From Thermodesulfobacteriota bacterium (lineage in GTDB: Bacteria > Desulfobacterota > Desulfobulbia > Desulfobulbales > SURF-16): a stretch of DNA of 64,000 nucleotides. The notes beneath the pieces are model-generated. The model had not been told where the DNA came from. It saw only the letters and a program-made list of their open reading frames with translations, and made no database searches. The stretch spans positions 63,476 through 127,475 of the forward strand of contig JBMONN010000037.1 of NCBI GenBank assembly GCA_049323935.1. Reading direction: 5' to 3'. The position numbers were made by a program, and so were the translations under genes. Positions 1-64,000 of the stretch are shown here, piece by piece. Positions within the stretch are counted from its first letter, which is position 1. Each line of letters opens with the position of its first letter.

Positions 1-246
1 CAAGCCTTTTTTCAGCTGATTTGCGCGCTGCTGCAATCGCGCCACCTTTTTCTTCAAAACCGGAAGAGAAGAAACGGTTTCCTGATACTGGTCGAGGAGG
101 CCGCGCTGGGCCTGTAATTCCTCAAGCTGCCCCTCGTAGGTACCCCATGCCAGCCGCCCGAGGTTGAAGAGCAGCAGCAGGGCGCCGATGGCGAGCAAGA
201 GCGCCTTGCGATCAAGCCCCTGGATAAAGAGAATGAGCCGGTTCAT
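1..246 (-). CDS. GspM/PilO-like T2SS/T4P inner-membrane assembly protein (N-terminal part only; 3' end runs off the window)
   Basis: Open-ended, so absent from the ORF track. My translation from ATG 246..244 is MNRLILFIQGLDRKALLLAIGALLLLFNLGRLAWGTYEGQLEELQAQRGLLDQYQ..., i.e. a short N-terminus, one TM helix and a coiled coil. It has an ATGA start/stop overlap with the GspL-like gene and follows GspL in the operon. Confidence 0.5.
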   Translation of the reverse strand, partial: MNRLILFIQGLDRKALLLAIGALLLLFNLGRLAWGTYEGQLEELQAQRGLLDQYQETVSSLPVLKKKVARLQQRANQLKKGL

Positions 247-1391
247 TTGCCGCCGACCTCCACATGAAAATACGTCTGGTTCTTGCGGCGGCTGGTCGAT
301 TTTAACTTGGCCTGATTGAGGGCATCGAGCTGGCTGGTCAGTTCGGCGATATCATCGGTGTAGCCCTGTAACTGGATGGCCCCCGTTTTTTCATCCATGC
401 GGACCTGATCGAGATAGCTGTTTTTCGGCAGGGTCTGGGTGACCTTATCAAAAAAACCGATCATATCGAAATTCTGCCCGATCCCCTCAATGCGTTGAAT
501 TGCTTGGCTCAGGCTGTTTTCCTGAAGACGAAGCTTCTCCACCTCCTCGATCTGGGGCTCCAGGGCGGCGATCTCTTCCTCCACCATCCGCAGTTGCGAA
601 AGCAGGGCATGCTCCTTGATCACGCCTACCATCACCAGGGCAATGACATTGAGCAGACAGAGGGTTACAAGCGCATAGCGGAGATAATCCGGCCGGCGGA
701 AGGAAGCGGGCAGCAGATTGAATTCCTTGTGAAGCGGCGCCTCGGCCAGCAACGGAGCGCTGTCCTGAAAGGTGCTTTCGGGTGGAGGCGCAGGAGAGTA
801 AATTACCTCACCTGGTTCGAGTTTGCTGAGCTGATCGGCGCTCGGCAGGTCATGACAAAGAATCCGGTCACGGATGGCAGCGTCGGAAAAGAGGAAGAGC
901 CTGGGAAAACGACCGGGCAGCAGCAGGCTCCAGTTTCTTTTTCTGCCGTGCCGGGTCACATAGCGCTGGCTCTCCGGGAAGAGCCCGTCCAGGTGAAAAC
1001 CCTGCGCCGCCGCCTCTTCCAACCAGGGAAGCGCCTTCTCCTCGGGCAGGACATACAGGCAGACGGTATACTCCTGCTTGCCCCGACTGGCGGCATACCC
1101 ATGCAGCACTCTGCCCTCAAAAGGGGCGAGCATAGTCAGTTGATAGCCCACCGCTTCCCGGATATCGCTGGTTTTCAGAGGCAGGCCGAATTTCTTAAAA
1201 AACAGGAGATCCTCGGACAGGTAAAAAGTGGCGCGCAGTCCGGCAGGATTTCTCGGGGCACAGAAACGGGTGAGCAGGGCACCGAAGTCGCTGACCGGCA
1301 AGGCAACAATCTCCGTCTCCTTTTTGAAGGACGCCCGCATTTCAAGGTCATGGGGGCGAATGAAGATCTCGACGCCCTCCTTCATGACCAT
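243..1391 (-). CDS. GspL-like assembly protein built as a PilM-like cytoplasmic domain fused to a PilN-like TM/periplasmic domain
   Basis: 382 aa. PilN-type signature EFNLLPASFRRPD is followed by a TM helix (YALVTLCLLNVIALVMVGVI) and a coiled-coil region. It sits between GspK and the GspM-like gene. An alternative ATGA-coupled start lies at 1385. Confidence 0.6.
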   Translation of the reverse strand: MVMKEGVEIFIRPHDLEMRASFKKETEIVALPVSDFGALLTRFCAPRNPAGLRATFYLSEDLLFFKKFGLPLKTSDIREAVGYQLTMLAPFEGRVLHGYAASRGKQEYTVCLYVLPEEKALPWLEEAAAQGFHLDGLFPESQRYVTRHGRKRNWSLLLPGRFPRLFLFSDAAIRDRILCHDLPSADQLSKLEPGEVIYSPAPPPESTFQDSAPLLAEAPLHKEFNLLPASFRRPDYLRYALVTLCLLNVIALVMVGVIKEHALLSQLRMVEEEIAALEPQIEEVEKLRLQENSLSQAIQRIEGIGQNFDMIGFFDKVTQTLPKNSYLDQVRMDEKTGAIQLQGYTDDIAELTSQLDALNQAKLKSTSRRKNQTYFHVEVGGK

Positions 1392-2380
1392 CCTTCCTGC
1401 CAGCCATAATAGGTTATCCTGCTGCCGCGCAGTTCGAAAAGAGCGCGCACCTCATGCCCCACCGGCGGAGCAATCCCCTCTTCCTCCCGATCGATCAGGG
1501 TCTGCTCATCGACACCTGGTTCACCGCGGACCACAACCGTGTAAAATTTATTGTTGCCGGCGCTGTATACGAGGGCATCACCGACCTGACTGAACCGTGT
1601 CTCGCCGAGGATCTGCCTGGCCTGGACCTCAGTCAGGTTACCGTAAAGCTCCTGGGCTTCTCGGTAGGCCATTTTCTTCTCCTCGTCGTTTTCGGTCAAA
1701 AAATCCAGCATAAGAGGGGTGAGGCTGTTGAAATTCACCTTATCCGTGCGGTTGCGGGTGGTAAAGACGTCGCCCGCCACAAATCTGCCGGCCAGCGGAG
1801 CGGTGCCATGCACCAAAAAGAATTCCGACGGCTCGACCATCTTGCCGTTGCGGGGGATATAGGGGTCGTCCAACTCCTGATAGGTTTCGAGTTCTGCGCC
1901 CTGAAGGCGATGGAGATTATCGCTGTCCTGCCAGTCATAAAGTGAATCGATGATGATTTCCCTTTCCGGGGCGTCGATCTGCATATATTCGAGAAAATAT
2001 TCCAGCAGGGTTGGGTTGAAGGCATTCAAGTCGATTTTACCAGATTCGTTCACGACATAATAGCGGAAATGGCCGGTTGGAAGAAAGCCGTCATATGCAT
2101 AGCCTTCGACGAAAATTTCATCTTCGTCCTCAAGAATTTCAACCGGCTTGTCGAGGATTCTGAACAGGGCCAGATTGACCCCAGCATGGGCCAGCGCCAG
2201 GCCGGCGGCCCGATCCCTGCTATTAGCCGCCACACGTAACTCGGCCCGGACGTTCATGATGAGTTGACCTGCAAGAAACGAGATCAGCAGCATGATGACA
2301 ATGACCACCACCAGGGCAAAGCCATGCTGGGCCGAGAATGATCGGGCTTCCTGGCTGTCGGGTGATCGCATGTCTCGCAT
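1382..2380 (-). CDS. gspK: Type II secretion minor pseudopilin GspK-like
   Basis: 332 aa. It has a prepilin-like hydrophobic N-terminus (HGFALVVVIVIMLLISFLAGQL) without Glu at +5, as is typical of GspK. Its large size and position after the I/J-like genes also fit. Confidence 0.7.
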   Translation of the reverse strand: MRDMRSPDSQEARSFSAQHGFALVVVIVIMLLISFLAGQLIMNVRAELRVAANSRDRAAGLALAHAGVNLALFRILDKPVEILEDEDEIFVEGYAYDGFLPTGHFRYYVVNESGKIDLNAFNPTLLEYFLEYMQIDAPEREIIIDSLYDWQDSDNLHRLQGAELETYQELDDPYIPRNGKMVEPSEFFLVHGTAPLAGRFVAGDVFTTRNRTDKVNFNSLTPLMLDFLTENDEEKKMAYREAQELYGNLTEVQARQILGETRFSQVGDALVYSAGNNKFYTVVVRGEPGVDEQTLIDREEEGIAPPVGHEVRALFELRGSRITYYGWQEGWS

Positions 2381-2386
2381 CCGCCT

Positions 2387-2737
2387 TTACAGTACCGGCC
2401 CAAGCCGCAGCGACATCAGTTCCCCGCTTTCGCTGCGCACAACCAGCAGTCGCAGTTTGCGGCCTTCCAGGTAGAGAACACCATCCTCTTCCTCCTCCGC
2501 CGGGAAAACCTCTGTCCCGGCAAACCGCACTTCCTGGCAAAAAGCGACCATCTCCGCCAGTAACAGGGAACGCTTTGTTTCCGCCTTGCCGATATTGCGC
2601 ATGGCAACGGAAAAGCTCTCCAGGGTGGCAACATAGGCCAATCCCAAAATGAGGACTGCGGCCAGCACCTCAAGCAGGGTAAACCCCTGCTCCGTCGGCC
2701 CGGCATCCCCCCGGGCATGCCGCTCACATCTCGTCAT
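2387..2737 (-). CDS. Minor pseudopilin, GspI-like
   Basis: Prepilin N-methylation motif QG|FTLLEVLAAVLILGLAYV; about 116 aa. Start set at M23 of the track ORF (ATG 2737), just overlapping the upstream gene's stop. Confidence 0.65.
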   Translation of the reverse strand: MTRCERHARGDAGPTEQGFTLLEVLAAVLILGLAYVATLESFSVAMRNIGKAETKRSLLLAEMVAFCQEVRFAGTEVFPAEEEEDGVLYLEGRKLRLLVVRSESGELMSLRLGPVL

Positions 2738-3326
2738 CGCGAACAGACTCTCTTGTTTCGATCTGACACCACGGGGTAAAGACATGTTCCTCACCATCAA
2801 CAAGAATCAGAACAGCACTCTCCCCTTCCTCGTAAGAAAAGGAAAGGGGCGGGCTGTCCGGAATCAGCACCGTCATCTCCTCGAAATCCGGAATGTAATC
2901 CTCTTCATATTCGGCGTTGTAAAAATCGCGTTTTTCCAGATAATAAAGGATGTTTCTGTTCGGATCATAGCGGTAGACGGCCAGCACCGTCTCTGCTCGG
3001 GCATAGAGGAGCGGCGCCCTGGTTGTCAGACGGAAAAGGGTGTCATCCGCCGACATGGCGACCTCTTTGCTCCTGTCATCATACACCGCGCATTTGATCT
3101 GCCGCTCGAGCAGCCCCAGCAGTCCCAGCTTACGCTCAAGGGCGAGAATCCTTTTTTCCCCCTTTTCCGAAAAGGTAATACTGACATTAAGGATGGAGTA
3201 GATCATGGTAGAGACCATGGCGAGCAGCAGCACCGCCACCATCACCTCGAAAAGAGTGAATCCTCCTTGCCGCCCCGAACAGCTTTTTTCCCCCTGCCTC
3301 TCCGTCATGACGAAAACCGGCATCAC
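2724..3326 (-). CDS. Minor pseudopilin, GspJ-like
   Basis: 200 aa with prepilin motif GG|FTLFEVMVAVLLLAMVSTMIYS. ATGA overlap with the GspH-like gene. Confidence 0.6.
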   Translation of the reverse strand: MMPVFVMTERQGEKSCSGRQGGFTLFEVMVAVLLLAMVSTMIYSILNVSITFSEKGEKRILALERKLGLLGLLERQIKCAVYDDRSKEVAMSADDTLFRLTTRAPLLYARAETVLAVYRYDPNRNILYYLEKRDFYNAEYEEDYIPDFEEMTVLIPDSPPLSFSYEEGESAVLILVDGEEHVFTPWCQIETRESVRDDEM

Positions 3327-3769
3327 TCCATGATCGGCAGACCAGTCAGGGCATCAAGCACAATGATGCGCCGCCGGCCACCGCTGGCAAACGTCAGCGT
3401 CGCCGGCGTTGCCGTTGCCTGGGGGGAAAAAAAAACGGTAGCCGGCGTCATCGTCAGCTCATCCTCCGGACCAAGACCGAGAGAACGCTCCTCCTCCTCT
3501 CCCTGCCCGGTCCACAGCAGCAAGCGGTTTTCCTCGATCCGGACCGCGATCTCCCGGCCGGAGGCTATGGCGTTCAGACGAATGCCCCGGAGCGTGGCGG
3601 TGATCGCTGCCGTCTGTTTCCGAAAATCAAGCCCGCTCAGCAACCGTCCCAGCTGAGGAGCGGTGATGCCGGCCACCACCGCCAGCAGCACCAGCACGGT
3701 GAGCAGTTCGAGCAGGGAAAAACCGCCCTGCCGGTGCCCCCTTTCCCTGTCTGCGCCTCTCGTTGCCAT
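3323..3769 (-). CDS. Minor pseudopilin, GspH/FimT-like
   Basis: Prepilin motif GG|FSLLELLTVLVLLAVVAGITAP. Start placed at M56 of the track ORF, where ATG overlaps the gspF stop (ATGA at 3769). Upstream of that point the long ORF overlaps gspF out of frame. Confidence 0.6.
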   Translation of the reverse strand: MATRGADRERGHRQGGFSLLELLTVLVLLAVVAGITAPQLGRLLSGLDFRKQTAAITATLRGIRLNAIASGREIAVRIEENRLLLWTGQGEEEERSLGLGPEDELTMTPATVFFSPQATATPATLTFASGGRRRIIVLDALTGLPIME

Positions 3770-4998
3770 CAGCCCGCGATATCGTTGATGCCGAGGATGA
3801 CCGACAGCATGGAGACGACAATGTAGCCGGCGATCAGGGCGATGGCGAGAATAAAGGCCGGTTCGACCAGGGCAATGATCCTTTTGATCCTGGCGCGCAG
3901 CTCCTGATCGAAATGATCGGCAATCTGGCCGCACACCTCGCCAACCCGCCCCGACTCCTCGCCGATGGCGAGCAGATCCACCGCCAGGCTTGGCAGCAAC
4001 GGTTCGCCCTTCAGTTTGGAGCTGACCCGCTGTCCTTCCTTCAGGGCCTCAGTGGCCCGGTGCAGCAACTGCTGAAACTGCTCGTTGACCGCGATGCCGG
4101 TGCAGATCTTCAAGGCCGTGGCCAGGTGGACGCCGTTGTTAACCAGCACCTCAAGGGTCCGGAAGATGCGGGTTGTCTCCAGTTCCCGGATGAACAGGGA
4201 AAGGACCGGAACTTTCAGGGATTGCCGATGGTAAAAGCGCCTGCCTTCCGGGCTGCGCAGATACCAGACCGCCAAGGCGATCGGACCGAAGATGAGGAGC
4301 AGGGTAAGCAGCAGATTGTTTGAGACAAACCCTGCCACCGCCATCAGCAATGCCACATGGCCGGGCAACTGCTGGCCGATTCCCTGGAAAAGCACCTCAA
4401 AACGGGGCAAAATGGTTGTCACGAGAATGATGACCGCAATGACGCCGACAATCAACAGAATAAGCGGATAGACCGAGGCCGAGATGATGTACTGGCGCAG
4501 CTCCTGAAAGGTTGACTGGTATTCGGATATCCTGTTCAGCATGGCAGGAAGGATGCCGCCCTCTTCTCCTGCTCTGACGATATTGACATACATCGGCGAA
4601 AAATAAGGATAGTCTGACAGTGCCTGCGAAAAGGATTTTCCCTCCTTGAGCTTGCGTTCCAGCGAGCCGCAGAACTCCTTGAATGCCTCTTTCTGACTAT
4701 GATTTTTCATCACTCGCAGGGCAGCGTCAAGGGAGAGGCCGGCACTGAGCAGCATGGCGATCTGTTTGGTAAAAAACTCGATCTCCATTGTGCTGATCTT
4801 GCCGCCCTGCCGGTCAAAAAGAGCGGGCAGACGGATCTTTTTCCCACCCTTCCCACTGTATGGAGCGATCTCCAGAGGCCGCAGTCCCTGCAACATCAGT
4901 TTACGGGCAGCCGCCTCCCGGTCCGCCTCTTCCACCACCCCCTCACGGATCGATCGGTCTCCTTCCGCCACCTTGTACTTAAAGAGCGGCATCGGCAA
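3769..4998 (-). CDS. gspF: Type II secretion / type IV pilus platform protein GspF/PilC family
   Basis: 409 aa polytopic membrane protein with duplicated GspF-type repeats (e.g. FTKQIAMLLSAGLSLDAAL, FRTLEVLVNNGVHLATAL). Located immediately after gspE. Confidence 0.9.
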   Translation of the reverse strand: MPMPLFKYKVAEGDRSIREGVVEEADREAAARKLMLQGLRPLEIAPYSGKGGKKIRLPALFDRQGGKISTMEIEFFTKQIAMLLSAGLSLDAALRVMKNHSQKEAFKEFCGSLERKLKEGKSFSQALSDYPYFSPMYVNIVRAGEEGGILPAMLNRISEYQSTFQELRQYIISASVYPLILLIVGVIAVIILVTTILPRFEVLFQGIGQQLPGHVALLMAVAGFVSNNLLLTLLLIFGPIALAVWYLRSPEGRRFYHRQSLKVPVLSLFIRELETTRIFRTLEVLVNNGVHLATALKICTGIAVNEQFQQLLHRATEALKEGQRVSSKLKGEPLLPSLAVDLLAIGEESGRVGEVCGQIADHFDQELRARIKRIIALVEPAFILAIALIAGYIVVSMLSVILGINDIAG

Positions 4999-6652
4999 CT
5001 CCCCGACTCACCCTGATGACCTCGGCCAGCGTGGTCTGTCCCTCGCGGATCTTGCGCAGCCCGTCGTGATACATATCCTGGAAGTCTTCGGCCAAGGCGA
5101 TCGTTTTCAATTCACCCAGATCCTTGCGTTTGGCCACCGCCCGGCTCAGGGCATCGGACATGATAAGCAGCTCATAGATGCCGATACGGCCGCTGTAGCC
5201 ACTGCCTGAACATCGACCGCAGCCGGCGCCGGTAAACATCTCAAAATCCCCGCCGCGGGGCACATGGCCGAGATGTTCGGATATATTGCCCAGACTGGTG
5301 CGGCAGTGAGTGCAGATTCGGCGAACAAGCCGCTGGGCCAGCACCCCGCGCAGGGCTGCGGAAATGAGAAAATGCTCCACCCCGATGTCGATCATCCGAG
5401 TGACGGCGGACAGGGCGTCGTTGGTGTGCAGGGTGGAAAAGACAAGGTGCCCGGTAAGAGAGGACTGTACCGCGATTTCTGCGGTATCGAGATCCCTGAT
5501 CTCGCCCACCATGATGATGTCCGGATCCTGGCGGACGATGGAACGCAACCCCTTGGCAAAGGTGAGACCGATCTCCGGGCGCACCTGGGTTTGGTTGATG
5601 CCCTTGAGCTGGTATTCAACCGGATCCTCCAGGGTAATAATCTTGTTGCTGCCGGTGTTGATCTGATTCAGAGCACAGTAGAGGGTTGTGGTCTTACCGC
5701 TGCCGGTGGGGCCGGTTACGAGGATGATGCCGTTGGGATAGGTAATCAGCTCCTTGAACTTCCGCTCAATGTCATCACCCATGCCGAGGTGCCCCATGTC
5801 AAGGATGATCGACCCCTTCTCCAGAATGCGGATAACCACGCCTTCACCATAAATCGACGGCATGGTGGAGACACGCAGATCGATTTCCTTGCCGCCGATA
5901 CGCATGGAGATCTTGCCGTCCTGGGGAATGCGCCGCTCGGCGATGTCCAGCGAGGCGAGGAGCTTGGTACGGGAGATGATGGCCGCCTGCATGGAGAGCG
6001 GGGGAATTTCGTAATCCTGGAGGATGCCGTCGATCCGGAAACGGATAAGTTGCCCCCCTTCGTACGATTCGATATGGATATCGCTGGCCCGCCGATTGAC
6101 CGCCGTGTCGATCAGATTGTTGACATACTTGATGACAGGCGCCTCGGAGGCCATGTCTTTTAGTTTGTCGATGTCGGCCTCGTCAACCAGATAAGGATTC
6201 TGCTCGATTTCCTCCAGGCCGAGATCGTAATGTTCATCAACGATTTTTTTGACATCCTTTTCCAGACCGATCTGTACCTCAAATGGGTCAGTGGTTTCAG
6301 CCGCCGCGGCGGAAAGAATATCGCCGTCCATGGGATCGTAGCAGAGGAGGACGATGCGCTCCTGCCGGCTGATCAGGGCAAAGGGATGCTCACGGTGGAA
6401 AATTTTGGTGATGGCCAGGGGCAGAAAGATGTCATCTTCCTGCGGGGTATAGATTGACAGGGAGAGCTGCTCGGCCAGAGCGGCCAGCAGGTCCTCTTCG
6501 CTGATGAACCCCAGGGACACGAGAATATCTCCCAGCCCCTGGGGAACCGACTGCAGATGGGTGAGGGCCCGTTCCAGCTGGTTGGGCTGGAGTTTTCCCT
6601 TATTGACCAGCAGATCCCCCAGCTTTTCCTTTTTGGCGAAAAATACGGTCAT
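4979..6652 (-). CDS. gspE: Type II secretion ATPase GspE
   Basis: 557 aa. N-terminal GspE_N-type domain (LGDLLVNKGKLQPNQLERAL...), Walker A GPTGSGKTTT, Asp and His boxes, and a tetracysteine CTHC...CGRC. Confidence 0.93.
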   Translation of the reverse strand: MTVFFAKKEKLGDLLVNKGKLQPNQLERALTHLQSVPQGLGDILVSLGFISEEDLLAALAEQLSLSIYTPQEDDIFLPLAITKIFHREHPFALISRQERIVLLCYDPMDGDILSAAAAETTDPFEVQIGLEKDVKKIVDEHYDLGLEEIEQNPYLVDEADIDKLKDMASEAPVIKYVNNLIDTAVNRRASDIHIESYEGGQLIRFRIDGILQDYEIPPLSMQAAIISRTKLLASLDIAERRIPQDGKISMRIGGKEIDLRVSTMPSIYGEGVVIRILEKGSIILDMGHLGMGDDIERKFKELITYPNGIILVTGPTGSGKTTTLYCALNQINTGSNKIITLEDPVEYQLKGINQTQVRPEIGLTFAKGLRSIVRQDPDIIMVGEIRDLDTAEIAVQSSLTGHLVFSTLHTNDALSAVTRMIDIGVEHFLISAALRGVLAQRLVRRICTHCRTSLGNISEHLGHVPRGGDFEMFTGAGCGRCSGSGYSGRIGIYELLIMSDALSRAVAKRKDLGELKTIALAEDFQDMYHDGLRKIREGQTTLAEVIRVSRGVADAAL

Positions 6653-6679
6653 GAGCCCTCGCGTTGTCCTTTTATTCTG

Positions 6680-8116
6680 CTATGATAGGTCGCGTACTTC
6701 CCGGTTCGCTTTCAGGTCACTCCCTTCTAAATACCGTTTAATTGATTCCGCCGCAACCTTTCCCTGATACACTGCCTTGGCTGCTGTCTGCGGCCCGAGA
6801 ACCGCATCCCCGCCGGAAAAGATCCAGGGGACCGAAGTCTGCAGGGTTATCGGGTCAACAATGTAGGTTCGCCAGCGGGTCAGATCGAAGTCGGTGCCGC
6901 TGTCGGCGGTATGATCGACATCCTGGCTGATGGCAGCTATAATTGCGTCGGCCTCAATAAAAAATTCCGAACCTTCGACAACAACCGGACGGCAGCGGCC
7001 TGAGGCATCGCACTCGCCGAGCTGCATGCGCTGACACTCCACCCGGCGCAACCGACCATTCTCCCCGTGCAGCCTGAGCGGTGCAGCAAGATATTCGACG
7101 TGAACCCCCTCCTCCTCCAGATGGTGAATTTCCGCCATGGAGGCCGGCATTTCCTTTTTGGTCCGCCGATAAAGGATAAAGACGTCATCAGACCCGGTGC
7201 GCAAAGCGGTGCGGGCCACATCGATGGCCACGTTGCCGCCGCCCACCACCACCACCTTTTTGCCAATGTTTACCTTTTCACCAAGGCAGACCCGGCGCAA
7301 GTAATCCACCCCATGATAGACACCATCCATCTCTTCGCCTTCGATGCCAAGCTTACGGCTGATATGGGCGCCGACCCCGATAAAGATCGCGTCAAATCCC
7401 TCTTTTTCCTTCAGCTGGGTCAAGGTGATGTCCCTGCCGATGACCACGTTGTTGCGGACCGTCACTCCGCAGTTTTTCAGGGCATCAAACTCGGCGTTAA
7501 TGATATCCCGCGGCAGGCGGTAGGGCGGAATACCTACAGCAAGCATGCCGCCGAACACGGACAAACTCTCAAAAATAGTGCAGTGATAGCCCTCGTGCGC
7601 AAGATGATACGCAGCTGTCATGCCAGCCGGGCCGGATCCAACGACAGCCACTTTTTTATTCTTCGGCAGCGCGCAAGGAGATGCTATATTTTTGTTGTTT
7701 TTTACCATCCAGTCGACAAGAAAACGCTCCAGCATGCCGATGGCTACGGGTTCGCCCTTTTTTCCACGAATGCATGAACCCTCGCACTGAAACTCATGGG
7801 GACACACTCGGGAACAGACTGCGGGCAGCGAACTCGTCTGCCGGATCGTCCAGTACCCCTCTTCAAACTGTCGATTGCGCAATTGTTCGATGAACTGTGG
7901 TATGTTGTTGCCTACCGGGCAGCCCTCCCGGCAGGTTGGTTTTTTGCATTGCAGGCAGCGATTGGCCTCGCGAATGGCGGTTTCATCATCATAGCCAAAG
8001 ACGACCTCGTCAAAATTTTTGATGCGAACAGCAACATCAAGTTCACGGGGTTTCTGGCGGTCGATGGCAAGTCTTTCCTTCGGTTTCACGCAAACGTCCT
8101 CCTTCATTCTGAGCAT
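6680..8116 (-). CDS. Glutamate synthase small-subunit-like (GltD/NfnB/SudA family) NAD(P)H:Fe-S flavoprotein oxidoreductase
   Basis: 478 aa. N-terminal Fe-S motif CLQCKKPTCREGCPVGNNIPQF, plus two Rossmann motifs (VAVVGSGPAGMTAA, VVVVGGGNVAIDVA). Confidence 0.85.
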   Translation of the reverse strand: MLRMKEDVCVKPKERLAIDRQKPRELDVAVRIKNFDEVVFGYDDETAIREANRCLQCKKPTCREGCPVGNNIPQFIEQLRNRQFEEGYWTIRQTSSLPAVCSRVCPHEFQCEGSCIRGKKGEPVAIGMLERFLVDWMVKNNKNIASPCALPKNKKVAVVGSGPAGMTAAYHLAHEGYHCTIFESLSVFGGMLAVGIPPYRLPRDIINAEFDALKNCGVTVRNNVVIGRDITLTQLKEKEGFDAIFIGVGAHISRKLGIEGEEMDGVYHGVDYLRRVCLGEKVNIGKKVVVVGGGNVAIDVARTALRTGSDDVFILYRRTKKEMPASMAEIHHLEEEGVHVEYLAAPLRLHGENGRLRRVECQRMQLGECDASGRCRPVVVEGSEFFIEADAIIAAISQDVDHTADSGTDFDLTRWRTYIVDPITLQTSVPWIFSGGDAVLGPQTAAKAVYQGKVAAESIKRYLEGSDLKANREVRDLS

Positions 8117-8247
8117 GTTGCCGTCACTGTGTACAGTGTCCAGTTCTTATTGCAGTTTTGTCTTTTAATATTTTTGTTCAATATTTTCACCCCAAAACAA
8201 AACCCACCTCCTGTTTTTCCGTATCGGCGGAGTTTTGAAATCCCATG

Positions 8248-8275
8248 TTGCTTCTCCATCGGCGTGTGCTATAAT
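8248..8275 (+). promoter_or_regulatory. Candidate sigma70 promoter for cheX (TTGCTT-16nt-TATAAT)
   Basis: TTGCTT at 8248-8253 and a perfect TATAAT at 8270-8275, about 57 nt upstream of the cheX ATG. Confidence 0.35.
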
Positions 8276-8332
8276 TTGACGAACGGTAACCATCCTATTT
8301 TTAGATCTTCCCCGCTGAAATGAAGGACTTTT

Positions 8333-8809
8333 ATGAAAGCCGAATTCATCAATCCCTTTTTGAACGCCACCAAGAACGTCCTGGAAACCATGTGCCAGAC
8401 CCAGGTCAAGGCCAAAAAACCGAGTCTCAAGGACAATGCTCTCACGTATGGAGAGGTGACCGGTATCATCGGCATGGTCTCCGACGATATAGCAGGGTGC
8501 ATGATTCTCAGTTTTTCGGAAAAATGCATCCTCCATGTCGTGGCCAACATGCTGATGGAAGCACCCAAGGAAAAAGTCGATGATGAAATTGTCGATGCCG
8601 TGGGAGAACTCACCAATATGATTTGTGGCGGCGCCAAGGCCCAGCTTGCCAAACTTGATTACAAGTTCGACCTGGCGACCCCCACCATGGTGGTCGGCAA
8701 AAACGTGGAAATTTCTTATTACTCTGATGTGCCGACCATTGTCATCCCCTTCAGCACCGAACATGGGGATTTCGTCATCGAAGCCAATCTCGGCTCAAAA
8801 AAGGGGTAG
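8333..8809 (+). CDS. cheX: CheX-like chemotaxis phosphatase (CheC/CheX family)
   Basis: 158 aa. Family-typical segments VTGIIGMVSDDIAGCMILSF and AVGELTNMICGGAKAQL. Confidence 0.75.
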   Translation: MKAEFINPFLNATKNVLETMCQTQVKAKKPSLKDNALTYGEVTGIIGMVSDDIAGCMILSFSEKCILHVVANMLMEAPKEKVDDEIVDAVGELTNMICGGAKAQLAKLDYKFDLATPTMVVGKNVEISYYSDVPTIVIPFSTEHGDFVIEANLGSKKG

Positions 8810-8850
8810 ACAGAGAATGGCCAGCCGTGCGACGCGCAGCGGTGGTGAAT

Positions 8851-8886
8851 AAAAAAGGCCGGAACATTGTGTTCCGGCCTTTTTTA
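8851..8886. terminator. Bidirectional rho-independent terminator
   Basis: AAAAAA-GGCCGGAAC-attgt-GTTCCGGCC-TTTTTT: a perfect 9-bp GC-rich stem flanked by an A-run and a T-run, between convergent cheX and atpC. Confidence 0.8.
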
Positions 8887-9055
8887 TGGATGTGATGGCA
8901 TGAAAAGAAAACGGCGTGTCCTCTGTGCAAAACTCAGCTTCGCTCTGCACCATTCAGGCAATCGCTCCGAGGTCTGCACCACTGATCAACAAATAATCAA
9001 TTTATCTTCAGGACACACTGCGGTGCTGAGTGTCCCGGTACCGACTGACTGGGCT

Positions 9056-9475
9056 TTATTTCGGCGCCTTTTCAGCAATTTTCAACCGCGCCAAGGCCCG
9101 CTGCAGGGCAGCCTGAGCGCGAGCCATATTGATTTTTTCCTGCTGTGTCTTGGCGTCGGCGATTCTCTTTTCCGCCCTTTCCTTGGCCCTCATGGCGCGG
9201 TCGACATCAATGAGATGACCGGGCTCGGCTGACTCAACCAGAAAGGTAATCTTGTTATTTGACACCTCGCAGAAGCCGCCACTGACCATCAAATAATTTT
9301 CCTTACCATCTTTCTTGTAGATCAGTCCGCCGATCTTAATGGTGCTGAGAAAAGGAGCGTGGTTCGCCAGGACACCGAAATCACCCCCATAGCCAGGAGC
9401 GCTTACGATATCAACATCTTCGCTGACCACCGGCCCGGAAGGGGTGACAACTTCTAAATGTATGGTTTCAGCCAT
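9056..9475 (-). CDS. atpC: F0F1 ATP synthase subunit epsilon
   Basis: 139 aa, [28 protein letters not shown]...; last gene of the atp cluster. Confidence 0.93.
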
Positions 9476-9495
9476 TGGTCAATAACCTCACAGAA

Positions 9496-10968
<1,473 letters not shown>

Positions 10969-10989
10969 TCAAACGCGAAACGTAATCAA

Positions 10990-11862
10990 TTATCCTTTGA
11001 GGGCCTCAGCACCGCCGACAATATCCATAAGCTCACCGGTAATCGCCGACTGACGGGCCTTGTTGTAGACCATGGTCAGGTTATGGATCATGTCCTTGCA
11101 GGCCTTTGTCGCATTGTCCATGGCGGTCATTCGGGCAGCATGTTCGCTGGCGCCGACCTCCAGCATGGCGTTATAGACCATGACATTCATATAGAGCGGC
11201 AAGAGGACGTCCATGATCTCTTCAGGACTGGGCTCGGTGATGTAGGCGCCGGTCTGTCCCTTTTTCTCGCCGGGATCGGCCACCACCGGTTTCACCGGCA
11301 GATAGTGAAGAGCAACCGGCACCTGCCTGGCGACGCTGATGAAGCTGCCATAGACAATCTGCACCTCATCGCTGCCCCCTTCCATAAAATTCGCGGCTAC
11401 ATCCTGGGCAATCTCACGAGCATTGAACATCTGGAAGTTACCCATGATATCCCGGTAGTTTTTGCGGATTTTGCCGGTCTTCTTGAAATACTGGCTCCCT
11501 TTCTTGCCTACGCAGACCAGGCTGACCTTTTTGCCTTCAGCCTCGTATTTCTGCATGAGCTTTTCAGACATTCGCATGATATTGCTGTTAAAACTTCCGC
11601 ACAGACCACGATCGGAGGTGACGACAACAATCTCAACACTTTTCACATCCCGGACCTTCATCAGCGGAAATTCGCTTGATTTCATGTTGCCGCTGATGCT
11701 GCCAAGGGCCTCTTTGAACTTGGTGGCATATGGACGGAAATTCTCCATCTTCATCTGGGCGCCGCGCAACTTGGCCGCAGACACCATGTTCATCGCCTTG
11801 GTGATCTGTGATGTCTTTTTCACACCAGTAATCTGGCTTTTGACATCTTTTAGACTCGGCAT
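10990..11862 (-). CDS. atpG: F0F1 ATP synthase subunit gamma
   Basis: 290 aa, MPSLKDVKSQITGVKKTSQITKAMNMVSAAKLRGAQ...; lies between alpha and beta. Confidence 0.95.
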   Translation of the reverse strand: MPSLKDVKSQITGVKKTSQITKAMNMVSAAKLRGAQMKMENFRPYATKFKEALGSISGNMKSSEFPLMKVRDVKSVEIVVVTSDRGLCGSFNSNIMRMSEKLMQKYEAEGKKVSLVCVGKKGSQYFKKTGKIRKNYRDIMGNFQMFNAREIAQDVAANFMEGGSDEVQIVYGSFISVARQVPVALHYLPVKPVVADPGEKKGQTGAYITEPSPEEIMDVLLPLYMNVMVYNAMLEVGASEHAARMTAMDNATKACKDMIHNLTMVYNKARQSAITGELMDIVGGAEALKG

Positions 11863-11879
11863 GACGTTCTACTCCTGGT

Positions 11880-13403
11880 TTATTGAATTCCCTTGGACGC
11901 CTTGAACGTCTCGGTGAAGGACTTGATGGTGCTGTGCATTTTCGCCTCAAGATCCTTATCAATGACCTTTTTCTCCTTGAGGGTATCAAAGATATCAGGA
12001 GCATTGCCGGCGATATAGGAGTACAAATCCGCTTCATAATCAGCCAGGACATTGAGGGGCAAGGTGTCGAGATAGCCCTTGGTGCCGGCGAAGATGATGG
12101 ACACTTGTTTTTCCATGGGCAGTGGCTGGTACTGGGGCTGCTTGAGGATCTCGACCAGACGGGCGCCGCGGGTCAGCTGGGCCTGGGTGGCGGCGTCGAG
12201 ATCGGAGCCGAAACCGGCAAATGCGGCCAGCTCCCGGTACTGAGCCAGATCGAGACGCAGGGTACCGGCAACCTGTTTCATTGCCTTGACCTGCGCCGCA
12301 CCACCAACCCTCGATACGGAAAGTCCGACGTTGATTGCCGGACGAACGCCGGAGAAGAAGAGGTTCGGTTCAAGATAAACCTGCCCGTCGGTAATGGAGA
12401 TTACGTTGGTCGGAATAAAGGCTGAAACGTCACCGGCCTGGGTTTCAATGATCGGCAGAGCAGTCAGCGAGCCGGCGCCGAGAGCGTCACTCACCTTGGA
12501 GGCGCGCTCCAGCAGACGTGAATGGTTGAAGAAGATGTCGCCGGGGAATGCCTCACGTCCCGGCGGACGCCGTAGCAGCAGGGAGAGCTCGCGGTAGGAG
12601 ACGGCCTGCTTGGAAAGATCGTCATAGATGATCAGGGCGTGCTGGCCATTGTCGCGGTAATACTCGCCCATGGCGCAACCGGCAAAGGCGGCGATGTACT
12701 GCATTGGCGCGGGGTCGGAGGCACAGGCGGCGACCACGGTTGTGTACTCCATGGCGCCGTGTTTGCGCAGCGCTTCAACAACCAAGGCCACGGTGGATTT
12801 TTTCTGGCCGATGGCGACATAGATGCAGTGCATGTCGGTTTCTTTCTGGGCGATGATGGCATCGACACAGAGGGCGGTTTTGCCGATCTGACGGTCGCCG
12901 ATGATAAGCTCACGCTGGCCGCGACCAACGGGGGTCATAGCGTCGACGGCCTTGCTGCCGGTGTAGCAGGGCTCATGCACGCTCTTTCTGGCAATAACGC
13001 CCGGGGCCAGCACCTCCATTTTCGAAAAATGCTTGGCATTGATCGGTCCCTGGCCGTCAATCGGGTTGCCGACGCCATCGACGACGCGGCCTTCCATTTC
13101 AGGCCCAACCGGGACCTCGGCGATCCTGCCGGTCCGTTTAACGATGTCGCCTTCCTTGATGTGTTTAACATCACCGAAGATAGCGCAACCGACGTTGTCG
13201 GCCTCCAGGTTGAGGGCGAGCCCGAGAATGCCGCCGGGGAACTCAAGCAGCTCCATGGCCATGCAGTTTTCGACGCCATGGACCCTGGCAATACCATCGC
13301 CGACTGAAATGACGGTTCCAGTTTCACTCAGATCAATTTTTGCTTCGTAATCCTTGATCTGCCCCTTGATAATCTGACTGATTTCTTCAGCTTTAATCTG
13401 CAT
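11880..13403 (-). CDS. atpA: F0F1 ATP synthase subunit alpha
   Basis: 507 aa with Walker [10 protein letters not shown] and conserved alpha-subunit blocks. Confidence 0.97.
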
Positions 13404-13406
13404 TGC

Positions 13407-13952
13407 CTATTCGCTCCCTTTGATGGACTCTTTTAAACCCTCAAGCTGTGTTTTGATACTGCCGTCCAGGACAAGATCCCCTACCTTGGCGATCATCCCA
13501 CCGATGATGGTCGGATCGACCTGGGTCTTCAAAACAACCTGCTTGCCTGTTATCTTTTCCAGTGTCGCCTTGGTTTTTTCCTGCAACGCCGGTTGTAATT
13601 CCTTCGCGGTGATGATCAGACCCTGGCAGACGTTCCGCTCTTCATCCACCATGGCCTGAAATGTCGTGGCGATTTCCGGCAACACCTCGACCCGGTTCTT
13701 CTGGGCGAGCAGGTTGAGGAAATTGGCCATGATCCCGCTGACACCGGCAGAGGCGACGATTTCCGCCATCACTTTGGCCCGGACATCAAGGGGATACATC
13801 TTGTTGGTCAGCCCGTCCCGCACCAGGGGAGTGGCCTGATAAAGAGCAGCAAACTCCTGCAGGGTGGCGGCGTAAGCATCAAGGGCGTTTTCTTCCTTGC
13901 CCACGACGAACAGCGCCTTGGCGTAACGCCTGGCCAGAATATCGTTTTTCAT
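13407..13952 (-). CDS. atpH: F0F1 ATP synthase subunit delta (OSCP)
   Basis: 181 aa, ARRYAKALF... N-terminus; lies between b and alpha. Confidence 0.9.
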   Translation of the reverse strand: MKNDILARRYAKALFVVGKEENALDAYAATLQEFAALYQATPLVRDGLTNKMYPLDVRAKVMAEIVASAGVSGIMANFLNLLAQKNRVEVLPEIATTFQAMVDEERNVCQGLIITAKELQPALQEKTKATLEKITGKQVVLKTQVDPTIIGGMIAKVGDLVLDGSIKTQLEGLKESIKGSE

Positions 13953-14593
13953 TATTTCAAGCCTCCCACCTTGGTCAGGTATTCTTCCACCAGTTTATCC
14001 TGGTCAGCATCACGGAGATTTTTCTTGATAATCTCTTCCGCCATGGCCGTCGCCTGTTCGGCGATCTCGACCTTGATACGACGTCGTGCTTCGGTGATTT
14101 CCGTCTGCACCGCCATTTCTGCCTGGCGTTTGATGTTTTCCGCCGCCTTGTTGGCTTCTTCGATGATGCGTGTCTTTTCTGCCTGACCGGCGGCGATGGC
14201 CTTATCAACCATCTCCTTCAACTCGGCGTCGATCCCGGCAAGCTTGGCCTCGTATTCCTTGTATTGCCGCTCCGCCTCGGCCCGGCGGGTCTCCAAATCC
14301 TCAAACTCGGCGGCAATGGTCTGCTGTCGCCCTTTCAGGGCATCCACCAGCGGCTTTTTCAGAAATTTGATAAGGATGACCATCAGGGCGGCAAAGTTCA
14401 TCACCCGCCACATCAGATCTTTGAGTTTTTCCGGTGACAGACTGCCGCCGTGTCCGCCACCGTGCGCGTCACCTGCCGCCGCGGCAGCATGCGGGTCGCC
14501 ACCCGAGGCATACAAAATCCCCGCCGCGCCGACAACCGCTGCAAGCGCCAAAGCCGCTAAGGCAATCTTTGACCACTTCTTGTTCCTTTTCAT
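13952..14593 (-). CDS. atpF: F0F1 ATP synthase subunit b
   Basis: One N-terminal TM helix followed by a long charged coiled coil. Start placed at MKRNKKWSK (ATG 14593), preceded by GGGAGGG. The longer track ORF overlaps the b' gene. Confidence 0.85.
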   Translation of the reverse strand: MKRNKKWSKIALAALALAAVVGAAGILYASGGDPHAAAAAGDAHGGGHGGSLSPEKLKDLMWRVMNFAALMVILIKFLKKPLVDALKGRQQTIAAEFEDLETRRAEAERQYKEYEAKLAGIDAELKEMVDKAIAAGQAEKTRIIEEANKAAENIKRQAEMAVQTEITEARRRIKVEIAEQATAMAEEIIKKNLRDADQDKLVEEYLTKVGGLK

Positions 14594-14594
14594 C

Positions 14595-15020
14595 TTACAG
14601 TGCCCTCCCGAGTATCTTAACCGCCATATCTGTCGCAAATCCTTCAATCTGTCCCTTCAATGTCCCCTCGGCGGCCTGGACGTCGGCAGCTACCTTACGC
14701 AGCTGGTCGGCCTTGGCCTTGTCGGATTCTTCCCGGATCTTTTTCAGAGTTTCGGCGCCCGCAGCCTGGGCTTCGGCCCGGGCCGTGTCGAACTCCTGTT
14801 TGGCCCTGCGCCGGGCCTCGGTCAGCTTCTGATCGAACTGTTCTGAGCGTACCGCCGCGTTCTTATGAAAATTTTCAATATCACTACCCAAGGAGGCAAT
14901 TCTGACCTTTCGCTCAGCAAGGATTTTCCTGACAGGACGGTAAAGTACCGCGTTCAACACCACAATCAGAACGAGAATGTTCAGGATGTGGATCGGCATG
15001 GTGATATCAACTGTGATCAT
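14595..15020 (-). CDS. F0F1 ATP synthase subunit b'
   Basis: 141 aa with a TM helix (IHILNILVLIVVLNAVLY) and a coiled coil. It is a second b-type gene directly upstream of atpF. Confidence 0.8.
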   Translation of the reverse strand: MITVDITMPIHILNILVLIVVLNAVLYRPVRKILAERKVRIASLGSDIENFHKNAAVRSEQFDQKLTEARRRAKQEFDTARAEAQAAGAETLKKIREESDKAKADQLRKVAADVQAAEGTLKGQIEGFATDMAVKILGRAL

Positions 15021-15253
15021 TGCGCGCCCCCCTTAAGTGTCGTATAAAATGAAATTTTGAAAAAAATGAATAGTCCTTCAGTAAAACATTCGACTGTCTA
15101 CTACATTCTTTTTGGGCTGTCAACTCTTTTTAGGCCAACTTTCCGGGAATATTTCGTCTAAAATTCTGTGCAGTTACCTGTAGAACGCAATGATTTTTTT
15201 TTGTGTATCACAAAGTGACTGTACATTGTGAAAAAAATTCTGAATGGAGATTT

Positions 15254-17899
15254 TTAGCCGAGCAATGATTGGACAATGCCGGGAACCGCCTGCAGGGCCG
15301 CCGGCAACTTGTCCGGCATGGTGCCCCCAGCCTGGGCCATGTCCGGTCGACCGCCGCCACCACCGCCCACCATGGCGGCAACCTCCCTGATAATCACGCC
15401 GGCCTGCACCCTGGATGTCAGATCCTTGGTGACAATGGCCAGCAGCGACACCTTGTCGTTCAGCACCCCGCCGAGTACTGCAACTCCGCTGCCGAGCCCG
15501 TCCCGCACCCGGTCACCCACCTCACGCATGGTCTTGGGGGAATCCAGAGGAATGCGGGCCGCTACGACCTTGACACCATTGATTGTGGACGCACCGGCCA
15601 GAAGAGAATCAAGGTTGGCGAGCGATAGAGCAGCGTTGAGCTGACTCACCTCTTTTTCCAACTCCCGAATGCGGCCCGCCAGTTTCTCGATGCGCGCGGG
15701 AGCTTCATCAGCCGGACAGCGAAGCAGCCCGGCGATGGTGGCAAGTTTATCCGCATCATCCTGAACGAGGGCCAGGGCACGATCAGAGGTCACCGCCTCG
15801 ATGCGTCGGATTCCGGCGGCAATGCCGCTCTCCGTGACGATTTTCACGAGCCCTATCTCACCGGTGGCTCCGACGTGGGTTCCGCCGCACAACTCTCTAC
15901 TGAAGGTATCGATGGCGACCACCCGCACCGTCTCGCCATATTTTTCGCCGAAAAGGGCGGTGGCGCCGGATTGCAGGGCGTCCTCCCGACTCAGGTGCTC
16001 GATGGCGAGGGGGGTGTTGGCCCGAATCGCCCTGTTGACGATGGATTCAATCTTTTTCAGTTCCGCGTGGCTGATGGGTGAAAAATGGGTGAAATCGAAA
16101 CGGAGCCGTTCCTCTTCCACCAGAGAGCCGGCCTGTTTGACATGGTCGCCGAGCACCTGCTTGAGAGCGGCGTGGAGGAGATGGGTTGCCGTGTGATTAC
16201 AGGCAATGGCCTGGCGCCGGCCGCCGGTGACGGCCAGATCGGCTGCCTCGTTGCCCTGCAGGACACCGGAACGGACCACGCCCTTATGAAGAATGATTCC
16301 ATCGCCGGCCTTGACGGTATCATTGATGTCCGCCACCCCGCCTGGGGTGGTGATGGTGCCCTGATCGCCGGTCTGACCGCCGGACTCGGCATAAAAAGGG
16401 GTTTCCGGACAGACGAGCAGCACCGCATCGCCCTGCCCGGCCCGTTCCAGTGCTTCGCCCGCCTCATTCATGACGGCGATCAGCCGCGACTGGTGACGCC
16501 AGTGGTCATAACCGACGAAATCGGTACGAACCCCGGCGTTGATCAGTGCCCTGATGCCAGAGCCGATCTCAGCATGAGAGCCGCCCTTCCACGATCGACG
16601 GGACTGCTGGCGCTGGCTTTCCATGGCCAGGTTGTACCCCGCCTCGTCGATGCCATACCCTTCTTCGATTGCAATGTCGCGAACGATATCCACCGGAAAA
16701 CCATAGGTATCGTAAAGCTTGAAGATAAAGTCGCCGGCAACGGTTTTATTACCCGCCTCCCGCAAAGCTTCCATCTCCCTGGCCAGCATGGCAAGCCCGT
16801 TGTCCAGGGTCTCCAAAAACCGCTCCTCCTCGTTGCTGACCACCTGGTCGAGGAGATCGACGGCCTCAGCGAGATGAGCATAGGAATGAACCATCTCCTC
16901 GACCACCTTGCGGGTAATGGCGCTCAAAAAGGGACGGGTCAGGCCGAGGGTACGACCAAAGCGGATGGCGCGCCGCATGATGCGGCGCAAAACATAGCCG
17001 CGCCCTTCGTTTGAGGGCAGCACCCCGTCCGCTACCAGAAAGGCGGTGGTGCGGCTGTGGTCGGCGATGACCCGGAGGGCGGTATCGGAACGGTCGCTCG
17101 CCCCGTAGGTGGTGCCGGCCAGGCCGGCAATGGCGTTGATGATGGCGGCAAAGAGATCGGAGTCATAGTTGCTGTGCACCCCTTGGGTGACCGCGGCGAT
17201 CCGCTCCAGCCCCATGCCGGTGTCGATGCTCGGCTTGGGCAGGGGGGTCATGGTGCCGTCGGCGCTGCGTTCAAACTGCATGAAGACGAGATTCCACACC
17301 TCGAGAAAGCGATCGCAGTCGCAACCTACCGCACAGTCGGGCCGGCCACAGCCCACCTCGACGCCCTGATCGTAATGAATTTCCGAACAGGGGCCGCAGG
17401 GGCCGGTGTCACCCATGGCCCAGAAGTTGTCCTTGGCGCCGAGCCGGATGATGCGGCCCCCGGGCAGATCGTCGATCTTCTCCCACAGCGCGAAGGCCTC
17501 GTCATCGTCTTCGAAAACCGAGACCCAGAGTTTTTCGGGCGGCAGACCGAGTTCCCGGGTCAGAAAGTCCCAGCCGTAACGGATCGCCTCCTCCTTGAAA
17601 TAATCGCCGAAAGAGAAGTTGCCCAGCATTTCGAAAAAGGTGTGATGACGGGCGGTGTAACCGACATTATCGAGGTCGTTGTGTTTGCCGCCGGCGCGGA
17701 CGCAGCGCTGGCAGGTGGCGGCGCGGGTATACTCCCGTTTCTCCTCGCCGGTGAACACCCGCTTGAACTGGACCATACCGGCGTTGGTAAAGAGGAGGGT
17801 CGGATCATCATGGGGCACCAGGGCCGAGCTTTCAACAATGGCGTGGCCGTGGTCGGCAAAATAGGCAAGAAATTTTCTGCGAATATCGTTTCCGGTCAT
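15254..17899 (-). CDS. alaS: Alanine--tRNA ligase
   Basis: 881 aa with class II motifs (FTNAGMVQFK), the editing-domain HxxxH/CxxxH pattern (NHTATHLLH, ELCGGTHV) and a C-terminal DHHA1-like GGGGGRPDMAQAGG. Confidence 0.97.
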   Translation of the reverse strand: MTGNDIRRKFLAYFADHGHAIVESSALVPHDDPTLLFTNAGMVQFKRVFTGEEKREYTRAATCQRCVRAGGKHNDLDNVGYTARHHTFFEMLGNFSFGDYFKEEAIRYGWDFLTRELGLPPEKLWVSVFEDDDEAFALWEKIDDLPGGRIIRLGAKDNFWAMGDTGPCGPCSEIHYDQGVEVGCGRPDCAVGCDCDRFLEVWNLVFMQFERSADGTMTPLPKPSIDTGMGLERIAAVTQGVHSNYDSDLFAAIINAIAGLAGTTYGASDRSDTALRVIADHSRTTAFLVADGVLPSNEGRGYVLRRIMRRAIRFGRTLGLTRPFLSAITRKVVEEMVHSYAHLAEAVDLLDQVVSNEEERFLETLDNGLAMLAREMEALREAGNKTVAGDFIFKLYDTYGFPVDIVRDIAIEEGYGIDEAGYNLAMESQRQQSRRSWKGGSHAEIGSGIRALINAGVRTDFVGYDHWRHQSRLIAVMNEAGEALERAGQGDAVLLVCPETPFYAESGGQTGDQGTITTPGGVADINDTVKAGDGIILHKGVVRSGVLQGNEAADLAVTGGRRQAIACNHTATHLLHAALKQVLGDHVKQAGSLVEEERLRFDFTHFSPISHAELKKIESIVNRAIRANTPLAIEHLSREDALQSGATALFGEKYGETVRVVAIDTFSRELCGGTHVGATGEIGLVKIVTESGIAAGIRRIEAVTSDRALALVQDDADKLATIAGLLRCPADEAPARIEKLAGRIRELEKEVSQLNAALSLANLDSLLAGASTINGVKVVAARIPLDSPKTMREVGDRVRDGLGSGVAVLGGVLNDKVSLLAIVTKDLTSRVQAGVIIREVAAMVGGGGGGRPDMAQAGGTMPDKLPAALQAVPGIVQSLLG

Positions 17900-17914
17900 G
17901 GTTGTCTGTTAGGC

Positions 17915-17959
17915 AAAAGTGGGAAAACAATGGCCGGCAGCCTGTGTCGGGCGCCGGCC
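17915..17959 (-). terminator. Candidate rho-independent terminator/attenuator between recA and alaS
   Basis: On the minus strand, GGCCGGC...GCCGGCC stem (17932-17959) followed by ATTGTTTTCCCACTTTTGCC. Confidence 0.4.
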
Positions 17960-17962
17960 GGC

Positions 17963-18997
<1,035 letters not shown>

Positions 18998-19080
18998 AGC
19001 GGAAGCTCCTTGTGCTGCGGTTTGTGAAAGAAAAACGACACCTGCCGCAACCGGCGCGGACGTCGGAAAAACAGTCATCA

Positions 19081-20334
19081 CTACCAGCCGTTGTCAAGAA
19101 AGTCAAGCCCCTGAAGAGAACGGCGCAAAAGATCGAGCCCGGTCATGGACGCCTTGGTCTGCACCATGGCGCGGTTGCCGGAAAAACGGTAGCTCAGGGA
19201 AACGGCGCCGTGCTGCTTGGCAATGGCGAAACAGACGGTGCCCACCGGCTTCTGCGGAGTGCCTCCGCCGGGCCCGGCGATGCCGGTAATGGCAAGGGCA
19301 ATGTCAGCGCTACAGATTTTCCTGACGCCGATCGCCATTTCCGTCGCCGTCTCGCGACTGACCGCCCCGCATCTGTTCAGGGTCGGCCGGCTGACACCGA
19401 GCACTGCCTCCTTCACCGCATTGGCATAGGCCACAACCCCGCCCCGAAAGTAGTCCGAGCTGCCGGCGATCTGGGTGATATGATGGGCCATCAGGCCACC
19501 GGAACACGACTCGGCCAGGGCCAGGGTCATCTTCCGCTCCCGCAGGAGCTGGCCGACGATGGCCTCCAGGGAACGATTGGCGTCGTCGTAGATGCAACAA
19601 CCCAAAATTGCGCGGATGGTGGCCTCGCCCCGGGAAAATCGTTCAGCGGTTTCCTCGGGCGTCATCCCCCGCACCGTCAGGCTGACATGCACCTCGGCCG
19701 CGTTTGGGTAATAGCCGATGCGCAGCTGCTGGTTGCTTTTCTCGAAAGCAGCCAGTTTTTCCTGCACCAGCGGTTCAGGCAGGCCGTAGACCTTGAAGAC
19801 CTTCTGTTTCACCAGGGAGCTGTTCGTCCCACCCCAGGCGGCTAGCCGTGGAATGACCCGGTCGAGCATCAATTCCCGCATCTGGTGGGGTACGCCGGGC
19901 AGGAAAAAAATCGGCTTGTCCTGGTAGATAAGCATATAGCCGGCAATTCGGTCGCCGGGTTTTAAAATCTCCGCACCGGATGGAAGCCAGGCCAGCTTTT
20001 CCAGAGAAGGCATCTCCTTGAACGATTCCGATTGTTTGATTTTATCGAAAATCTCCGGATAGAGGATGGTGGGTCGGTCCAGGGCCTCGGCCACCGCCTG
20101 GTTCGTCATGTCGTCATTGGTGGGACCGAGCCCGCCGGTGACCACGACAAAATCGGCCCGTTCGATGCTCTCCCGCAGAGCCTTGCCGATCATCCGCGGT
20201 TCATCGCCGATGGTGGCCATGGCGGTAATTTCATGGCCGGCGCCATAGAGATGGCTGGCCGCAAAATGGCTGGTCGAATTCAGGATCCGGCCGGAGGTCA
20301 GTTCATTGCCGATGGCGATAATCTCTCCAATCAT
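19081..20334 (-). CDS. cinA: CinA family competence/damage-inducible protein (MoCF-binding domain plus PncC-type NMN deamidase domain)
   Basis: 417 aa, [18 protein letters not shown]... and [15 protein letters not shown]. Classic position upstream of recA. Confidence 0.9.
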
Positions 20335-21647
20335 AGGCGCTGTCCAAAAACGATTCCCTCTTCCAACCGTTCCAGACGCACTTCGATCAGGGTATTGTTT
20401 TCCTTCTCCAAAGCGGGAAAGAGGACAGGTATATAATTTTCGGTAAAGCCTCGCATCAACCGAAAGCGGTTCTTTCGATTCTCCGCCAGTACCAGGTGGG
20501 TCTCGCCGAGGTGGCGGCGATAGAATATCGCGCGTTTTTTCTGATCGAGCCGCCGTAGCTCCGCCACCCGTCGCTCCTTTTCAGGACCGGGGATCTGCTT
20601 ATCCATGCCGGCGGCCATGGTGCCGGGGCGACGGGAATAGGGAAAGACATGGAGATAGGTAACCGGCAGCTTGGCCAGCAGGGCAGCGGTGGCGGCAAAG
20701 GCCTCTTCCGTTTCTCCCGGAAAGCCGACCAGGACATCGACGCCGATGGCGGCGGCGGGAATGCGGACGCGGATGCGCTCCACCAGGGAGGCGAAATCGG
20801 CGGCGCTGTAACGACGGTTCATGGCCCGCAGGATGGCGTCATCGCCGCTCTGCAAAGGAATGTGCAGATGCGGCATGAAGTTTTCCCGTGCCGCCATCAG
20901 GTCAAGCAGATCATCGCCGATTTCATTAGGCTCAAGGGAACTGAGACGAAAACGAACGTCAGGGAAACGACTCGTTGCCAAGCCGATAAAATCGGTTAAT
21001 TCGGTCCGGGGCGAAAGGTCGAGACCGTACATGCCGACATGGATGCCGGTCAACACGATTTCCCGGTGGCCGGCGGCGACAAAGAGGGCGATCTGAGCCA
21101 GGGCCGCGGCCGGATCGAGACTGCGGCTGCGGCCTCGGGCATAGGGGACGATGCAGTAGGAGCAGAAATTGTTGCAGCCGTCCTGCAGCTTGAGATAGGC
21201 CCGGGTGCGTCCGGGAAAACGGGCAGGCGTCAATGGACAGATGGTCCGGCGACTGGCAATGTCACCCAGATGCATCTCAATATCACACTGCTTGTCCGAC
21301 AGGGCGATATCCACCAGACGGTGCTTGTGACCGTTACCGACGATGCAGACCGCCCAATCAGCCAGTTCCATGACCTCAGTGGCGGCAACCTGCGAATAGC
21401 AGCCGGTCACCACGACTCGCGCCTGGCCATTGGTCTTCAAGGCCCGACGGATCATCTGGCGGGACTGGGCCGCCGCCCTGGCGGTGACGGTGCAGGTATT
21501 GATGATATAAATGTCGGCGATCCGGGCAAAGGGGACCACCTCAACCCCCCGCATCTCCAGCTCGGAAAGAAAGGCTGCCGATTCAAACTGGTTCACCTTA
21601 CAGCCCAGAGTGGTGACCGCCACTTTTGTTTTTTTCTGCTCACTCAT
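20331..21647 (-). CDS. mtaB: MiaB-like radical-SAM tRNA methylthiotransferase (MtaB type)
   Basis: 438 aa. N-terminal UPF0004 domain (TLGCKVNQFES...NTCTVT) and radical-SAM motif CNNFCSYCIVP. Confidence 0.8.
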   Translation of the reverse strand: MSEQKKTKVAVTTLGCKVNQFESAAFLSELEMRGVEVVPFARIADIYIINTCTVTARAAAQSRQMIRRALKTNGQARVVVTGCYSQVAATEVMELADWAVCIVGNGHKHRLVDIALSDKQCDIEMHLGDIASRRTICPLTPARFPGRTRAYLKLQDGCNNFCSYCIVPYARGRSRSLDPAAALAQIALFVAAGHREIVLTGIHVGMYGLDLSPRTELTDFIGLATSRFPDVRFRLSSLEPNEIGDDLLDLMAARENFMPHLHIPLQSGDDAILRAMNRRYSAADFASLVERIRVRIPAAAIGVDVLVGFPGETEEAFAATAALLAKLPVTYLHVFPYSRRPGTMAAGMDKQIPGPEKERRVAELRRLDQKKRAIFYRRHLGETHLVLAENRKNRFRLMRGFTENYIPVLFPALEKENNTLIEVRLERLEEGIVFGQRL

Positions 21648-21650
21648 CGC

Positions 21651-22694
21651 TTATCCTGCAATCTCCCCGCCGCCCAGCACCTCGTCTCCACGGTAGACAA
21701 CGGCAAACTGGCCCGGCGTGACAGCCCGCTGCGGCGCCTGGAAGAGAATCCGCCAGCCGTCGCCATCCCGGACCAGTTCCGCCTCCGCCGCCGCATGCCG
21801 GGATCGAATCCTGACCCGACATGCCAGCGGCAGGGCCGCCGGGGCCCCGGCAATCCAACTCATGTCGGTGACGCGCAGCTCTCGCCGCCAGAGGTCCAAC
21901 TCCTTGCCGACAATAACATGCCGGGTGGTCGGGTCAAGGCCGATAACGTAAGAGGGGGTGGCGTCGCAGATGCCCAGTCCCCGGCGCTGACCCACGGTAT
22001 AGTGAAAAAGGCCGGCATGCCGACCGAGCCGCTCGCCGGTCGTGCTGACAATATCACCTTTTTGCCCCTCTGTCTCATCTTTCAGAAAATCACCCACCCC
22101 TCGCCCCTGGAGAAAGCAGGCGTCCTGACTCTCGGAGCCGCCCTCGGCAAACTGCCGAAAACCGAGATCGATCGCCAGTCTGCAGACCTTTTCCTTGGTC
22201 AGGTCGCCAAGCGGAAAAAGAAGATGGGCAAGTTGCGGCTCGCTCACGCCGCAGAGAAAATAGGACTGATCCTTTTTCGGGTCGCTGCCGGTGAACAAAT
22301 GTATCCCCTCGCTGTCCCGACGAAGCCGGACATAATGACCGGTGGCCATCTTTTCCATGCCGCGCCGCCGCACCTCATCGAGCAGTCGGCCGAATTTGAT
22401 ACGGGGATTGCAGACAACGCAGGGATTGGGGGTACGGCCGGCCAGGTAGCTCCGGCGAAAATACCCGATGACCTCTGCGTGGAAGGCCTGGCGGAGGTCG
22501 ATGACTTCCAGGGGGACGGCGAGCTGGGCGGCAATGGCCCGCACCTGGGCGAGCTGCGCCTCCCGGTCCGGCAGACCGATATCCATGAAAAATCCGTGCA
22601 CCGCATACTGCCGGCGCAACAGGGCCGCGCAAACCGTGCTGTCCACCCCGCCGCTCATGGCGACCGCAATGTTGTGTCGTGCTGTTTCCGCCAT
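21651..22694 (-). CDS. mnmA: tRNA 2-thiouridine(34) synthase MnmA
   Basis: 347 aa with PP-loop AVAMSGGVDSTV and conserved CxxC-type cysteines. Confidence 0.93.
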   Translation of the reverse strand: MAETARHNIAVAMSGGVDSTVCAALLRRQYAVHGFFMDIGLPDREAQLAQVRAIAAQLAVPLEVIDLRQAFHAEVIGYFRRSYLAGRTPNPCVVCNPRIKFGRLLDEVRRRGMEKMATGHYVRLRRDSEGIHLFTGSDPKKDQSYFLCGVSEPQLAHLLFPLGDLTKEKVCRLAIDLGFRQFAEGGSESQDACFLQGRGVGDFLKDETEGQKGDIVSTTGERLGRHAGLFHYTVGQRRGLGICDATPSYVIGLDPTTRHVIVGKELDLWRRELRVTDMSWIAGAPAALPLACRVRIRSRHAAAEAELVRDGDGWRILFQAPQRAVTPGQFAVVYRGDEVLGGGEIAG

Positions 22695-22817
22695 TGAAGC
22701 ATGGGAAGAAAAAGTTTATATGGATGCTTGAGTTTTGTCGCCCATTCAACCAGTTTCCGAGGAATGTGGTCAATACCTTTTTCATCTTTTTGCGCCGTTT
22801 GCGGCGCGGGGAACATC

Positions 22818-24071
22818 GTGGAACAGCACCTGCCGTTTCCCTGTGAACTGCTGGCCCCTGCCGGCAGCCTGGAAAAACTGAAGACCGTCATTGCCTACGG
22901 GGCGGACGCCGTCTATCTCGGCGCCAGGGACTACAGCCTCCGCGCCCATGCCGCCAATTTTTCCGTCGAAGAACTGCAGGAGGGCATCATGTTTGCCCAT
23001 GAGCGGGGAGCGCGGGTCTTTGCCGCGGTCAATATCTTTGCCCACAACCGGGATCTCGACGGCGTCGCCGCCTGCATCGGCGAGCTGGCCCGGTTCGGAG
23101 TGGACGGGCTTATCATCGCCGATCCGGGGGTGCTGCGCATTGCCCGCCGGGTGGCGCCGACCCTCTCGCTCCATCTCTCCACCCAGGCTAATGTCACCAA
23201 TGTGGAAGGCGGCCTCTTCTGGCAAGAACAGGGAGTCAGCCGGCTCAATCTCGCCCGGGAACTTTCACTCGCCGAGATCCGTGAAATGCGTGCAACCCTG
23301 TCCTGTAAACTCGAGGTCTTTATCCACGGCGCCCTCTGCATCTCTTACTCCGGCCGCTGCATGCTGAGCCTCTATCTGACCGGCCGGGACGCCAATCAGG
23401 GCAACTGTGCCCATCCCTGCCGATACGCCTATCAACTTCAGGAGGAAAAGCGGATCGGCCAGTTCTTTCCGGTGGAGGAGGACGGCCGCGGCACATATAT
23501 TTTCAACAGCAAAGATCTCTGCCTGATCAGACGCCTGCCGGAACTGCTCGCGGCCGGGGTGGATTCACTCAAAATCGAGGGCCGGATGAAGGGCATCTAT
23601 TACGCCGGCGGCATTGTCCGCGTCTATCGGGCCGCTCTCGATTATGTTCGGGCGGCGTTGCAGGCTGTCCCGGCGGCGGCCATCACCCTGCCGCCGCCTT
23701 TCATGGCGGAGATGGCCAAACTCGGCAGTCGCGGCTATACAGAGAATTTTTTTGCCGGCCCGCCCGGTGCGGATGACATGTGTTACAACGGCGCCCAAGT
23801 CGATCAGACCTACGGTCCGGCGGCCCTGATCCTGAGGGGCGGCGCCAGACCGTTTATCGATGTCCGCCACCGCATCATACCGGGCGACACCCTCGAGTAC
23901 ATGGGCCCGGGCATTGGCAATACCCCCTTCCGGGTGCTGACCCTGGAAACGCCGGAGGGACGGCCCTTGCCCCAGGCCAATCCGGGCAGCCGGGTGGTGC
24001 TGACCACGGACCGGGAGGCGGAGTGGCTGCCATACACCCTGATCCGGCGCACTCAACTCTCCGGCCCCTGA
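22818..24071 (+). CDS. Peptidase U32 family protein (RlhA/TrhP-type; probable RNA hydroxylation factor rather than protease)
   Basis: ELLAPAGSLEKLKTVIAYGADAVYLG and the U32 core motif E.FIHGALCISYSGRC. The start is uncertain: in-frame GTG 22818 gives the usual short N-terminus, with alternatives at ATG 22764 or 22701. Confidence 0.85.
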   Translation: MEQHLPFPCELLAPAGSLEKLKTVIAYGADAVYLGARDYSLRAHAANFSVEELQEGIMFAHERGARVFAAVNIFAHNRDLDGVAACIGELARFGVDGLIIADPGVLRIARRVAPTLSLHLSTQANVTNVEGGLFWQEQGVSRLNLARELSLAEIREMRATLSCKLEVFIHGALCISYSGRCMLSLYLTGRDANQGNCAHPCRYAYQLQEEKRIGQFFPVEEDGRGTYIFNSKDLCLIRRLPELLAAGVDSLKIEGRMKGIYYAGGIVRVYRAALDYVRAALQAVPAAAITLPPPFMAEMAKLGSRGYTENFFAGPPGADDMCYNGAQVDQTYGPAALILRGGARPFIDVRHRIIPGDTLEYMGPGIGNTPFRVLTLETPEGRPLPQANPGSRVVLTTDREAEWLPYTLIRRTQLSGP

Positions 24072-24117
24072 ACGGAAAGGGCCAGCAAGAAAAGAAGAAG
24101 AGACAACGAGAAAATTA

Positions 24118-24299
24118 AGAGCTTATCCACAAATAAGCTTTTCAGGGATCGCGCCGGATTTTGAGACGGATTTGACCGGGACGATTGAGCAAAACCGCAG
24201 GCGTAGCAGCGCTACGGCGAGGATTCTGCGATTGAGTAAAGGGCAAAGGTGGCCAAAAGCCGGATGCGAGCATCAAAGATTTATTTGTGAATAAGCTCT
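24118..24299. repeat. 182-bp element bounded by 19-bp near-perfect terminal inverted repeats (MITE-like element or structured RNA)
   Basis: AGAGCTTATCCACAAATAA (24118-24136) against the reverse complement of 24281-24299 (AGAGCTTATTCACAAATAA), with 1 mismatch. Imperfect complementarity extends about 30 nt further inward. If the ends are taken as GAGC.../...GCTC, TAA flanks both sides. There is an internal hairpin CGTAGC-agc-GCTACG and an internal direct repeat GATTGAG(c/t)AAA. Confidence 0.6.
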
Positions 24300-24553
24300 A
24301 AACTCAAGCCCGGGGCGACGGCAGTCATCCGCTCACAGGGAAAATGGACCACCCCGGCGACGAAAGGATCGCCATTTGCAAGACGACATTCCCATGCTGA
24401 TCACGACGAGCGGCCTGAAATCACTCTCGGTCCGGCAGGTTACCTTGGTGTACCGGTTTGCCGGATTGCTGGCCCGCTTTATCGGCTGGCGCCGTCGCCT
24501 CGGCACCGATCAGCACCGCCAGCTCCTCCGGGCTGACGCCCTCACCCGAGCGC

Positions 24554-25420
24554 TTACGGGGGGACCGACTGAGTCGCAATCGACGCATGCTGGACATGGT
24601 ACAGACCTGCCTTCCGGCCCGCCGTCGCCATCAGGGCCCCGGTCAGGACTGGTTGATTGCCGCTCATGGCCTCAAGAAAGCCGTTGTAGAGCAGGCGGTT
24701 GATCTCCCTGGGTATGCCGTTGCTGAGTCGATGGGCCTCAGTGTAGGCATCGCTGGTCAGGAGGGATGGAGAGGCGCCACATTTAAGGAGCCGAAACTTG
24801 ATGAACTGCTCTGTTTCCCGCTGCCGCAGGGGTTCAAGCTGCACGGCAAAGGTGATTCGGCTCCGCAGGGAGGCATAGGAGGGATGGGCCAGGCGCCGAC
24901 TCAGTCCTTTTTCGGCGATGAGCAGGACCGTGACAAGCTTTTCCTGTTCGGTTTCCAGGTTGGAGAGGGTGCGGAGGATATGGAGAGCATCGGCTTTCAG
25001 GAAATGGGCCTCGTCAATGACGATGACCAGACGCCTGCCGCTCTGGTAAAGAGCCAGGGCCGTTTCCTGCACCTGACGAAGAAGCTGATCGGCGTTTTTG
25101 GCCGCCTGCCGCCGCTCCGGGACGGCCTCGGCCAAGATGCGATCAAGAAGGGTTCCCTTGCCCATCTCCGGATAGACCGGCACAATCACTGTGGCGAAAC
25201 GCTCGCCCAGCTCACGCATCACCAGCTGGGAAAGCAGGGTTTTGCCGGTGCCGGAGACACCGCTGAGCAGGATAAGGGCGTGGCAGTCCTCGATGCCGAT
25301 GCGGAGCTTGACCAGGGCCTCTTCGTGCTGTCTGGTCCGGTAAAAAAGATCGGTGTTCAGGGTGTCCTTGAAGGGATTGCGGGAAAACCCGAATTTTTCT
25401 GCCCAGCCGGAAGAGCTCAT
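24554..25420 (-). CDS. ExeA/GspA/MshM-like AAA+ ATPase (AAA_22, COG3267-type)
   Basis: 288 aa with Walker A GVSGTGKTLL, Walker B LVIVIDEAH, and the family-typical N-terminus FGFSRNPFKDT. Confidence 0.8.
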   Translation of the reverse strand: MSSSGWAEKFGFSRNPFKDTLNTDLFYRTRQHEEALVKLRIGIEDCHALILLSGVSGTGKTLLSQLVMRELGERFATVIVPVYPEMGKGTLLDRILAEAVPERRQAAKNADQLLRQVQETALALYQSGRRLVIVIDEAHFLKADALHILRTLSNLETEQEKLVTVLLIAEKGLSRRLAHPSYASLRSRITFAVQLEPLRQRETEQFIKFRLLKCGASPSLLTSDAYTEAHRLSNGIPREINRLLYNGFLEAMSGNQPVLTGALMATAGRKAGLYHVQHASIATQSVPP

Positions 25421-26475
25421 GCGGTTTTCCTCTCCGGTGCCACGCTCCCGGGCCGAGCGGCGCGAATAAGATTGAGATAGCGCCCGAAGGAGGAGCTGCC
25501 GCGACCGCGGTCTGTCTCGCTGCGCAGGAGATTGCAGGCAATGGCCCGGGTGTTTTTGCTGACCCGGGACTCCGGTCGGTAGATCGCATGGGGGGTGCGC
25601 CGCGCCGACGCCAGCGACACGGTGGCATCCTTGAGGATATAGCCGCTGTTTATCACGGTACGATCGAGAAAATCCCGGGCGCAGGTGACAAAACGACGGG
25701 CCGCATCAGCCGCCTGTTTGAGAGTCGTAGCCATATTGACTACCAGATACAGGGGACGGCGAGGCATATTTTCCTGGTGCAACCCCTTCAGCAGGCCATA
25801 GGCATCGGTCAGCGAGGTGATGTCGGGCGTGATGACAAAGATGATTTCATCGGCGGCCATGAGAAAATCGCGCACGCCCCGCCCCATGCCCGCGCCGGTA
25901 TCGACGACGATGATGTCGGCCGCCTTTTCCAGCTCGACCAGCGCATCGATGACCCGCAACCGATCCTGTCGACTACTGTCGGCCAGAGAGAGCAGTCCAT
26001 TGCCGCCGGCAATGATGCCGATGCCTTCCGGTCCGGCTTCGATGATGTCCGCCAGTTCCGCCGTTCCCCGCATGAGATCGAGGAGGCAGTGGCGTGGGGT
26101 GATGCCGGCCAGCAGGTGGATGTTGGCGAGCCCCATGTCGCCATCGAGCACTACCGTCATTTTTCCCAGCCGCTGCCATTCCACCGCCAGGTTAAGGGCC
26201 AGGTTGGTTTTTCCCACCCCTCCCTTGCCGGAGGTAACAGCAATGACCCGGGCGCGGCAGGCGGCGACCGGCTGAGGCAAGGCGCCGGTATCGCTGCGGG
26301 CATGGATAGCGGCAAAGGCGGTAACGCTGGCCGGGGCAAAATAGAGTACCCCGCCCTGGAGAATCTTTTCGGGCAACGCGTCGCCGTATTCGGATTCGTA
26401 ATAGCGCAGCAGACTCTCCTCAAGCCCGGTGAGGCGGACCAGATCGTCTATGGTGAGCAGGCGGGAATCCATCAC
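25417..26475 (-). CDS. MinD/FlhG(FleN)-like P-loop ATPase with an N-terminal MerR-like HTH segment
   Basis: 352 aa. Deviant Walker A TSGKGGVGKTNLALNLA. The N-terminus LTIDDLVRLTGLEESLLRYYESEYG resembles a MerR-type HTH. ATGA overlaps on both sides. Confidence 0.75.
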   Translation of the reverse strand: MMDSRLLTIDDLVRLTGLEESLLRYYESEYGDALPEKILQGGVLYFAPASVTAFAAIHARSDTGALPQPVAACRARVIAVTSGKGGVGKTNLALNLAVEWQRLGKMTVVLDGDMGLANIHLLAGITPRHCLLDLMRGTAELADIIEAGPEGIGIIAGGNGLLSLADSSRQDRLRVIDALVELEKAADIIVVDTGAGMGRGVRDFLMAADEIIFVITPDITSLTDAYGLLKGLHQENMPRRPLYLVVNMATTLKQAADAARRFVTCARDFLDRTVINSGYILKDATVSLASARRTPHAIYRPESRVSKNTRAIACNLLRSETDRGRGSSSFGRYLNLIRAARPGSVAPERKTA

Positions 26476-29216
26476 GATGCCGCCGCCCGGCCTTCCCTGC
26501 CCTTGATGGCCCGGGCGATGGTGTCAAGCAACCGATCGAGGAGAAAGGGCTTTTTCAGGCAGGCAAAGGCCCCCTTGGCTGCAGTTTCCTGAATCTCGGC
26601 CATAGAGGCATGGCCGGTAATGATGATTACGGCGATGTTCGGATATTCCTGTTTGATGAATTTGAGCACCGCCAGCCCGTCCTTACGCGGCATGCGCAGA
26701 TCAAGCAGCACGACATCATATTTGTCCTGTCTCAGTTTTTCCAGGCCTTCCACTCCGTCATAAGCGCCGTCAACACTGTAGCCGGCGGCCCGCAAGGTTT
26801 CCTGTACCACGGAATTGAGCGATTCCTCGTCATCCACCACCAGAATCCGATGCCGTCCTTCGTCCGCCTTGGCCGCGTCCTCTTTTTTCCTGGTCTGGAG
26901 AATTTTTTTCATCTCCCGTAGGCGGTCGCTCTTATCCAGGGGCAAACGGACGATAAAAGTCGTGCCCTGGCCAGGCTCACTTTCCACCAGGAGGGAGCCT
27001 TTGTTGTGCTCCATGATAGTGTGAGAGACCGCCAGGCCGAGTCCGGATCCATCCCCTTCCATTCGGGTCGTGAAAAAGGGATCAAAGATCTTGGTCAGAT
27101 CCTGCGCGGCGATGCCATGGCCGCTGTCACGGACAAAAACATCGATATACTCGCTGACGGCAGGGGCGGAGATGGTCAGCCTGCCGCCCTCCGGCATGGC
27201 CTGGCAACTGTTGATGAACAGATTAAGAAAGACCTGCTCGATCTGCTGGGAATCAACCATGACCTGCGGTAGTTTGCCGGAGAGCTGGTTGTCCACCGTG
27301 ATGCTGGCCAGGGCGCCGCGGTTCTCCATCAGCCGCAACGCCTTTTTCACGACGTCCGCTACCGCGGTCGGGCCGAATTTCGGTTCGGTCGGCTTGGCAA
27401 AGGCCATCAGATTATTAACCACACTGGCGATCCGCTCTACCTGATCGGAGATTATTTCCAGCCTTTTGCCCGGTTCAAGGGTATCTGTCGGCAGCAGCCG
27501 CTTCAGCAGCTGGAGATTGAGGGAAACCACGGTCAGCGGGTTGTTGATCTCATGGGCCATGCCATAGGCAAGATGGCCGACCGTGGCCAGCCGGTGGGAA
27601 TGAAAGAGCTGTTGCTGTTGCTGTTCCATCCGCCGGGATGCCTCTGCCAGTTTTTTCGCCTGCACGGAAAGCGCCTGCTGGAGCAGCAGGCGATCAATGG
27701 CAGTGCCGGCGGCGGCGGCAAAGGCCTCAAAATTCTGGCGCAGACCGGTCATCCCGTTCCGGATGCAATCAGGACCGTCGCTGAAATCGATCAGCAGCTG
27801 CCCGAGCAGCGGCTCCTTGCGCCAGCGGGAATTCCGGTCCGCAACAAAAAAGGTGGCGAGAAATTTCGCCCCGGACAGCAGGCTGAACATGCGCGATTCG
27901 TCGATTCTGCCATGCACCAGATCGTGGGTAGCCTGCTCCAGCCGGTTTGCCGCCTCGATTTCGATGTCGCTGGTCGCATGGTTTTTGCGCCGGGCCATAT
28001 CGGCAAGAATGGAGGGTAGTTCGACCTGGTGAAAGACGTCCCGTTCAACAATGGCACCGATGAAACGGTGCGCTTTCGGATCACGGATCAGACAAAGCGC
28101 CCGCTCCACCTCAAAAGCCGCACACACCGAACGACAGACAATTTCCGCAGCCTCCCGCAGCGAGAGATCGGAATGGAGTTGCTCATGCATCTGACAGGTG
28201 GCGGAGAGGATGCGGTTGGTGGCGAAGAGATCCTGGTTGTTCTCTTCGAGCTGCAGGCTCATCCGGCCCAGGCTGACATTGGCCGTGCGCAGCAGCTGCC
28301 GGTATTCGTCTCTGTTCCAGAAACCGAGGATCTTGCAGACATCCTCCACCCTGGCATGGACACTCTCCATAATCTCCTGGAGATCAGGCCCGCTCAATCC
28401 ATGGAGACGGGCCAGATATTCGAGGGCGCGCCGAAAGGTGTCATGGCAGACCGGGCGCTCGGTGAGAAAGTAACTGGAGCCGACATTATGGGTGACGCAC
28501 AGGACATCGGCAAAACGGACAAGCTGAGGCAAATGGTCGGCATCCGGCGCGATCGGTTCGATGACCGGTTGGTGATGGAGCCACATGGAGCGGGTCAGGA
28601 TATCGGGGAATCCGTAGCGTTCACCAATCAGTTTGCCGACATCGATATGATCGAAACCGGCGATGAGCTGCTCGGTTTCCAAGGGGGTCAACACGCTGTC
28701 CGCAGCGCTGGTGGGCTGTTCGATCTCCTGGCAGATGCGGGAAAAGGTGTCGGGAAACTGCTGATAGCAGACGAGCTTGCCGAGATCATGAATCAGACCG
28801 CAGAGATAGGCCTCATCAGGGGAAGGGAAGTCGAGACGGCGGGCCAGGGCCTCGGCGGTGGCGGCGACGCCGATGGCATGCAGCCAGAAACGGACCAGTT
28901 TTTCCTCCTCCTGTTCAGTGGCGGCGGAAAAACTGTCAAAAATCGACACCGAGAGGATGATACTCCGCAAGGCATTGAAGCCGACCGCCGAGATGGCATG
29001 GGGAATGGTGGTGATTTCCCGTCTGGCGCCGACATGGACGGAATTGGCATAGCGGAGAATCTTGCCGGTAAGCACCTGATCGTTTTTCAGCAGCTCCGCC
29101 AGGGAATCAAAGGTGGAATTCTCGCCCTCCATGAGACGAATGGCCTCCATGGCCACCGAAGGCAGAGTGGGCAGGCTGTCGAGATTAAAGGAGCGGGTCA
29201 GAAAGTTTTCCGGCAT
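26472..29216 (-). CDS. Hybrid sensor histidine kinase: HDOD, GAF-like, HisKA, HATPase and REC domains
   Basis: 914 aa. HDOD N-terminus (LPTLPSVAMEAIRLM...LRYANS, LIHDLGKL), H-box GMAHEINNPL, G-boxes DSGHGI/GSGLGL, and a C-terminal receiver ILVVDDE...VLLDLRMPRKDG...KP. Confidence 0.85.
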   Translation of the reverse strand: MPENFLTRSFNLDSLPTLPSVAMEAIRLMEGENSTFDSLAELLKNDQVLTGKILRYANSVHVGARREITTIPHAISAVGFNALRSIILSVSIFDSFSAATEQEEEKLVRFWLHAIGVAATAEALARRLDFPSPDEAYLCGLIHDLGKLVCYQQFPDTFSRICQEIEQPTSAADSVLTPLETEQLIAGFDHIDVGKLIGERYGFPDILTRSMWLHHQPVIEPIAPDADHLPQLVRFADVLCVTHNVGSSYFLTERPVCHDTFRRALEYLARLHGLSGPDLQEIMESVHARVEDVCKILGFWNRDEYRQLLRTANVSLGRMSLQLEENNQDLFATNRILSATCQMHEQLHSDLSLREAAEIVCRSVCAAFEVERALCLIRDPKAHRFIGAIVERDVFHQVELPSILADMARRKNHATSDIEIEAANRLEQATHDLVHGRIDESRMFSLLSGAKFLATFFVADRNSRWRKEPLLGQLLIDFSDGPDCIRNGMTGLRQNFEAFAAAAGTAIDRLLLQQALSVQAKKLAEASRRMEQQQQQLFHSHRLATVGHLAYGMAHEINNPLTVVSLNLQLLKRLLPTDTLEPGKRLEIISDQVERIASVVNNLMAFAKPTEPKFGPTAVADVVKKALRLMENRGALASITVDNQLSGKLPQVMVDSQQIEQVFLNLFINSCQAMPEGGRLTISAPAVSEYIDVFVRDSGHGIAAQDLTKIFDPFFTTRMEGDGSGLGLAVSHTIMEHNKGSLLVESEPGQGTTFIVRLPLDKSDRLREMKKILQTRKKEDAAKADEGRHRILVVDDEESLNSVVQETLRAAGYSVDGAYDGVEGLEKLRQDKYDVVLLDLRMPRKDGLAVLKFIKQEYPNIAVIIITGHASMAEIQETAAKGAFACLKKPFLLDRLLDTIARAIKGREGRAAAS

Positions 29217-29402
29217 AACGAACAGGTCAGCGAGACTCTCCCGTTAGACATGAACGGGCAGGGCCGCCCGAAACACCCGAAGGCCATGATAACCGACCCA
29301 TGGCGGCCGCCTTCATGACCGTTTCCTTAACAGATCGCCCGCTATTCGATGGCGGGCTCGTTCTTTTCTGCTTCACCGACGGTGAAATTAGCGATTGATG
29401 GC

Positions 29403-29732
29403 TCATCCGCTGGTGCAGGCCTGATCCTGCTTGCCGCCGGCAGCGCCGAGAATATACTGGCGCGCCACCTTGACCCGAACATTGTCGGCGACCTCCAGGG
29501 TGACCACTGTGTCGGTCAGACCGGTGATCTTACCGTGCAGCCCGCCACCGGTGATGACTTCATCGCCTTTTTTCAGATTGGCGAGAAATTCCTGCTGGGC
29601 CTTGGCCTTTTTCTGCTGGGGCCGGATGAGCAGAAAATAAAAGACGACAAAAATGAGGATCATGGGCAGAAAGCCGGCCAAGGGGCTGGCCGCGGGAGCC
29701 GCAGCATCGGCGGCGTGGGCAAGTGTGGTCAT
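29403..29732 (-). CDS. yajC: Preprotein translocase subunit YajC
   Basis: 109 aa, MILIFVVFYFLLIRPQQKK...GDEVITGGGLHGKI. Located directly downstream of tgt. Confidence 0.9.
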   Translation of the reverse strand: MTTLAHAADAAAPAASPLAGFLPMILIFVVFYFLLIRPQQKKAKAQQEFLANLKKGDEVITGGGLHGKITGLTDTVVTLEVADNVRVKVARQYILGAAGGKQDQACTSG

Positions 29733-29830
29733 ATGAAGACTCCTTATCGTGTTATGCGAACATCGAATCCCGTGGGGTGCGGATGTTCATGGTGCAGGCA
29801 GTGCTGCGCAAATACGCGGTGCGAGTCTGC

Positions 29831-31659
<1,829 letters not shown>

Positions 31660-31868
31660 GGTCTTTTCGTTGTTTTCACTGGTGCCGCCGGTCCGGGCAC
31701 AATTGTATTTTTCTGTTGTGATGAAGAATTAATCCTGCCTTCCTGGACCAGGACATCGATCCTGATTGCAGAAAACGACATTTATGATAGGGTAGGTCGA
31801 TGCGGCGAAAAGGCCACGCCCCTCCGTGGTCCGACCCGATTAACGTGTCACTTTACCCTAATTTTGCC

Positions 31869-34800
31869 ATGAATACGACGAAATCATCACCACACTGGAA
31901 AAGATTCGAGTTTGACGGTCACGCCATCTATGTTGCCCCCGACATTCCGGACTGGTTTGTCGCCGATGGCCAAACCGACTCCTTCCTCTCCAATCAGACC
32001 CGACCAGGGGAAATGGAGACACTGCACCTGGCCCGCCTCCGCGCCCTTACAGAAAGGGAGCCGCCCCCGCCATACGCCGGCCGCGGCCAGGTGCTCTCAC
32101 TCAGCCGCCTGAAAGAATGCTGGTTCCATCTTACCGACGCCTGCAATCTGGCCTGCCGCCACTGCCTGTTCAGCGCCTCTCCGGCCTCGCCGGCTGCCCT
32201 GCCCGAGGCCGATCTGCGCCGCGCCATGGCAGAGGCGCGGGAGCTGGGCTGCACCATCTTTTATTTTACCGGCGGTGAGCCCTTTATCTACCCGAACTTT
32301 TCCGATGTCCTCCGTGACCTGCTGGCTGCGGATCCGCACTGCCATACGGTGGTGCTGACCAATGGCCTGCTTCTGCGGGAGCAGGGGGCATTTTTTACCA
32401 GTGCCGACCGGGAGCGGCTTCATCTGCAGATCAGTCTCGACGGACTGGAAGACAACCACGAACGCCTGCGCGGCACCGGCACCTTTGCTAGACTGCTCGA
32501 CAACCTCGCCTTTCTCCGGGACCATCACATCCGCCCCACTCTATCGGTGGCGGTCAACCGGCACAACGTGGCGGCACTCTCCGCCATCGTTTCCCTTGCC
32601 GGAGACATGGAGGTCGGCAATCTCCACCTGCTCTGGCACTTTGTCCGGGGCAAGGGCAGCAGCAACCAGTTCGTGCCGCCGAGTGAAATCTGGACCCATC
32701 TGCGACCGGCCCTGGAACTCGCCGATCACCTGGGCATTATGATAGATAACGTCGAGGCACTGAAAAGCCAGGTATTCTCCTCCCCCGGCACCCGCTTTGA
32801 CCTCAGCAACAGCGGCTGGGACTCCCTGGCCATCGGTCCGGACGGGGCAATCTATCCTTCGCCGGCCTTAGTGGGGATTGCTGAGCTTCGTTGCGGTGTT
32901 CTCACCGAAGGACTCGAACGGGTGTGGCGCACGAGCCCGGTACTCGCAGACCTCCGCCAGACAACCCTTGTCGGTTCCGCCTACGAGGAAAATCCCCTGC
33001 GTTTTCTCATCGGCGGCGGCGATATCGACCACAGCTACTTACGCGGCGGCTCCTTCACCGGCCATGATCCCTATGTCGAGCTTTACAATCGCATGGCCCT
33101 CTGGCTTATTGCCCGCCAGGCCGGCCGCTATTCGGCCCAGACAGAGGGATCGATCCTGCTGCGCATGGGCGATGTCCGTCATGACTGCCCGGAGGGAGGC
33201 GCGGTAGCCCTGACCCACTGCAACTGCGTTATCTCCCTCGGTGACGACCGGGGCCATGCCACGGTACGGGAATTTTACGGACGGGCCGCCCAGGAGGCCA
33301 ATGCGGAAATCGTCAACCCCTTTGCCGACCGCCAGCAGGAGGCGGATTTCATTCCGGCGGTGTCCCGCCAGCGCTCATACGGCTGCGGCAGCCCGGTCCA
33401 GGACGCCTTCCTCTCCCAGGGTGAAACCCTGGTTGATCTTGGCAGCGGCAGCGGGGTCGAGTGCTTTCAGGGCGCGGCAATGGTGGGCTCCGCCGGCAGG
33501 GTCTACGGCATCGACATGACCGACGCCATGCTGACCCTGGCCCGCTCTTCCCAACGCGAAGTGGCACAACGTCTCGGCTTTGACAACGTCGAGTTTCGCA
33601 AGGGTTTTCTCGAAGAAATCCCCCTGGAGGACAGCATTGCCGATGCGGTGATCTCCAACTGCGTCATCAATCTGAGCCCGGACAAACGCCGCACCCTGCA
33701 CGAGGCCTTCCGTATCCTCCGCCCCGGCGGCAGGCTGGTGGTGGCTGACATCGTCACCGACGAGGCGGTGCCGGCCGCGATCAAAAACGACGAAAAGCTG
33801 CGGGGTGAGTGTCTGGGCGGCGCCATGCGACAGACGGAGCTGCTGGCCATGCTGCGCGCCACCGGCTTTGTTGCGGTGCGCTTGCTCAAACGTTTTCCCT
33901 ATCGCAGCATCGGGAACACCCGTTTTTATTCACTTACCTTCCTTGCCTGGAAGCCGGCCGCGCCCGAGACGGCGCAGGTCATCTACCGCGGCCCGTTTGC
34001 CGGCGTCTTCACGGAGAGCGGCAGACTGCTGCTCAAAGGGGAAAAAACCAAGATCGCAGCGGCTGATCTGGCCGGACTTGACGAATCGGTCTTTATACTG
34101 AACCAGGAGGGCGCGGTGATCAATATCGACCAGGGCGGGGGCTGCTGCGGTCTGCCGCCGGAGAGCAGCCCCGCCCTCTCCTGCTGTTCCTCGCCAGCGG
34201 CAAGCGATCGGCGCCAGCACAGCGACTGCATGGTCTGCGGCAGCGAGTTGCGCTACTTCACCCGGGACCGGGCCGAAACCTGCCATTATTGCGGAGAGGA
34301 GAAAGAGGCGAACGCCGTCTGCCTGCACGGCCATTTCGTCTGCGATAACTGTCACCAGGACAAGGGCCTGGCGGTTATCAAAAAGATCTGCACCGAATCA
34401 GCGGTGGAGGACATGATCATCCTGCTGAAGAAGATCAGATCGCAGTCCGCAATCTCCATGCATGGACCGGAGCACCATGCCATCATCCCCGGCGTCATCC
34501 TCTCCGCCTACCGGGCCCGGGGCGGCAAGGCCGGGAAAAAAGACATCCTGGCCGCCATCGAGCGCGGCAGTCGGGTGCCGGGCGGCGTCTGCGGTTTCTG
34601 GGGCGGTTGTGGCGCCGCCCTCGGTGTGGGGATCGCCTTTTCCGTTATTCTCGAGGCGACCCCGCTCACCCCGGGCAAACGGCAACAGGCCCAGCAGGCC
34701 ACGGCCCAGGTTTTGGCAAAAATGGCCGCAATCCGGGCCGGTCGCTGCTGCCAGCGGGAAAGCGTCATCGCCCTGCAGGAGGCTGCCAGCCTCTCCCCTG

Positions 34801-34949
34801 ACCTGTTGCCGGTGACACTGGTTGCCGCAGATACTCTTCACTGCAACCAGTACCCGCGCAATCGCGAGTGTATCCGCAAGGCCTGCCTGCTCTGGGACAG
34901 CCGTGATCGGGGCGCGGAGACAGGGCTGCCGGTCGCCCTGGTGATCTGA
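31869..34949 (+). CDS. Three-part fusion protein: radical-SAM domain, ArsM-like SAM-dependent (arsenite-type) methyltransferase domain and a Cys-rich C-terminal domain (DUF5714-like?)
   Basis: CNLACRHC at nt 32142-32165. MTase motif I VDLGSGSG (33432-33455), with cysteines in YGCG, SNCVINL and GECLGGA contexts. C-terminal CxxC...CxxC, GPEHH and CGFWGGCGAALG. Start set at MNTTKSS (ATG 31869); the track ORF begins at 31800. Confidence 0.8.
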   Translation: MNTTKSSPHWKRFEFDGHAIYVAPDIPDWFVADGQTDSFLSNQTRPGEMETLHLARLRALTEREPPPPYAGRGQVLSLSRLKECWFHLTDACNLACRHCLFSASPASPAALPEADLRRAMAEARELGCTIFYFTGGEPFIYPNFSDVLRDLLAADPHCHTVVLTNGLLLREQGAFFTSADRERLHLQISLDGLEDNHERLRGTGTFARLLDNLAFLRDHHIRPTLSVAVNRHNVAALSAIVSLAGDMEVGNLHLLWHFVRGKGSSNQFVPPSEIWTHLRPALELADHLGIMIDNVEALKSQVFSSPGTRFDLSNSGWDSLAIGPDGAIYPSPALVGIAELRCGVLTEGLERVWRTSPVLADLRQTTLVGSAYEENPLRFLIGGGDIDHSYLRGGSFTGHDPYVELYNRMALWLIARQAGRYSAQTEGSILLRMGDVRHDCPEGGAVALTHCNCVISLGDDRGHATVREFYGRAAQEANAEIVNPFADRQQEADFIPAVSRQRSYGCGSPVQDAFLSQGETLVDLGSGSGVECFQGAAMVGSAGRVYGIDMTDAMLTLARSSQREVAQRLGFDNVEFRKGFLEEIPLEDSIADAVISNCVINLSPDKRRTLHEAFRILRPGGRLVVADIVTDEAVPAAIKNDEKLRGECLGGAMRQTELLAMLRATGFVAVRLLKRFPYRSIGNTRFYSLTFLAWKPAAPETAQVIYRGPFAGVFTESGRLLLKGEKTKIAAADLAGLDESVFILNQEGAVINIDQGGGCCGLPPESSPALSCCSSPAASDRRQHSDCMVCGSELRYFTRDRAETCHYCGEEKEANAVCLHGHFVCDNCHQDKGLAVIKKICTESAVEDMIILLKKIRSQSAISMHGPEHHAIIPGVILSAYRARGGKAGKKDILAAIERGSRVPGGVCGFWGGCGAALGVGIAFSVILEATPLTPGKRQQAQQATAQVLAKMAAIRAGRCCQRESVIALQEAASLSPDLLPVTLVAADTLHCNQYPRNRECIRKACLLWDSRDRGAETGLPVALVI

Positions 34950-34950
34950 T

Positions 34951-35781
34951 ATGCCGGAACTACCCGAGGTCGAGGTCATCCGCCGAGGCCTGCTCCCCCA
35001 TGTGATCGGCCGCCAGGTGCACACTGTTGCCTGTTCCGGCAAAAACCTGCGACTGCCGCTGCCCGAGGCGGCATTGCAGCAGTGGGTCAGGGGCAATGCG
35101 ATCAGCGATATTCGCCGGCGCGGCAAATTTCTCCTCTTTCTTCTCGCCAACCAGGAGGCCGCCATGATTATCCACCTCGGCATGAGCGGCAAACTGGGGA
35201 TTTTCTCCGCCGCGGCCCCGCCCGGCCTCCATGACCACCTCGTCCTCACCTTTACCGACGGCCGCCAGCTGCGCTACAATGACCCCCGCCGTTTCGGCTG
35301 CATCAGAGTGCTGCCACCCGGCCACCTGGCTGCGGCAGACCCCTTTGCCAAGCTCGGCCGGGAGCCCTTTGCCGACGATTTCAGCGGCCCCTATCTCCAG
35401 GAAAAGGCGAGAGGCCGGCTGCAGCCGGTGAAAAATTTCCTCTTGGACGGTCAGATGGTGGCCGGCATCGGCAACATCTACGCCAACGAGATCCTTTTTG
35501 TCTGCGGCATCCATCCGACCACCCCGGCGGGAGCCCTCTCCGGCCGGCAATGGGAGAGAGTAGCCGCGGCGACCCAAAGCGTCCTCAGTCGCGCCATTGC
35601 CGCCGGTGGCAGCTCAATCAGTGATTTTGTCAACACTTCCGGGCAAAAAGGCTATTTTCAGCTGGAGCTCGCGGTCTACGGTCGGGCTGGCGAGCCGTGC
35701 CCGGGCTGCCATACGGTCATTGCCAAACAGGTGATCGGCGGCAGGAGTACCTTTTTCTGTCCCCGCTGTCAAAAAGGGTAA
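34951..35781 (+). CDS. mutM: Formamidopyrimidine-DNA glycosylase
   Basis: MPELPEVE N-terminus and a C-terminal zinc finger CPGC...CPRC. Confidence 0.95.
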
Positions 35782-35785
35782 AAAA

Positions 35786-37747
35786 ATGGGTGTTGCCGCC
35801 GATATCGTCATTATCGTAGTTGCCGCCCTGCTCGGTGCACTTCTTGCCCAGGCGCTCAGACAGCCGCTTATTCTCGGCTACATCCTGGCCGGGATCGTCG
35901 TTGGCCCCCACACCGGCGGAGTGACGATCGGCGATATTCATGAAATCGAGCTGCTCGCCGAAATCGGGGTAGCTCTTCTGCTTTTTGCCCTGGGACTGGA
36001 ATTTTCTCTCAGCGAACTCCATTCGGTCCGCAATATCGCGCTGTTCGGCACCCCGGTGCAGATTCTGCTGACCATCGTCTTTGGCTATTTTCTCGGCAGA
36101 TACCTCGGTTGGCCGACGACCAGCGCATTATGGTTCGGCGCCATGATCTCCCTGTCCAGCACCATGGTGACCCTCAAAACCCTGATGAGCAGGGAACTGG
36201 TGGGGACGCTTTCCTGTCGAGTCATGATCGGCATGCTCATTGTCCAGGACCTTGCCGTCATCCCGATGATGATCATCCTGCCGCAGTTGAGCAATCCCGA
36301 AGCAGGTCTGCCCCTCCTCGTCGTGGCAGCGGTCAAGTCCGTTGCCTTTCTGATGGTCATGCTCTATTTTGGCCGCAAGGTGCTGCCATGGCTGCTGGGC
36401 CATGTGGCACGCTGGAACTCACGGGAACTCTTCATTCTCTCCATAACCGCCATCGGGCTCGGGGTCGGCTACGCCACCTACCTGGTCGGGCTTTCCTTTG
36501 CCTTTGGCGCCTTTGTTGCCGGCATGGTGCTCAGCGAATCCGATTATGGTCACCAGGCGCTGAGCGACATCATTCCCCTCCGGGACATCTTCGGCCTGCT
36601 CTTCTTCACCTCGGTGGGGATGCTGCTTGACCCGGTTTTTCTGATCCAGAACTGGGAAAAAATTCTTGCCCTTGTTCTCGTCATCGCCGCCTGCAAAGGT
36701 TCGCTCTTCTCCCTGCTTGCCAGACTTTTCGGCTACATCAATATCGTGCCGATTGCCATTGGCCTCGGCCTCTTTCAGGTCGGCGAATTTGCCTTTGTCC
36801 TCGCCAGAGTGAGCCTCGAAGCAAAAGCGATCACCCCGGACATGTATTCCCTTATCCTTGCGGTATCGGTCCTCAGCATGGTGCTCACGCCATTTGCTTC
36901 CTCGCTGGCAGCACCTCTCTACGCCATCAAAAAACAACTGATCCGCTCCGACGCGCCCCACATGGAAAACATTCCCTTCGCCGGCCTCCAGGACCATGTT
37001 GTCATTGTCGGTGGCGGCCGGGTGGGCCAACACATCGCCCGCATCCTCACCCAGCTCGGCCTTCCCTTTGCCATCATTGAAATGAACCACCAACGGATGC
37101 TGGAGTGCAAAGCGGCAAAATTCCCGGTCATCTTCGGCGACATGAGTCACGAGACGGTCGGCCGGGTGGCAAAAATCGACAGGGCCACCCTGTTGCTCAT
37201 CACAACGCCCTCGGTGACCACGGCCCAGGCCATTGTCCAGCAGGCACTGCGGGTGCGTCCGCAGTTGCATATCATCGCCAGGGCGGACGGCGTCGAGCAG
37301 ATTCGTGCCCTCTATGAAAGCGGGGTCTACATGGCGGTGCTGCCGGAGATGGAGGCCGGTCTGGAAATCGCCCGACAGGCGCTTCTGCACCTTGCCGTTC
37401 CGGTAACCGTCATTCAGCAGTATACCGATGCCGTGCGCCAGCATCTCTATGCCCCCATCTATCAGGTGCAGGATGGCCATGAACTGCTGGCCAAGTTTGA
37501 TAACATAAAAAATATGCTGGAGATTTCCTGGGTCACCGTTCCGCAGGAGAGCCCCCTTGTCAATCAGAGCATCGAAGCGGTGGCCGTGCGCAGCAGAACC
37601 GGGGCATCGATTGTCGCGATCATCCACGACAAAACTTTTCACTCCAACCCGAAAGCGGAGTATGCCTTCCACCCCGGCGACATGGTGGCGGTGGTCGGCA
37701 ACCAGCAGGAACGCAATGCGTTCAAGCGACTGGTTGAAGGGACGTGA
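35786..37747 (+). CDS. CPA2-family monovalent cation:proton antiporter with C-terminal RCK (TrkA-N / TrkA-C) domains, Kef-type
   Basis: 653 aa with about 12 TM helices, then Rossmann [14 protein letters not shown] and a TrkA-C-like tail. Confidence 0.85.
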
Positions 37748-37770
37748 TGCCTCCCTTTTTTATTTTTTAT
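37737..37770 (+). terminator. Candidate rho-independent terminator of the antiporter gene
   Basis: AAGGGA-cgtgatgcc-TCCCTT followed by TTTTATTTTTTAT. The stem is weak, and the element spans the stop codon and abuts the bioF stop. Confidence 0.4.
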
Positions 37771-38927
37771 GTTTTTTCTGCAAGGATAGAGGCCAGCATC
37801 GCGGCGGTGGCGTTCAGATCTTTTTCCTCGAGGTGGAGTGTAACGGAAAAACGCAGCCGGGCAGTGCCCTCCGGCACGGTGGGTGGACGAACGGCGGTGA
37901 CGAAAACGCCCTGCTGCCGCAACCGAGCGGCAACAGCCACGGTGCGGGCGTTGTCGCCGACCAGCACCGGCATGATCTGAGAGACGCCGATGGGCTCGAT
38001 GGCACGCCTCCTGAGGGCCTGCCGAAAAGCCGTTACCCGGGTGGCGAGGGCAGAGCGCAATTCGGGTTGCTCCCGGACGAGCCGCACCGCGGCAAGAGAA
38101 GCGCCGATCACCGCCGGCGGCAGCGCCGTGGAATAGATGAAACTGCGGGCCCGGTTGACGAGAAAATCAATCATCTCCCGGCTGGCCGCAACATAGGCCC
38201 CGTAGCTGCCCAGCGCCTTGCCGAAGGTGCCCATGGCCAGATCCACCTCGCCGGTCAGCCCCTCTTCCTCAATAATGCCACCGCCATGGGCGCCGTACAC
38301 CCCGGTGGCGTGGGCCTCGTCGATCATCAACAGGCAGCCGTAGCGATTCTTCAGGATGACCAGGTCAGCCAGCGGGCAACGATCGCCATCCATGGAATAG
38401 AGAGATTCGGCGATAATGAGCGCCTCGCCGGAGCCGCGCCGGCTTTGGAGCAGCTCCTCCAGATGCTCCATGTCGTTGTGCCGGAAACGGACGACCCTGG
38501 CCCGGGACAACAGGCAGCCGTCATGGATGCTGGCATGATTGAGCCGGTCGGAAAAGATAACGTCGCTGCGGCCGACCAGGGCCGGGATAATGCCGCAGTT
38601 GGCCTGGTAACCGCTGCCGAAGAGCAGCGCCGCCTCCTGGCCCTTGAGGGCCGCCACCTCCGCTTCCAGCAGATGATGCAGATCAAGGTCGCCGCTCATC
38701 AGCCGGGAGGCGCCGGCGCCGCAGCCGGACCGGTCGAGAAAATCGCGGCTGCCGGCCACCAGTTGCGGGTGAACGCTCAGGCCAAGATAATCATTGGAGG
38801 AAAAATCACGAAGCGGGTCATCGCCTCCGACCAACCGTACCTGACCGTCGGCACCACGCTGCACCGGCGTCAGATCGCGCAGCCTGCCCTGCTCGTGCTG
38901 GGCACGGAGCCAGTTTAGCCGATCCAT
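37767..38927 (-). CDS. bioF: 8-amino-7-oxononanoate synthase
   Basis: 386 aa alpha-oxoamine synthase with NDYLGL and the PLP-lysine context TFGKALG. Adjacent to bioB. Confidence 0.88.
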   Translation of the reverse strand: MDRLNWLRAQHEQGRLRDLTPVQRGADGQVRLVGGDDPLRDFSSNDYLGLSVHPQLVAGSRDFLDRSGCGAGASRLMSGDLDLHHLLEAEVAALKGQEAALLFGSGYQANCGIIPALVGRSDVIFSDRLNHASIHDGCLLSRARVVRFRHNDMEHLEELLQSRRGSGEALIIAESLYSMDGDRCPLADLVILKNRYGCLLMIDEAHATGVYGAHGGGIIEEEGLTGEVDLAMGTFGKALGSYGAYVAASREMIDFLVNRARSFIYSTALPPAVIGASLAAVRLVREQPELRSALATRVTAFRQALRRRAIEPIGVSQIMPVLVGDNARTVAVAARLRQQGVFVTAVRPPTVPEGTARLRFSVTLHLEEKDLNATAAMLASILAEKT

Positions 38928-38928
38928 C

Positions 38929-39849
38929 TCAGACCCAAAGACGGCGAACAGCGTCGATAAAGCGCCGGTCCTGCTCCGGACTGCGGCCGCGCTGGGTGAG
39001 ATAGCCGCCGATCATCATGCCGTCGGCGCCGGCCAGAAAGGCGAGGCCGAGAAAATCGCCCAGGGCCGATTCCCGACCCGCCGCCAGCCTGAGCGGGATA
39101 TCGGGCAGAATGAGACGGAAGAGGGAGATGGTCCGCAGAATGTCCTCCACCGCCAGCGGCGCCGTCTTTTCCAGGGGCGTACCGGGCAGAGGGATAAGGA
39201 TATTGAGCGGCACCGAATCAACCCCCAGTTCGGCCAGGGAAAGGGCCATGGAAACCCGGTCGTCTTCGCTCTCCCCGAGGCCGATGATCCCGCCGGCGCA
39301 GACCTCGAGCCCTGCCTGCTGGGCGGCGCGGATGGTGTTGATCCGGTCGCTGAAACTATGGGTGGTGACAATGTGAGGAAAAAAATCCCGCGATGTTTCC
39401 AGGTTATGGTGATAGCGGGACAGACCGGCCTCCTTCAATCGGCAAAAATCCTCCAGGGTAGCGAGGCCGAGGGAGGCGCAGACTGCGATGTCCACCTGGG
39501 CACGGATCGCGGCGATGATCGCACAGAGCCGCGGCAGCAGATCCGTGGTGACGCCCCGGCCGCTGGTGACGATGGAAAAATGGCTGGCGCCGTCTTCCCT
39601 GGCCTGGTGGGCCGCCGCGACGATTTCCGCCGTGTCTTTGAGGGGATAAACCGGGGTTGCGGTGGGATGACGGGCCGACTGGGTACAGAAGCGGCAGTCC
39701 TCGCTGCAGCGGCCCGATTTGGCATTGATGATGGAACAGAGCGAAACCCTTGTCCCCCGGCGGTCAAGTTTTGCAGCCAGGGCCCGCTCCATCAGCTCCC
39801 GGCAGGAAAGGGCGCGCAGTTCCGCTATGGCGGCTGGAGAAGAGGTCAT
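38929..39849 (-). CDS. bioB: Biotin synthase
   Basis: Radical-SAM motif CSEDCRFCTQS and conserved BioB blocks (YHHNLETS). Confidence 0.93.
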   Translation of the reverse strand: MTSSPAAIAELRALSCRELMERALAAKLDRRGTRVSLCSIINAKSGRCSEDCRFCTQSARHPTATPVYPLKDTAEIVAAAHQAREDGASHFSIVTSGRGVTTDLLPRLCAIIAAIRAQVDIAVCASLGLATLEDFCRLKEAGLSRYHHNLETSRDFFPHIVTTHSFSDRINTIRAAQQAGLEVCAGGIIGLGESEDDRVSMALSLAELGVDSVPLNILIPLPGTPLEKTAPLAVEDILRTISLFRLILPDIPLRLAAGRESALGDFLGLAFLAGADGMMIGGYLTQRGRSPEQDRRFIDAVRRLWV

Positions 39850-41180
39850 CGTTTGCGCAACCCGAAGACCCCTCCGCGGACACCCTTGCGCGCAAATGCC
39901 GGGCCGCGGCCTTTGCGGCGATCAGGCCGTTTATCGACGCGTTCCTTTTTGCGTCCGGGCACGTTGATGGTCAACTCCGCCGCCGGTTCGCCGCCGCAGG
40001 CCTCCCGGTAAAGAAGATAAAACTGGGAATTTTCCTTAAAGTAACTCTTGCGCTTGAGTCGCGCCTGCCACTTTCCTTCCTCATAGCCGGCGGCAAAGAC
40101 GTTGAGCCGGGCCAGCAGAGCGGCGACCTGCTCTTTTACCGCCCGTTTGATATTGAGGTGCCCCAGGCGCTTTTCGAGCTCATCGCGAATTTTCCTGGAC
40201 AGGGAATAAGTCTCGCCGTTCTTCCGCTCGACGCCCATCTCGGGAAAACCCCATTGGGCCCAGGGGATGAGCAGCAGGGCGAGCAGCAGCCCTTCCGGCA
40301 GTTGCTGACCATCATCGCCATGGATGCGATCAATGACTCCGCACAGCCGGCCGAGCAGCTGTCGATGATCCCCGCCTTTATCAGCGAGCACCTCCGCATA
40401 AAAGGGGAAGAGCACGGTAAAGAGACCGCTGTCAACCATGAAATTGAGCCAGGCGGCACTCGCCCCGCCACGAAGGTCTTTGAGCAGTTCGTCACGAATA
40501 CGTGAATCCGGACAGAGCAGCAGCTTGTCCCGGTGCCGAATAATGGCCTGCCAGGTCGCCTCCTCGATGGCAAAGCCGCTGCGGGCTGCGTGGCGGACCG
40601 CCCTGAGCATGCGGGCAGGGTCGCGGATGATCCGCCGGTCCGGGTCACCGACAAAACGGATGATGCGGCGGTCGAGATCCGCCACGCCGCCTGTATAGTC
40701 GATGATTTGTTCGTTGCCGATGTCATAGAACAGGGAGTTGATGGTCAGATCACGACGAAAGGCGTCGTCGGCCTCGTTGCCGAAGGTGTTGTTGGCCGGC
40801 AGGACATCCATCCCGCCCTCGTTATCATACTCGCTGCGGCAGCGAAAGGTTGACACTTCGATAATCTTGTTGTTGTGGAAAAAGACCTGCACCAGCCGGA
40901 AGCGCCTGCCGATGATACGGCTGTTGCGGAAGAGCTGACGGATCTGGCCCGGTCGCGCATCCGTGCTGATGTCAAAGTCCTTGGGCCTTTTGCCGAGATA
41001 GAGATCACGAACGCCGCCGCCGACCAGATAGGCGGCGTGACCGGCCTCATGCAACCGATTGAGCACCTTGAGAGCATCGCGGTCGATGTCGTCGACCGAG
41101 ACGGAGTGATCGTCCCGCTCCACGATGAGCGGAGCCGCTTCTTCGTCCTGGGCGGGCGTTGTTTCTGTACGCTGTTTCAT
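39846..41180 (-). CDS. pcnB: Poly(A) polymerase I-like (tRNA nucleotidyltransferase/poly(A) polymerase family)
   Basis: YLVGGGVRDLYLGKRPKDFDIST and RRDLTINSLFYD, with a basic C-terminal tail. Start set at MKQRTETT (ATG 41180). Confidence 0.78.
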   Translation of the reverse strand: MKQRTETTPAQDEEAAPLIVERDDHSVSVDDIDRDALKVLNRLHEAGHAAYLVGGGVRDLYLGKRPKDFDISTDARPGQIRQLFRNSRIIGRRFRLVQVFFHNNKIIEVSTFRCRSEYDNEGGMDVLPANNTFGNEADDAFRRDLTINSLFYDIGNEQIIDYTGGVADLDRRIIRFVGDPDRRIIRDPARMLRAVRHAARSGFAIEEATWQAIIRHRDKLLLCPDSRIRDELLKDLRGGASAAWLNFMVDSGLFTVLFPFYAEVLADKGGDHRQLLGRLCGVIDRIHGDDGQQLPEGLLLALLLIPWAQWGFPEMGVERKNGETYSLSRKIRDELEKRLGHLNIKRAVKEQVAALLARLNVFAAGYEEGKWQARLKRKSYFKENSQFYLLYREACGGEPAAELTINVPGRKKERVDKRPDRRKGRGPAFARKGVRGGVFGLRKR

Positions 41181-41294
41181 GCTGTTTTGCGTGATGAGGG
41201 CGGGAACGAAACGAAGGGGAGGCGGGCGCAACGCATCACAGCTCCCTGATGGCCGCCGGCGCCAAACACTTCGACCAGCAAGACCGGGGCCTTC

Positions 41295-42260
41295 TCACCC
41301 TTCTTTGTAGATGGATTCTGCCTGGGAGACAAACTGCTCGAAAACCTCTTTTACGGTCAGTATATCCTTCATCTTATAAACATTTTCACCGGTGAAAAAA
41401 AGCCCCTCTTCATAGTCGCCGTCATGTGCCCGCATCAGTCGGTCGCTGATACAATAATGATGATCACATTTTTTCAGACATTTATATCGGCACTCCTTGA
41501 CCTTCGGGGACTCTCCCCGGGCCAGCCGCTGAACAAAAGGGGTGTTGATCGCCCGGCCCGGCAGTCCGACCGGCGAGGTGGTGAGCACGACATCTTCCTT
41601 GCTGGCATTGAGCAGGGTTTGCTTGAAGGTGTCGGAGACGGCGCATTCTTTGGTAAGGACGAACCGGGTGGCGATCTGGACACCGTCGGCGCCGTACTTA
41701 TCCATCATCTCCGCCATTTCATAGCCGTTGGTGATGCCGCCGGCGGCGATAAGCGGCACCTTTTTCACCACCCGGCGGATCTCGGGGAAAAGGTCTCGTA
41801 GGGCGACGTCGGTACCCAGATGACCGCCAGCCTCCTTTGCCTCAACAATGATTGCCGCGGCACCGAGTTTTTCCGCCAGCTTGGCAAAAGCGGCGGAGGA
41901 GACGATACTGACAATGGGTGTGTTGGTGTCCCGGCCGATTTTAAAGATATCCCTGGAGAATCCAGCTCCAGTGATGATCATGTCAACCCCGGCCTCGATG
42001 GAGCCCATTACAAGATTGTAAAAATTCTTCATGGCAAACATGATGTTCACCGCAATGATGCCTTTTGTCATGCTTTTGGCCTTGCGGATGTCTGCCTGCA
42101 GCTCCTCAACCGGCAGGGCGGAGCCGCCGATGGTACCGATACCACCGCACTCGGCCACCGGAGCTGAAAGGGCCGAGGTTGAGACGCGGATCGACATTCC
42201 TCCCTGTATGAGCGGGACGGATGCGGTAAAGGGGCCTATGGTCAGGGGTGGCAGTTTCAT
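41295..42260 (-). CDS. Nitronate monooxygenase / FabK-family FMN oxidoreductase
   Basis: 321 aa TIM-barrel pattern: PLIQGGMS, AGGHLG, PLIAAGGI. Confidence 0.75.
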   Translation of the reverse strand: MKLPPLTIGPFTASVPLIQGGMSIRVSTSALSAPVAECGGIGTIGGSALPVEELQADIRKAKSMTKGIIAVNIMFAMKNFYNLVMGSIEAGVDMIITGAGFSRDIFKIGRDTNTPIVSIVSSAAFAKLAEKLGAAAIIVEAKEAGGHLGTDVALRDLFPEIRRVVKKVPLIAAGGITNGYEMAEMMDKYGADGVQIATRFVLTKECAVSDTFKQTLLNASKEDVVLTTSPVGLPGRAINTPFVQRLARGESPKVKECRYKCLKKCDHHYCISDRLMRAHDGDYEEGLFFTGENVYKMKDILTVKEVFEQFVSQAESIYKEG

Positions 42261-42430
42261 GAGTGTCGTTTATTATCGTCAAACCGGATAAAAAAAAAGC
42301 AGCCGATGGAAAACATATGCGACTATGCCCCTCTTGCCACCGTTTGTCAAGAAGAAGGGTTGTGAATGCTTGTCTAAAGTGGTATTTTGAAAATTTCTTG
42401 ATTCTCGTGCCATCATCGCGGGTCGACATA

Positions 42431-43009
42431 ATGACGCTTCCCCACACCATTCCTGCCCATGGGATCGGCTTTGATATTGACTGCGTCGTCGCCGATACCA
42501 TGGAGGCCTTTATCCGTCTTGCTGCGGAAGAGCATGAAATCTCCATTGCCCCAGAAGAAATCACTGCCTTCCAGGTGGAAGATTGTCTCGCTGTTGACAA
42601 GGCGATTATTGATACCATTTTTAACCGATTGCTGTGTGACCCCATCAGCTGCGGCTTAAAGCCCATGACCGGTGCAGTTGCTGTCCTCAGTTGGCTCGCC
42701 GCTCGCGCTCCCTTGAAATTTGTGACCGCCAGACCCACCGCCGAGCCCATTATCCGATGGCTTCAAACTGTTCTGCCCGCTGATGTCAGCGCCAGCATGC
42801 GCCTTGTCGCCATGGGTGACCACGATACCAAGGCAGATTACGTCAGAGCATTGGGTATCCAATATTTTGTCGACGACCGGGTTGAAACCTGCCTGCAGAT
42901 GGCCTGTTCCGGTCTCACCCCTGTTGTTTTTGACCAGCCATGGAATGTCGGCAGACACAATCTTGTCTCTGTGCATTGCTGGGATTCACTCGGCAAACTT
43001 CTTCGTTGA
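42431..43009 (+). CDS. HAD-superfamily hydrolase (5'-nucleotidase-like)
   Basis: Start at MTLPHT (ATG 42431). Motif [12 protein letters not shown] and a C-terminal FVDD motif. Confidence 0.55.
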
Positions 43010-43011
43010 GG

Positions 43012-43431
43012 ATGGCAATGGCTTCCCCATGTACAAACCAGCACCCACGAAACCCCTTGCCTACGGTGGATATTATAATTGAAATCGCCGGTGGCATTGT
43101 TCTCGTCAGACGAAAGAATCCCCCTCACGGCTGGGCCCTTCCCGGCGGTTTTGTTGATTACGGTGAGTCGCTGGAATCAGCGGCGAGGCGTGAGGCATTG
43201 GAAGAGACCGGTCTTACCGTTACCCTTGTCCGCCAGATGCACAGCTATTCTGCGCCGGGCCGTGATCCGCGCTTTCATACCATCAGCACGGTCTTTATCG
43301 CCCGGGCCGACGGATCTCCTTGTTCCGGGGATGATGCGGCCGAAGCACGAATCTTTTCCCTTGACAACCTTCCCCCTCTTGTCTTTGACCACCAGCTCAT
43401 CCTGCAAGACTTTATCAACAAAATTTACTGA
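43012..43431 (+). CDS. NUDIX hydrolase
   Basis: Nudix box [23 protein letters not shown]. Start ATG 43012 lies directly after the upstream stop. Confidence 0.85.
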
Positions 43432-43575
43432 CTCCACCGGTCACTTTTTTCCCCTTTCCCCCCTTTTCCATTCCCCGTCTAGCCGTACCGGATCATCATC
43501 GAATGCTGATTTTTTTTTGCTCTTTTATTTTGCCCGGCAAACCTCCATGTTTTTCGCAAATACTCATATTTACAG

Positions 43576-43604
43576 TTGTCATCACTCCCCCGGTTTGGTA
43601 TAAG
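43576..43604 (+). promoter_or_regulatory. Candidate sigma70 promoter for rpsA (TTGTCA-17nt-TATAAG)
   Basis: TTGTCA at 43576-43581 and TATAAG at 43599-43604. An AGGAGG RBS lies upstream of ATG 43641. Confidence 0.4.
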
Positions 43605-43640
43605 AATCTTTTCTAAATTGGCCAAGGAGGAAATAGGTTC

Positions 43641-45374
43641 ATGGGAAACAGCGCAACAGAAAACAAACAACAGGATGACTTTACGTCCATCCAGGAAGGG
43701 ATGAGCTTTGCAGAGCTCTTCAATGACGAACAGCTCAATGTCGCAAATGTCGGTGACGTTGTGCAGGGTACCATTATCGGACTGACCGACAACTTCGCGG
43801 TTATAGATATCGGCGACAAGTCCGAGAGTGAGATCCCCTTGAGTGAATTCCGCAGTGAAGGGGAAGAGATCGAAGTCAAAGTCGGCGATGTATTCGACGT
43901 TTTTGTCGAAAAACGCGAGGCTGAAGGTGGACTGCGCCTTTCCCGCGAGAAAGCGATCGGCATCAAAGTATGGGAGGATATTGCCAGTATCCAGGAGGCT
44001 GACGGTACCATCAGCGGCCGCATTGAGAGCCGGGTTAAGGGTGGTCTTTCGGTCGACATTGGTGTCCCGGCCTTTTTGCCCTATTCACAGATCGATCTTC
44101 GTCCTGTCAAAGATCTTGACAGCATGATTGGTCAGACATATGAGTTTAAAATCCTCAAGTTCAACCGCAAACGCAACAATGTTGTCATTTCACGCCGTGC
44201 CATCCTTGAGGCTGAGCGCCAGAAGCTGCGGGAGGCGATGCGAACTTCCCTTTCCGAAGGTTCCGTTGTAGTCGGCACCATCACCAATATCACTGACTAC
44301 GGCGTATTTATTGATCTGGGCGGTCTTGACGGACTCTGTCATATCACCGATCTGTCCTGGGGCCGGGTTTCTCATCCGTCCAAGCTGTTCAAGGTTGGAC
44401 AGGAGATTGAGGTCAAGGTCCTCAAGTATGACAAGGAAACCGATAAAGTTTCTCTCGGCGTCAAGCAGCTCAAGCCTGATCCCTGGTCAACTGTTGAACA
44501 GAAGTACCCGGTCGGCTCACGGGCGGTTGGCAGAGTGGTCAGCATTACCGATTATGGTGTTTTTGCCGAATTGGAAGAAGGCGTTGAAGGGCTTGTCCAT
44601 GTTTCAGAGATGTCCTGGTCCAAGAAGACCCGTCACCCGTCTAAAATCGTTTCAGTGGGCGACGCCATTGATGTCTCGATCCTCAATATCGATGTTGATG
44701 CCAAGCGCATTTCACTGGGCATGAAACAGTTGCAGCCCAACCCATGGGATCTGGTGACTGAAAATTATCCTGTCGGCTCTATTATTGAAGGAAAAATCAA
44801 AAACATCACTGATTTCGGCATCTTTATCGGCATTGAGGAGGGTATTGATGGACTGATACATGTTTCGGATCTCTCCTGGACGGAACGTATCAAGCATCCC
44901 TCTGAAAAATATTCCAAGGGGCAGACAATTCAGGCCGTGGTGCTGAAAATCGACCGGGAAAATGAGCGATTCTCTCTTGGCATCAAACAGTTGACACCTG
45001 ATCCCTGGCAACAGGCGATCGAAAAGTACCCGGTTGGCACCCAAGTTTCCGGTAAAATCACCAATGTCACTGATTTTGGGATATTCGTCGAGGTTGAGGA
45101 CGGGGTAGAAGGTCTAGTCCACGTCTCGGAGATCAGCAAGGACAAGATCAACACCCCTGTTGGCATGTACAATGTCGGTGATATGATCGAGACCAAGGTC
45201 ATTAGTGTTTCTGCCAAAGACCGTAAAATCGGACTTTCCGTTAAGGCAATGACGGATGACAGTGATGATATGAAACTCGAAGATTACAAAAAAATGCAGG
45301 CTCAATCCGGGCCGTCAACACTGGGCGATCTGCTCAAGGAAGAGCTGAACAATCAGGAACGTCGGGAAGAGTAA
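43641..45374 (+). CDS. rpsA: 30S ribosomal protein S1
   Basis: 577 aa made of six S1 (OB-fold) repeats, with recurrent G.V..I..FG.FV....EGL.H.SE pattern. Confidence 0.96.
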   Translation: MGNSATENKQQDDFTSIQEGMSFAELFNDEQLNVANVGDVVQGTIIGLTDNFAVIDIGDKSESEIPLSEFRSEGEEIEVKVGDVFDVFVEKREAEGGLRLSREKAIGIKVWEDIASIQEADGTISGRIESRVKGGLSVDIGVPAFLPYSQIDLRPVKDLDSMIGQTYEFKILKFNRKRNNVVISRRAILEAERQKLREAMRTSLSEGSVVVGTITNITDYGVFIDLGGLDGLCHITDLSWGRVSHPSKLFKVGQEIEVKVLKYDKETDKVSLGVKQLKPDPWSTVEQKYPVGSRAVGRVVSITDYGVFAELEEGVEGLVHVSEMSWSKKTRHPSKIVSVGDAIDVSILNIDVDAKRISLGMKQLQPNPWDLVTENYPVGSIIEGKIKNITDFGIFIGIEEGIDGLIHVSDLSWTERIKHPSEKYSKGQTIQAVVLKIDRENERFSLGIKQLTPDPWQQAIEKYPVGTQVSGKITNVTDFGIFVEVEDGVEGLVHVSEISKDKINTPVGMYNVGDMIETKVISVSAKDRKIGLSVKAMTDDSDDMKLEDYKKMQAQSGPSTLGDLLKEELNNQERREE

Positions 45375-45401
45375 GAATCCTGCAGACGTTTACTGAATGG
45401 T

Positions 45402-46325
45402 ATGACAGAAGAAAGGTTATTCCGCCGGAAACATCCATTGCTCACCGGATTTCTTATCCTGGGAGCTATCGGTTTTTTTTTCTGGGCCGGAATAACCTTT
45501 TTTGTTGCCAGCCTGTTCAGGCAGAGCAGTCCCGATTTTTTCCATACCGATGCGGTAACCATTGCGATTGTCCCCCTCAAAGGCGTGCTCACCGATGCTG
45601 AAGAAGTTTTAGCCCAGCTCGATCGTTTCAGTCGAAATGACGCAGTCAAGGCCCTTGTCGTTCGCATTGACAGCCCCGGCGGCGCGGTGGGTGCGGCGCA
45701 GGAAATCTATCGTGAGATCGCTCGGGTAAACAAGGTCAAGCCCGTTGTTGCGTCAATGGGTTCAGTTGCAGCCTCTGGTGGATACTATGCAGCCATTGGC
45801 GCTGGGAAAATTCTTGCCAGTCCGGGCACCCTGACTGGCAGCATGGGGGTCATTCTCAAGTTTCCCAACCTTGAAGAGATCTTTCAGAAAATCGGATATA
45901 AAGATGAAGTGGTCAAAAGCGGCCCGATGAAAGACATCGGTTCGCCGAGCAGGCCTTTGTCTTCGAATGAGCGTCGTCTCCTGCAAAACCTGATCGATGA
46001 GGTGCATAAACAGTTTGTTGCGGATATAGCAGCCAGCAGAAAACTTCTCCCTGAAAGGGTGCGCGAATTTGCTGACGGTCGGATTTTTTCCGGAGAAACC
46101 GCAAAGCAGCTGGGATTCATCGATGATTATGGCAATTTCAATGATGCGGTCAGACTGGCGGCAGAACTTGCTGGTCATCCCGGAAAAAACACAACCCTCC
46201 TTTACCCGGAAAATGATCGCCTCTCTTTTTTCAAGCTTTTTGCCGTAAACGGCCTCTCCGACCTGCTGCGACGTACGGGTATGGAACATCCGCGCCTTTC
46301 CTATGAGTGGACCCATTTACCGTGA
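45402..46325 (+). CDS. sppA: Signal peptide peptidase SppA (36K type)
   Basis: 307 aa with an N-terminal TM, IDSPGGAVGAAQEIY and the catalytic-Ser context ASMGSVAASGGYY. Confidence 0.88.
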   Translation: MTEERLFRRKHPLLTGFLILGAIGFFFWAGITFFVASLFRQSSPDFFHTDAVTIAIVPLKGVLTDAEEVLAQLDRFSRNDAVKALVVRIDSPGGAVGAAQEIYREIARVNKVKPVVASMGSVAASGGYYAAIGAGKILASPGTLTGSMGVILKFPNLEEIFQKIGYKDEVVKSGPMKDIGSPSRPLSSNERRLLQNLIDEVHKQFVADIAASRKLLPERVREFADGRIFSGETAKQLGFIDDYGNFNDAVRLAAELAGHPGKNTTLLYPENDRLSFFKLFAVNGLSDLLRRTGMEHPRLSYEWTHLP

Positions 46326-46521
46326 TGCGAAATAGCATTCATAGCCACCTACTGCTCTGAAGCCTTGCAGCTTGACTCCGCGATGTCTCAATGAAGAAGG
46401 TCTGGTGGCGACAGTCCAAACGACAGTTCACATTTTTTTACCGTGCCCGAAAAGGTTAGCCGCCAAAGCCGGACGGACAAAGCCCGATTTATCAAGCCAT
46501 TTTTGGGCCAGGAATGTTTAT

Positions 46522-46839
46522 ATGTTAAAACGTGATCTTATCAATTCTGTAGCTGAACAGACCCCAGGGCATCTGAAAAAAGATGTCACCCATGTGATCG
46601 ATATCATTCTCGATGCCATAACTGAGGCCCTGCAAGAGGGAAGAAGGGTAGAAATTCGAGGCTTCGGCAGCTTGTGCACCCGGGAGCGGAAATCACGGAT
46701 CACAAAAAATCCGCGGACCGCCCAGGTCATGCACATTTCGACCCGGAAAACCGTTCACTTCACAATGAGTAAATCCATCAAGGATCCGCTGGCCAGTGTA
46801 AACCCCAACGATGTCCAACCTGGCACTAGCAAAGGTTAA
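46522..46839 (+). CDS. ihfB: Integration host factor beta subunit-like (HU/IHF family)
   Basis: Start at MLKRDLINSV (ATG 46522). The VEIRGFGSL motif is typical of IHF-beta, and synteny after rpsA agrees. Confidence 0.8.
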   Translation: MLKRDLINSVAEQTPGHLKKDVTHVIDIILDAITEALQEGRRVEIRGFGSLCTRERKSRITKNPRTAQVMHISTRKTVHFTMSKSIKDPLASVNPNDVQPGTSKG

Positions 46840-46845
46840 AAAATA

Positions 46846-47460
46846 CTATCTCAGAAATTCTCCCGTATCGCCTTTGCCGAACCGCAGGATCTCAGGGATA
46901 TCGCTGATAAGCGAAATGACACTGGAAGGCTCCGGTGGGGAACAGGGGCTGTCAATGATGACGTCGATCACGTTGCCGAGATTGTTGGCAACATCATAGG
47001 CATCCCGGGGAATGGAGAGATCATCGCGACTTGCAGTGGTCGTCAGTAAGGGGTTACCCAAGGTGTTGACCAAATACTGACAGATCGTATTGTCCGGAAC
47101 CCGAATTCCGACGGTTTTTTGTTTTGTCATCATGATTTTCGGTACGATTTTCATGGCCGGCAAGACAAAGGTATAAGGTCCTGGCAACGATTTTTTCATC
47201 AGCTTGTAGGCGGTATTCGACAGGTAACAGTAGAGACTGACATCTTTCAGATCAGCGCAGATGAAGCTAAACGGTTTTTCTTTGTCCCGCTTTTTAATCT
47301 GATAGATTCGCTTAACAGCCTTCTGATTGAAGATATCGCAGCCGATTCCGTAAACTGTGTCCGTAGGATACGCTACTACCCCTCCCTGGCGGAGCACCTC
47401 AACGGCCTGTTCAATAAGTCGCTGTTGCGGGTTGTCCTTGTTGATCTGCAAAATATGCAT
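46846..47460 (-). CDS. tsaC: L-threonylcarbamoyladenylate synthase (TsaC/YrdC/Sua5 family)
   Basis: GGVVAYPTDTVYGIGCD and the KKRDKEKPFSF motif. Start set at MHILQI (ATG 47460). Confidence 0.85.
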   Translation of the reverse strand: MHILQINKDNPQQRLIEQAVEVLRQGGVVAYPTDTVYGIGCDIFNQKAVKRIYQIKKRDKEKPFSFICADLKDVSLYCYLSNTAYKLMKKSLPGPYTFVLPAMKIVPKIMMTKQKTVGIRVPDNTICQYLVNTLGNPLLTTTASRDDLSIPRDAYDVANNLGNVIDVIIDSPCSPPEPSSVISLISDIPEILRFGKGDTGEFLR

Positions 47461-47705
47461 ATAATTCCTTCTGACAGGGTGATAATCCGGGCAGTCGATG
47501 CCCATCATTTATGGTTGCGACAAAAAATGATGATATCGTAAAAAGCTTTTTTACCACAGAACACAGAGACAACTAATCGTAATGAAAGATGTTTTCTCTC
47601 TGTCCTCAGTGCGCTCTGTGGTGAAAAAAGACTTGTTACGGGTTTTTCAAACATGGTTCGTCGGAATCGTGGTTTATTATGATTTCGACAATAATAGTTG
47701 AAATT

Positions 47706-48239
47706 TCAGGGCTGTTCAGCCGGAAAATCGGCCAAGATATCCCGTATCTCGGAGACAACCTGATCATCGTCGTCTTCAAGCAGCTTTTCCAAGGCTTGCC
47801 TGGCCTCTTTGGTGCCGATAATGCCAAGCAGGGTGGCGATATCGCCGCGGACAAAACTCTTTTCGTGACCCAGTTTCGCCAACAGGGAAGGGAGAGCAAG
47901 GTGAACGTCATGACGATTGTTGCGTGCCAGTTCCTCAAAAAGGACGACCATGCCCATGCGAACCATGTACCGTTCATCAGTGATAAGTTCACCACTGAGC
48001 TGGTACAGACCGGAGTCCTGGCGAAACATGGCCAGAATATTTTCAAGGTGCCCCATGCTGATGAAGTCCCCGATGACGGCAAGCAATTCTTCACGACTGA
48101 CGCTGTCCACACCTGCTCCTGTCACTTGGTTCTCGGCTCCGAAATTACCATTTTGCCCATTTGCGCCGAATTGGCCCGGTCGGCTCTGTATACCTTTTTC
48201 CGTGGGCCCCTTCAAATGATTTTTTCCCTGGCACAGCAT
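47706..48239 (-). CDS. HEAT-repeat protein (PBS-lyase HEAT-like repeats)
   Basis: 177 aa with repeats such as VRGDIATLLGIIGTKEARQALEKLLEDDDDQV. The N-terminal approx. 45 aa are low-complexity. Confidence 0.6.
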   Translation of the reverse strand: MLCQGKNHLKGPTEKGIQSRPGQFGANGQNGNFGAENQVTGAGVDSVSREELLAVIGDFISMGHLENILAMFRQDSGLYQLSGELITDERYMVRMGMVVLFEELARNNRHDVHLALPSLLAKLGHEKSFVRGDIATLLGIIGTKEARQALEKLLEDDDDQVVSEIRDILADFPAEQP

Positions 48240-48458
48240 CTCCGTTTTAGGACGTTAGCAGCCCTTGCAGAGAATGCTTGCAATGTGAGCGGTATCTGAT
48301 TAACTAATTTGAAAACAGTGACATTTCTTTGCTTGCACTAGGATTGTTGTTTATCAGCACGCAATTCTCCGCGACAAGATAAGAGGATCGGACGTCGTAT
48401 TTCATTTCTTCGCGACCCTCCTTTCTTGTGAAGATATCCTTCTTGATCGAGGTTCATT

Positions 48459-48899
48459 ATGTATTCACGTATCTATGTGTTGCGCTTTCCCAAGGAAACC
48501 AGCGATAAACCGATCATCTGCAAACTGGTGGGCCAGTATGGCGTTGAATTTAACATTCTCAAGGCGACCATTCTTCCCCAGCATGAGGGCTTGATGGTTC
48601 TTGAACTGCTTGGTCACAAGAACAATGTTCGCGAGGCACTCGACTATCTTCGTGGCTTTGGCGTCAAAATCGAGTCGTTGTCCACTATCATTCGCCGTGA
48701 TGATGAAAAATGTTTTCAGTGCGGCGCCTGTACCGGGATCTGCCCGACCGGCGCATTGTACATCACACGACCGGACATGGCCGTACTGTTCGACCCGGAC
48801 AAGTGTACCGGCTGTGGACTCTGTGTTTCAGCCTGTCCGGTCCGGGCCATGGAAGTTTCTTTACTGCAGTCAGTCAACTCCCTGCCTTCAGGTCTGTGA
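48459..48899 (+). CDS. NIL-domain / 2x[4Fe-4S] ferredoxin fusion protein
   Basis: 146 aa. N-terminal NIL-like domain (PIICKLVGQYGVEFNILKATI...GLMVLEL), then CFQCGACTGICP and CTGCGLCVSACP. Confidence 0.8.
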   Translation: MYSRIYVLRFPKETSDKPIICKLVGQYGVEFNILKATILPQHEGLMVLELLGHKNNVREALDYLRGFGVKIESLSTIIRRDDEKCFQCGACTGICPTGALYITRPDMAVLFDPDKCTGCGLCVSACPVRAMEVSLLQSVNSLPSGL

Positions 48900-48904
48900 T
48901 ACAG

Positions 48905-50038
48905 ATGAACAGCGAACGTCTTTCCCGCACCTTTATAACTCTCTGTGAAATCGACAGCCCCTCCCGTGGCGAGGCAAAGCTTGCCAGCTATTTGTGCTCG
49001 CTTTTCAGGGAACTCGGGGCTGACTCGATATTTGAAGATGATTCGCGCGCCGCCACCGGCTCCGACACCGGCAACCTTCTCATTCGTTTTGTCGGGGGCC
49101 TCGAGCATTCGCCGCCGGTCTGCTTCAACTGCCATCTCGATGTGATCAATCCTTGTCTGGGTATCAAGGTCAGGAAGATAAACGATGTCTTCTCCAGTGC
49201 CGGCGACACGGTGCTTGGTGCTGATGATAAGGCGGGAATCGCTATTCTTCTGGAAACGATCGCCTCCCTACGCGAGCAGAGGATACCCTTTGCGCCGCTT
49301 GAGATTCTGCTTACTACCTGCGAGGAAATCGGCCTTCTGGGTGCTAAGTCCTTTGACGGGAGCCGCCTGCGTTCAGTCTACGGTTTTGCCCTTGACTCCA
49401 CCGGTGTTGATACGGTCGTCACTGGTGCACCGGCATCCCATGCCGTTGTTGCCGAGATTCGTGGCCTTGCCGCCCACGCCGGCCTTCGCCCCCGTTATGG
49501 CATCAATGCCATTCAGATCGCGGCCAAGGCCATTGCCCGTCTGCCCATGGGCCAGTTAGACGATTTGTCCACTGCCAATATCGGGATCATTGCCGGCGGT
49601 ACTGCCACCAATATTGTCCCCGATCTGGTCCAAGTCAAGGGCGAGATTCGCAGCCATGACCCCGCCCGCCTCAGCTCCTATCTTGACCTTTACCATCAAA
49701 TTTTTCACCAGGCGGTTGACGGCTGGAATGATCCGCAGCATCTTACCGGCAGCACGCCCTCTCTCTATTTCCAAACCCCGCTTCAATACCCTGCAATGTT
49801 GCTCGCCGAGGACAGCCTGCCACTGGCGAAGGCCCGCCAGGCAGCTCAAGCTCTCAAACGTCCGCTCACCTTCCATCGCGCCGGCGGCGGCAGCGACGCA
49901 AACTTCCTTAACGCCGCTGGCCTGCCCTGTGCTATCCTTGGCATTGGCATGGAAAACGTTCATTCAACCTCTGAAACCATATCTCTTGCCGACATGCTCC
50001 GCACCGCAGAGTTCGTCCATTCTCTTTTAACCTGCTGA
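48905..50038 (+). CDS. M20-family metallopeptidase (peptidase T-like tripeptidase)
   Basis: Start at MNSERLS (ATG 48905). Motifs CHLDV, GADDKAGIA and TCEEIGLLG are typical of M20B. Confidence 0.8.
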   Translation: MNSERLSRTFITLCEIDSPSRGEAKLASYLCSLFRELGADSIFEDDSRAATGSDTGNLLIRFVGGLEHSPPVCFNCHLDVINPCLGIKVRKINDVFSSAGDTVLGADDKAGIAILLETIASLREQRIPFAPLEILLTTCEEIGLLGAKSFDGSRLRSVYGFALDSTGVDTVVTGAPASHAVVAEIRGLAAHAGLRPRYGINAIQIAAKAIARLPMGQLDDLSTANIGIIAGGTATNIVPDLVQVKGEIRSHDPARLSSYLDLYHQIFHQAVDGWNDPQHLTGSTPSLYFQTPLQYPAMLLAEDSLPLAKARQAAQALKRPLTFHRAGGGSDANFLNAAGLPCAILGIGMENVHSTSETISLADMLRTAEFVHSLLTC

Positions 50039-50060
50039 TACAACAACAAAAAACTGCGTT

Positions 50061-50076
50061 TGTTCCACGTGAAACA
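50061..50076. promoter_or_regulatory. parS: parS centromere-like site
   Basis: TGTTCCACGTGAAACA matches the canonical TGTTNCACGTGAAACA at every defined position. It lies about 315 nt upstream of parA. Confidence 0.85.
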
Positions 50077-50390
50077 CGTCCCCGCATTCTGTTTCCGAAC
50101 AAACCACACAAAGGGCCCTGGACAAGAAAGATAGCGCCAAAAAAGAAAAATGGCCTTGTCGAACAGGCGAGGATTCGGTAAAAGAGGTAAAGGCAGGACC
50201 GCACACTCCCGAGCCACCACACCGGCAGGCGAAAAAGGAGGCGCCTCAACAGGCACTCTCGACCGAAACATGATGGCCTTGCAAAAACCTGAAAACCATG
50301 GCAGGCCGGAAAGAGAAAACAACGAGTTACAATGCACCGCCCGTCGGAAACGTCGATTTTTACAATTCCGACAAACACAACAGGAACGAC

Positions 50391-51167
50391 ATGAAAAGAG
50401 GGAAAATAGTTGCATTGGCGAACCAGAAGGGCGGGGTGGGCAAAACAACGACTACGGTCAACCTGGCTGCAGCTCTCGCTAAACTCGGCCACAGAGTGCT
50501 GGTGGTCGACTCCGATCCGCAGGGCAATGCTTCGAGCGGGCTCGGGGTGAGCGCCAAAGGGATGGAAAGACATCTCTATCATTGCTATCTCGACCGTGAA
50601 CAGGTGGAAAAGAGCATCAAGCAGGCAAGTTGCCTGGAAACCCTCCACGTGCTACCGACCCACATCGATCTCATCGGTGTCGAAGTCGAACTAATGTCAG
50701 CCTCACAGCGCGAGCAGTACCTGGCAAAATTACTGGAACCACTACTCTGTTCTTACGAGTACATCTTCGTCGACTGCCCACCTTCACTCGGACTACTCAC
50801 CTTGAACGCCCTGACCGCTGCCGACTCAGTCATTATTCCGCTGCAGTGCGAATATTTCGCCCTCGAAGGGCTGAGCCAGCTTGTCCGCACAATTCGCCTG
50901 GTCAAAAGATCATACAACAAAAAACTCAGCATCGAGGGGCTCGTCCTGACAATGTACGACCGCCGCAATCGACTGACCTTTCAAGTAGCAAAGGAGGTTA
51001 AGCAGCATTTTCAGGAAAAGGTCTACAAAACGGTCATCCCACGCAATGTGCGCTTGAGCGAATGCCCCAGTTACGGAAAACCGGTGATGGAATATGATCC
51101 CAGATCTGTGGGAGCACTGAGCTATATGAATCTGGGCCGGGAGTTCATCAAACGACAGGAAGGATAA
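50391..51167 (+). CDS. parA: Chromosome partitioning ATPase ParA/Soj
   Basis: Deviant Walker A NQKGGVGKTTT. Start at MKRGKIVAL (ATG 50391), preceded by GGAA. An upstream in-frame ATG at 50298 lacks an RBS. Confidence 0.93.
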   Translation: MKRGKIVALANQKGGVGKTTTTVNLAAALAKLGHRVLVVDSDPQGNASSGLGVSAKGMERHLYHCYLDREQVEKSIKQASCLETLHVLPTHIDLIGVEVELMSASQREQYLAKLLEPLLCSYEYIFVDCPPSLGLLTLNALTAADSVIIPLQCEYFALEGLSQLVRTIRLVKRSYNKKLSIEGLVLTMYDRRNRLTFQVAKEVKQHFQEKVYKTVIPRNVRLSECPSYGKPVMEYDPRSVGALSYMNLGREFIKRQEG

Positions 51168-51171
51168 AAAA

Positions 51172-52092
51172 ATGCCGGTGCCGCTGGGAGAAAAAAAGAT
51201 GAGAAAAGACGAACCACTGGGCAGAGGGTTAGGGTCACTCCTGCCTGCTTCGATAGATATTGATGAGACGCAGCGTGAGTTTTTCCGCTGTCCGATCAAC
51301 GCGATACAGCCCAACCCCTACCAGCCTCGACGGGAAATGGATGACGACGCCCTTGCCCAACTCGCCGAATCGATCCGGGAAAAGGGAGTCCTGCAGCCGT
51401 TGGTTGTCCGAGAGATTGACAACAGCGGCGCATATGAGCTCATTGCCGGTGAGCGGCGGCTGCGAGCAGCCAAACGGATCGGCTTAAACGAGGTGCCGGT
51501 CATCGTCAAACAGGCTGATCCGGAAGACCGATTAGAACTGGCGCTCATTGAAAATATCCAGCGCCAAAACCTCAACCCCATTGAAGAGGCATTGGCCTAC
51601 AAACGTCTGGCTGACGAATTTGCTCTCACCCAGGAGGAGATCGCCAAAAAAGTTGGCAAAGACCGTTCGACGGTGGCCAACACTATGCGACTGCTCATCC
51701 TGCCGGATTATGCCAAGCAGGATGTGGCGGAAAACAGGATGACCATGGGACACGCCAGGGTACTGCTCGGGGTTGAAAACGAAGAGAGCCTCCGCGAACT
51801 GCGTGACAGCATCATCAGTCAGGGGCTGTCGGTGCGGCAGACGGAACGAATCGTTGCGAGCAGCAAAAAAAAACCTGGTAAAAAAGGGGCAAGCCGAAAA
51901 AACCAGGCACCCGGACTGCCAGATGCCTACTGTGTATCACTGGCAGACGATATCAGCCGGGCGCTTGACACCAAAAGCCGCATCAGCCAGAGCGGCATGC
52001 GCGGCAAGATCGAGATTGACTACTACTCCCTTGACGACCTGGAAAGGCTTCACAAGATGTTGACCCGCAGCCTTGACAACGGGAAAAAATGA
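51172..52092 (+). CDS. parB: Chromosome partitioning protein ParB/Spo0J
   Basis: PNPYQPRR, the GERRLRAA box and an HTH LTQEEIAKKVGKDRSTVAN. Confidence 0.93.
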   Translation: MPVPLGEKKMRKDEPLGRGLGSLLPASIDIDETQREFFRCPINAIQPNPYQPRREMDDDALAQLAESIREKGVLQPLVVREIDNSGAYELIAGERRLRAAKRIGLNEVPVIVKQADPEDRLELALIENIQRQNLNPIEEALAYKRLADEFALTQEEIAKKVGKDRSTVANTMRLLILPDYAKQDVAENRMTMGHARVLLGVENEESLRELRDSIISQGLSVRQTERIVASSKKKPGKKGASRKNQAPGLPDAYCVSLADDISRALDTKSRISQSGMRGKIEIDYYSLDDLERLHKMLTRSLDNGKK

Positions 52093-52892
52093 TGATGGAA
52101 AAACATCGTTACGCCGGCCCCGGCAGGGTCGTTCAGATCGAGAGGGTAGGGGACATCTGCACCATGGAACTTTCCTGTCCGGAAATATGCGCCTCGGCAC
52201 TGCCGGGACAGTTTGTCATGGTGAGAACAAACGATGACACGAGCAGCGATCCCCTCCTGCCGCGGCCCTTTTCCATTCATCGGCGCTCAGGGGCACGACT
52301 GATCATCATCTTCAAGATCATGGGTCGCGGCACCGACCGTCTTGCCAGACTACAACCGGGAAAGGAAGTACAGATAGTCGGGCCCCTCGGCAACGGATTC
52401 ACCATCGAGATCGGGATGGAGCGGCATCTTCTGGTTGGCGGCGGAATGGGCATTGCTCCGTTGCACTTTCTCGCGGAAACCATCCGGCAACAACGGGCCG
52501 CAACATCGATCACCGTTCTGCTCGGCGCCCGCACCGCAGCAGAACTGGAGCCATTTAACGGCATCAGAGATCTGCCGGGAATTTTCATCACCAAGGCAAC
52601 TGACGATGGCAGCGCAGGCCACCACGGCTTTGTCACCGATCTGCTCGCAAGCGCCCTGGCCGACACGACACCAGCCACCGTATACTGCTGCGGCCCCCAA
52701 CCGATGATGGCAAAAGTGGCGGAGATATGCCGGGCCCGCCAGACGCCCTGCCAGGTCTCCCTGGAGGCACACATGGCCTGTGGAATAGGCGCCTGTCTTG
52801 GCTGCGCTCTGCCAGGACGGGAAAAGGAGAAAAACTATCTGCATGTCTGTATCGAGGGGCCGGTGTTCACGGCGGAGAGGATATGGCCATGA
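52089..52892 (+). CDS. pyrK: Dihydroorotate dehydrogenase (type 1B) electron-transfer subunit
   Basis: 267 aa with an FNR-like fold (RPFSI) and a C-terminal 2Fe-2S motif C..GIGACLGC. ATGA overlap with the parB stop. Confidence 0.88.
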   Translation: MMMEKHRYAGPGRVVQIERVGDICTMELSCPEICASALPGQFVMVRTNDDTSSDPLLPRPFSIHRRSGARLIIIFKIMGRGTDRLARLQPGKEVQIVGPLGNGFTIEIGMERHLLVGGGMGIAPLHFLAETIRQQRAATSITVLLGARTAAELEPFNGIRDLPGIFITKATDDGSAGHHGFVTDLLASALADTTPATVYCCGPQPMMAKVAEICRARQTPCQVSLEAHMACGIGACLGCALPGREKEKNYLHVCIEGPVFTAERIWP

Positions 52893-53803
52893 GACCCGAC
52901 CTCTCTGTCGATGTAGGTGGACTCACCCTGCAAAATCCCATCATGACAGCCTCCGGCACCTTCGGCTACGGCAAGGAGTTCAGCGACTTTGTCGATTTGG
53001 ACAGGCTTGGCGCCATTGTCGTCAAAGGCGTTTCCCTTTATCCGCGACCCGGCAACCCACCCCCGCGGGTTGTGGAAACCGCCTGTGGCATGCTTAATGC
53101 TATTGGCCTCGAAAATGGCGGCCTCGACACCTTTCTCACCGAAAAAATACCATATCTCAACCGGCTGCGCTGTGCTGTCGTCGTCAATATCCTCGGCGAC
53201 AGCGTGGAGGAGTACTGCCAACTGGCCGAGCGGTTAAGTAATGAATCCGCCATAGCTGCCATTGAGGTCAACATCTCCTGTCCTAACGTCAAACAGGGTG
53301 GAGTTGCATTCGGCACCGACGCGACCATGGTGGAGACGGTGACAAAACAGGTCAGCCGCCACTCCAGCAAACCGGTTATCATCAAGCTCTCCCCAAATGT
53401 CACCGATATCGTCGCCATGGCCAAGGCGGCAGAACAGGGGGGAGCAACAGCAGTGAGCCTGATCAACACCCTGCTCGGCATGGCCATTGATATCCACAAC
53501 CGTCGACCGAAGCTTGCCAATGTGGTAGGCGGTCTTTCCGGCCCGGCCATCAAACCGGTGGCCCTGCGGATGGTGTGGCAGGTGGCGCGCCAAGTGCAGA
53601 TACCAGTGATCGGGATCGGCGGCATCATGAACATCGAAGATGTCATCGAATTTCTGCTGGCCGGGGCCAGCGCGGTGCAGATCGGCACCGCCAACCTGAT
53701 CAACCCGGCAATTTCCGGAAATCTGGTTCAGGAATTGGCCTATCACCTGTCACACCATGGCATTGCTGATGTGCGGGATCTCATCGGCGCTGTCCTCACC
53801 TGA
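52889..53803 (+). CDS. pyrD: Dihydroorotate dehydrogenase (type 1B) catalytic subunit
   Basis: NPIMTASGTFGYG, NISCPN and GIGGI motifs. ATGA overlap with the pyrK stop; an alternative ATG lies at 52883. Confidence 0.93.
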   Translation: MRPDLSVDVGGLTLQNPIMTASGTFGYGKEFSDFVDLDRLGAIVVKGVSLYPRPGNPPPRVVETACGMLNAIGLENGGLDTFLTEKIPYLNRLRCAVVVNILGDSVEEYCQLAERLSNESAIAAIEVNISCPNVKQGGVAFGTDATMVETVTKQVSRHSSKPVIIKLSPNVTDIVAMAKAAEQGGATAVSLINTLLGMAIDIHNRRPKLANVVGGLSGPAIKPVALRMVWQVARQVQIPVIGIGGIMNIEDVIEFLLAGASAVQIGTANLINPAISGNLVQELAYHLSHHGIADVRDLIGAVLT

Positions 53804-53807
53804 ACGC

Positions 53808-54050
53808 ATGGAACTGCTGCGCCGCCTCATCTGGTATCTGAAAATCATGATCGACAGCAGAACCCCCTGGTCGGCCAGAATGCTGTTTGTCGCCGCCGTG
53901 ATTTACCTGCTGGTGCCCACCGATGCCATTCCGGACGTCCTATTCGGCTTCGGCCTGATCGATGACGCCACCCTCGCCGCATTGCTGATATGGATGAGCC
54001 TGCGCCTGGTGCCGGACAACGTCCTGCAAGGAATGAAAAATGAGAAATAA
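53808..54050 (+). CDS. DUF1232 (YkvA-like) small membrane protein
   Basis: YLLVPTDAIPDVLFGFGLIDD signature. Start at MELLRR (ATG 53808). Confidence 0.65.
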   Translation: MELLRRLIWYLKIMIDSRTPWSARMLFVAAVIYLLVPTDAIPDVLFGFGLIDDATLAALLIWMSLRLVPDNVLQGMKNEK

Positions 54051-54777
54051 CGAGGCCGACATTCTGGCCATTCTCTATCGGCATCATGCCCAATGGCTGA
54101 AGCGTGAAAACTTTTATTGTCATCAAGGCTGCGCCGCCTGCTGCACAGCGAACGTCATGGTGACAGAATGCGAAGCGGAAGGCATTCTCAAACACGTACG
54201 GTCCACGGGAAAAATCGATTGGTTCGCTGATATGCTCGACAGGGCGCCGGTAACCGCCACCCCGTCCATGACCACCAACGCTGCCGCCCGCATCTGTCTG
54301 CAGCGACTTGATAACGAAACAAATGAAAAAACGGATCCGACGACACTTCCCTGTCCATTACTGGAGGGAAACAACTGCGCCGTCTACCCGGTCCGGCCCT
54401 TTTCCTGCCGAAGCTTCTTTTCCCACAGCAACTGCGCCAGCAGAGGCGAAGCAACCCTGCCGACCCGCATTGTCACGATCAACACGGTGATGCTGCAACT
54501 CATCGAGCACATCGGCCAAGGCAGGATATGGGGGAACCTCATTGAGGTGCTGCGAGTGCTGTGTTGCAGACCGGAACAGGCGGATATCCTGAAACGAATG
54601 AAAAAAAAAGAAAGAATCAGAACGGCGCACGAAAAAGTTCTGTACGCGGAAAGGATACCAGGATTCCTCCTCCTGCCGGAGGAGGAAAGGGAAATAAGTG
54701 ACCTGCTGGCTGTCATTGCCAGAGAAAAAATCGGCAATGAAATGGTGGGCGATATCATAAACCGATTGGGGCGTTGA
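54040..54777 (+). CDS. YkgJ/UPF0153-family Zn/Fe-S cluster protein (CxxCxxCC)
   Basis: CHQGCAACC plus CPLL..NNCAVYPVRPFSCRSF; 245 aa. Confidence 0.65.
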   Translation: MRNNEADILAILYRHHAQWLKRENFYCHQGCAACCTANVMVTECEAEGILKHVRSTGKIDWFADMLDRAPVTATPSMTTNAAARICLQRLDNETNEKTDPTTLPCPLLEGNNCAVYPVRPFSCRSFFSHSNCASRGEATLPTRIVTINTVMLQLIEHIGQGRIWGNLIEVLRVLCCRPEQADILKRMKKKERIRTAHEKVLYAERIPGFLLLPEEEREISDLLAVIAREKIGNEMVGDIINRLGR

Positions 54778-55473
54778 ATGCTGGCAAAAAAACTGGTTCC
54801 GCAAATAAACTGGAAAAACATTGAGACAGTGCTGCTTGACATGGACGGCACCCTGCTCGATCGTCATTTTGACGATTATTTCTGGGAGGAGCATGTCCCG
54901 GAAATCTATGCTAGGGAACACAATATCAATTTCTGGCAGGCCTATGAAGAGCTGATGACAAAATACAAAAGCCACGAAGGAAGCCTGAAATGGACCGACA
55001 TTGACTACTGGTCAACCGAACTTGGACTCGACATTGCCGACATGAAGCGAAGGCTGCACCATCTCATCCAGGTGCACCCATATGTCATCGATTTTCTCGA
55101 ATACTGCCGGCAAATGGAGAAGAAAATCTACCTGGTTACCAACGCCCACAGCCGCACCATCTCCATCAAAATGGCTAAAACCGCCATCGAATCGCACTTT
55201 GATAAAATCGTCTGCTCGGAAGAGGTGGGCATTGCCAAGGAAGACCCGCAATTCTGGGGAAAACTGCATAACTTTATTGCCTTTGACAAAAACACCACTA
55301 TGCTCGCTGACGACAACGAAAAAGTCTTGGCAAGTGCCGCAACCTACGGCATCAGTGCACTGATCTATGTGGCGAAATCGAGCAGTACCAGACCAGTAGT
55401 CTATTCAAAGACATTTCCGTCCATCATCTTTTTCAAGGAACTGATGGAACTTGAGGGGGAAAAACCTGCATAA
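54778..55473 (+). CDS. HAD-family GMP/IMP nucleotidase YrfG-like
   Basis: VLLDMDGTLLDRHFDDYFW...YWSTELGLDI...LVTNAH...ADDNEKVL closely parallels my recollection of E. coli YrfG. Confidence 0.7.
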   Translation: MLAKKLVPQINWKNIETVLLDMDGTLLDRHFDDYFWEEHVPEIYAREHNINFWQAYEELMTKYKSHEGSLKWTDIDYWSTELGLDIADMKRRLHHLIQVHPYVIDFLEYCRQMEKKIYLVTNAHSRTISIKMAKTAIESHFDKIVCSEEVGIAKEDPQFWGKLHNFIAFDKNTTMLADDNEKVLASAATYGISALIYVAKSSSTRPVVYSKTFPSIIFFKELMELEGEKPA

Positions 55474-55515
55474 CGGAAAGAGCGGTTGACGTGGGATGGC
55501 AGACGGGGCGTCGAC

Positions 55516-56295
55516 TCAGCTGCCCGTTAGAGGAACCAGTTCGATGCCGCCCCAGATGCCGAGCTGGTCACGGTGAACTATCACCACCCCGATCAGTCCG
55601 GGAAGGGCACGGGCAACGGCCAGGGCATGATCGATATCGGTTCGCGCCTTCATCTCGTTGCCGATCCGGGTGGCAGCTGCATCGGCCAGGGGCGTCGAGC
55701 GCGCCAGCACCGTAACCGAGTCGGCCTGTCCGAAGCTCAGCGAGTGACCAATCGTTCCGGATGAGGTGCAGACGCCGAGGGGCATGAGGGCGGTCGAAAT
55801 CCGGATACCGATCCTGTTACTGAGCGGCGAGGCACCGGCATAAATTGCTACAGAGCAGGACCGCTGGCGCGAGAGAAAAATGTCACCGCCGTTTTCAACG
55901 AGAATTTCGCCGGTTATCCCGGAGTGGATCAGATCGGTTCCGACATATTCAGCGATGGCGCCGGCCACCGCCGCCATCGGACCAACGCCAGCGATCCTGC
56001 CGGCCCAAAGCATGGCGCGAGCGATCGGACAGGCTAATGTGTCCTCCGGCAAAGGAACAAGAGATGAGAGAAAATCGGGAAAACGGGATATATAGCCCTC
56101 GAGCTGGGATCGGTAATGGAGCACCAGCCTAGTCGCTTCCTCCCGGACATCATGATCCGCCAGGATGAGCAGATCGGTCTCACAGACTGTCACCCGGCAA
56201 GGGATCAGGCCGTCGGCAGTCACCCGCTGCCGGTAATGGCGTTCCCGATAAGAAAGGGGGTCTATTCTCTTTTCTTTATTGCGTTTTCTTTTCAT
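55516..56295 (-). CDS. UPF0280 family protein (ApbE-superfamily, COG2122-like)
   Basis: 259 aa, YRERHYRQRV...ETDLLI...AGVGPMAAVAGAIAEYVG. Confidence 0.65.
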   Translation of the reverse strand: MKRKRNKEKRIDPLSYRERHYRQRVTADGLIPCRVTVCETDLLILADHDVREEATRLVLHYRSQLEGYISRFPDFLSSLVPLPEDTLACPIARAMLWAGRIAGVGPMAAVAGAIAEYVGTDLIHSGITGEILVENGGDIFLSRQRSCSVAIYAGASPLSNRIGIRISTALMPLGVCTSSGTIGHSLSFGQADSVTVLARSTPLADAAATRIGNEMKARTDIDHALAVARALPGLIGVVIVHRDQLGIWGGIELVPLTGS

Positions 56296-56343
56296 GGTCC
56301 GTGATCAACGAGGTAACCAGAGACAGGAACAACAGCGGCCAGG

Positions 56344-56997
56344 ATGAGACTACCAAATCTTCCCCTCGAAACGCTATTACTATTTACCCGCTACCCGCGC
56401 CCGGGTTTGGTCAAAACGCGGCTGATCCCGGCCTTGGGCGCAGAAGGGGCGGCCAGACTCCAGCAACGGATGACTGAACTGATGTATAGACAGGTCCTGG
56501 CAATGAAGGAAAAGCGGGGGCTGCGGGTCGAAGTTTATTTCGACGGGGGTTCAACTAAAGAAGTCCGAAGGTGGGTGCCGATCGGATGCGCCGCCAAAAA
56601 ACAAAGTGGGGGAGATCTAGGCATGCGGATGCGCCATGCGGTCAACTCGGCATTTGCCTGCGATGCTGCCCGCACCGTCATCATCGGCGCTGATTGCCCC
56701 TTTCTCACCGTAGAATTGCTTGACGAGGCCTTTAACCTGCTGCGGACGTGGGATGCGGTGATCGGCCCGGCCCATGACGGCGGCTACTACCTGCTCGGCC
56801 TGAGCAGACCGGCTGATCTTCTGTGGGAGAACATCAACTGGGGAGGGGAAAGTGTTCTGCGGCAGACGATGGACAAGTGCAAAGCGCACAGCATAACCGT
56901 TGCCATGCTGCCACCGCTGCCCGACATCGACCGTCCGGAAGATCTGGCCCTGCTGGCAAATGACTTCCCCGAACTTCTCACCGGGCTCGACATCTGA
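56344..56997 (+). CDS. DUF2064 / TIGR04282-like nucleotidyl(glycosyl)transferase ('transferase 1, rSAM/selenodomain-associated')
   Basis: LLFTRYPRPGLVKTRLIPALGAEGAARL N-terminus and GPAHDGGYYLLG. Confidence 0.7.
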   Translation: MRLPNLPLETLLLFTRYPRPGLVKTRLIPALGAEGAARLQQRMTELMYRQVLAMKEKRGLRVEVYFDGGSTKEVRRWVPIGCAAKKQSGGDLGMRMRHAVNSAFACDAARTVIIGADCPFLTVELLDEAFNLLRTWDAVIGPAHDGGYYLLGLSRPADLLWENINWGGESVLRQTMDKCKAHSITVAMLPPLPDIDRPEDLALLANDFPELLTGLDI

Positions 56998-57002
56998 CAA
57001 TA

Positions 57003-57773
57003 ATGGACAGGAAAAAGCCGATAGTTACTATAATCATTCCAGTGTACAACGAAGAGGAGAATATCGGCAGCACCCTACATTCTCTGGGGAGCGCTCAGGG
57101 TCTGGAAATCGTGGTCGTTGACGGCGGCAGCTCCGACCGAACCAGGGATATCGCAGCACAGCACGGGGCCATGGTGATGGAAACGGAAAAAGGCCGGGCC
57201 AGGCAAATGAACGTCGGTGCGGCAGCGGCAAGGGGCGATATCCTGCTGTTTCTCCATGGCGACACACGTCTGCCAAATGAATTCATGGCAGCAGTGGAAG
57301 AGACCATGACATCGGGGAAATGGCTTGCCGGGGCGTTTCGCCTGGGTATCGATGGGTCAGGCGTCGGGCTGCGCTTGATCGCCAAACTGGCAAACCTTCG
57401 CGCTCGTATGCTGGGGCTGCCATACGGCGATCAGGGCCTCTTTCTGAAAAGAGTGGATTTTATTGAACTCGGTGGATATCCGGAGCTGCCGATCATGGAA
57501 GACTTCTGCCTGGTTCGAGGTCTTCGAAAAAAAGGGAGGATCAGACTGCTAGCAGAAACCGCCCTGACCTCGGACCGACGATGGCGCCAACTGGGCATAT
57601 TACGAACAACACTGCTCAATCAGCTGATGGTTGCGGGGTTTTTACTCGGTGCCGCTCCGGACCGGCTTGCCCGTTTGTACCGGGGAATCAGACAAGGGAA
57701 CGATGGCGGGCGGCCGGGGCCAGAGGGAGTCGCGGAGCTGGCGGTCGCGAATGAGGATGAGCAACAATTGTGA
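57003..57773 (+). CDS. Family-2 glycosyltransferase, TIGR04283-like ('transferase 2, rSAM/selenodomain-associated')
   Basis: VTIIIPVYNEEENI, VVVDGGSSDRT, GRARQMNVGAAAARGDILLFLHGDTRLP. The last approx. 44 codons overlap the 3' end of convergent cvpA. Confidence 0.72.
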   Translation: MDRKKPIVTIIIPVYNEEENIGSTLHSLGSAQGLEIVVVDGGSSDRTRDIAAQHGAMVMETEKGRARQMNVGAAAARGDILLFLHGDTRLPNEFMAAVEETMTSGKWLAGAFRLGIDGSGVGLRLIAKLANLRARMLGLPYGDQGLFLKRVDFIELGGYPELPIMEDFCLVRGLRKKGRIRLLAETALTSDRRWRQLGILRTTLLNQLMVAGFLLGAAPDRLARLYRGIRQGNDGGRPGPEGVAELAVANEDEQQL

Positions 57774-58205
57774 GCCGTTTTCCAGATAGGGATAAAGGGA
57801 CGAGCTGCGAAAAAAAGGATGGGAGCCCGAGACGACGAGACCTGCAGACATAACCAACAGACAGGAGAGCAGTGCTGCCTTGGCGATGCCGAAAACACCG
57901 CCCAGCATCCGGTCAAACCAGCCAAGCAGAGAGAGGGTGACGACCTGGCGAAGAAAAAAGCCGATCAGGATGACGGCCCCGAAGGCGGCTGCAAAAAGAA
58001 CCAGATACGCAATAAAAAAACCGAGCTGAGGGTCACGGACAAAAGGAGTGACAAAAGCGGCCGATTCGCCATAATAACGGCCGGCAATGACAAATCCCAG
58101 CACCAGCGCCGCGATGGAGGCGAGCTGTCGGACAAAGCCGATCCAGATTCCTCTGACAAGAAAAACGGCAACTATAAAAATGATGATGAAATCAAGCATG
58201 GACAT
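57642..58205 (-). CDS. cvpA: CvpA-family membrane protein
   Basis: MLDFIIIFIVAVFLVRGIWIGFVRQL N-terminus and four TM helices. Start set at MSMLDF (ATG 58205). Confidence 0.8.
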   Translation of the reverse strand: MSMLDFIIIFIVAVFLVRGIWIGFVRQLASIAALVLGFVIAGRYYGESAAFVTPFVRDPQLGFFIAYLVLFAAAFGAVILIGFFLRQVVTLSLLGWFDRMLGGVFGIAKAALLSCLLVMSAGLVVSGSHPFFRSSSLYPYLENGSQLLLILIRDRQLRDSLWPRPPAIVPLSDSPVQTGKPVRSGTE

Positions 58206-58252
58206 GACGTGGCACCCTACCAGCAAAAATTGCATCCACTATACCCGCAATA

Positions 58253-59083
58253 ATGGATAAGAACAAAAGAAAAAGGGGAACACTGCCACTGTGCGACGGC
58301 ACAGCTCTTACCCGGCAGGCCTGGCCGTCGGTGACGGAATTGTCGCAGCAGTTCACCCTTGCTATCGTCGACTTGGCCCGATTGCAAACCCTTCTGGCCC
58401 GGACGACGGCAACCGTCGTCGACTCAGGGTGGCTGACCGACGTTGAAATGCACCAGTTCGCCTGCTATAACCTTGAAAAAAGAAAAATCGAATGGCTGGG
58501 TGGACGGCTGGCGGCAAAATATGCGGCTCTGCAAACAGGCGGCATCACGATCAACATCGCAACAGGAGCGGACATGGGAAAAATGATTGCGATTGTGCCG
58601 AACGGAACAGGAAAACCGGAGATCAGCTGGCAAGACGGCCATTCTCCCAACTGTCGGCTGCACGTATCGATTTCGCACGGCGGCAGGCGGGCGGGGGCCC
58701 TCGTGGCCGACAGACCCTGCGGCATCGATATCCAGTCCATAACCCCGACGGTGGAACGGGTCCAGGAACGATTTGTTTACGCCGATGACAGGCAGGCACT
58801 AAACGCAATCGACAGACTCTACGGCATCCAGGCAGCCCTCACCGCCATCTGGTCTGCCAAAGAGGCGGTGAAAAAAGCCGCACCAGGGCCGGAAATGCCG
58901 GGCTTCCAGGCCATTGGCCTCCACGGGTTGCGTCGGGAAGCACGGGGACTGCAGATGTCTGCAACTGTTGCGGCGGCAAACGGGAGAGAGGAGATCCTCA
59001 TGCCGGTCTGGTTCAGAAAAAGCGGGGGGACCATGCTGGCCTTTACCATGACAGGCGAGGAGAAAAATGACGAAAATTCGTGA
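58253..59083 (+). CDS. 4'-phosphopantetheinyl transferase superfamily protein (Sfp/EntD type)
   Basis: VSISHGGRRAGALV..GIDIQ and WSAKEAVKKA motifs. Confidence 0.7.
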   Translation: MDKNKRKRGTLPLCDGTALTRQAWPSVTELSQQFTLAIVDLARLQTLLARTTATVVDSGWLTDVEMHQFACYNLEKRKIEWLGGRLAAKYAALQTGGITINIATGADMGKMIAIVPNGTGKPEISWQDGHSPNCRLHVSISHGGRRAGALVADRPCGIDIQSITPTVERVQERFVYADDRQALNAIDRLYGIQAALTAIWSAKEAVKKAAPGPEMPGFQAIGLHGLRREARGLQMSATVAAANGREEILMPVWFRKSGGTMLAFTMTGEEKNDENS

Positions 59084-59756
59084 TCATGTTGCCGCGATCC
59101 CGCTCTTTCAGGGAATGAGCGAAGATCAGTACGACGAACTGGCGATGATCGTCGTCGATCAGGAGGTTGTCCGCGGAGCGCAGATTTTTGCCGAAGGGGA
59201 CCCAGGCAACGGCTTTTTTGTCGTCATCAATGGCCGGGTCAAAATCTTCAAGCTGTCAATGGAGGGCAAGGAGCAAATCCTGCATATATTCGGACCGGGT
59301 GAGCCCTTTGCCGAAGTGGCGGTGTTTACCGGTTCTCCCTATCCTGCCAATGCCATGGCCCTGGAAAAGAGCCGCATCTTCTTTTTTCCGCGCCAGGCCT
59401 TTGTCGAGCTGATCCGCGCCCATCCTTCCCTCGCCATGAACATGCTGGCCACCCTGTCTTTCCGGTTGAAACAATTTACCCACCTGATCGAAACCCTGTC
59501 CCTGAAGGAGGTGCCGGGGCGACTCGCCGCCTATCTTCTGCTGGCCAGGGAGGGGGAAGGCGCAAAAAACCGGGTGAAGCTGGCCGTTTCCCGCACCCAG
59601 CTTGCCAGCCTGCTCGGCACTATCCCGGAAACACTGTCACGCATCCTGACCAGAATGTCCAGCCAAAACCTCATAGCTGTGGAGGGGAGCAGCATCACCA
59701 TTCTCAACGAACAGGCCCTGACCGCGCTGGCGGATGGCGAGACCCGACTCGCTTGA
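59067..59756 (+). CDS. Crp/Fnr-family transcriptional regulator
   Basis: cNMP-binding-type beta-roll (IFAEGDPGNGFFVVINGRVKIF) and a C-terminal HTH (SRTQLASLLGTIPETLSRIL). No N-terminal Fnr Cys cluster. Confidence 0.88.
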   Translation: MTKIRDHVAAIPLFQGMSEDQYDELAMIVVDQEVVRGAQIFAEGDPGNGFFVVINGRVKIFKLSMEGKEQILHIFGPGEPFAEVAVFTGSPYPANAMALEKSRIFFFPRQAFVELIRAHPSLAMNMLATLSFRLKQFTHLIETLSLKEVPGRLAAYLLLAREGEGAKNRVKLAVSRTQLASLLGTIPETLSRILTRMSSQNLIAVEGSSITILNEQALTALADGETRLA

Positions 59757-59775
59757 GAGAGCAGAGATGGACGGA

Positions 59776-61887
59776 TTACAGCTCAAGGATAAATTCGTAT
59801 TCCAGTTTACTTTTGCTGAAATGGTTAAGAATATTCTTCAGATCCTGCAGGGTTTCCGCGGTAAAATTGACCTCCCAGGCCGTGATCTCCGGCCTGGTCG
59901 ACAGAGCAATCACCTCACTGATCTTCATGGCCAGCGGGGCGACACTGAGGAGCATGAACATCCGGTTGCGGGGGATATTTTTATAGATCAGCAGGGACTG
60001 CGGCTTTTCCAGCGGGGTCTTCTTGAGATTCCAGCGCACCGCCACGACGTCCTCCCGCTGAATCTTCAGGGCATTAAGCTTCGGACACTCCTTTTTATGG
60101 ACGGAGAGCCCGCGCTCGCTCAGCAGACCGAGGAGACTCTTGTCAATGGGCAGAGGCTGGCAGCACTGGGAGAGCTTGACGCATTCCGGATCCAAAGATT
60201 CAAGATCAATGCTGTTTAACGCCCCGGTCGGCGGCTGCAGCATCTGCCTGCCAGCATAGAGACCGTGGGTGATCTCATAGACAAGCTCCTTAAGCCGCAG
60301 GTTGCCCTGGCCGACATCCAAAAAGAGTCCGGCGAGATTCTCTTTGCCAAAATACTCAAGGATGTCACAGGTCTCGTCCGTATCGAGGACGGCGAAAGGT
60401 ACCCCATACCGTTGCAGCTCCTGGCGCAACAGCGATCGGCCGATGTCGCGGGCCAGGGACTCCCGTTTCAGGCGGAACAGCCGGGCCAGCTCGGAACGGG
60501 CGCGCGGAGTCTGACAACGATGGAGGATGTCCGGATCAAATCTGACCGGCCGCTCCTGGGTATTGATCTGAATACGATCGCCGTCCTTTAACACATAATC
60601 AGGTTTGACCGTTTTGCCGCCGACCATGGCCGAGATGCAGTGGAGGCCAACCTCGGTATGCACCTTGAAAGCGAAATCAAGGACAATACTCTGACTCGGC
60701 AGGCAATGGCAGTCGCCCTTCGGGGTGAAGGTGTAAATCTCCTTTTTGCCGCTGGCGGCGATCATCTCCCGATAGGAAAGGCTCTCGTCCGTCCCGAGGA
60801 TGCCGAACATCTCGCGGATCTCCCGCTCGAAACTGGTCGGCACCGTACCCAGGGACAGCCATTCCCGGATGATGCCTTTTTTGGCGTCATGCACCATCTG
60901 CAAGGTTCTGATCTTGAACAGATAGTTCTGGCCCCTGATGTTGGCCCGGGCATGCAGGCTCTTGTAGCCGGTGGGTTTCGGATTGGCGATAAAGTCATGG
61001 ATCGTGCGGGGGATGGGCGGGAAATGCTGGTTGATAATGCCGAGGGCCCGATAACAGGACTGGAGATCATCAACGACAATAATAATCTCCAGTGGATTTT
61101 CAATATCACGGACCAGGACGTTTTCGCTGGGGTTGTAATAGGCCCAGAGGCCCTTGGCCTTCAGGCGGATATCGGCAGATACCCAGGACTGTTCAAAGGC
61201 CTCCTTCAGGGTGTCCACCACTCTTCTGTTTCCTTCTTCCAGAGCCTGCAGATGGCGGATATGGGCAAGCACCTTCTGACTCTGGCGGGGGAACTTGTAG
61301 GTCAAAGCTATGTCGTAGAGTTCCCGCTTCAGACCGAAAAGCCCCATGACACCGGCCATGGGGGCATAGACGTTGAGCGTCTCATCGGCGATCTTCTGCC
61401 TTTTGTGCTTGGGCATGGAGGCCATGGTGCGCAAATTGTGGAGCCGATCGGCAAGCTTGATCAGCATGATCTCGATGCGGGAAGCGGCACCGGAAAAGAT
61501 CTTGCGGTGCACCAGCTTGTAGAAGGTCTGACGGTCACCGGAAAAATGGCTGATCTTGGTGCAGCCGTCAACAATGGCAGCTACATGCTTGCCGAACAGG
61601 GAGCTGATAAGATCGGTGGTAACCTCAGGAACATCCTCGATCGTATCATGCAGCATGGCCGCCGCCAAAGTCGCCGGATCCTTGACCCCGAGCTCATCCA
61701 CCAGGATGAGAGCCACCTGGCAGGGATGACTGACATAGGCCTCGCCGGACTTACGCTTCTGGTTCTGGTGCGCGTCAACCGAAAAGGAGAGCGCCTTCCA
61801 GAAGAGGGCTGCCTGCCCCTCCTGGCCGCCGATGAGTTTCTCCATCTTCCGGCAGTAGGCGGCTATGTCAAATTTGCTGGGCTGCAT
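59776..61887 (-). CDS. spoT: Bifunctional (p)ppGpp synthetase/hydrolase (RelA/SpoT homolog)
   Basis: 703 aa. Intact HD motif (HPCQVA...LHDTIEDV), synthetase block (YKSLHA), TGS (YTFTPKGD) and a C-terminal ACT-like region. Confidence 0.93.
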   Translation of the reverse strand: MQPSKFDIAAYCRKMEKLIGGQEGQAALFWKALSFSVDAHQNQKRKSGEAYVSHPCQVALILVDELGVKDPATLAAAMLHDTIEDVPEVTTDLISSLFGKHVAAIVDGCTKISHFSGDRQTFYKLVHRKIFSGAASRIEIMLIKLADRLHNLRTMASMPKHKRQKIADETLNVYAPMAGVMGLFGLKRELYDIALTYKFPRQSQKVLAHIRHLQALEEGNRRVVDTLKEAFEQSWVSADIRLKAKGLWAYYNPSENVLVRDIENPLEIIIVVDDLQSCYRALGIINQHFPPIPRTIHDFIANPKPTGYKSLHARANIRGQNYLFKIRTLQMVHDAKKGIIREWLSLGTVPTSFEREIREMFGILGTDESLSYREMIAASGKKEIYTFTPKGDCHCLPSQSIVLDFAFKVHTEVGLHCISAMVGGKTVKPDYVLKDGDRIQINTQERPVRFDPDILHRCQTPRARSELARLFRLKRESLARDIGRSLLRQELQRYGVPFAVLDTDETCDILEYFGKENLAGLFLDVGQGNLRLKELVYEITHGLYAGRQMLQPPTGALNSIDLESLDPECVKLSQCCQPLPIDKSLLGLLSERGLSVHKKECPKLNALKIQREDVVAVRWNLKKTPLEKPQSLLIYKNIPRNRMFMLLSVAPLAMKISEVIALSTRPEITAWEVNFTAETLQDLKNILNHFSKSKLEYEFILEL

Positions 61888-62105
61888 AAAAAAAATTTCA
61901 GATTTCCGTCCGAAAGTGGTACTGTTGAGTCAGTGATTTTGTAACCGCTTCTTATTATTAAAATAATATTCGAAAAAAGGAAAGCGGGAAAACGGATATT
62001 TTGCCCGGTTCCCCCTCTGTCCGGCAGATCGACCCTGCCGCGTCAGGGTCGGAACGGCAGAGGGCCGATCCCTTTTTTCAGCATTATCAAACCCATGGGG
62101 TGAAA

Positions 62106-64000
62106 ATGGCGCCGAGAAGAGTCACGGGTAAACGGGCCGGCTACCGGCAGAGCCGGGGCAGACGGAGAAAAACGGAGCATCAGGCCCCCCGCCGCTATGA
62201 GCCGGTGCGGGAGGCAAAGGCTGCCCGGACGGCCAGAATGGCGGAGGATGCGCTTCTCTGTCTGCTCCATGACCGCGGCGAGGAAGCGGATATGAAGGAG
62301 ATCATCGCCGTCCTGGCGGAAAGCCGGGGCCAGCGCAAGGAGATTGAGATGCTGCTCGACGATCTCGAACACCGCCAGCTACTCAGAAAGGTGGGGAAAA
62401 AGCGCTACCGCCTCAATGCAGACCATTTTGCCGAGGCGATCGTTGCCGTCCACCCCCGCGGCTTTGCCTTTGCCACCCCGACCCAGCAGCCCGCCGCCTC
62501 GGCCGGAGCTAAGGATATCTTCATCCCCCCCCGTGATCTGGGCAATGCCATGCACGGCGACCATATTCTCGTTCAGTTCACCGCGGACCGCCGCGGCCGC
62601 CGGGAGGGGCGGGTGGTAACCGTGCTGGGTCGGGCGGCCAAACGGATCGTCGGCGTCTACAGCGAGCGGGGCAGGGAAGGGCGGGTCACCCCGGAGGACG
62701 AACGCTACCCCTTTACTGTGACGGTGGCGGAAGACAAAACCGGCACGGCCCAAGACGGCGACGCGGTGCTGGTCGAGATCAGCGATTTCGGCACCGATGG
62801 TTCGCCGGCCGCCGGTACCGTCATCGAGGTACTGGGTGATCCCGACTCCAGCCGAGTCCAGATGGAGATGGTGATCCGCAAATTCGACCTGCCCCATGTC
62901 TTTCAGGAGGCCAGCCTGGCTGAGGCCAACCGTTTTCCCGATCAGGTCATTCTCACCCCGGATCGCACCGATCTGCGCGATATCCTCCATGTGACCATCG
63001 ACGGCGAGACGGCCCGGGATTTCGACGACGCCGTTGCGGTGCTGAAGACGAAAAAGGGCTATCGCCTCTATGTCTCCATTGCCGATGTCAGCCATTATGT
63101 CCGGCCCGGCACATCACTTGATCGGGACGCCTGGGAACGCGGCACCAGCGTCTATTTCCCCACCGGGGTTGTGCCGATGCTGCCGGAGCGGCTCTCCAAC
63201 AACCTGTGCAGCCTCAACCCGGAGGTGGATCGCTACGCCTTTACCGCCATCCTCGATTTCGACCGCAACGGTCAGCGGCAGACGACCCGTTTTGTCAAAA
63301 GTGTCATCCGCAGCGCCTACCGACTCACCTATACCCTGGTCCGGCGGATTGTGGTGGACCGCGAGGCTTCGGTTCGCCGCCTCTACAAGCCTCTGCTTAC
63401 CCCGCTTAAATGGATGGCCGAGCTGGCCAGCGGGCTCGAGCAGCAACGGATCGACCGGGGCAGCATGGGCTTTGAGATTCCTGAACCCTTTGTCGAGATC
63501 GACGCCTCCAGTGACCGGGTCGCCGCCATCTCCGTGCAGGAGCGCAATCTGGCCCACAAAATCATCGAGGAGTTCATGCTGGCTGCCAACGAGGCGGTGG
63601 CGGCAACCTTCACCCGCCGCCATGTCGCCGCCCTCTACCGGGTCCACCAGGCTCCCGAGCCGACAAAGGTCGCGGAGTTCGCCGAGTTCATGGCCTCGAT
63701 GGGTTACCAGCTCAAGGGCGATCGCTATGACTCACGCTGGTTCAATCGCCTTATCGAGCAGACCAGGGGGACGAGCCGGGAATATCTGGTCAGCAATCTC
63801 ATCCTGCGGACCATGCAGCAGGCCCGCTACGCCCCGGACAACATCGGCCATTTCGGACTGGCGGCCGCTGATTATACCCATTTCACCTCGCCCATCCGCC
63901 GCTATCCCGACCTGATGGTTCACCGTGCCTTGCAGCAACATCTCTGGCCGGACAAACAGCAGACCAGGCCACCTGTTGATCTCCACGAAGCTGGCGAGTT
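62106..64000 (+). CDS. rnr: Ribonuclease R (5' part; continues beyond the window)
   Basis: Open-ended, so not in the ORF track. My in-frame translation gives ...ILHVTIDGETARDFDDAVAV..YVSIADVSHYV..GTSVYFPTGVVPMLPERLSNNLCSLNP (RNB domain). ATG 62106 gives an Arg-rich N-terminal extension; the alternative start is ATG 62238 (MAEDALLCLL, HTH-like). Confidence 0.9.
   Translation, partial: MAPRRVTGKRAGYRQSRGRRRKTEHQAPRRYEPVREAKAARTARMAEDALLCLLHDRGEEADMKEIIAVLAESRGQRKEIEMLLDDLEHRQLLRKVGKKRYRLNADHFAEAIVAVHPRGFAFATPTQQPAASAGAKDIFIPPRDLGNAMHGDHILVQFTADRRGRREGRVVTVLGRAAKRIVGVYSERGREGRVTPEDERYPFTVTVAEDKTGTAQDGDAVLVEISDFGTDGSPAAGTVIEVLGDPDSSRVQMEMVIRKFDLPHVFQEASLAEANRFPDQVILTPDRTDLRDILHVTIDGETARDFDDAVAVLKTKKGYRLYVSIADVSHYVRPGTSLDRDAWERGTSVYFPTGVVPMLPERLSNNLCSLNPEVDRYAFTAILDFDRNGQRQTTRFVKSVIRSAYRLTYTLVRRIVVDREASVRRLYKPLLTPLKWMAELASGLEQQRIDRGSMGFEIPEPFVEIDASSDRVAAISVQERNLAHKIIEEFMLAANEAVAATFTRRHVAALYRVHQAPEPTKVAEFAEFMASMGYQLKGDRYDSRWFNRLIEQTRGTSREYLVSNLILRTMQQARYAPDNIGHFGLAAADYTHFTSPIRRYPDLMVHRALQQHLWPDKQQTRPPVDLHEAGE

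Follow-up and report, generated by a model that had tools for sequence, protein, structure and literature searches.

Sequence comparison indicates that three adjacent genes in the window, the 64,000-nt stretch of DNA analyzed here, are a conserved, autonomous module comprising an HDOD hybrid histidine kinase, an ATPase of the FlhG/FleN clade and a small soluble AAA+ ATPase (Table 1). By analogy with FleN–FleQ or Soj–DnaA, the most likely mechanism would be a kinase-gated two-ATPase switch, and we give this explanation as a whole, including that the trio is an entirely cytoplasmic, stand-alone signalling operon, a probability of about 0.4. As the initial annotation had supposed, no description of the module was found in the searchable literature, and we rate it as an undescribed variant assembled from known parts.

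Table 1. Coordinates in the window of the module genes, their junctions and encoded domains.
Feature	Position	Strand	Basis or detail
Hybrid histidine kinase gene	26472..29216	(-)	914 aa; ORF, Pfam
HDOD domain, residues 15-217	28566..29174	(-)	Pfam PF08668, 168.8 bits, full-length 1-196/196
Sensor/linker region, residues 225-545 (~300 aa)	27582..28544	(-)	conserved among 19 orthologues (alignment A5)
HisKA + HATPase_c core, residues 548-761	26934..27575	(-)	PF00512, 51.7 bits; PF02518, 81.4 bits
C-terminal REC domain, residues 791-900	26517..26846	(-)	Pfam PF00072, 96.5 bits
Kinase stop/ATPase start junction	26472..26475	(-)	sequence GTGA (GTG start)
FlhG/FleN-clade ATPase gene	25417..26475	(-)	351-352 aa; ORF, Pfam, NCBIfam
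N-terminal wHTH-fold domain, residues ~7-57 from ATG	26302..26454	(-)	Pfam MerR_1, 24.3 bits
ATPase domain, residues ~74-316	25525..26253	(-)	motif scan; residue-by-residue alignment with FleN, FlhG
C-terminal motif SS(S/A)FxRY(L/M)NLI, residues ~326-339	25456..25497	(-)	alignment A1
ATPase/AAA+ stop/start overlap	25417..25420	(-)	sequence ATGA
AAA+ ATPase gene	24554..25420	(-)	288 aa; ORF, Pfam AAA_22

All three minus-strand open reading frames of the initial annotation were found, and a sequence scan detected no TM segments in any of the products, as had been claimed for the kinase. Both junctions had been described as ATGA overlaps, which holds for the ATPase/AAA+ junction, whereas the kinase/ATPase junction reads GTGA, or TGATG if translation starts at an alternative in-frame ATG (26472-26470) having one base in common with the kinase TGA. 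The proposed translational coupling with fixed stoichiometry finds no support in the related loci, where overlaps occur at only 12 of 36 kinase–ATPase and 17 of 34 ATPase–AAA+ junctions, the others having gaps of 2–254 nt or intervening toxin–antitoxin genes. Start/stop overlap is no fixed feature of the module, and overlaps of 4 nt or 1 nt are ordinary in the window, being found between other same-strand neighbours at 20331-20334, 39846-39849 and 19081.

Of 39 related loci, 32 have the kinase, ATPase and AAA+ genes in identical order, and trio loci are present in dozens of sulfate-reducer-type genomes with housekeeping flanks that vary by lineage (tgt/yajC and a U32 peptidase; thiL and uvrB; MCP; PIN; rpmE and dnaE). 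Complete trios were also identified in three divergent lineages, L122, L125 and L126, at 35–52% identity (35, 39 and 44% for L122). The view that this is a stand-alone unit is supported by this conserved order amid unrelated flanks, and since the trio is conserved together in such settings, it is neither a non-conserved grouping nor the end of a pilus, flagellar or EPS cluster, the two outcomes named beforehand as counting against that view. It is hardly credible that the three genes sit together by chance and act independently: their domain families are all common and might work alone, and shared start/stop codons are frequent in the window, but order and adjacency are kept down to 35–44% identity, with L126 to be added to the loci of identical order. 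The kinase is missing, and the ATPase and AAA+ genes form a pair, in two Hydrogenedentota loci adjoining rplM-rpsI, a Chthoniobacterales MAG (Verrucomicrobiota) and the metagenome lineages L123 and L124, and this occurrence in several phyla suggests that kinase control is a lineage-specific add-on.

Varying flanks would also fit membership of a mobile element, a partition cassette of plasmid type or a system of anti-phage defence, as would the toxin–antitoxin genes that separate the ATPase from the AAA+ gene in loci L096, L104 and L106, and a related Armatimonadota AAA+ gene that has HTH_17 and ParB-like genes beside it in a GmrSD/Eco57I-type gene island. We regard this origin as very unlikely given that the GC3 of the trio (0.71–0.73) equals that of neighbouring genes, that synteny around it with tgt, rph, the U32 peptidase, mnmA, cinA and recA is kept at 68% protein identity, that PADLOC returned no significant match, and that no integrase, transposase or repeats were found bounding it.

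Pfam recovered the HDOD, HisKA (548–610), HATPase_c (655–761) and REC domains previously assigned to the kinase, the last three with intact signature residues: the phosphorylation motif His555 within HEINNP (H-box), the ATP-binding boxes (N-box 665, G1 697, G2 721), and the receiver acidic pair DD 795–796 and Asp839 within DLRMP. The GAF-like domain of the initial annotation found no Pfam or PDB support. No Pfam family is common to the 19 orthologues in the sensor/linker region at E ≤ 1, a profile search of the region against the PDB returned only noise (PtsP GAF domain at E = 0.55), and its single-sequence AF2 model was unusable (pLDDT 43). In 36 loci a kinase orthologue (35–78% identity) precedes the ATPase pair, and the operon contains no Hpt or separate response regulator.

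The second gene product, earlier read as an FlhG/MinD-type ATPase with a deviant Walker A and a MerR-type HTH, proved to be just that. Pfam and NCBIfam place MinD/ParA-type domains in it, and among PDB sequences it is most similar to FleN (5j1j; 147 bits, E 6e-42) and FlhG (4rz2; 130 bits), MinD scoring 83 bits or less. The deviant Walker A (GKGGVGKT, 82–89) is intact and is accompanied by switch I (DGDMGLAN, 110–117) and switch II (DTGAG, 191–195), and more than 120 full-length homologues share 54–94% identity. We assign the protein to the FlhG/FleN clade, with an added N-terminal domain of predicted MerR/excisionase-type wHTH fold. It shares with the FlhF–FlhG flagellar number and placement switch the ATPase clade, the deviant Walker A and the DxDxGxxN and DTxAG switches, and like FlhG has a short conserved C-terminal motif at the position of the membrane-targeting helix. 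Alignment A1 shows no variation at S327, F329 or R331 of this motif and almost none at Y332, and the motif's hydrophobic moment of 0.5–0.7 is compatible with a possible amphipathic helix for membrane or partner binding. In contrast to FlhG, however, the FlhF-activating peptide at the N-terminus has been replaced, as the alignment shows, and flhA, flhF or fliA adjoin none of the 39 trio loci as opposed to 74 of 80 generic relatives (ordinary FlhG genes; 31–44% identity).

The N-terminal domain was found by Pfam MerR_1 or alignment in every ATPase paired with an AAA+ gene and so tracks this partner, the motif match being only partial in the Chthoniobacterales ATPase (L045). In L119 and L123 a free HTH_17 gene stands ahead of a related AAA+ gene. 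The MerR_1 match (residues 8–58) exceeds the cut-off of 21.6 bits, PF13411 is precomputed for many homologues, and ten residues are invariant (T15, G16, L17, E18, E19, R23, Y25, E26, S27 and E28). If this HTH truly binds DNA, the ATPase could be a ParA-like DNA-bound ATP-dimer that serves as a transcription factor or a nucleoid-anchored positioner, with the AAA+ protein as cargo or adaptor. A conserved LRYYE-type helix is consistent with this, as are the good by-eye alignment with the excisionase-type HTH_17 protein of L119, the HTH_17 and ParB-like genes flanking one relative, and the basic character of the AAA+ protein (pI 9.5) and its predicted fold, which is like that of DNA-loading ORC/Cdc6/TnsC. 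The domain is nonetheless acidic in 18 of 18 family members (net charge −2 to −7, pI 4.6–5.8, versus pI 10.1 for a free HTH_17 protein), an unusual property in a wHTH that binds DNA, and the alignment shows it to be missing the MerR dimerisation coiled coil. Moreover, no operator-like motif, palindrome or k-mer is conserved upstream of the operon across lineages, and the chromosome already has a canonical parA-parB at 50298-52092. We consider a DNA-binding role of this kind improbable.

The third protein, described at the outset as ExeA-like and without the peptidoglycan-binding extension, indeed has only the AAA_22 domain (73.4 bits) and no C-terminal extension. It carries an N-terminal FG(F/L)xxNPF motif, intact Walker A (GVSGTGKT, 54–61) and Walker B (VIVIDE, 132–137) motifs, and conserved arginines. 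The AAA_22 domain, an FGLxxxPF motif and 30–37% identity are shared with ExeA/GspA (T2SS), MshM (MSHA pilus) and the XrtA/PEP-CTERM ATPase TIGR03015, the match to the latter scoring 135 bits, under the NCBIfam cut-off of 324.5. It differs from ExeA/GspA/MshM by lacking a TM tail and any peptidoglycan-binding or SH3-like domain at the C-terminus. In a neighbour-joining tree rooted at the midpoint and bearing no support values, it falls in a tail-less cytoplasmic sister clade of these membrane-anchored proteins. Unlike P0150 of Thermosulfurimonas marina, it was never in a T2SS, MSHA or PEP-CTERM locus among the loci examined. No fusion of the ATPase and AAA+ genes was found, long homologues being tandem AAA_22 duplications or carrying unassigned N-terminal extensions. 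The closest folds to the AF2 model (pLDDT 93.9) are ORC2/Cdc6 and TnsC (TM 0.66–0.73), so that the modelled protein resembles DNA-loading initiator AAA+ proteins such as those of the Soj(ParA)–DnaA, ORC/Cdc6 and TnsC/TniB systems, a fold-level resemblance only (13–19% identity) with no winged-helix DNA-binding domain after the AAA+ domain.

These affiliations bear on whether the pair, controlled by the kinase, positions, counts or helps to assemble a machine of the cell envelope whose genes lie elsewhere, be it a T2SS, type IV pilus, flagellum or EPS apparatus. Members of the FlhG/FleN clade count and place flagella, the moderately amphipathic C-terminal motif could be a membrane-targeting helix, and ExeA/GspA/MshM and the PEP-CTERM ATPase are homologues of the AAA+ protein. 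Pilus and secretin genes had been said to be missing from the locus, which is correct for about ±10 kb around the trio, but a T2SS/T4P-like cluster (GspE, GspF, three pseudopilin-like ORFs, GspK and a PilN-like gene) lies ~18 kb away at 243-6652. Glycosyltransferases are encoded downstream of the L123 pair, beta-helix proteins flank L045, and a KSB1 flagellar cluster has an HDOD protein and a kinase after flhG-fliA. Against such a role, no secretin, pilus or flagellar gene adjoins the module in any of the 39 trio loci or of 7 additional loci, trio or pair, that were examined, and the AAA+ protein is without the TM segment and peptidoglycan-binding domain through which ExeA acts on secretins. 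It also belongs to another clade than the homologue within an MshE-T2SSF-secretin locus, and the wHTH-fold domain stands in place of FlhG's FlhF-activating N-terminus. Nothing found here favours an envelope target, which we consider rather unlikely, and the earlier extrapolation from the secretin and pilus role of ExeA-type ATPases is undercut by the separate cytoplasmic clade, the gene neighbourhoods and the initiator-like model.

In the kinase-gated two-ATPase switch that we prefer, the ancient core would be two nucleotide switches, the FlhG/FleN-clade ATPase, having lost its flagellar context and gained the wHTH-fold domain, and the AAA+ ATPase, with the kinase added upstream as sensory input in Desulfobulbales-type and some other lineages. 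An intracellular cue would be sensed via HDOD and region 225–545, leading to autophosphorylation at His555 and phosphorylation of the kinase's own receiver at Asp839, the state of which may modulate how the FlhG-like ATPase cycles through ATP-dependent dimerisation. The acidic wHTH-fold domain and/or the C-terminal motif of the latter could then engage the basic AAA+ partner and gate its oligomerisation or ATPase activity. Soj, a ParA/MinD-class ATPase, controls oligomerisation of DnaA, an initiator-clade AAA+ protein, in a comparable manner. In FleN–FleQ of Pseudomonas and FlhG–FlrA a MinD-type ATPase is the antiactivator of an AAA+ ATPase, and FleN binds and remodels the FleQ AAA+ domain (PMC8528422, PMC10723142). 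The module is similar in that its ATPase domain is nearest to FleN and FlhG and an AAA+ partner is co-encoded, but this partner is an AAA_22 ExeA-clade protein instead of a sigma54 enhancer-binding protein, flagellar neighbours are missing, the ATPase has its extra N-terminal domain, and the interaction is putative. The output seems more likely to be cytoplasmic or at the DNA level, either as gene expression or as an assembly step at a DNA or membrane anchor, than to be periplasmic secretin assembly.

TadZ/CpaE, in which a receiver-like domain is fused to a MinD/ParA-type ATPase, serves in pilus localisation. The module presumably joins a MinD-class ATPase functionally with two-component-type signalling domains in a similar way, although its receiver belongs to a hybrid kinase encoded apart from the ATPase, no tad/cpa genes lie nearby, and the NCBIfam CpaE-type similarity of its ATPase is weak at 37 bits.

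Three minus-strand ORFs, encoding an HDOD hybrid histidine kinase, a MinD-type ATPase of the FlhG/FleN clade with an N-terminal MerR-type winged helix-turn-helix (wHTH) domain (the HTH-ATPase and its N-domain) and an AAA+ protein, were found in the ORF calls just as the initial annotation had given them. At the level of the operon as a whole that annotation was mostly correct, less so in its account of the gene junctions. Reading the sequence confirmed an ATGA overlap at 25417-25420, between the ATPase and AAA+ genes; the second ATGA, placed at 26472-26475 between the kinase and ATPase genes, is instead a GTGA or a single shared base. The sequence there is ...ATCGTGATGG..., with the kinase stop TGA at 26474-26472 and the next start either GTG 26475, giving the GTGA overlap, or an in-frame ATG at 26472 that has one base in common with this stop. 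Since other same-strand neighbours in the window also overlap (20331-20334, 39846-39849 and 19081), the start/stop overlaps of the trio are ordinary here. Among related loci the kinase and ATPase genes overlap at 12/36 junctions and the ATPase and AAA+ genes at 17/34, and toxin-antitoxin-type insertions split the latter two genes in three loci, which suggests that this intergenic spot tolerates insertion. Because the overlaps are not universal and insertions occur, co-transcription of the trio is likely, whereas the translational coupling previously read from the overlaps is unlikely to be obligatory. Promoter and terminator scans of the window were unremarkable, and Rfam and tRNA scans of it gave no matches.

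Table. Positions of the three genes, of insertions and a related cassette in other loci, and of further features of the window
Feature	Sequence	Position	Strand	Size or remark
Hybrid kinase ORF	window	26472-29216	minus	914 aa
HTH-ATPase ORF	window	25417-26475	minus	352 aa counted from GTG
AAA+ ORF	window	24554-25420	minus	288 aa
Canonical parA-parB pair	window	50298-52092		
T2SS/T4P-like cluster	window	243-6652	minus	reaches left edge of window
GspE-type ATPase	window	4979-6652	minus	
GspF	window	3769-4998	minus	
Three ORFs with prepilin-type (pseudopilin-like) N-termini	window	3323-3934, 2724-3326, 2387-2803	minus	
GspK-like gene	window	1382-2380	minus	
PilN-like protein	window	243-1391	minus	
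HigB/RelE-like insertion between ATPase and AAA+ genes	L096	11215-11819		
AbrB/MazE-like + PIN insertion between ATPase and AAA+ genes	L104	1739-2379		
Antitoxin + TPR protein inserted between ATPase and AAA+ genes	L106	11158-14493		TPR protein 803 aa
HTH_17 + tail-less ExeA-clade AAA_22 + ParB_N/HTH_ParB protein	L119	7747-9853		85 aa; 277 aa, 4-nt overlap; 339 aa

Conservation of the module is solid. Full-length homologues of the HTH-ATPase number more than 120 (54-94% identity), those named coming from Desulfurivibrio, Desulfobulbaceae, Desulfobacterales and Thermodesulfobacteriota metagenome-assembled genomes (MAGs), and the gene contexts of three homologues all had the order kinase-ATPase-AAA+, one being syntenic with the window and two having unrelated flanks. 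All three genes are present in order in 32 of 39 loci, a set made up of 33 loci that a metagenome scan for the N-domain motif brought up, plus look-ups. The other seven comprise three contig-end truncations, one frameshift-ridden contig, one kinase split into two HSPs and two real exceptions, one lacking the upstream kinase (L113) and one the AAA+ gene (L115). Keeping its order amid unrelated flanks and in divergent lineages (L122, whose proteins are 35/39/44% identical to those of the window, as well as L125 and L126), the trio is conserved together on this gene-neighbourhood check. No fourth conserved gene emerged from clustering of the flanking ORFs, only lineage-specific housekeeping genes (thiL, uvrB, tgt, rph). 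The ATPase and AAA+ genes also occur as a pair without the kinase, in two Hydrogenedentota loci beside rplM-rpsI, in L124 and in one Chthoniobacterales MAG, and the pair in L123 is preceded by a separate HTH_17 protein. The pair spans Thermodesulfobacteriota, Hydrogenedentota, Verrucomicrobiota and further metagenome lineages, and is both more ancient and more broadly distributed than the trio.

Pfam assigns to the HTH-ATPase a MerR_1 wHTH followed by MinD/ParA-type domains. The deviant Walker A GKGGVGKT (82-89), DGDMGLAN (110-117) and DTGAG (191-195) align to FleN and FlhG, and the protein has both the signature-lysine Walker A (KGGxGK(S/T)) and MinD-type switches. FleN (5j1j, 147 bits) and FlhG (4rz2, 130 bits) were its best PDB sequence matches, ahead of MinD (<=83 bits) and Soj (~26 bits). 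The earlier MinD/FlhG-type assignment is therefore upheld, and by sequence similarity the ATPase domain is closest to FlhG/FleN, well above MinD. Identity as MinD itself was rejected, with scores of 85.7 bits against TIGR01968 (cut-off 212.9) and 119.9 against minD_arch (cut-off 201.75) in NCBIfam and no minC or minE nearby; the canonical parA-parB pair elsewhere in the window implies that the chromosomal ParA is a protein other than the HTH-ATPase.

Beyond its orthologues, the closest relatives in genomes (31-44% identity) are true flagellar FlhG genes. The FlhG/FleN clade and the HTH-ATPase have the same ATPase domain and switch motifs, but flagellar neighbours characterize FlhG loci and are lacking at trio loci: flhA, flhF or fliA adjoins 74/80 generic FlhG loci versus 0/39 trio loci. 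This control set came from a genome-contig scan with the full-length ATPase alignment, which was dominated by the P-loop pattern and yielded only generic FlhG/MinD loci. The two also differ at the N-terminus, where the ordinary FlhG sequence is replaced by a wHTH-fold domain. In FlhG a DQAxxLR-type N-terminal peptide is the FlhF activator; the alignment of HTH-ATPase homologues has no such peptide at the N-terminus, and a wHTH-fold domain of 55-60 residues stands there instead. FlhG and MinD carry a membrane-targeting helix at the C-terminus, and at this position the family conserves SS(A/S)FxRY(L/M)NLI (hydrophobic moment 0.5-0.7, moderately amphipathic), a possible membrane helix.

The MerR-type HTH proposed for the ATPase N-terminus was recovered as a MerR_1 match (PF13411) above cut-off (24.3 versus 21.6 bits; residues 8-58), a family also precomputed for many homologues. 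A short variable linker joins it to the ATPase domain, and neither the MerR dimerisation coiled coil nor the effector-binding C-terminal region is present in the alignment of homologues. Apart from the Chthoniobacterales protein L045, where the N-terminus gives only a partial motif match, the same wHTH type is recognisable in every paired ATPase by Pfam MerR_1 or alignment, and this fold thus goes together with the AAA+ partner. When proteins were searched with a profile of the 60-residue N-domain, six fragments were the only matches. The winged-HTH match keeps DNA binding by the N-domain a live rival reading. The domain is, however, acidic in 18/18 members (net charge -2 to -7, pI 4.6-5.8), which argues against its binding DNA, and no conserved operator was found 5' of the operon among 21 non-redundant loci. 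Given this acidity, set against a basic AAA+ partner (pI 9.5) and a pI of 10.1 for a free HTH_17 protein, a role as adaptor is favoured over classical DNA binding.

The AAA+ protein matches Pfam AAA_22 at 73.4 bits with Walker A/B intact. Its N-terminal AAA_22 domain combines the FGLxxxPF motif with Walker A/B, as in ExeA/GspA/MshM, and P16, F17, G54, G57, G59, K60, D136 and E137 are invariant in the family alignment. Judged from its sequence it belongs to the ExeA/GspA/MshM/PEP-CTERM-ATPase superfamily, with a TIGR03015 score of 135.1 versus a cut-off of 324.5. We agree with the initial annotation that this is an ExeA-like ATPase minus the peptidoglycan-binding extension: the protein ends at the AAA+ lid, with no membrane anchor or periplasmic peptidoglycan-binding region, and the family has neither the hydrophobic tail of MshM-like homologues nor the PF01471 domain of GspA-like ones. 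In a neighbour-joining tree with no bootstrap support, AAA+ proteins of trio and pair form one clade without C-terminal extension, apart from the hydrophobic-tail (MshM-like), SH3-like-tail and PG_binding_1-tail (GspA-like) clades. A search of 1.84 billion representatives gave 21,604 relatives, of which only 116 scored below 1e-30. Some 25 clusters are near (34-58% identity), and after them comes a mass of 500-700-aa GspA/ExeA proteins at ~32-35%; the divergent trios, the kinase-less pairs, L123 and the L119 cassette are gene contexts of these near clusters. Sequence search found no solved structure for the protein. ORC2/Cdc6 and the transposition protein TnsC, AAA+ proteins of the initiator clade which form oligomers on DNA, are the structures on which its predicted AF2 fold (confident, pLDDT 93.9) superposes best (TM 0.66-0.73).

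Long AAA_22 homologues proved not to be ATPase-AAA+ gene fusions, showing tandem AAA_22 duplications or N-terminal extensions instead. Two tandem AAA_22 modules are present in each of the ExeA-clade proteins P0133, P0151, P0154 and P0314 (600-670 aa), and the ExeA-clade homologues P0138, P0139 and P0141 have 170-280-residue N-terminal extensions without a Pfam match. The cassette in L119, from the Armatimonadota MAG JACIXP010000001.1, lies in an island with GmrSD-, Eco57I- and UvrD-type genes; this AAA+ clade may there be put to a separate use, linked to defence or to a mobile element.

For the kinase, Pfam reproduced the HDOD (169 bits), HisKA, HATPase_c and REC domains called earlier. The catalytic motifs are intact (H555, N-box at 665, DSGHG (G1) at 697, GDGSGL (G2) at 721, receiver Asp D839), and the HisKA H-box, HATPase boxes and receiver with phospho-acceptor Asp mark a hybrid two-component histidine kinase. 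The GAF-like call for the mid-region was not confirmed: over region 225-545 the 19 orthologues have no Pfam family in common at E<=1 and none of them has a GAF match, a PDB profile search with the mid-region stayed at noise level (PtsP GAF domain, E=0.55), and the single-sequence AF2 model of the region, with a pLDDT of 43, was unusable. Neither an Hpt protein nor a separate response regulator is encoded within the operon. The kinase has no TM segment, as initially observed, and none is present in the HTH-ATPase or AAA+ protein; the conserved module is cytoplasmic. Each protein comes from a known superfamily, and the operon combines a two-component system with a MinD/ParA-type ATPase and an AAA+ ATPase.

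The locus had been described as free of pilus and secretion genes. This holds within ~10 kb, where the flanks are alaS, recA, cinA, a MiaB-like radical SAM gene, mnmA and a convergent U32 peptidase gene on one side and yajC (29403-29732), tgt, rph, a radical-SAM/methyltransferase/DUF5714 fusion, fpg and a kefB-like gene on the other, and where the GC3 of the trio equals that of its neighbours. The window as a whole, however, carries the T2SS/T4P-like cluster, set apart from the trio by ~18 kb that hold ATP synthase genes and other core genes. The annotated parts of the window yielded no secretin gene, and a 335-aa plus-strand ORF lying antisense at 2649-3656 is probably spurious. This T2SS-like cluster, the FlhG ancestry of the ATPase and its possible membrane helix would fit the proposal that the module serves an envelope machine. 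We nevertheless consider that proposal rather unlikely: gene context gives it no positive support, with trio and pair loci never located in a T2SS, MSHA or PEP-CTERM cluster, and the AAA+ protein is without the membrane/peptidoglycan-binding parts that let ExeA act on secretins. In contrast P0150, a more distant AAA+ homologue in Thermosulfurimonas marina, lies within an MshE-T2SSF-AAA_22-secretin-TPR locus. Membership of a known anti-phage defence system was rejected, PADLOC returning only weak receiver-domain and P-loop matches (<=31 bits).

FlhG/FleN, MinD and ParA ATPases serve as model systems for the placement and counting of large structures in bacteria. ExeA-type AAA+ proteins are poorly understood, and searching by sequence brought up no solved structure for them. 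Among gating precedents, Soj gates DnaA. FleN gates the AAA+ regulator FleQ (PMC8528422, PMC10723142). By analogy with these two cases we infer a two-ATPase arrangement in which the FlhG-like ATPase would be an ATP-dependent dimer switch gating its AAA+ partner. The HDOD hybrid kinase would feed input through its own receiver domain. Function and mechanism of the module are offered as hypotheses. With a probability of roughly 0.3, the pair may be an unrecognised multi-phylum two-ATPase switch made of a MinD/ParA-type dimer and an initiator-like AAA+ oligomer, the first gating the second directly by way of an acidic HTH-fold domain repurposed as adaptor. Such a switch would be wired in some lineages to an HDOD hybrid kinase and would control a non-flagellar, non-secretin process. 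The combination (HDOD/FlhG/AAA_22; MshM/ExeA/MinD/MerR; ExeA/ParA-like/HTH) has no description in the searchable literature, and to that extent the trio is, as first thought, not a described system; a 2025 FlhF/FlhG review makes no mention of HTH-bearing or HDOD-linked FlhG. A conserved operon that unites a 'de-flagellated' FlhG relative with a soluble ExeA relative, and in many lineages places both under an HDOD kinase, would extend the FleN-FleQ/Soj-DnaA gating principle to a new protein pair, offer a way into the biochemical roles of HDOD domains and of the ExeA-type ATPase core, and define a testable regulatory unit in sulfur-cycling Desulfobulbales-type bacteria. Even with a T2SS or pilus as its target, the module would represent a new layer of trans-acting control over such machines.

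SadB and other HDOD proteins serve as adaptors in the control of motility and biofilms (PMC12075610, PMC6543031), and two comparison loci link HDOD signalling to FlhG-type ATPases elsewhere too. The KSB1 bacterium contig MZGM01000022.1 (L056, 1-9765) has a flagellar cluster flhB-flhA-flhF-flhG-fliA. Directly after it come a 108-aa ORF, a stand-alone HDOD protein of 313 aa, a 412-aa HisKA/HATPase kinase and a TPR/DUF6115 protein, and here an HDOD-kinase pair thus stands in physical linkage with a canonical flhG. The gammaproteobacterial MAG contig JAADHQ010000125.1 (L030, 3469-8722) encodes a 664-aa protein whose N-terminal part is an FlhG-like ATPase and whose long C-terminal region resembles Hpt only weakly (20 bits, below cut-off); stand-alone HDOD genes lie on both sides of its gene and a GAF-GGDEF protein adjoins. 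Both loci offer a hint as to the ancestry of the module.

Elsewhere in the window, the U32 peptidase gene and the AAA+ gene converge on an intergenic region that contains a 22-nt inverted repeat (24115-24302; 91% complementary, arms 144 nt apart), whose arms hold the only perfect DnaA-box sequence of the window (TTATCCACA) and a one-mismatch partner. It was rejected as a part of the module because it is conserved 3' of the AAA+ gene in no related locus. The radical SAM, class I SAM methyltransferase and DUF5714 fusion at 31800-34949 (+) is 1049 aa long, and the syntenic locus L081 conserves it (1038 aa). GC3 drops to 0.51-0.58, from ~0.7 elsewhere, at 42263-47508, which carries genes for an NT5C-like nucleotidase, rpsA with six S1 domains and an S49 peptidase.
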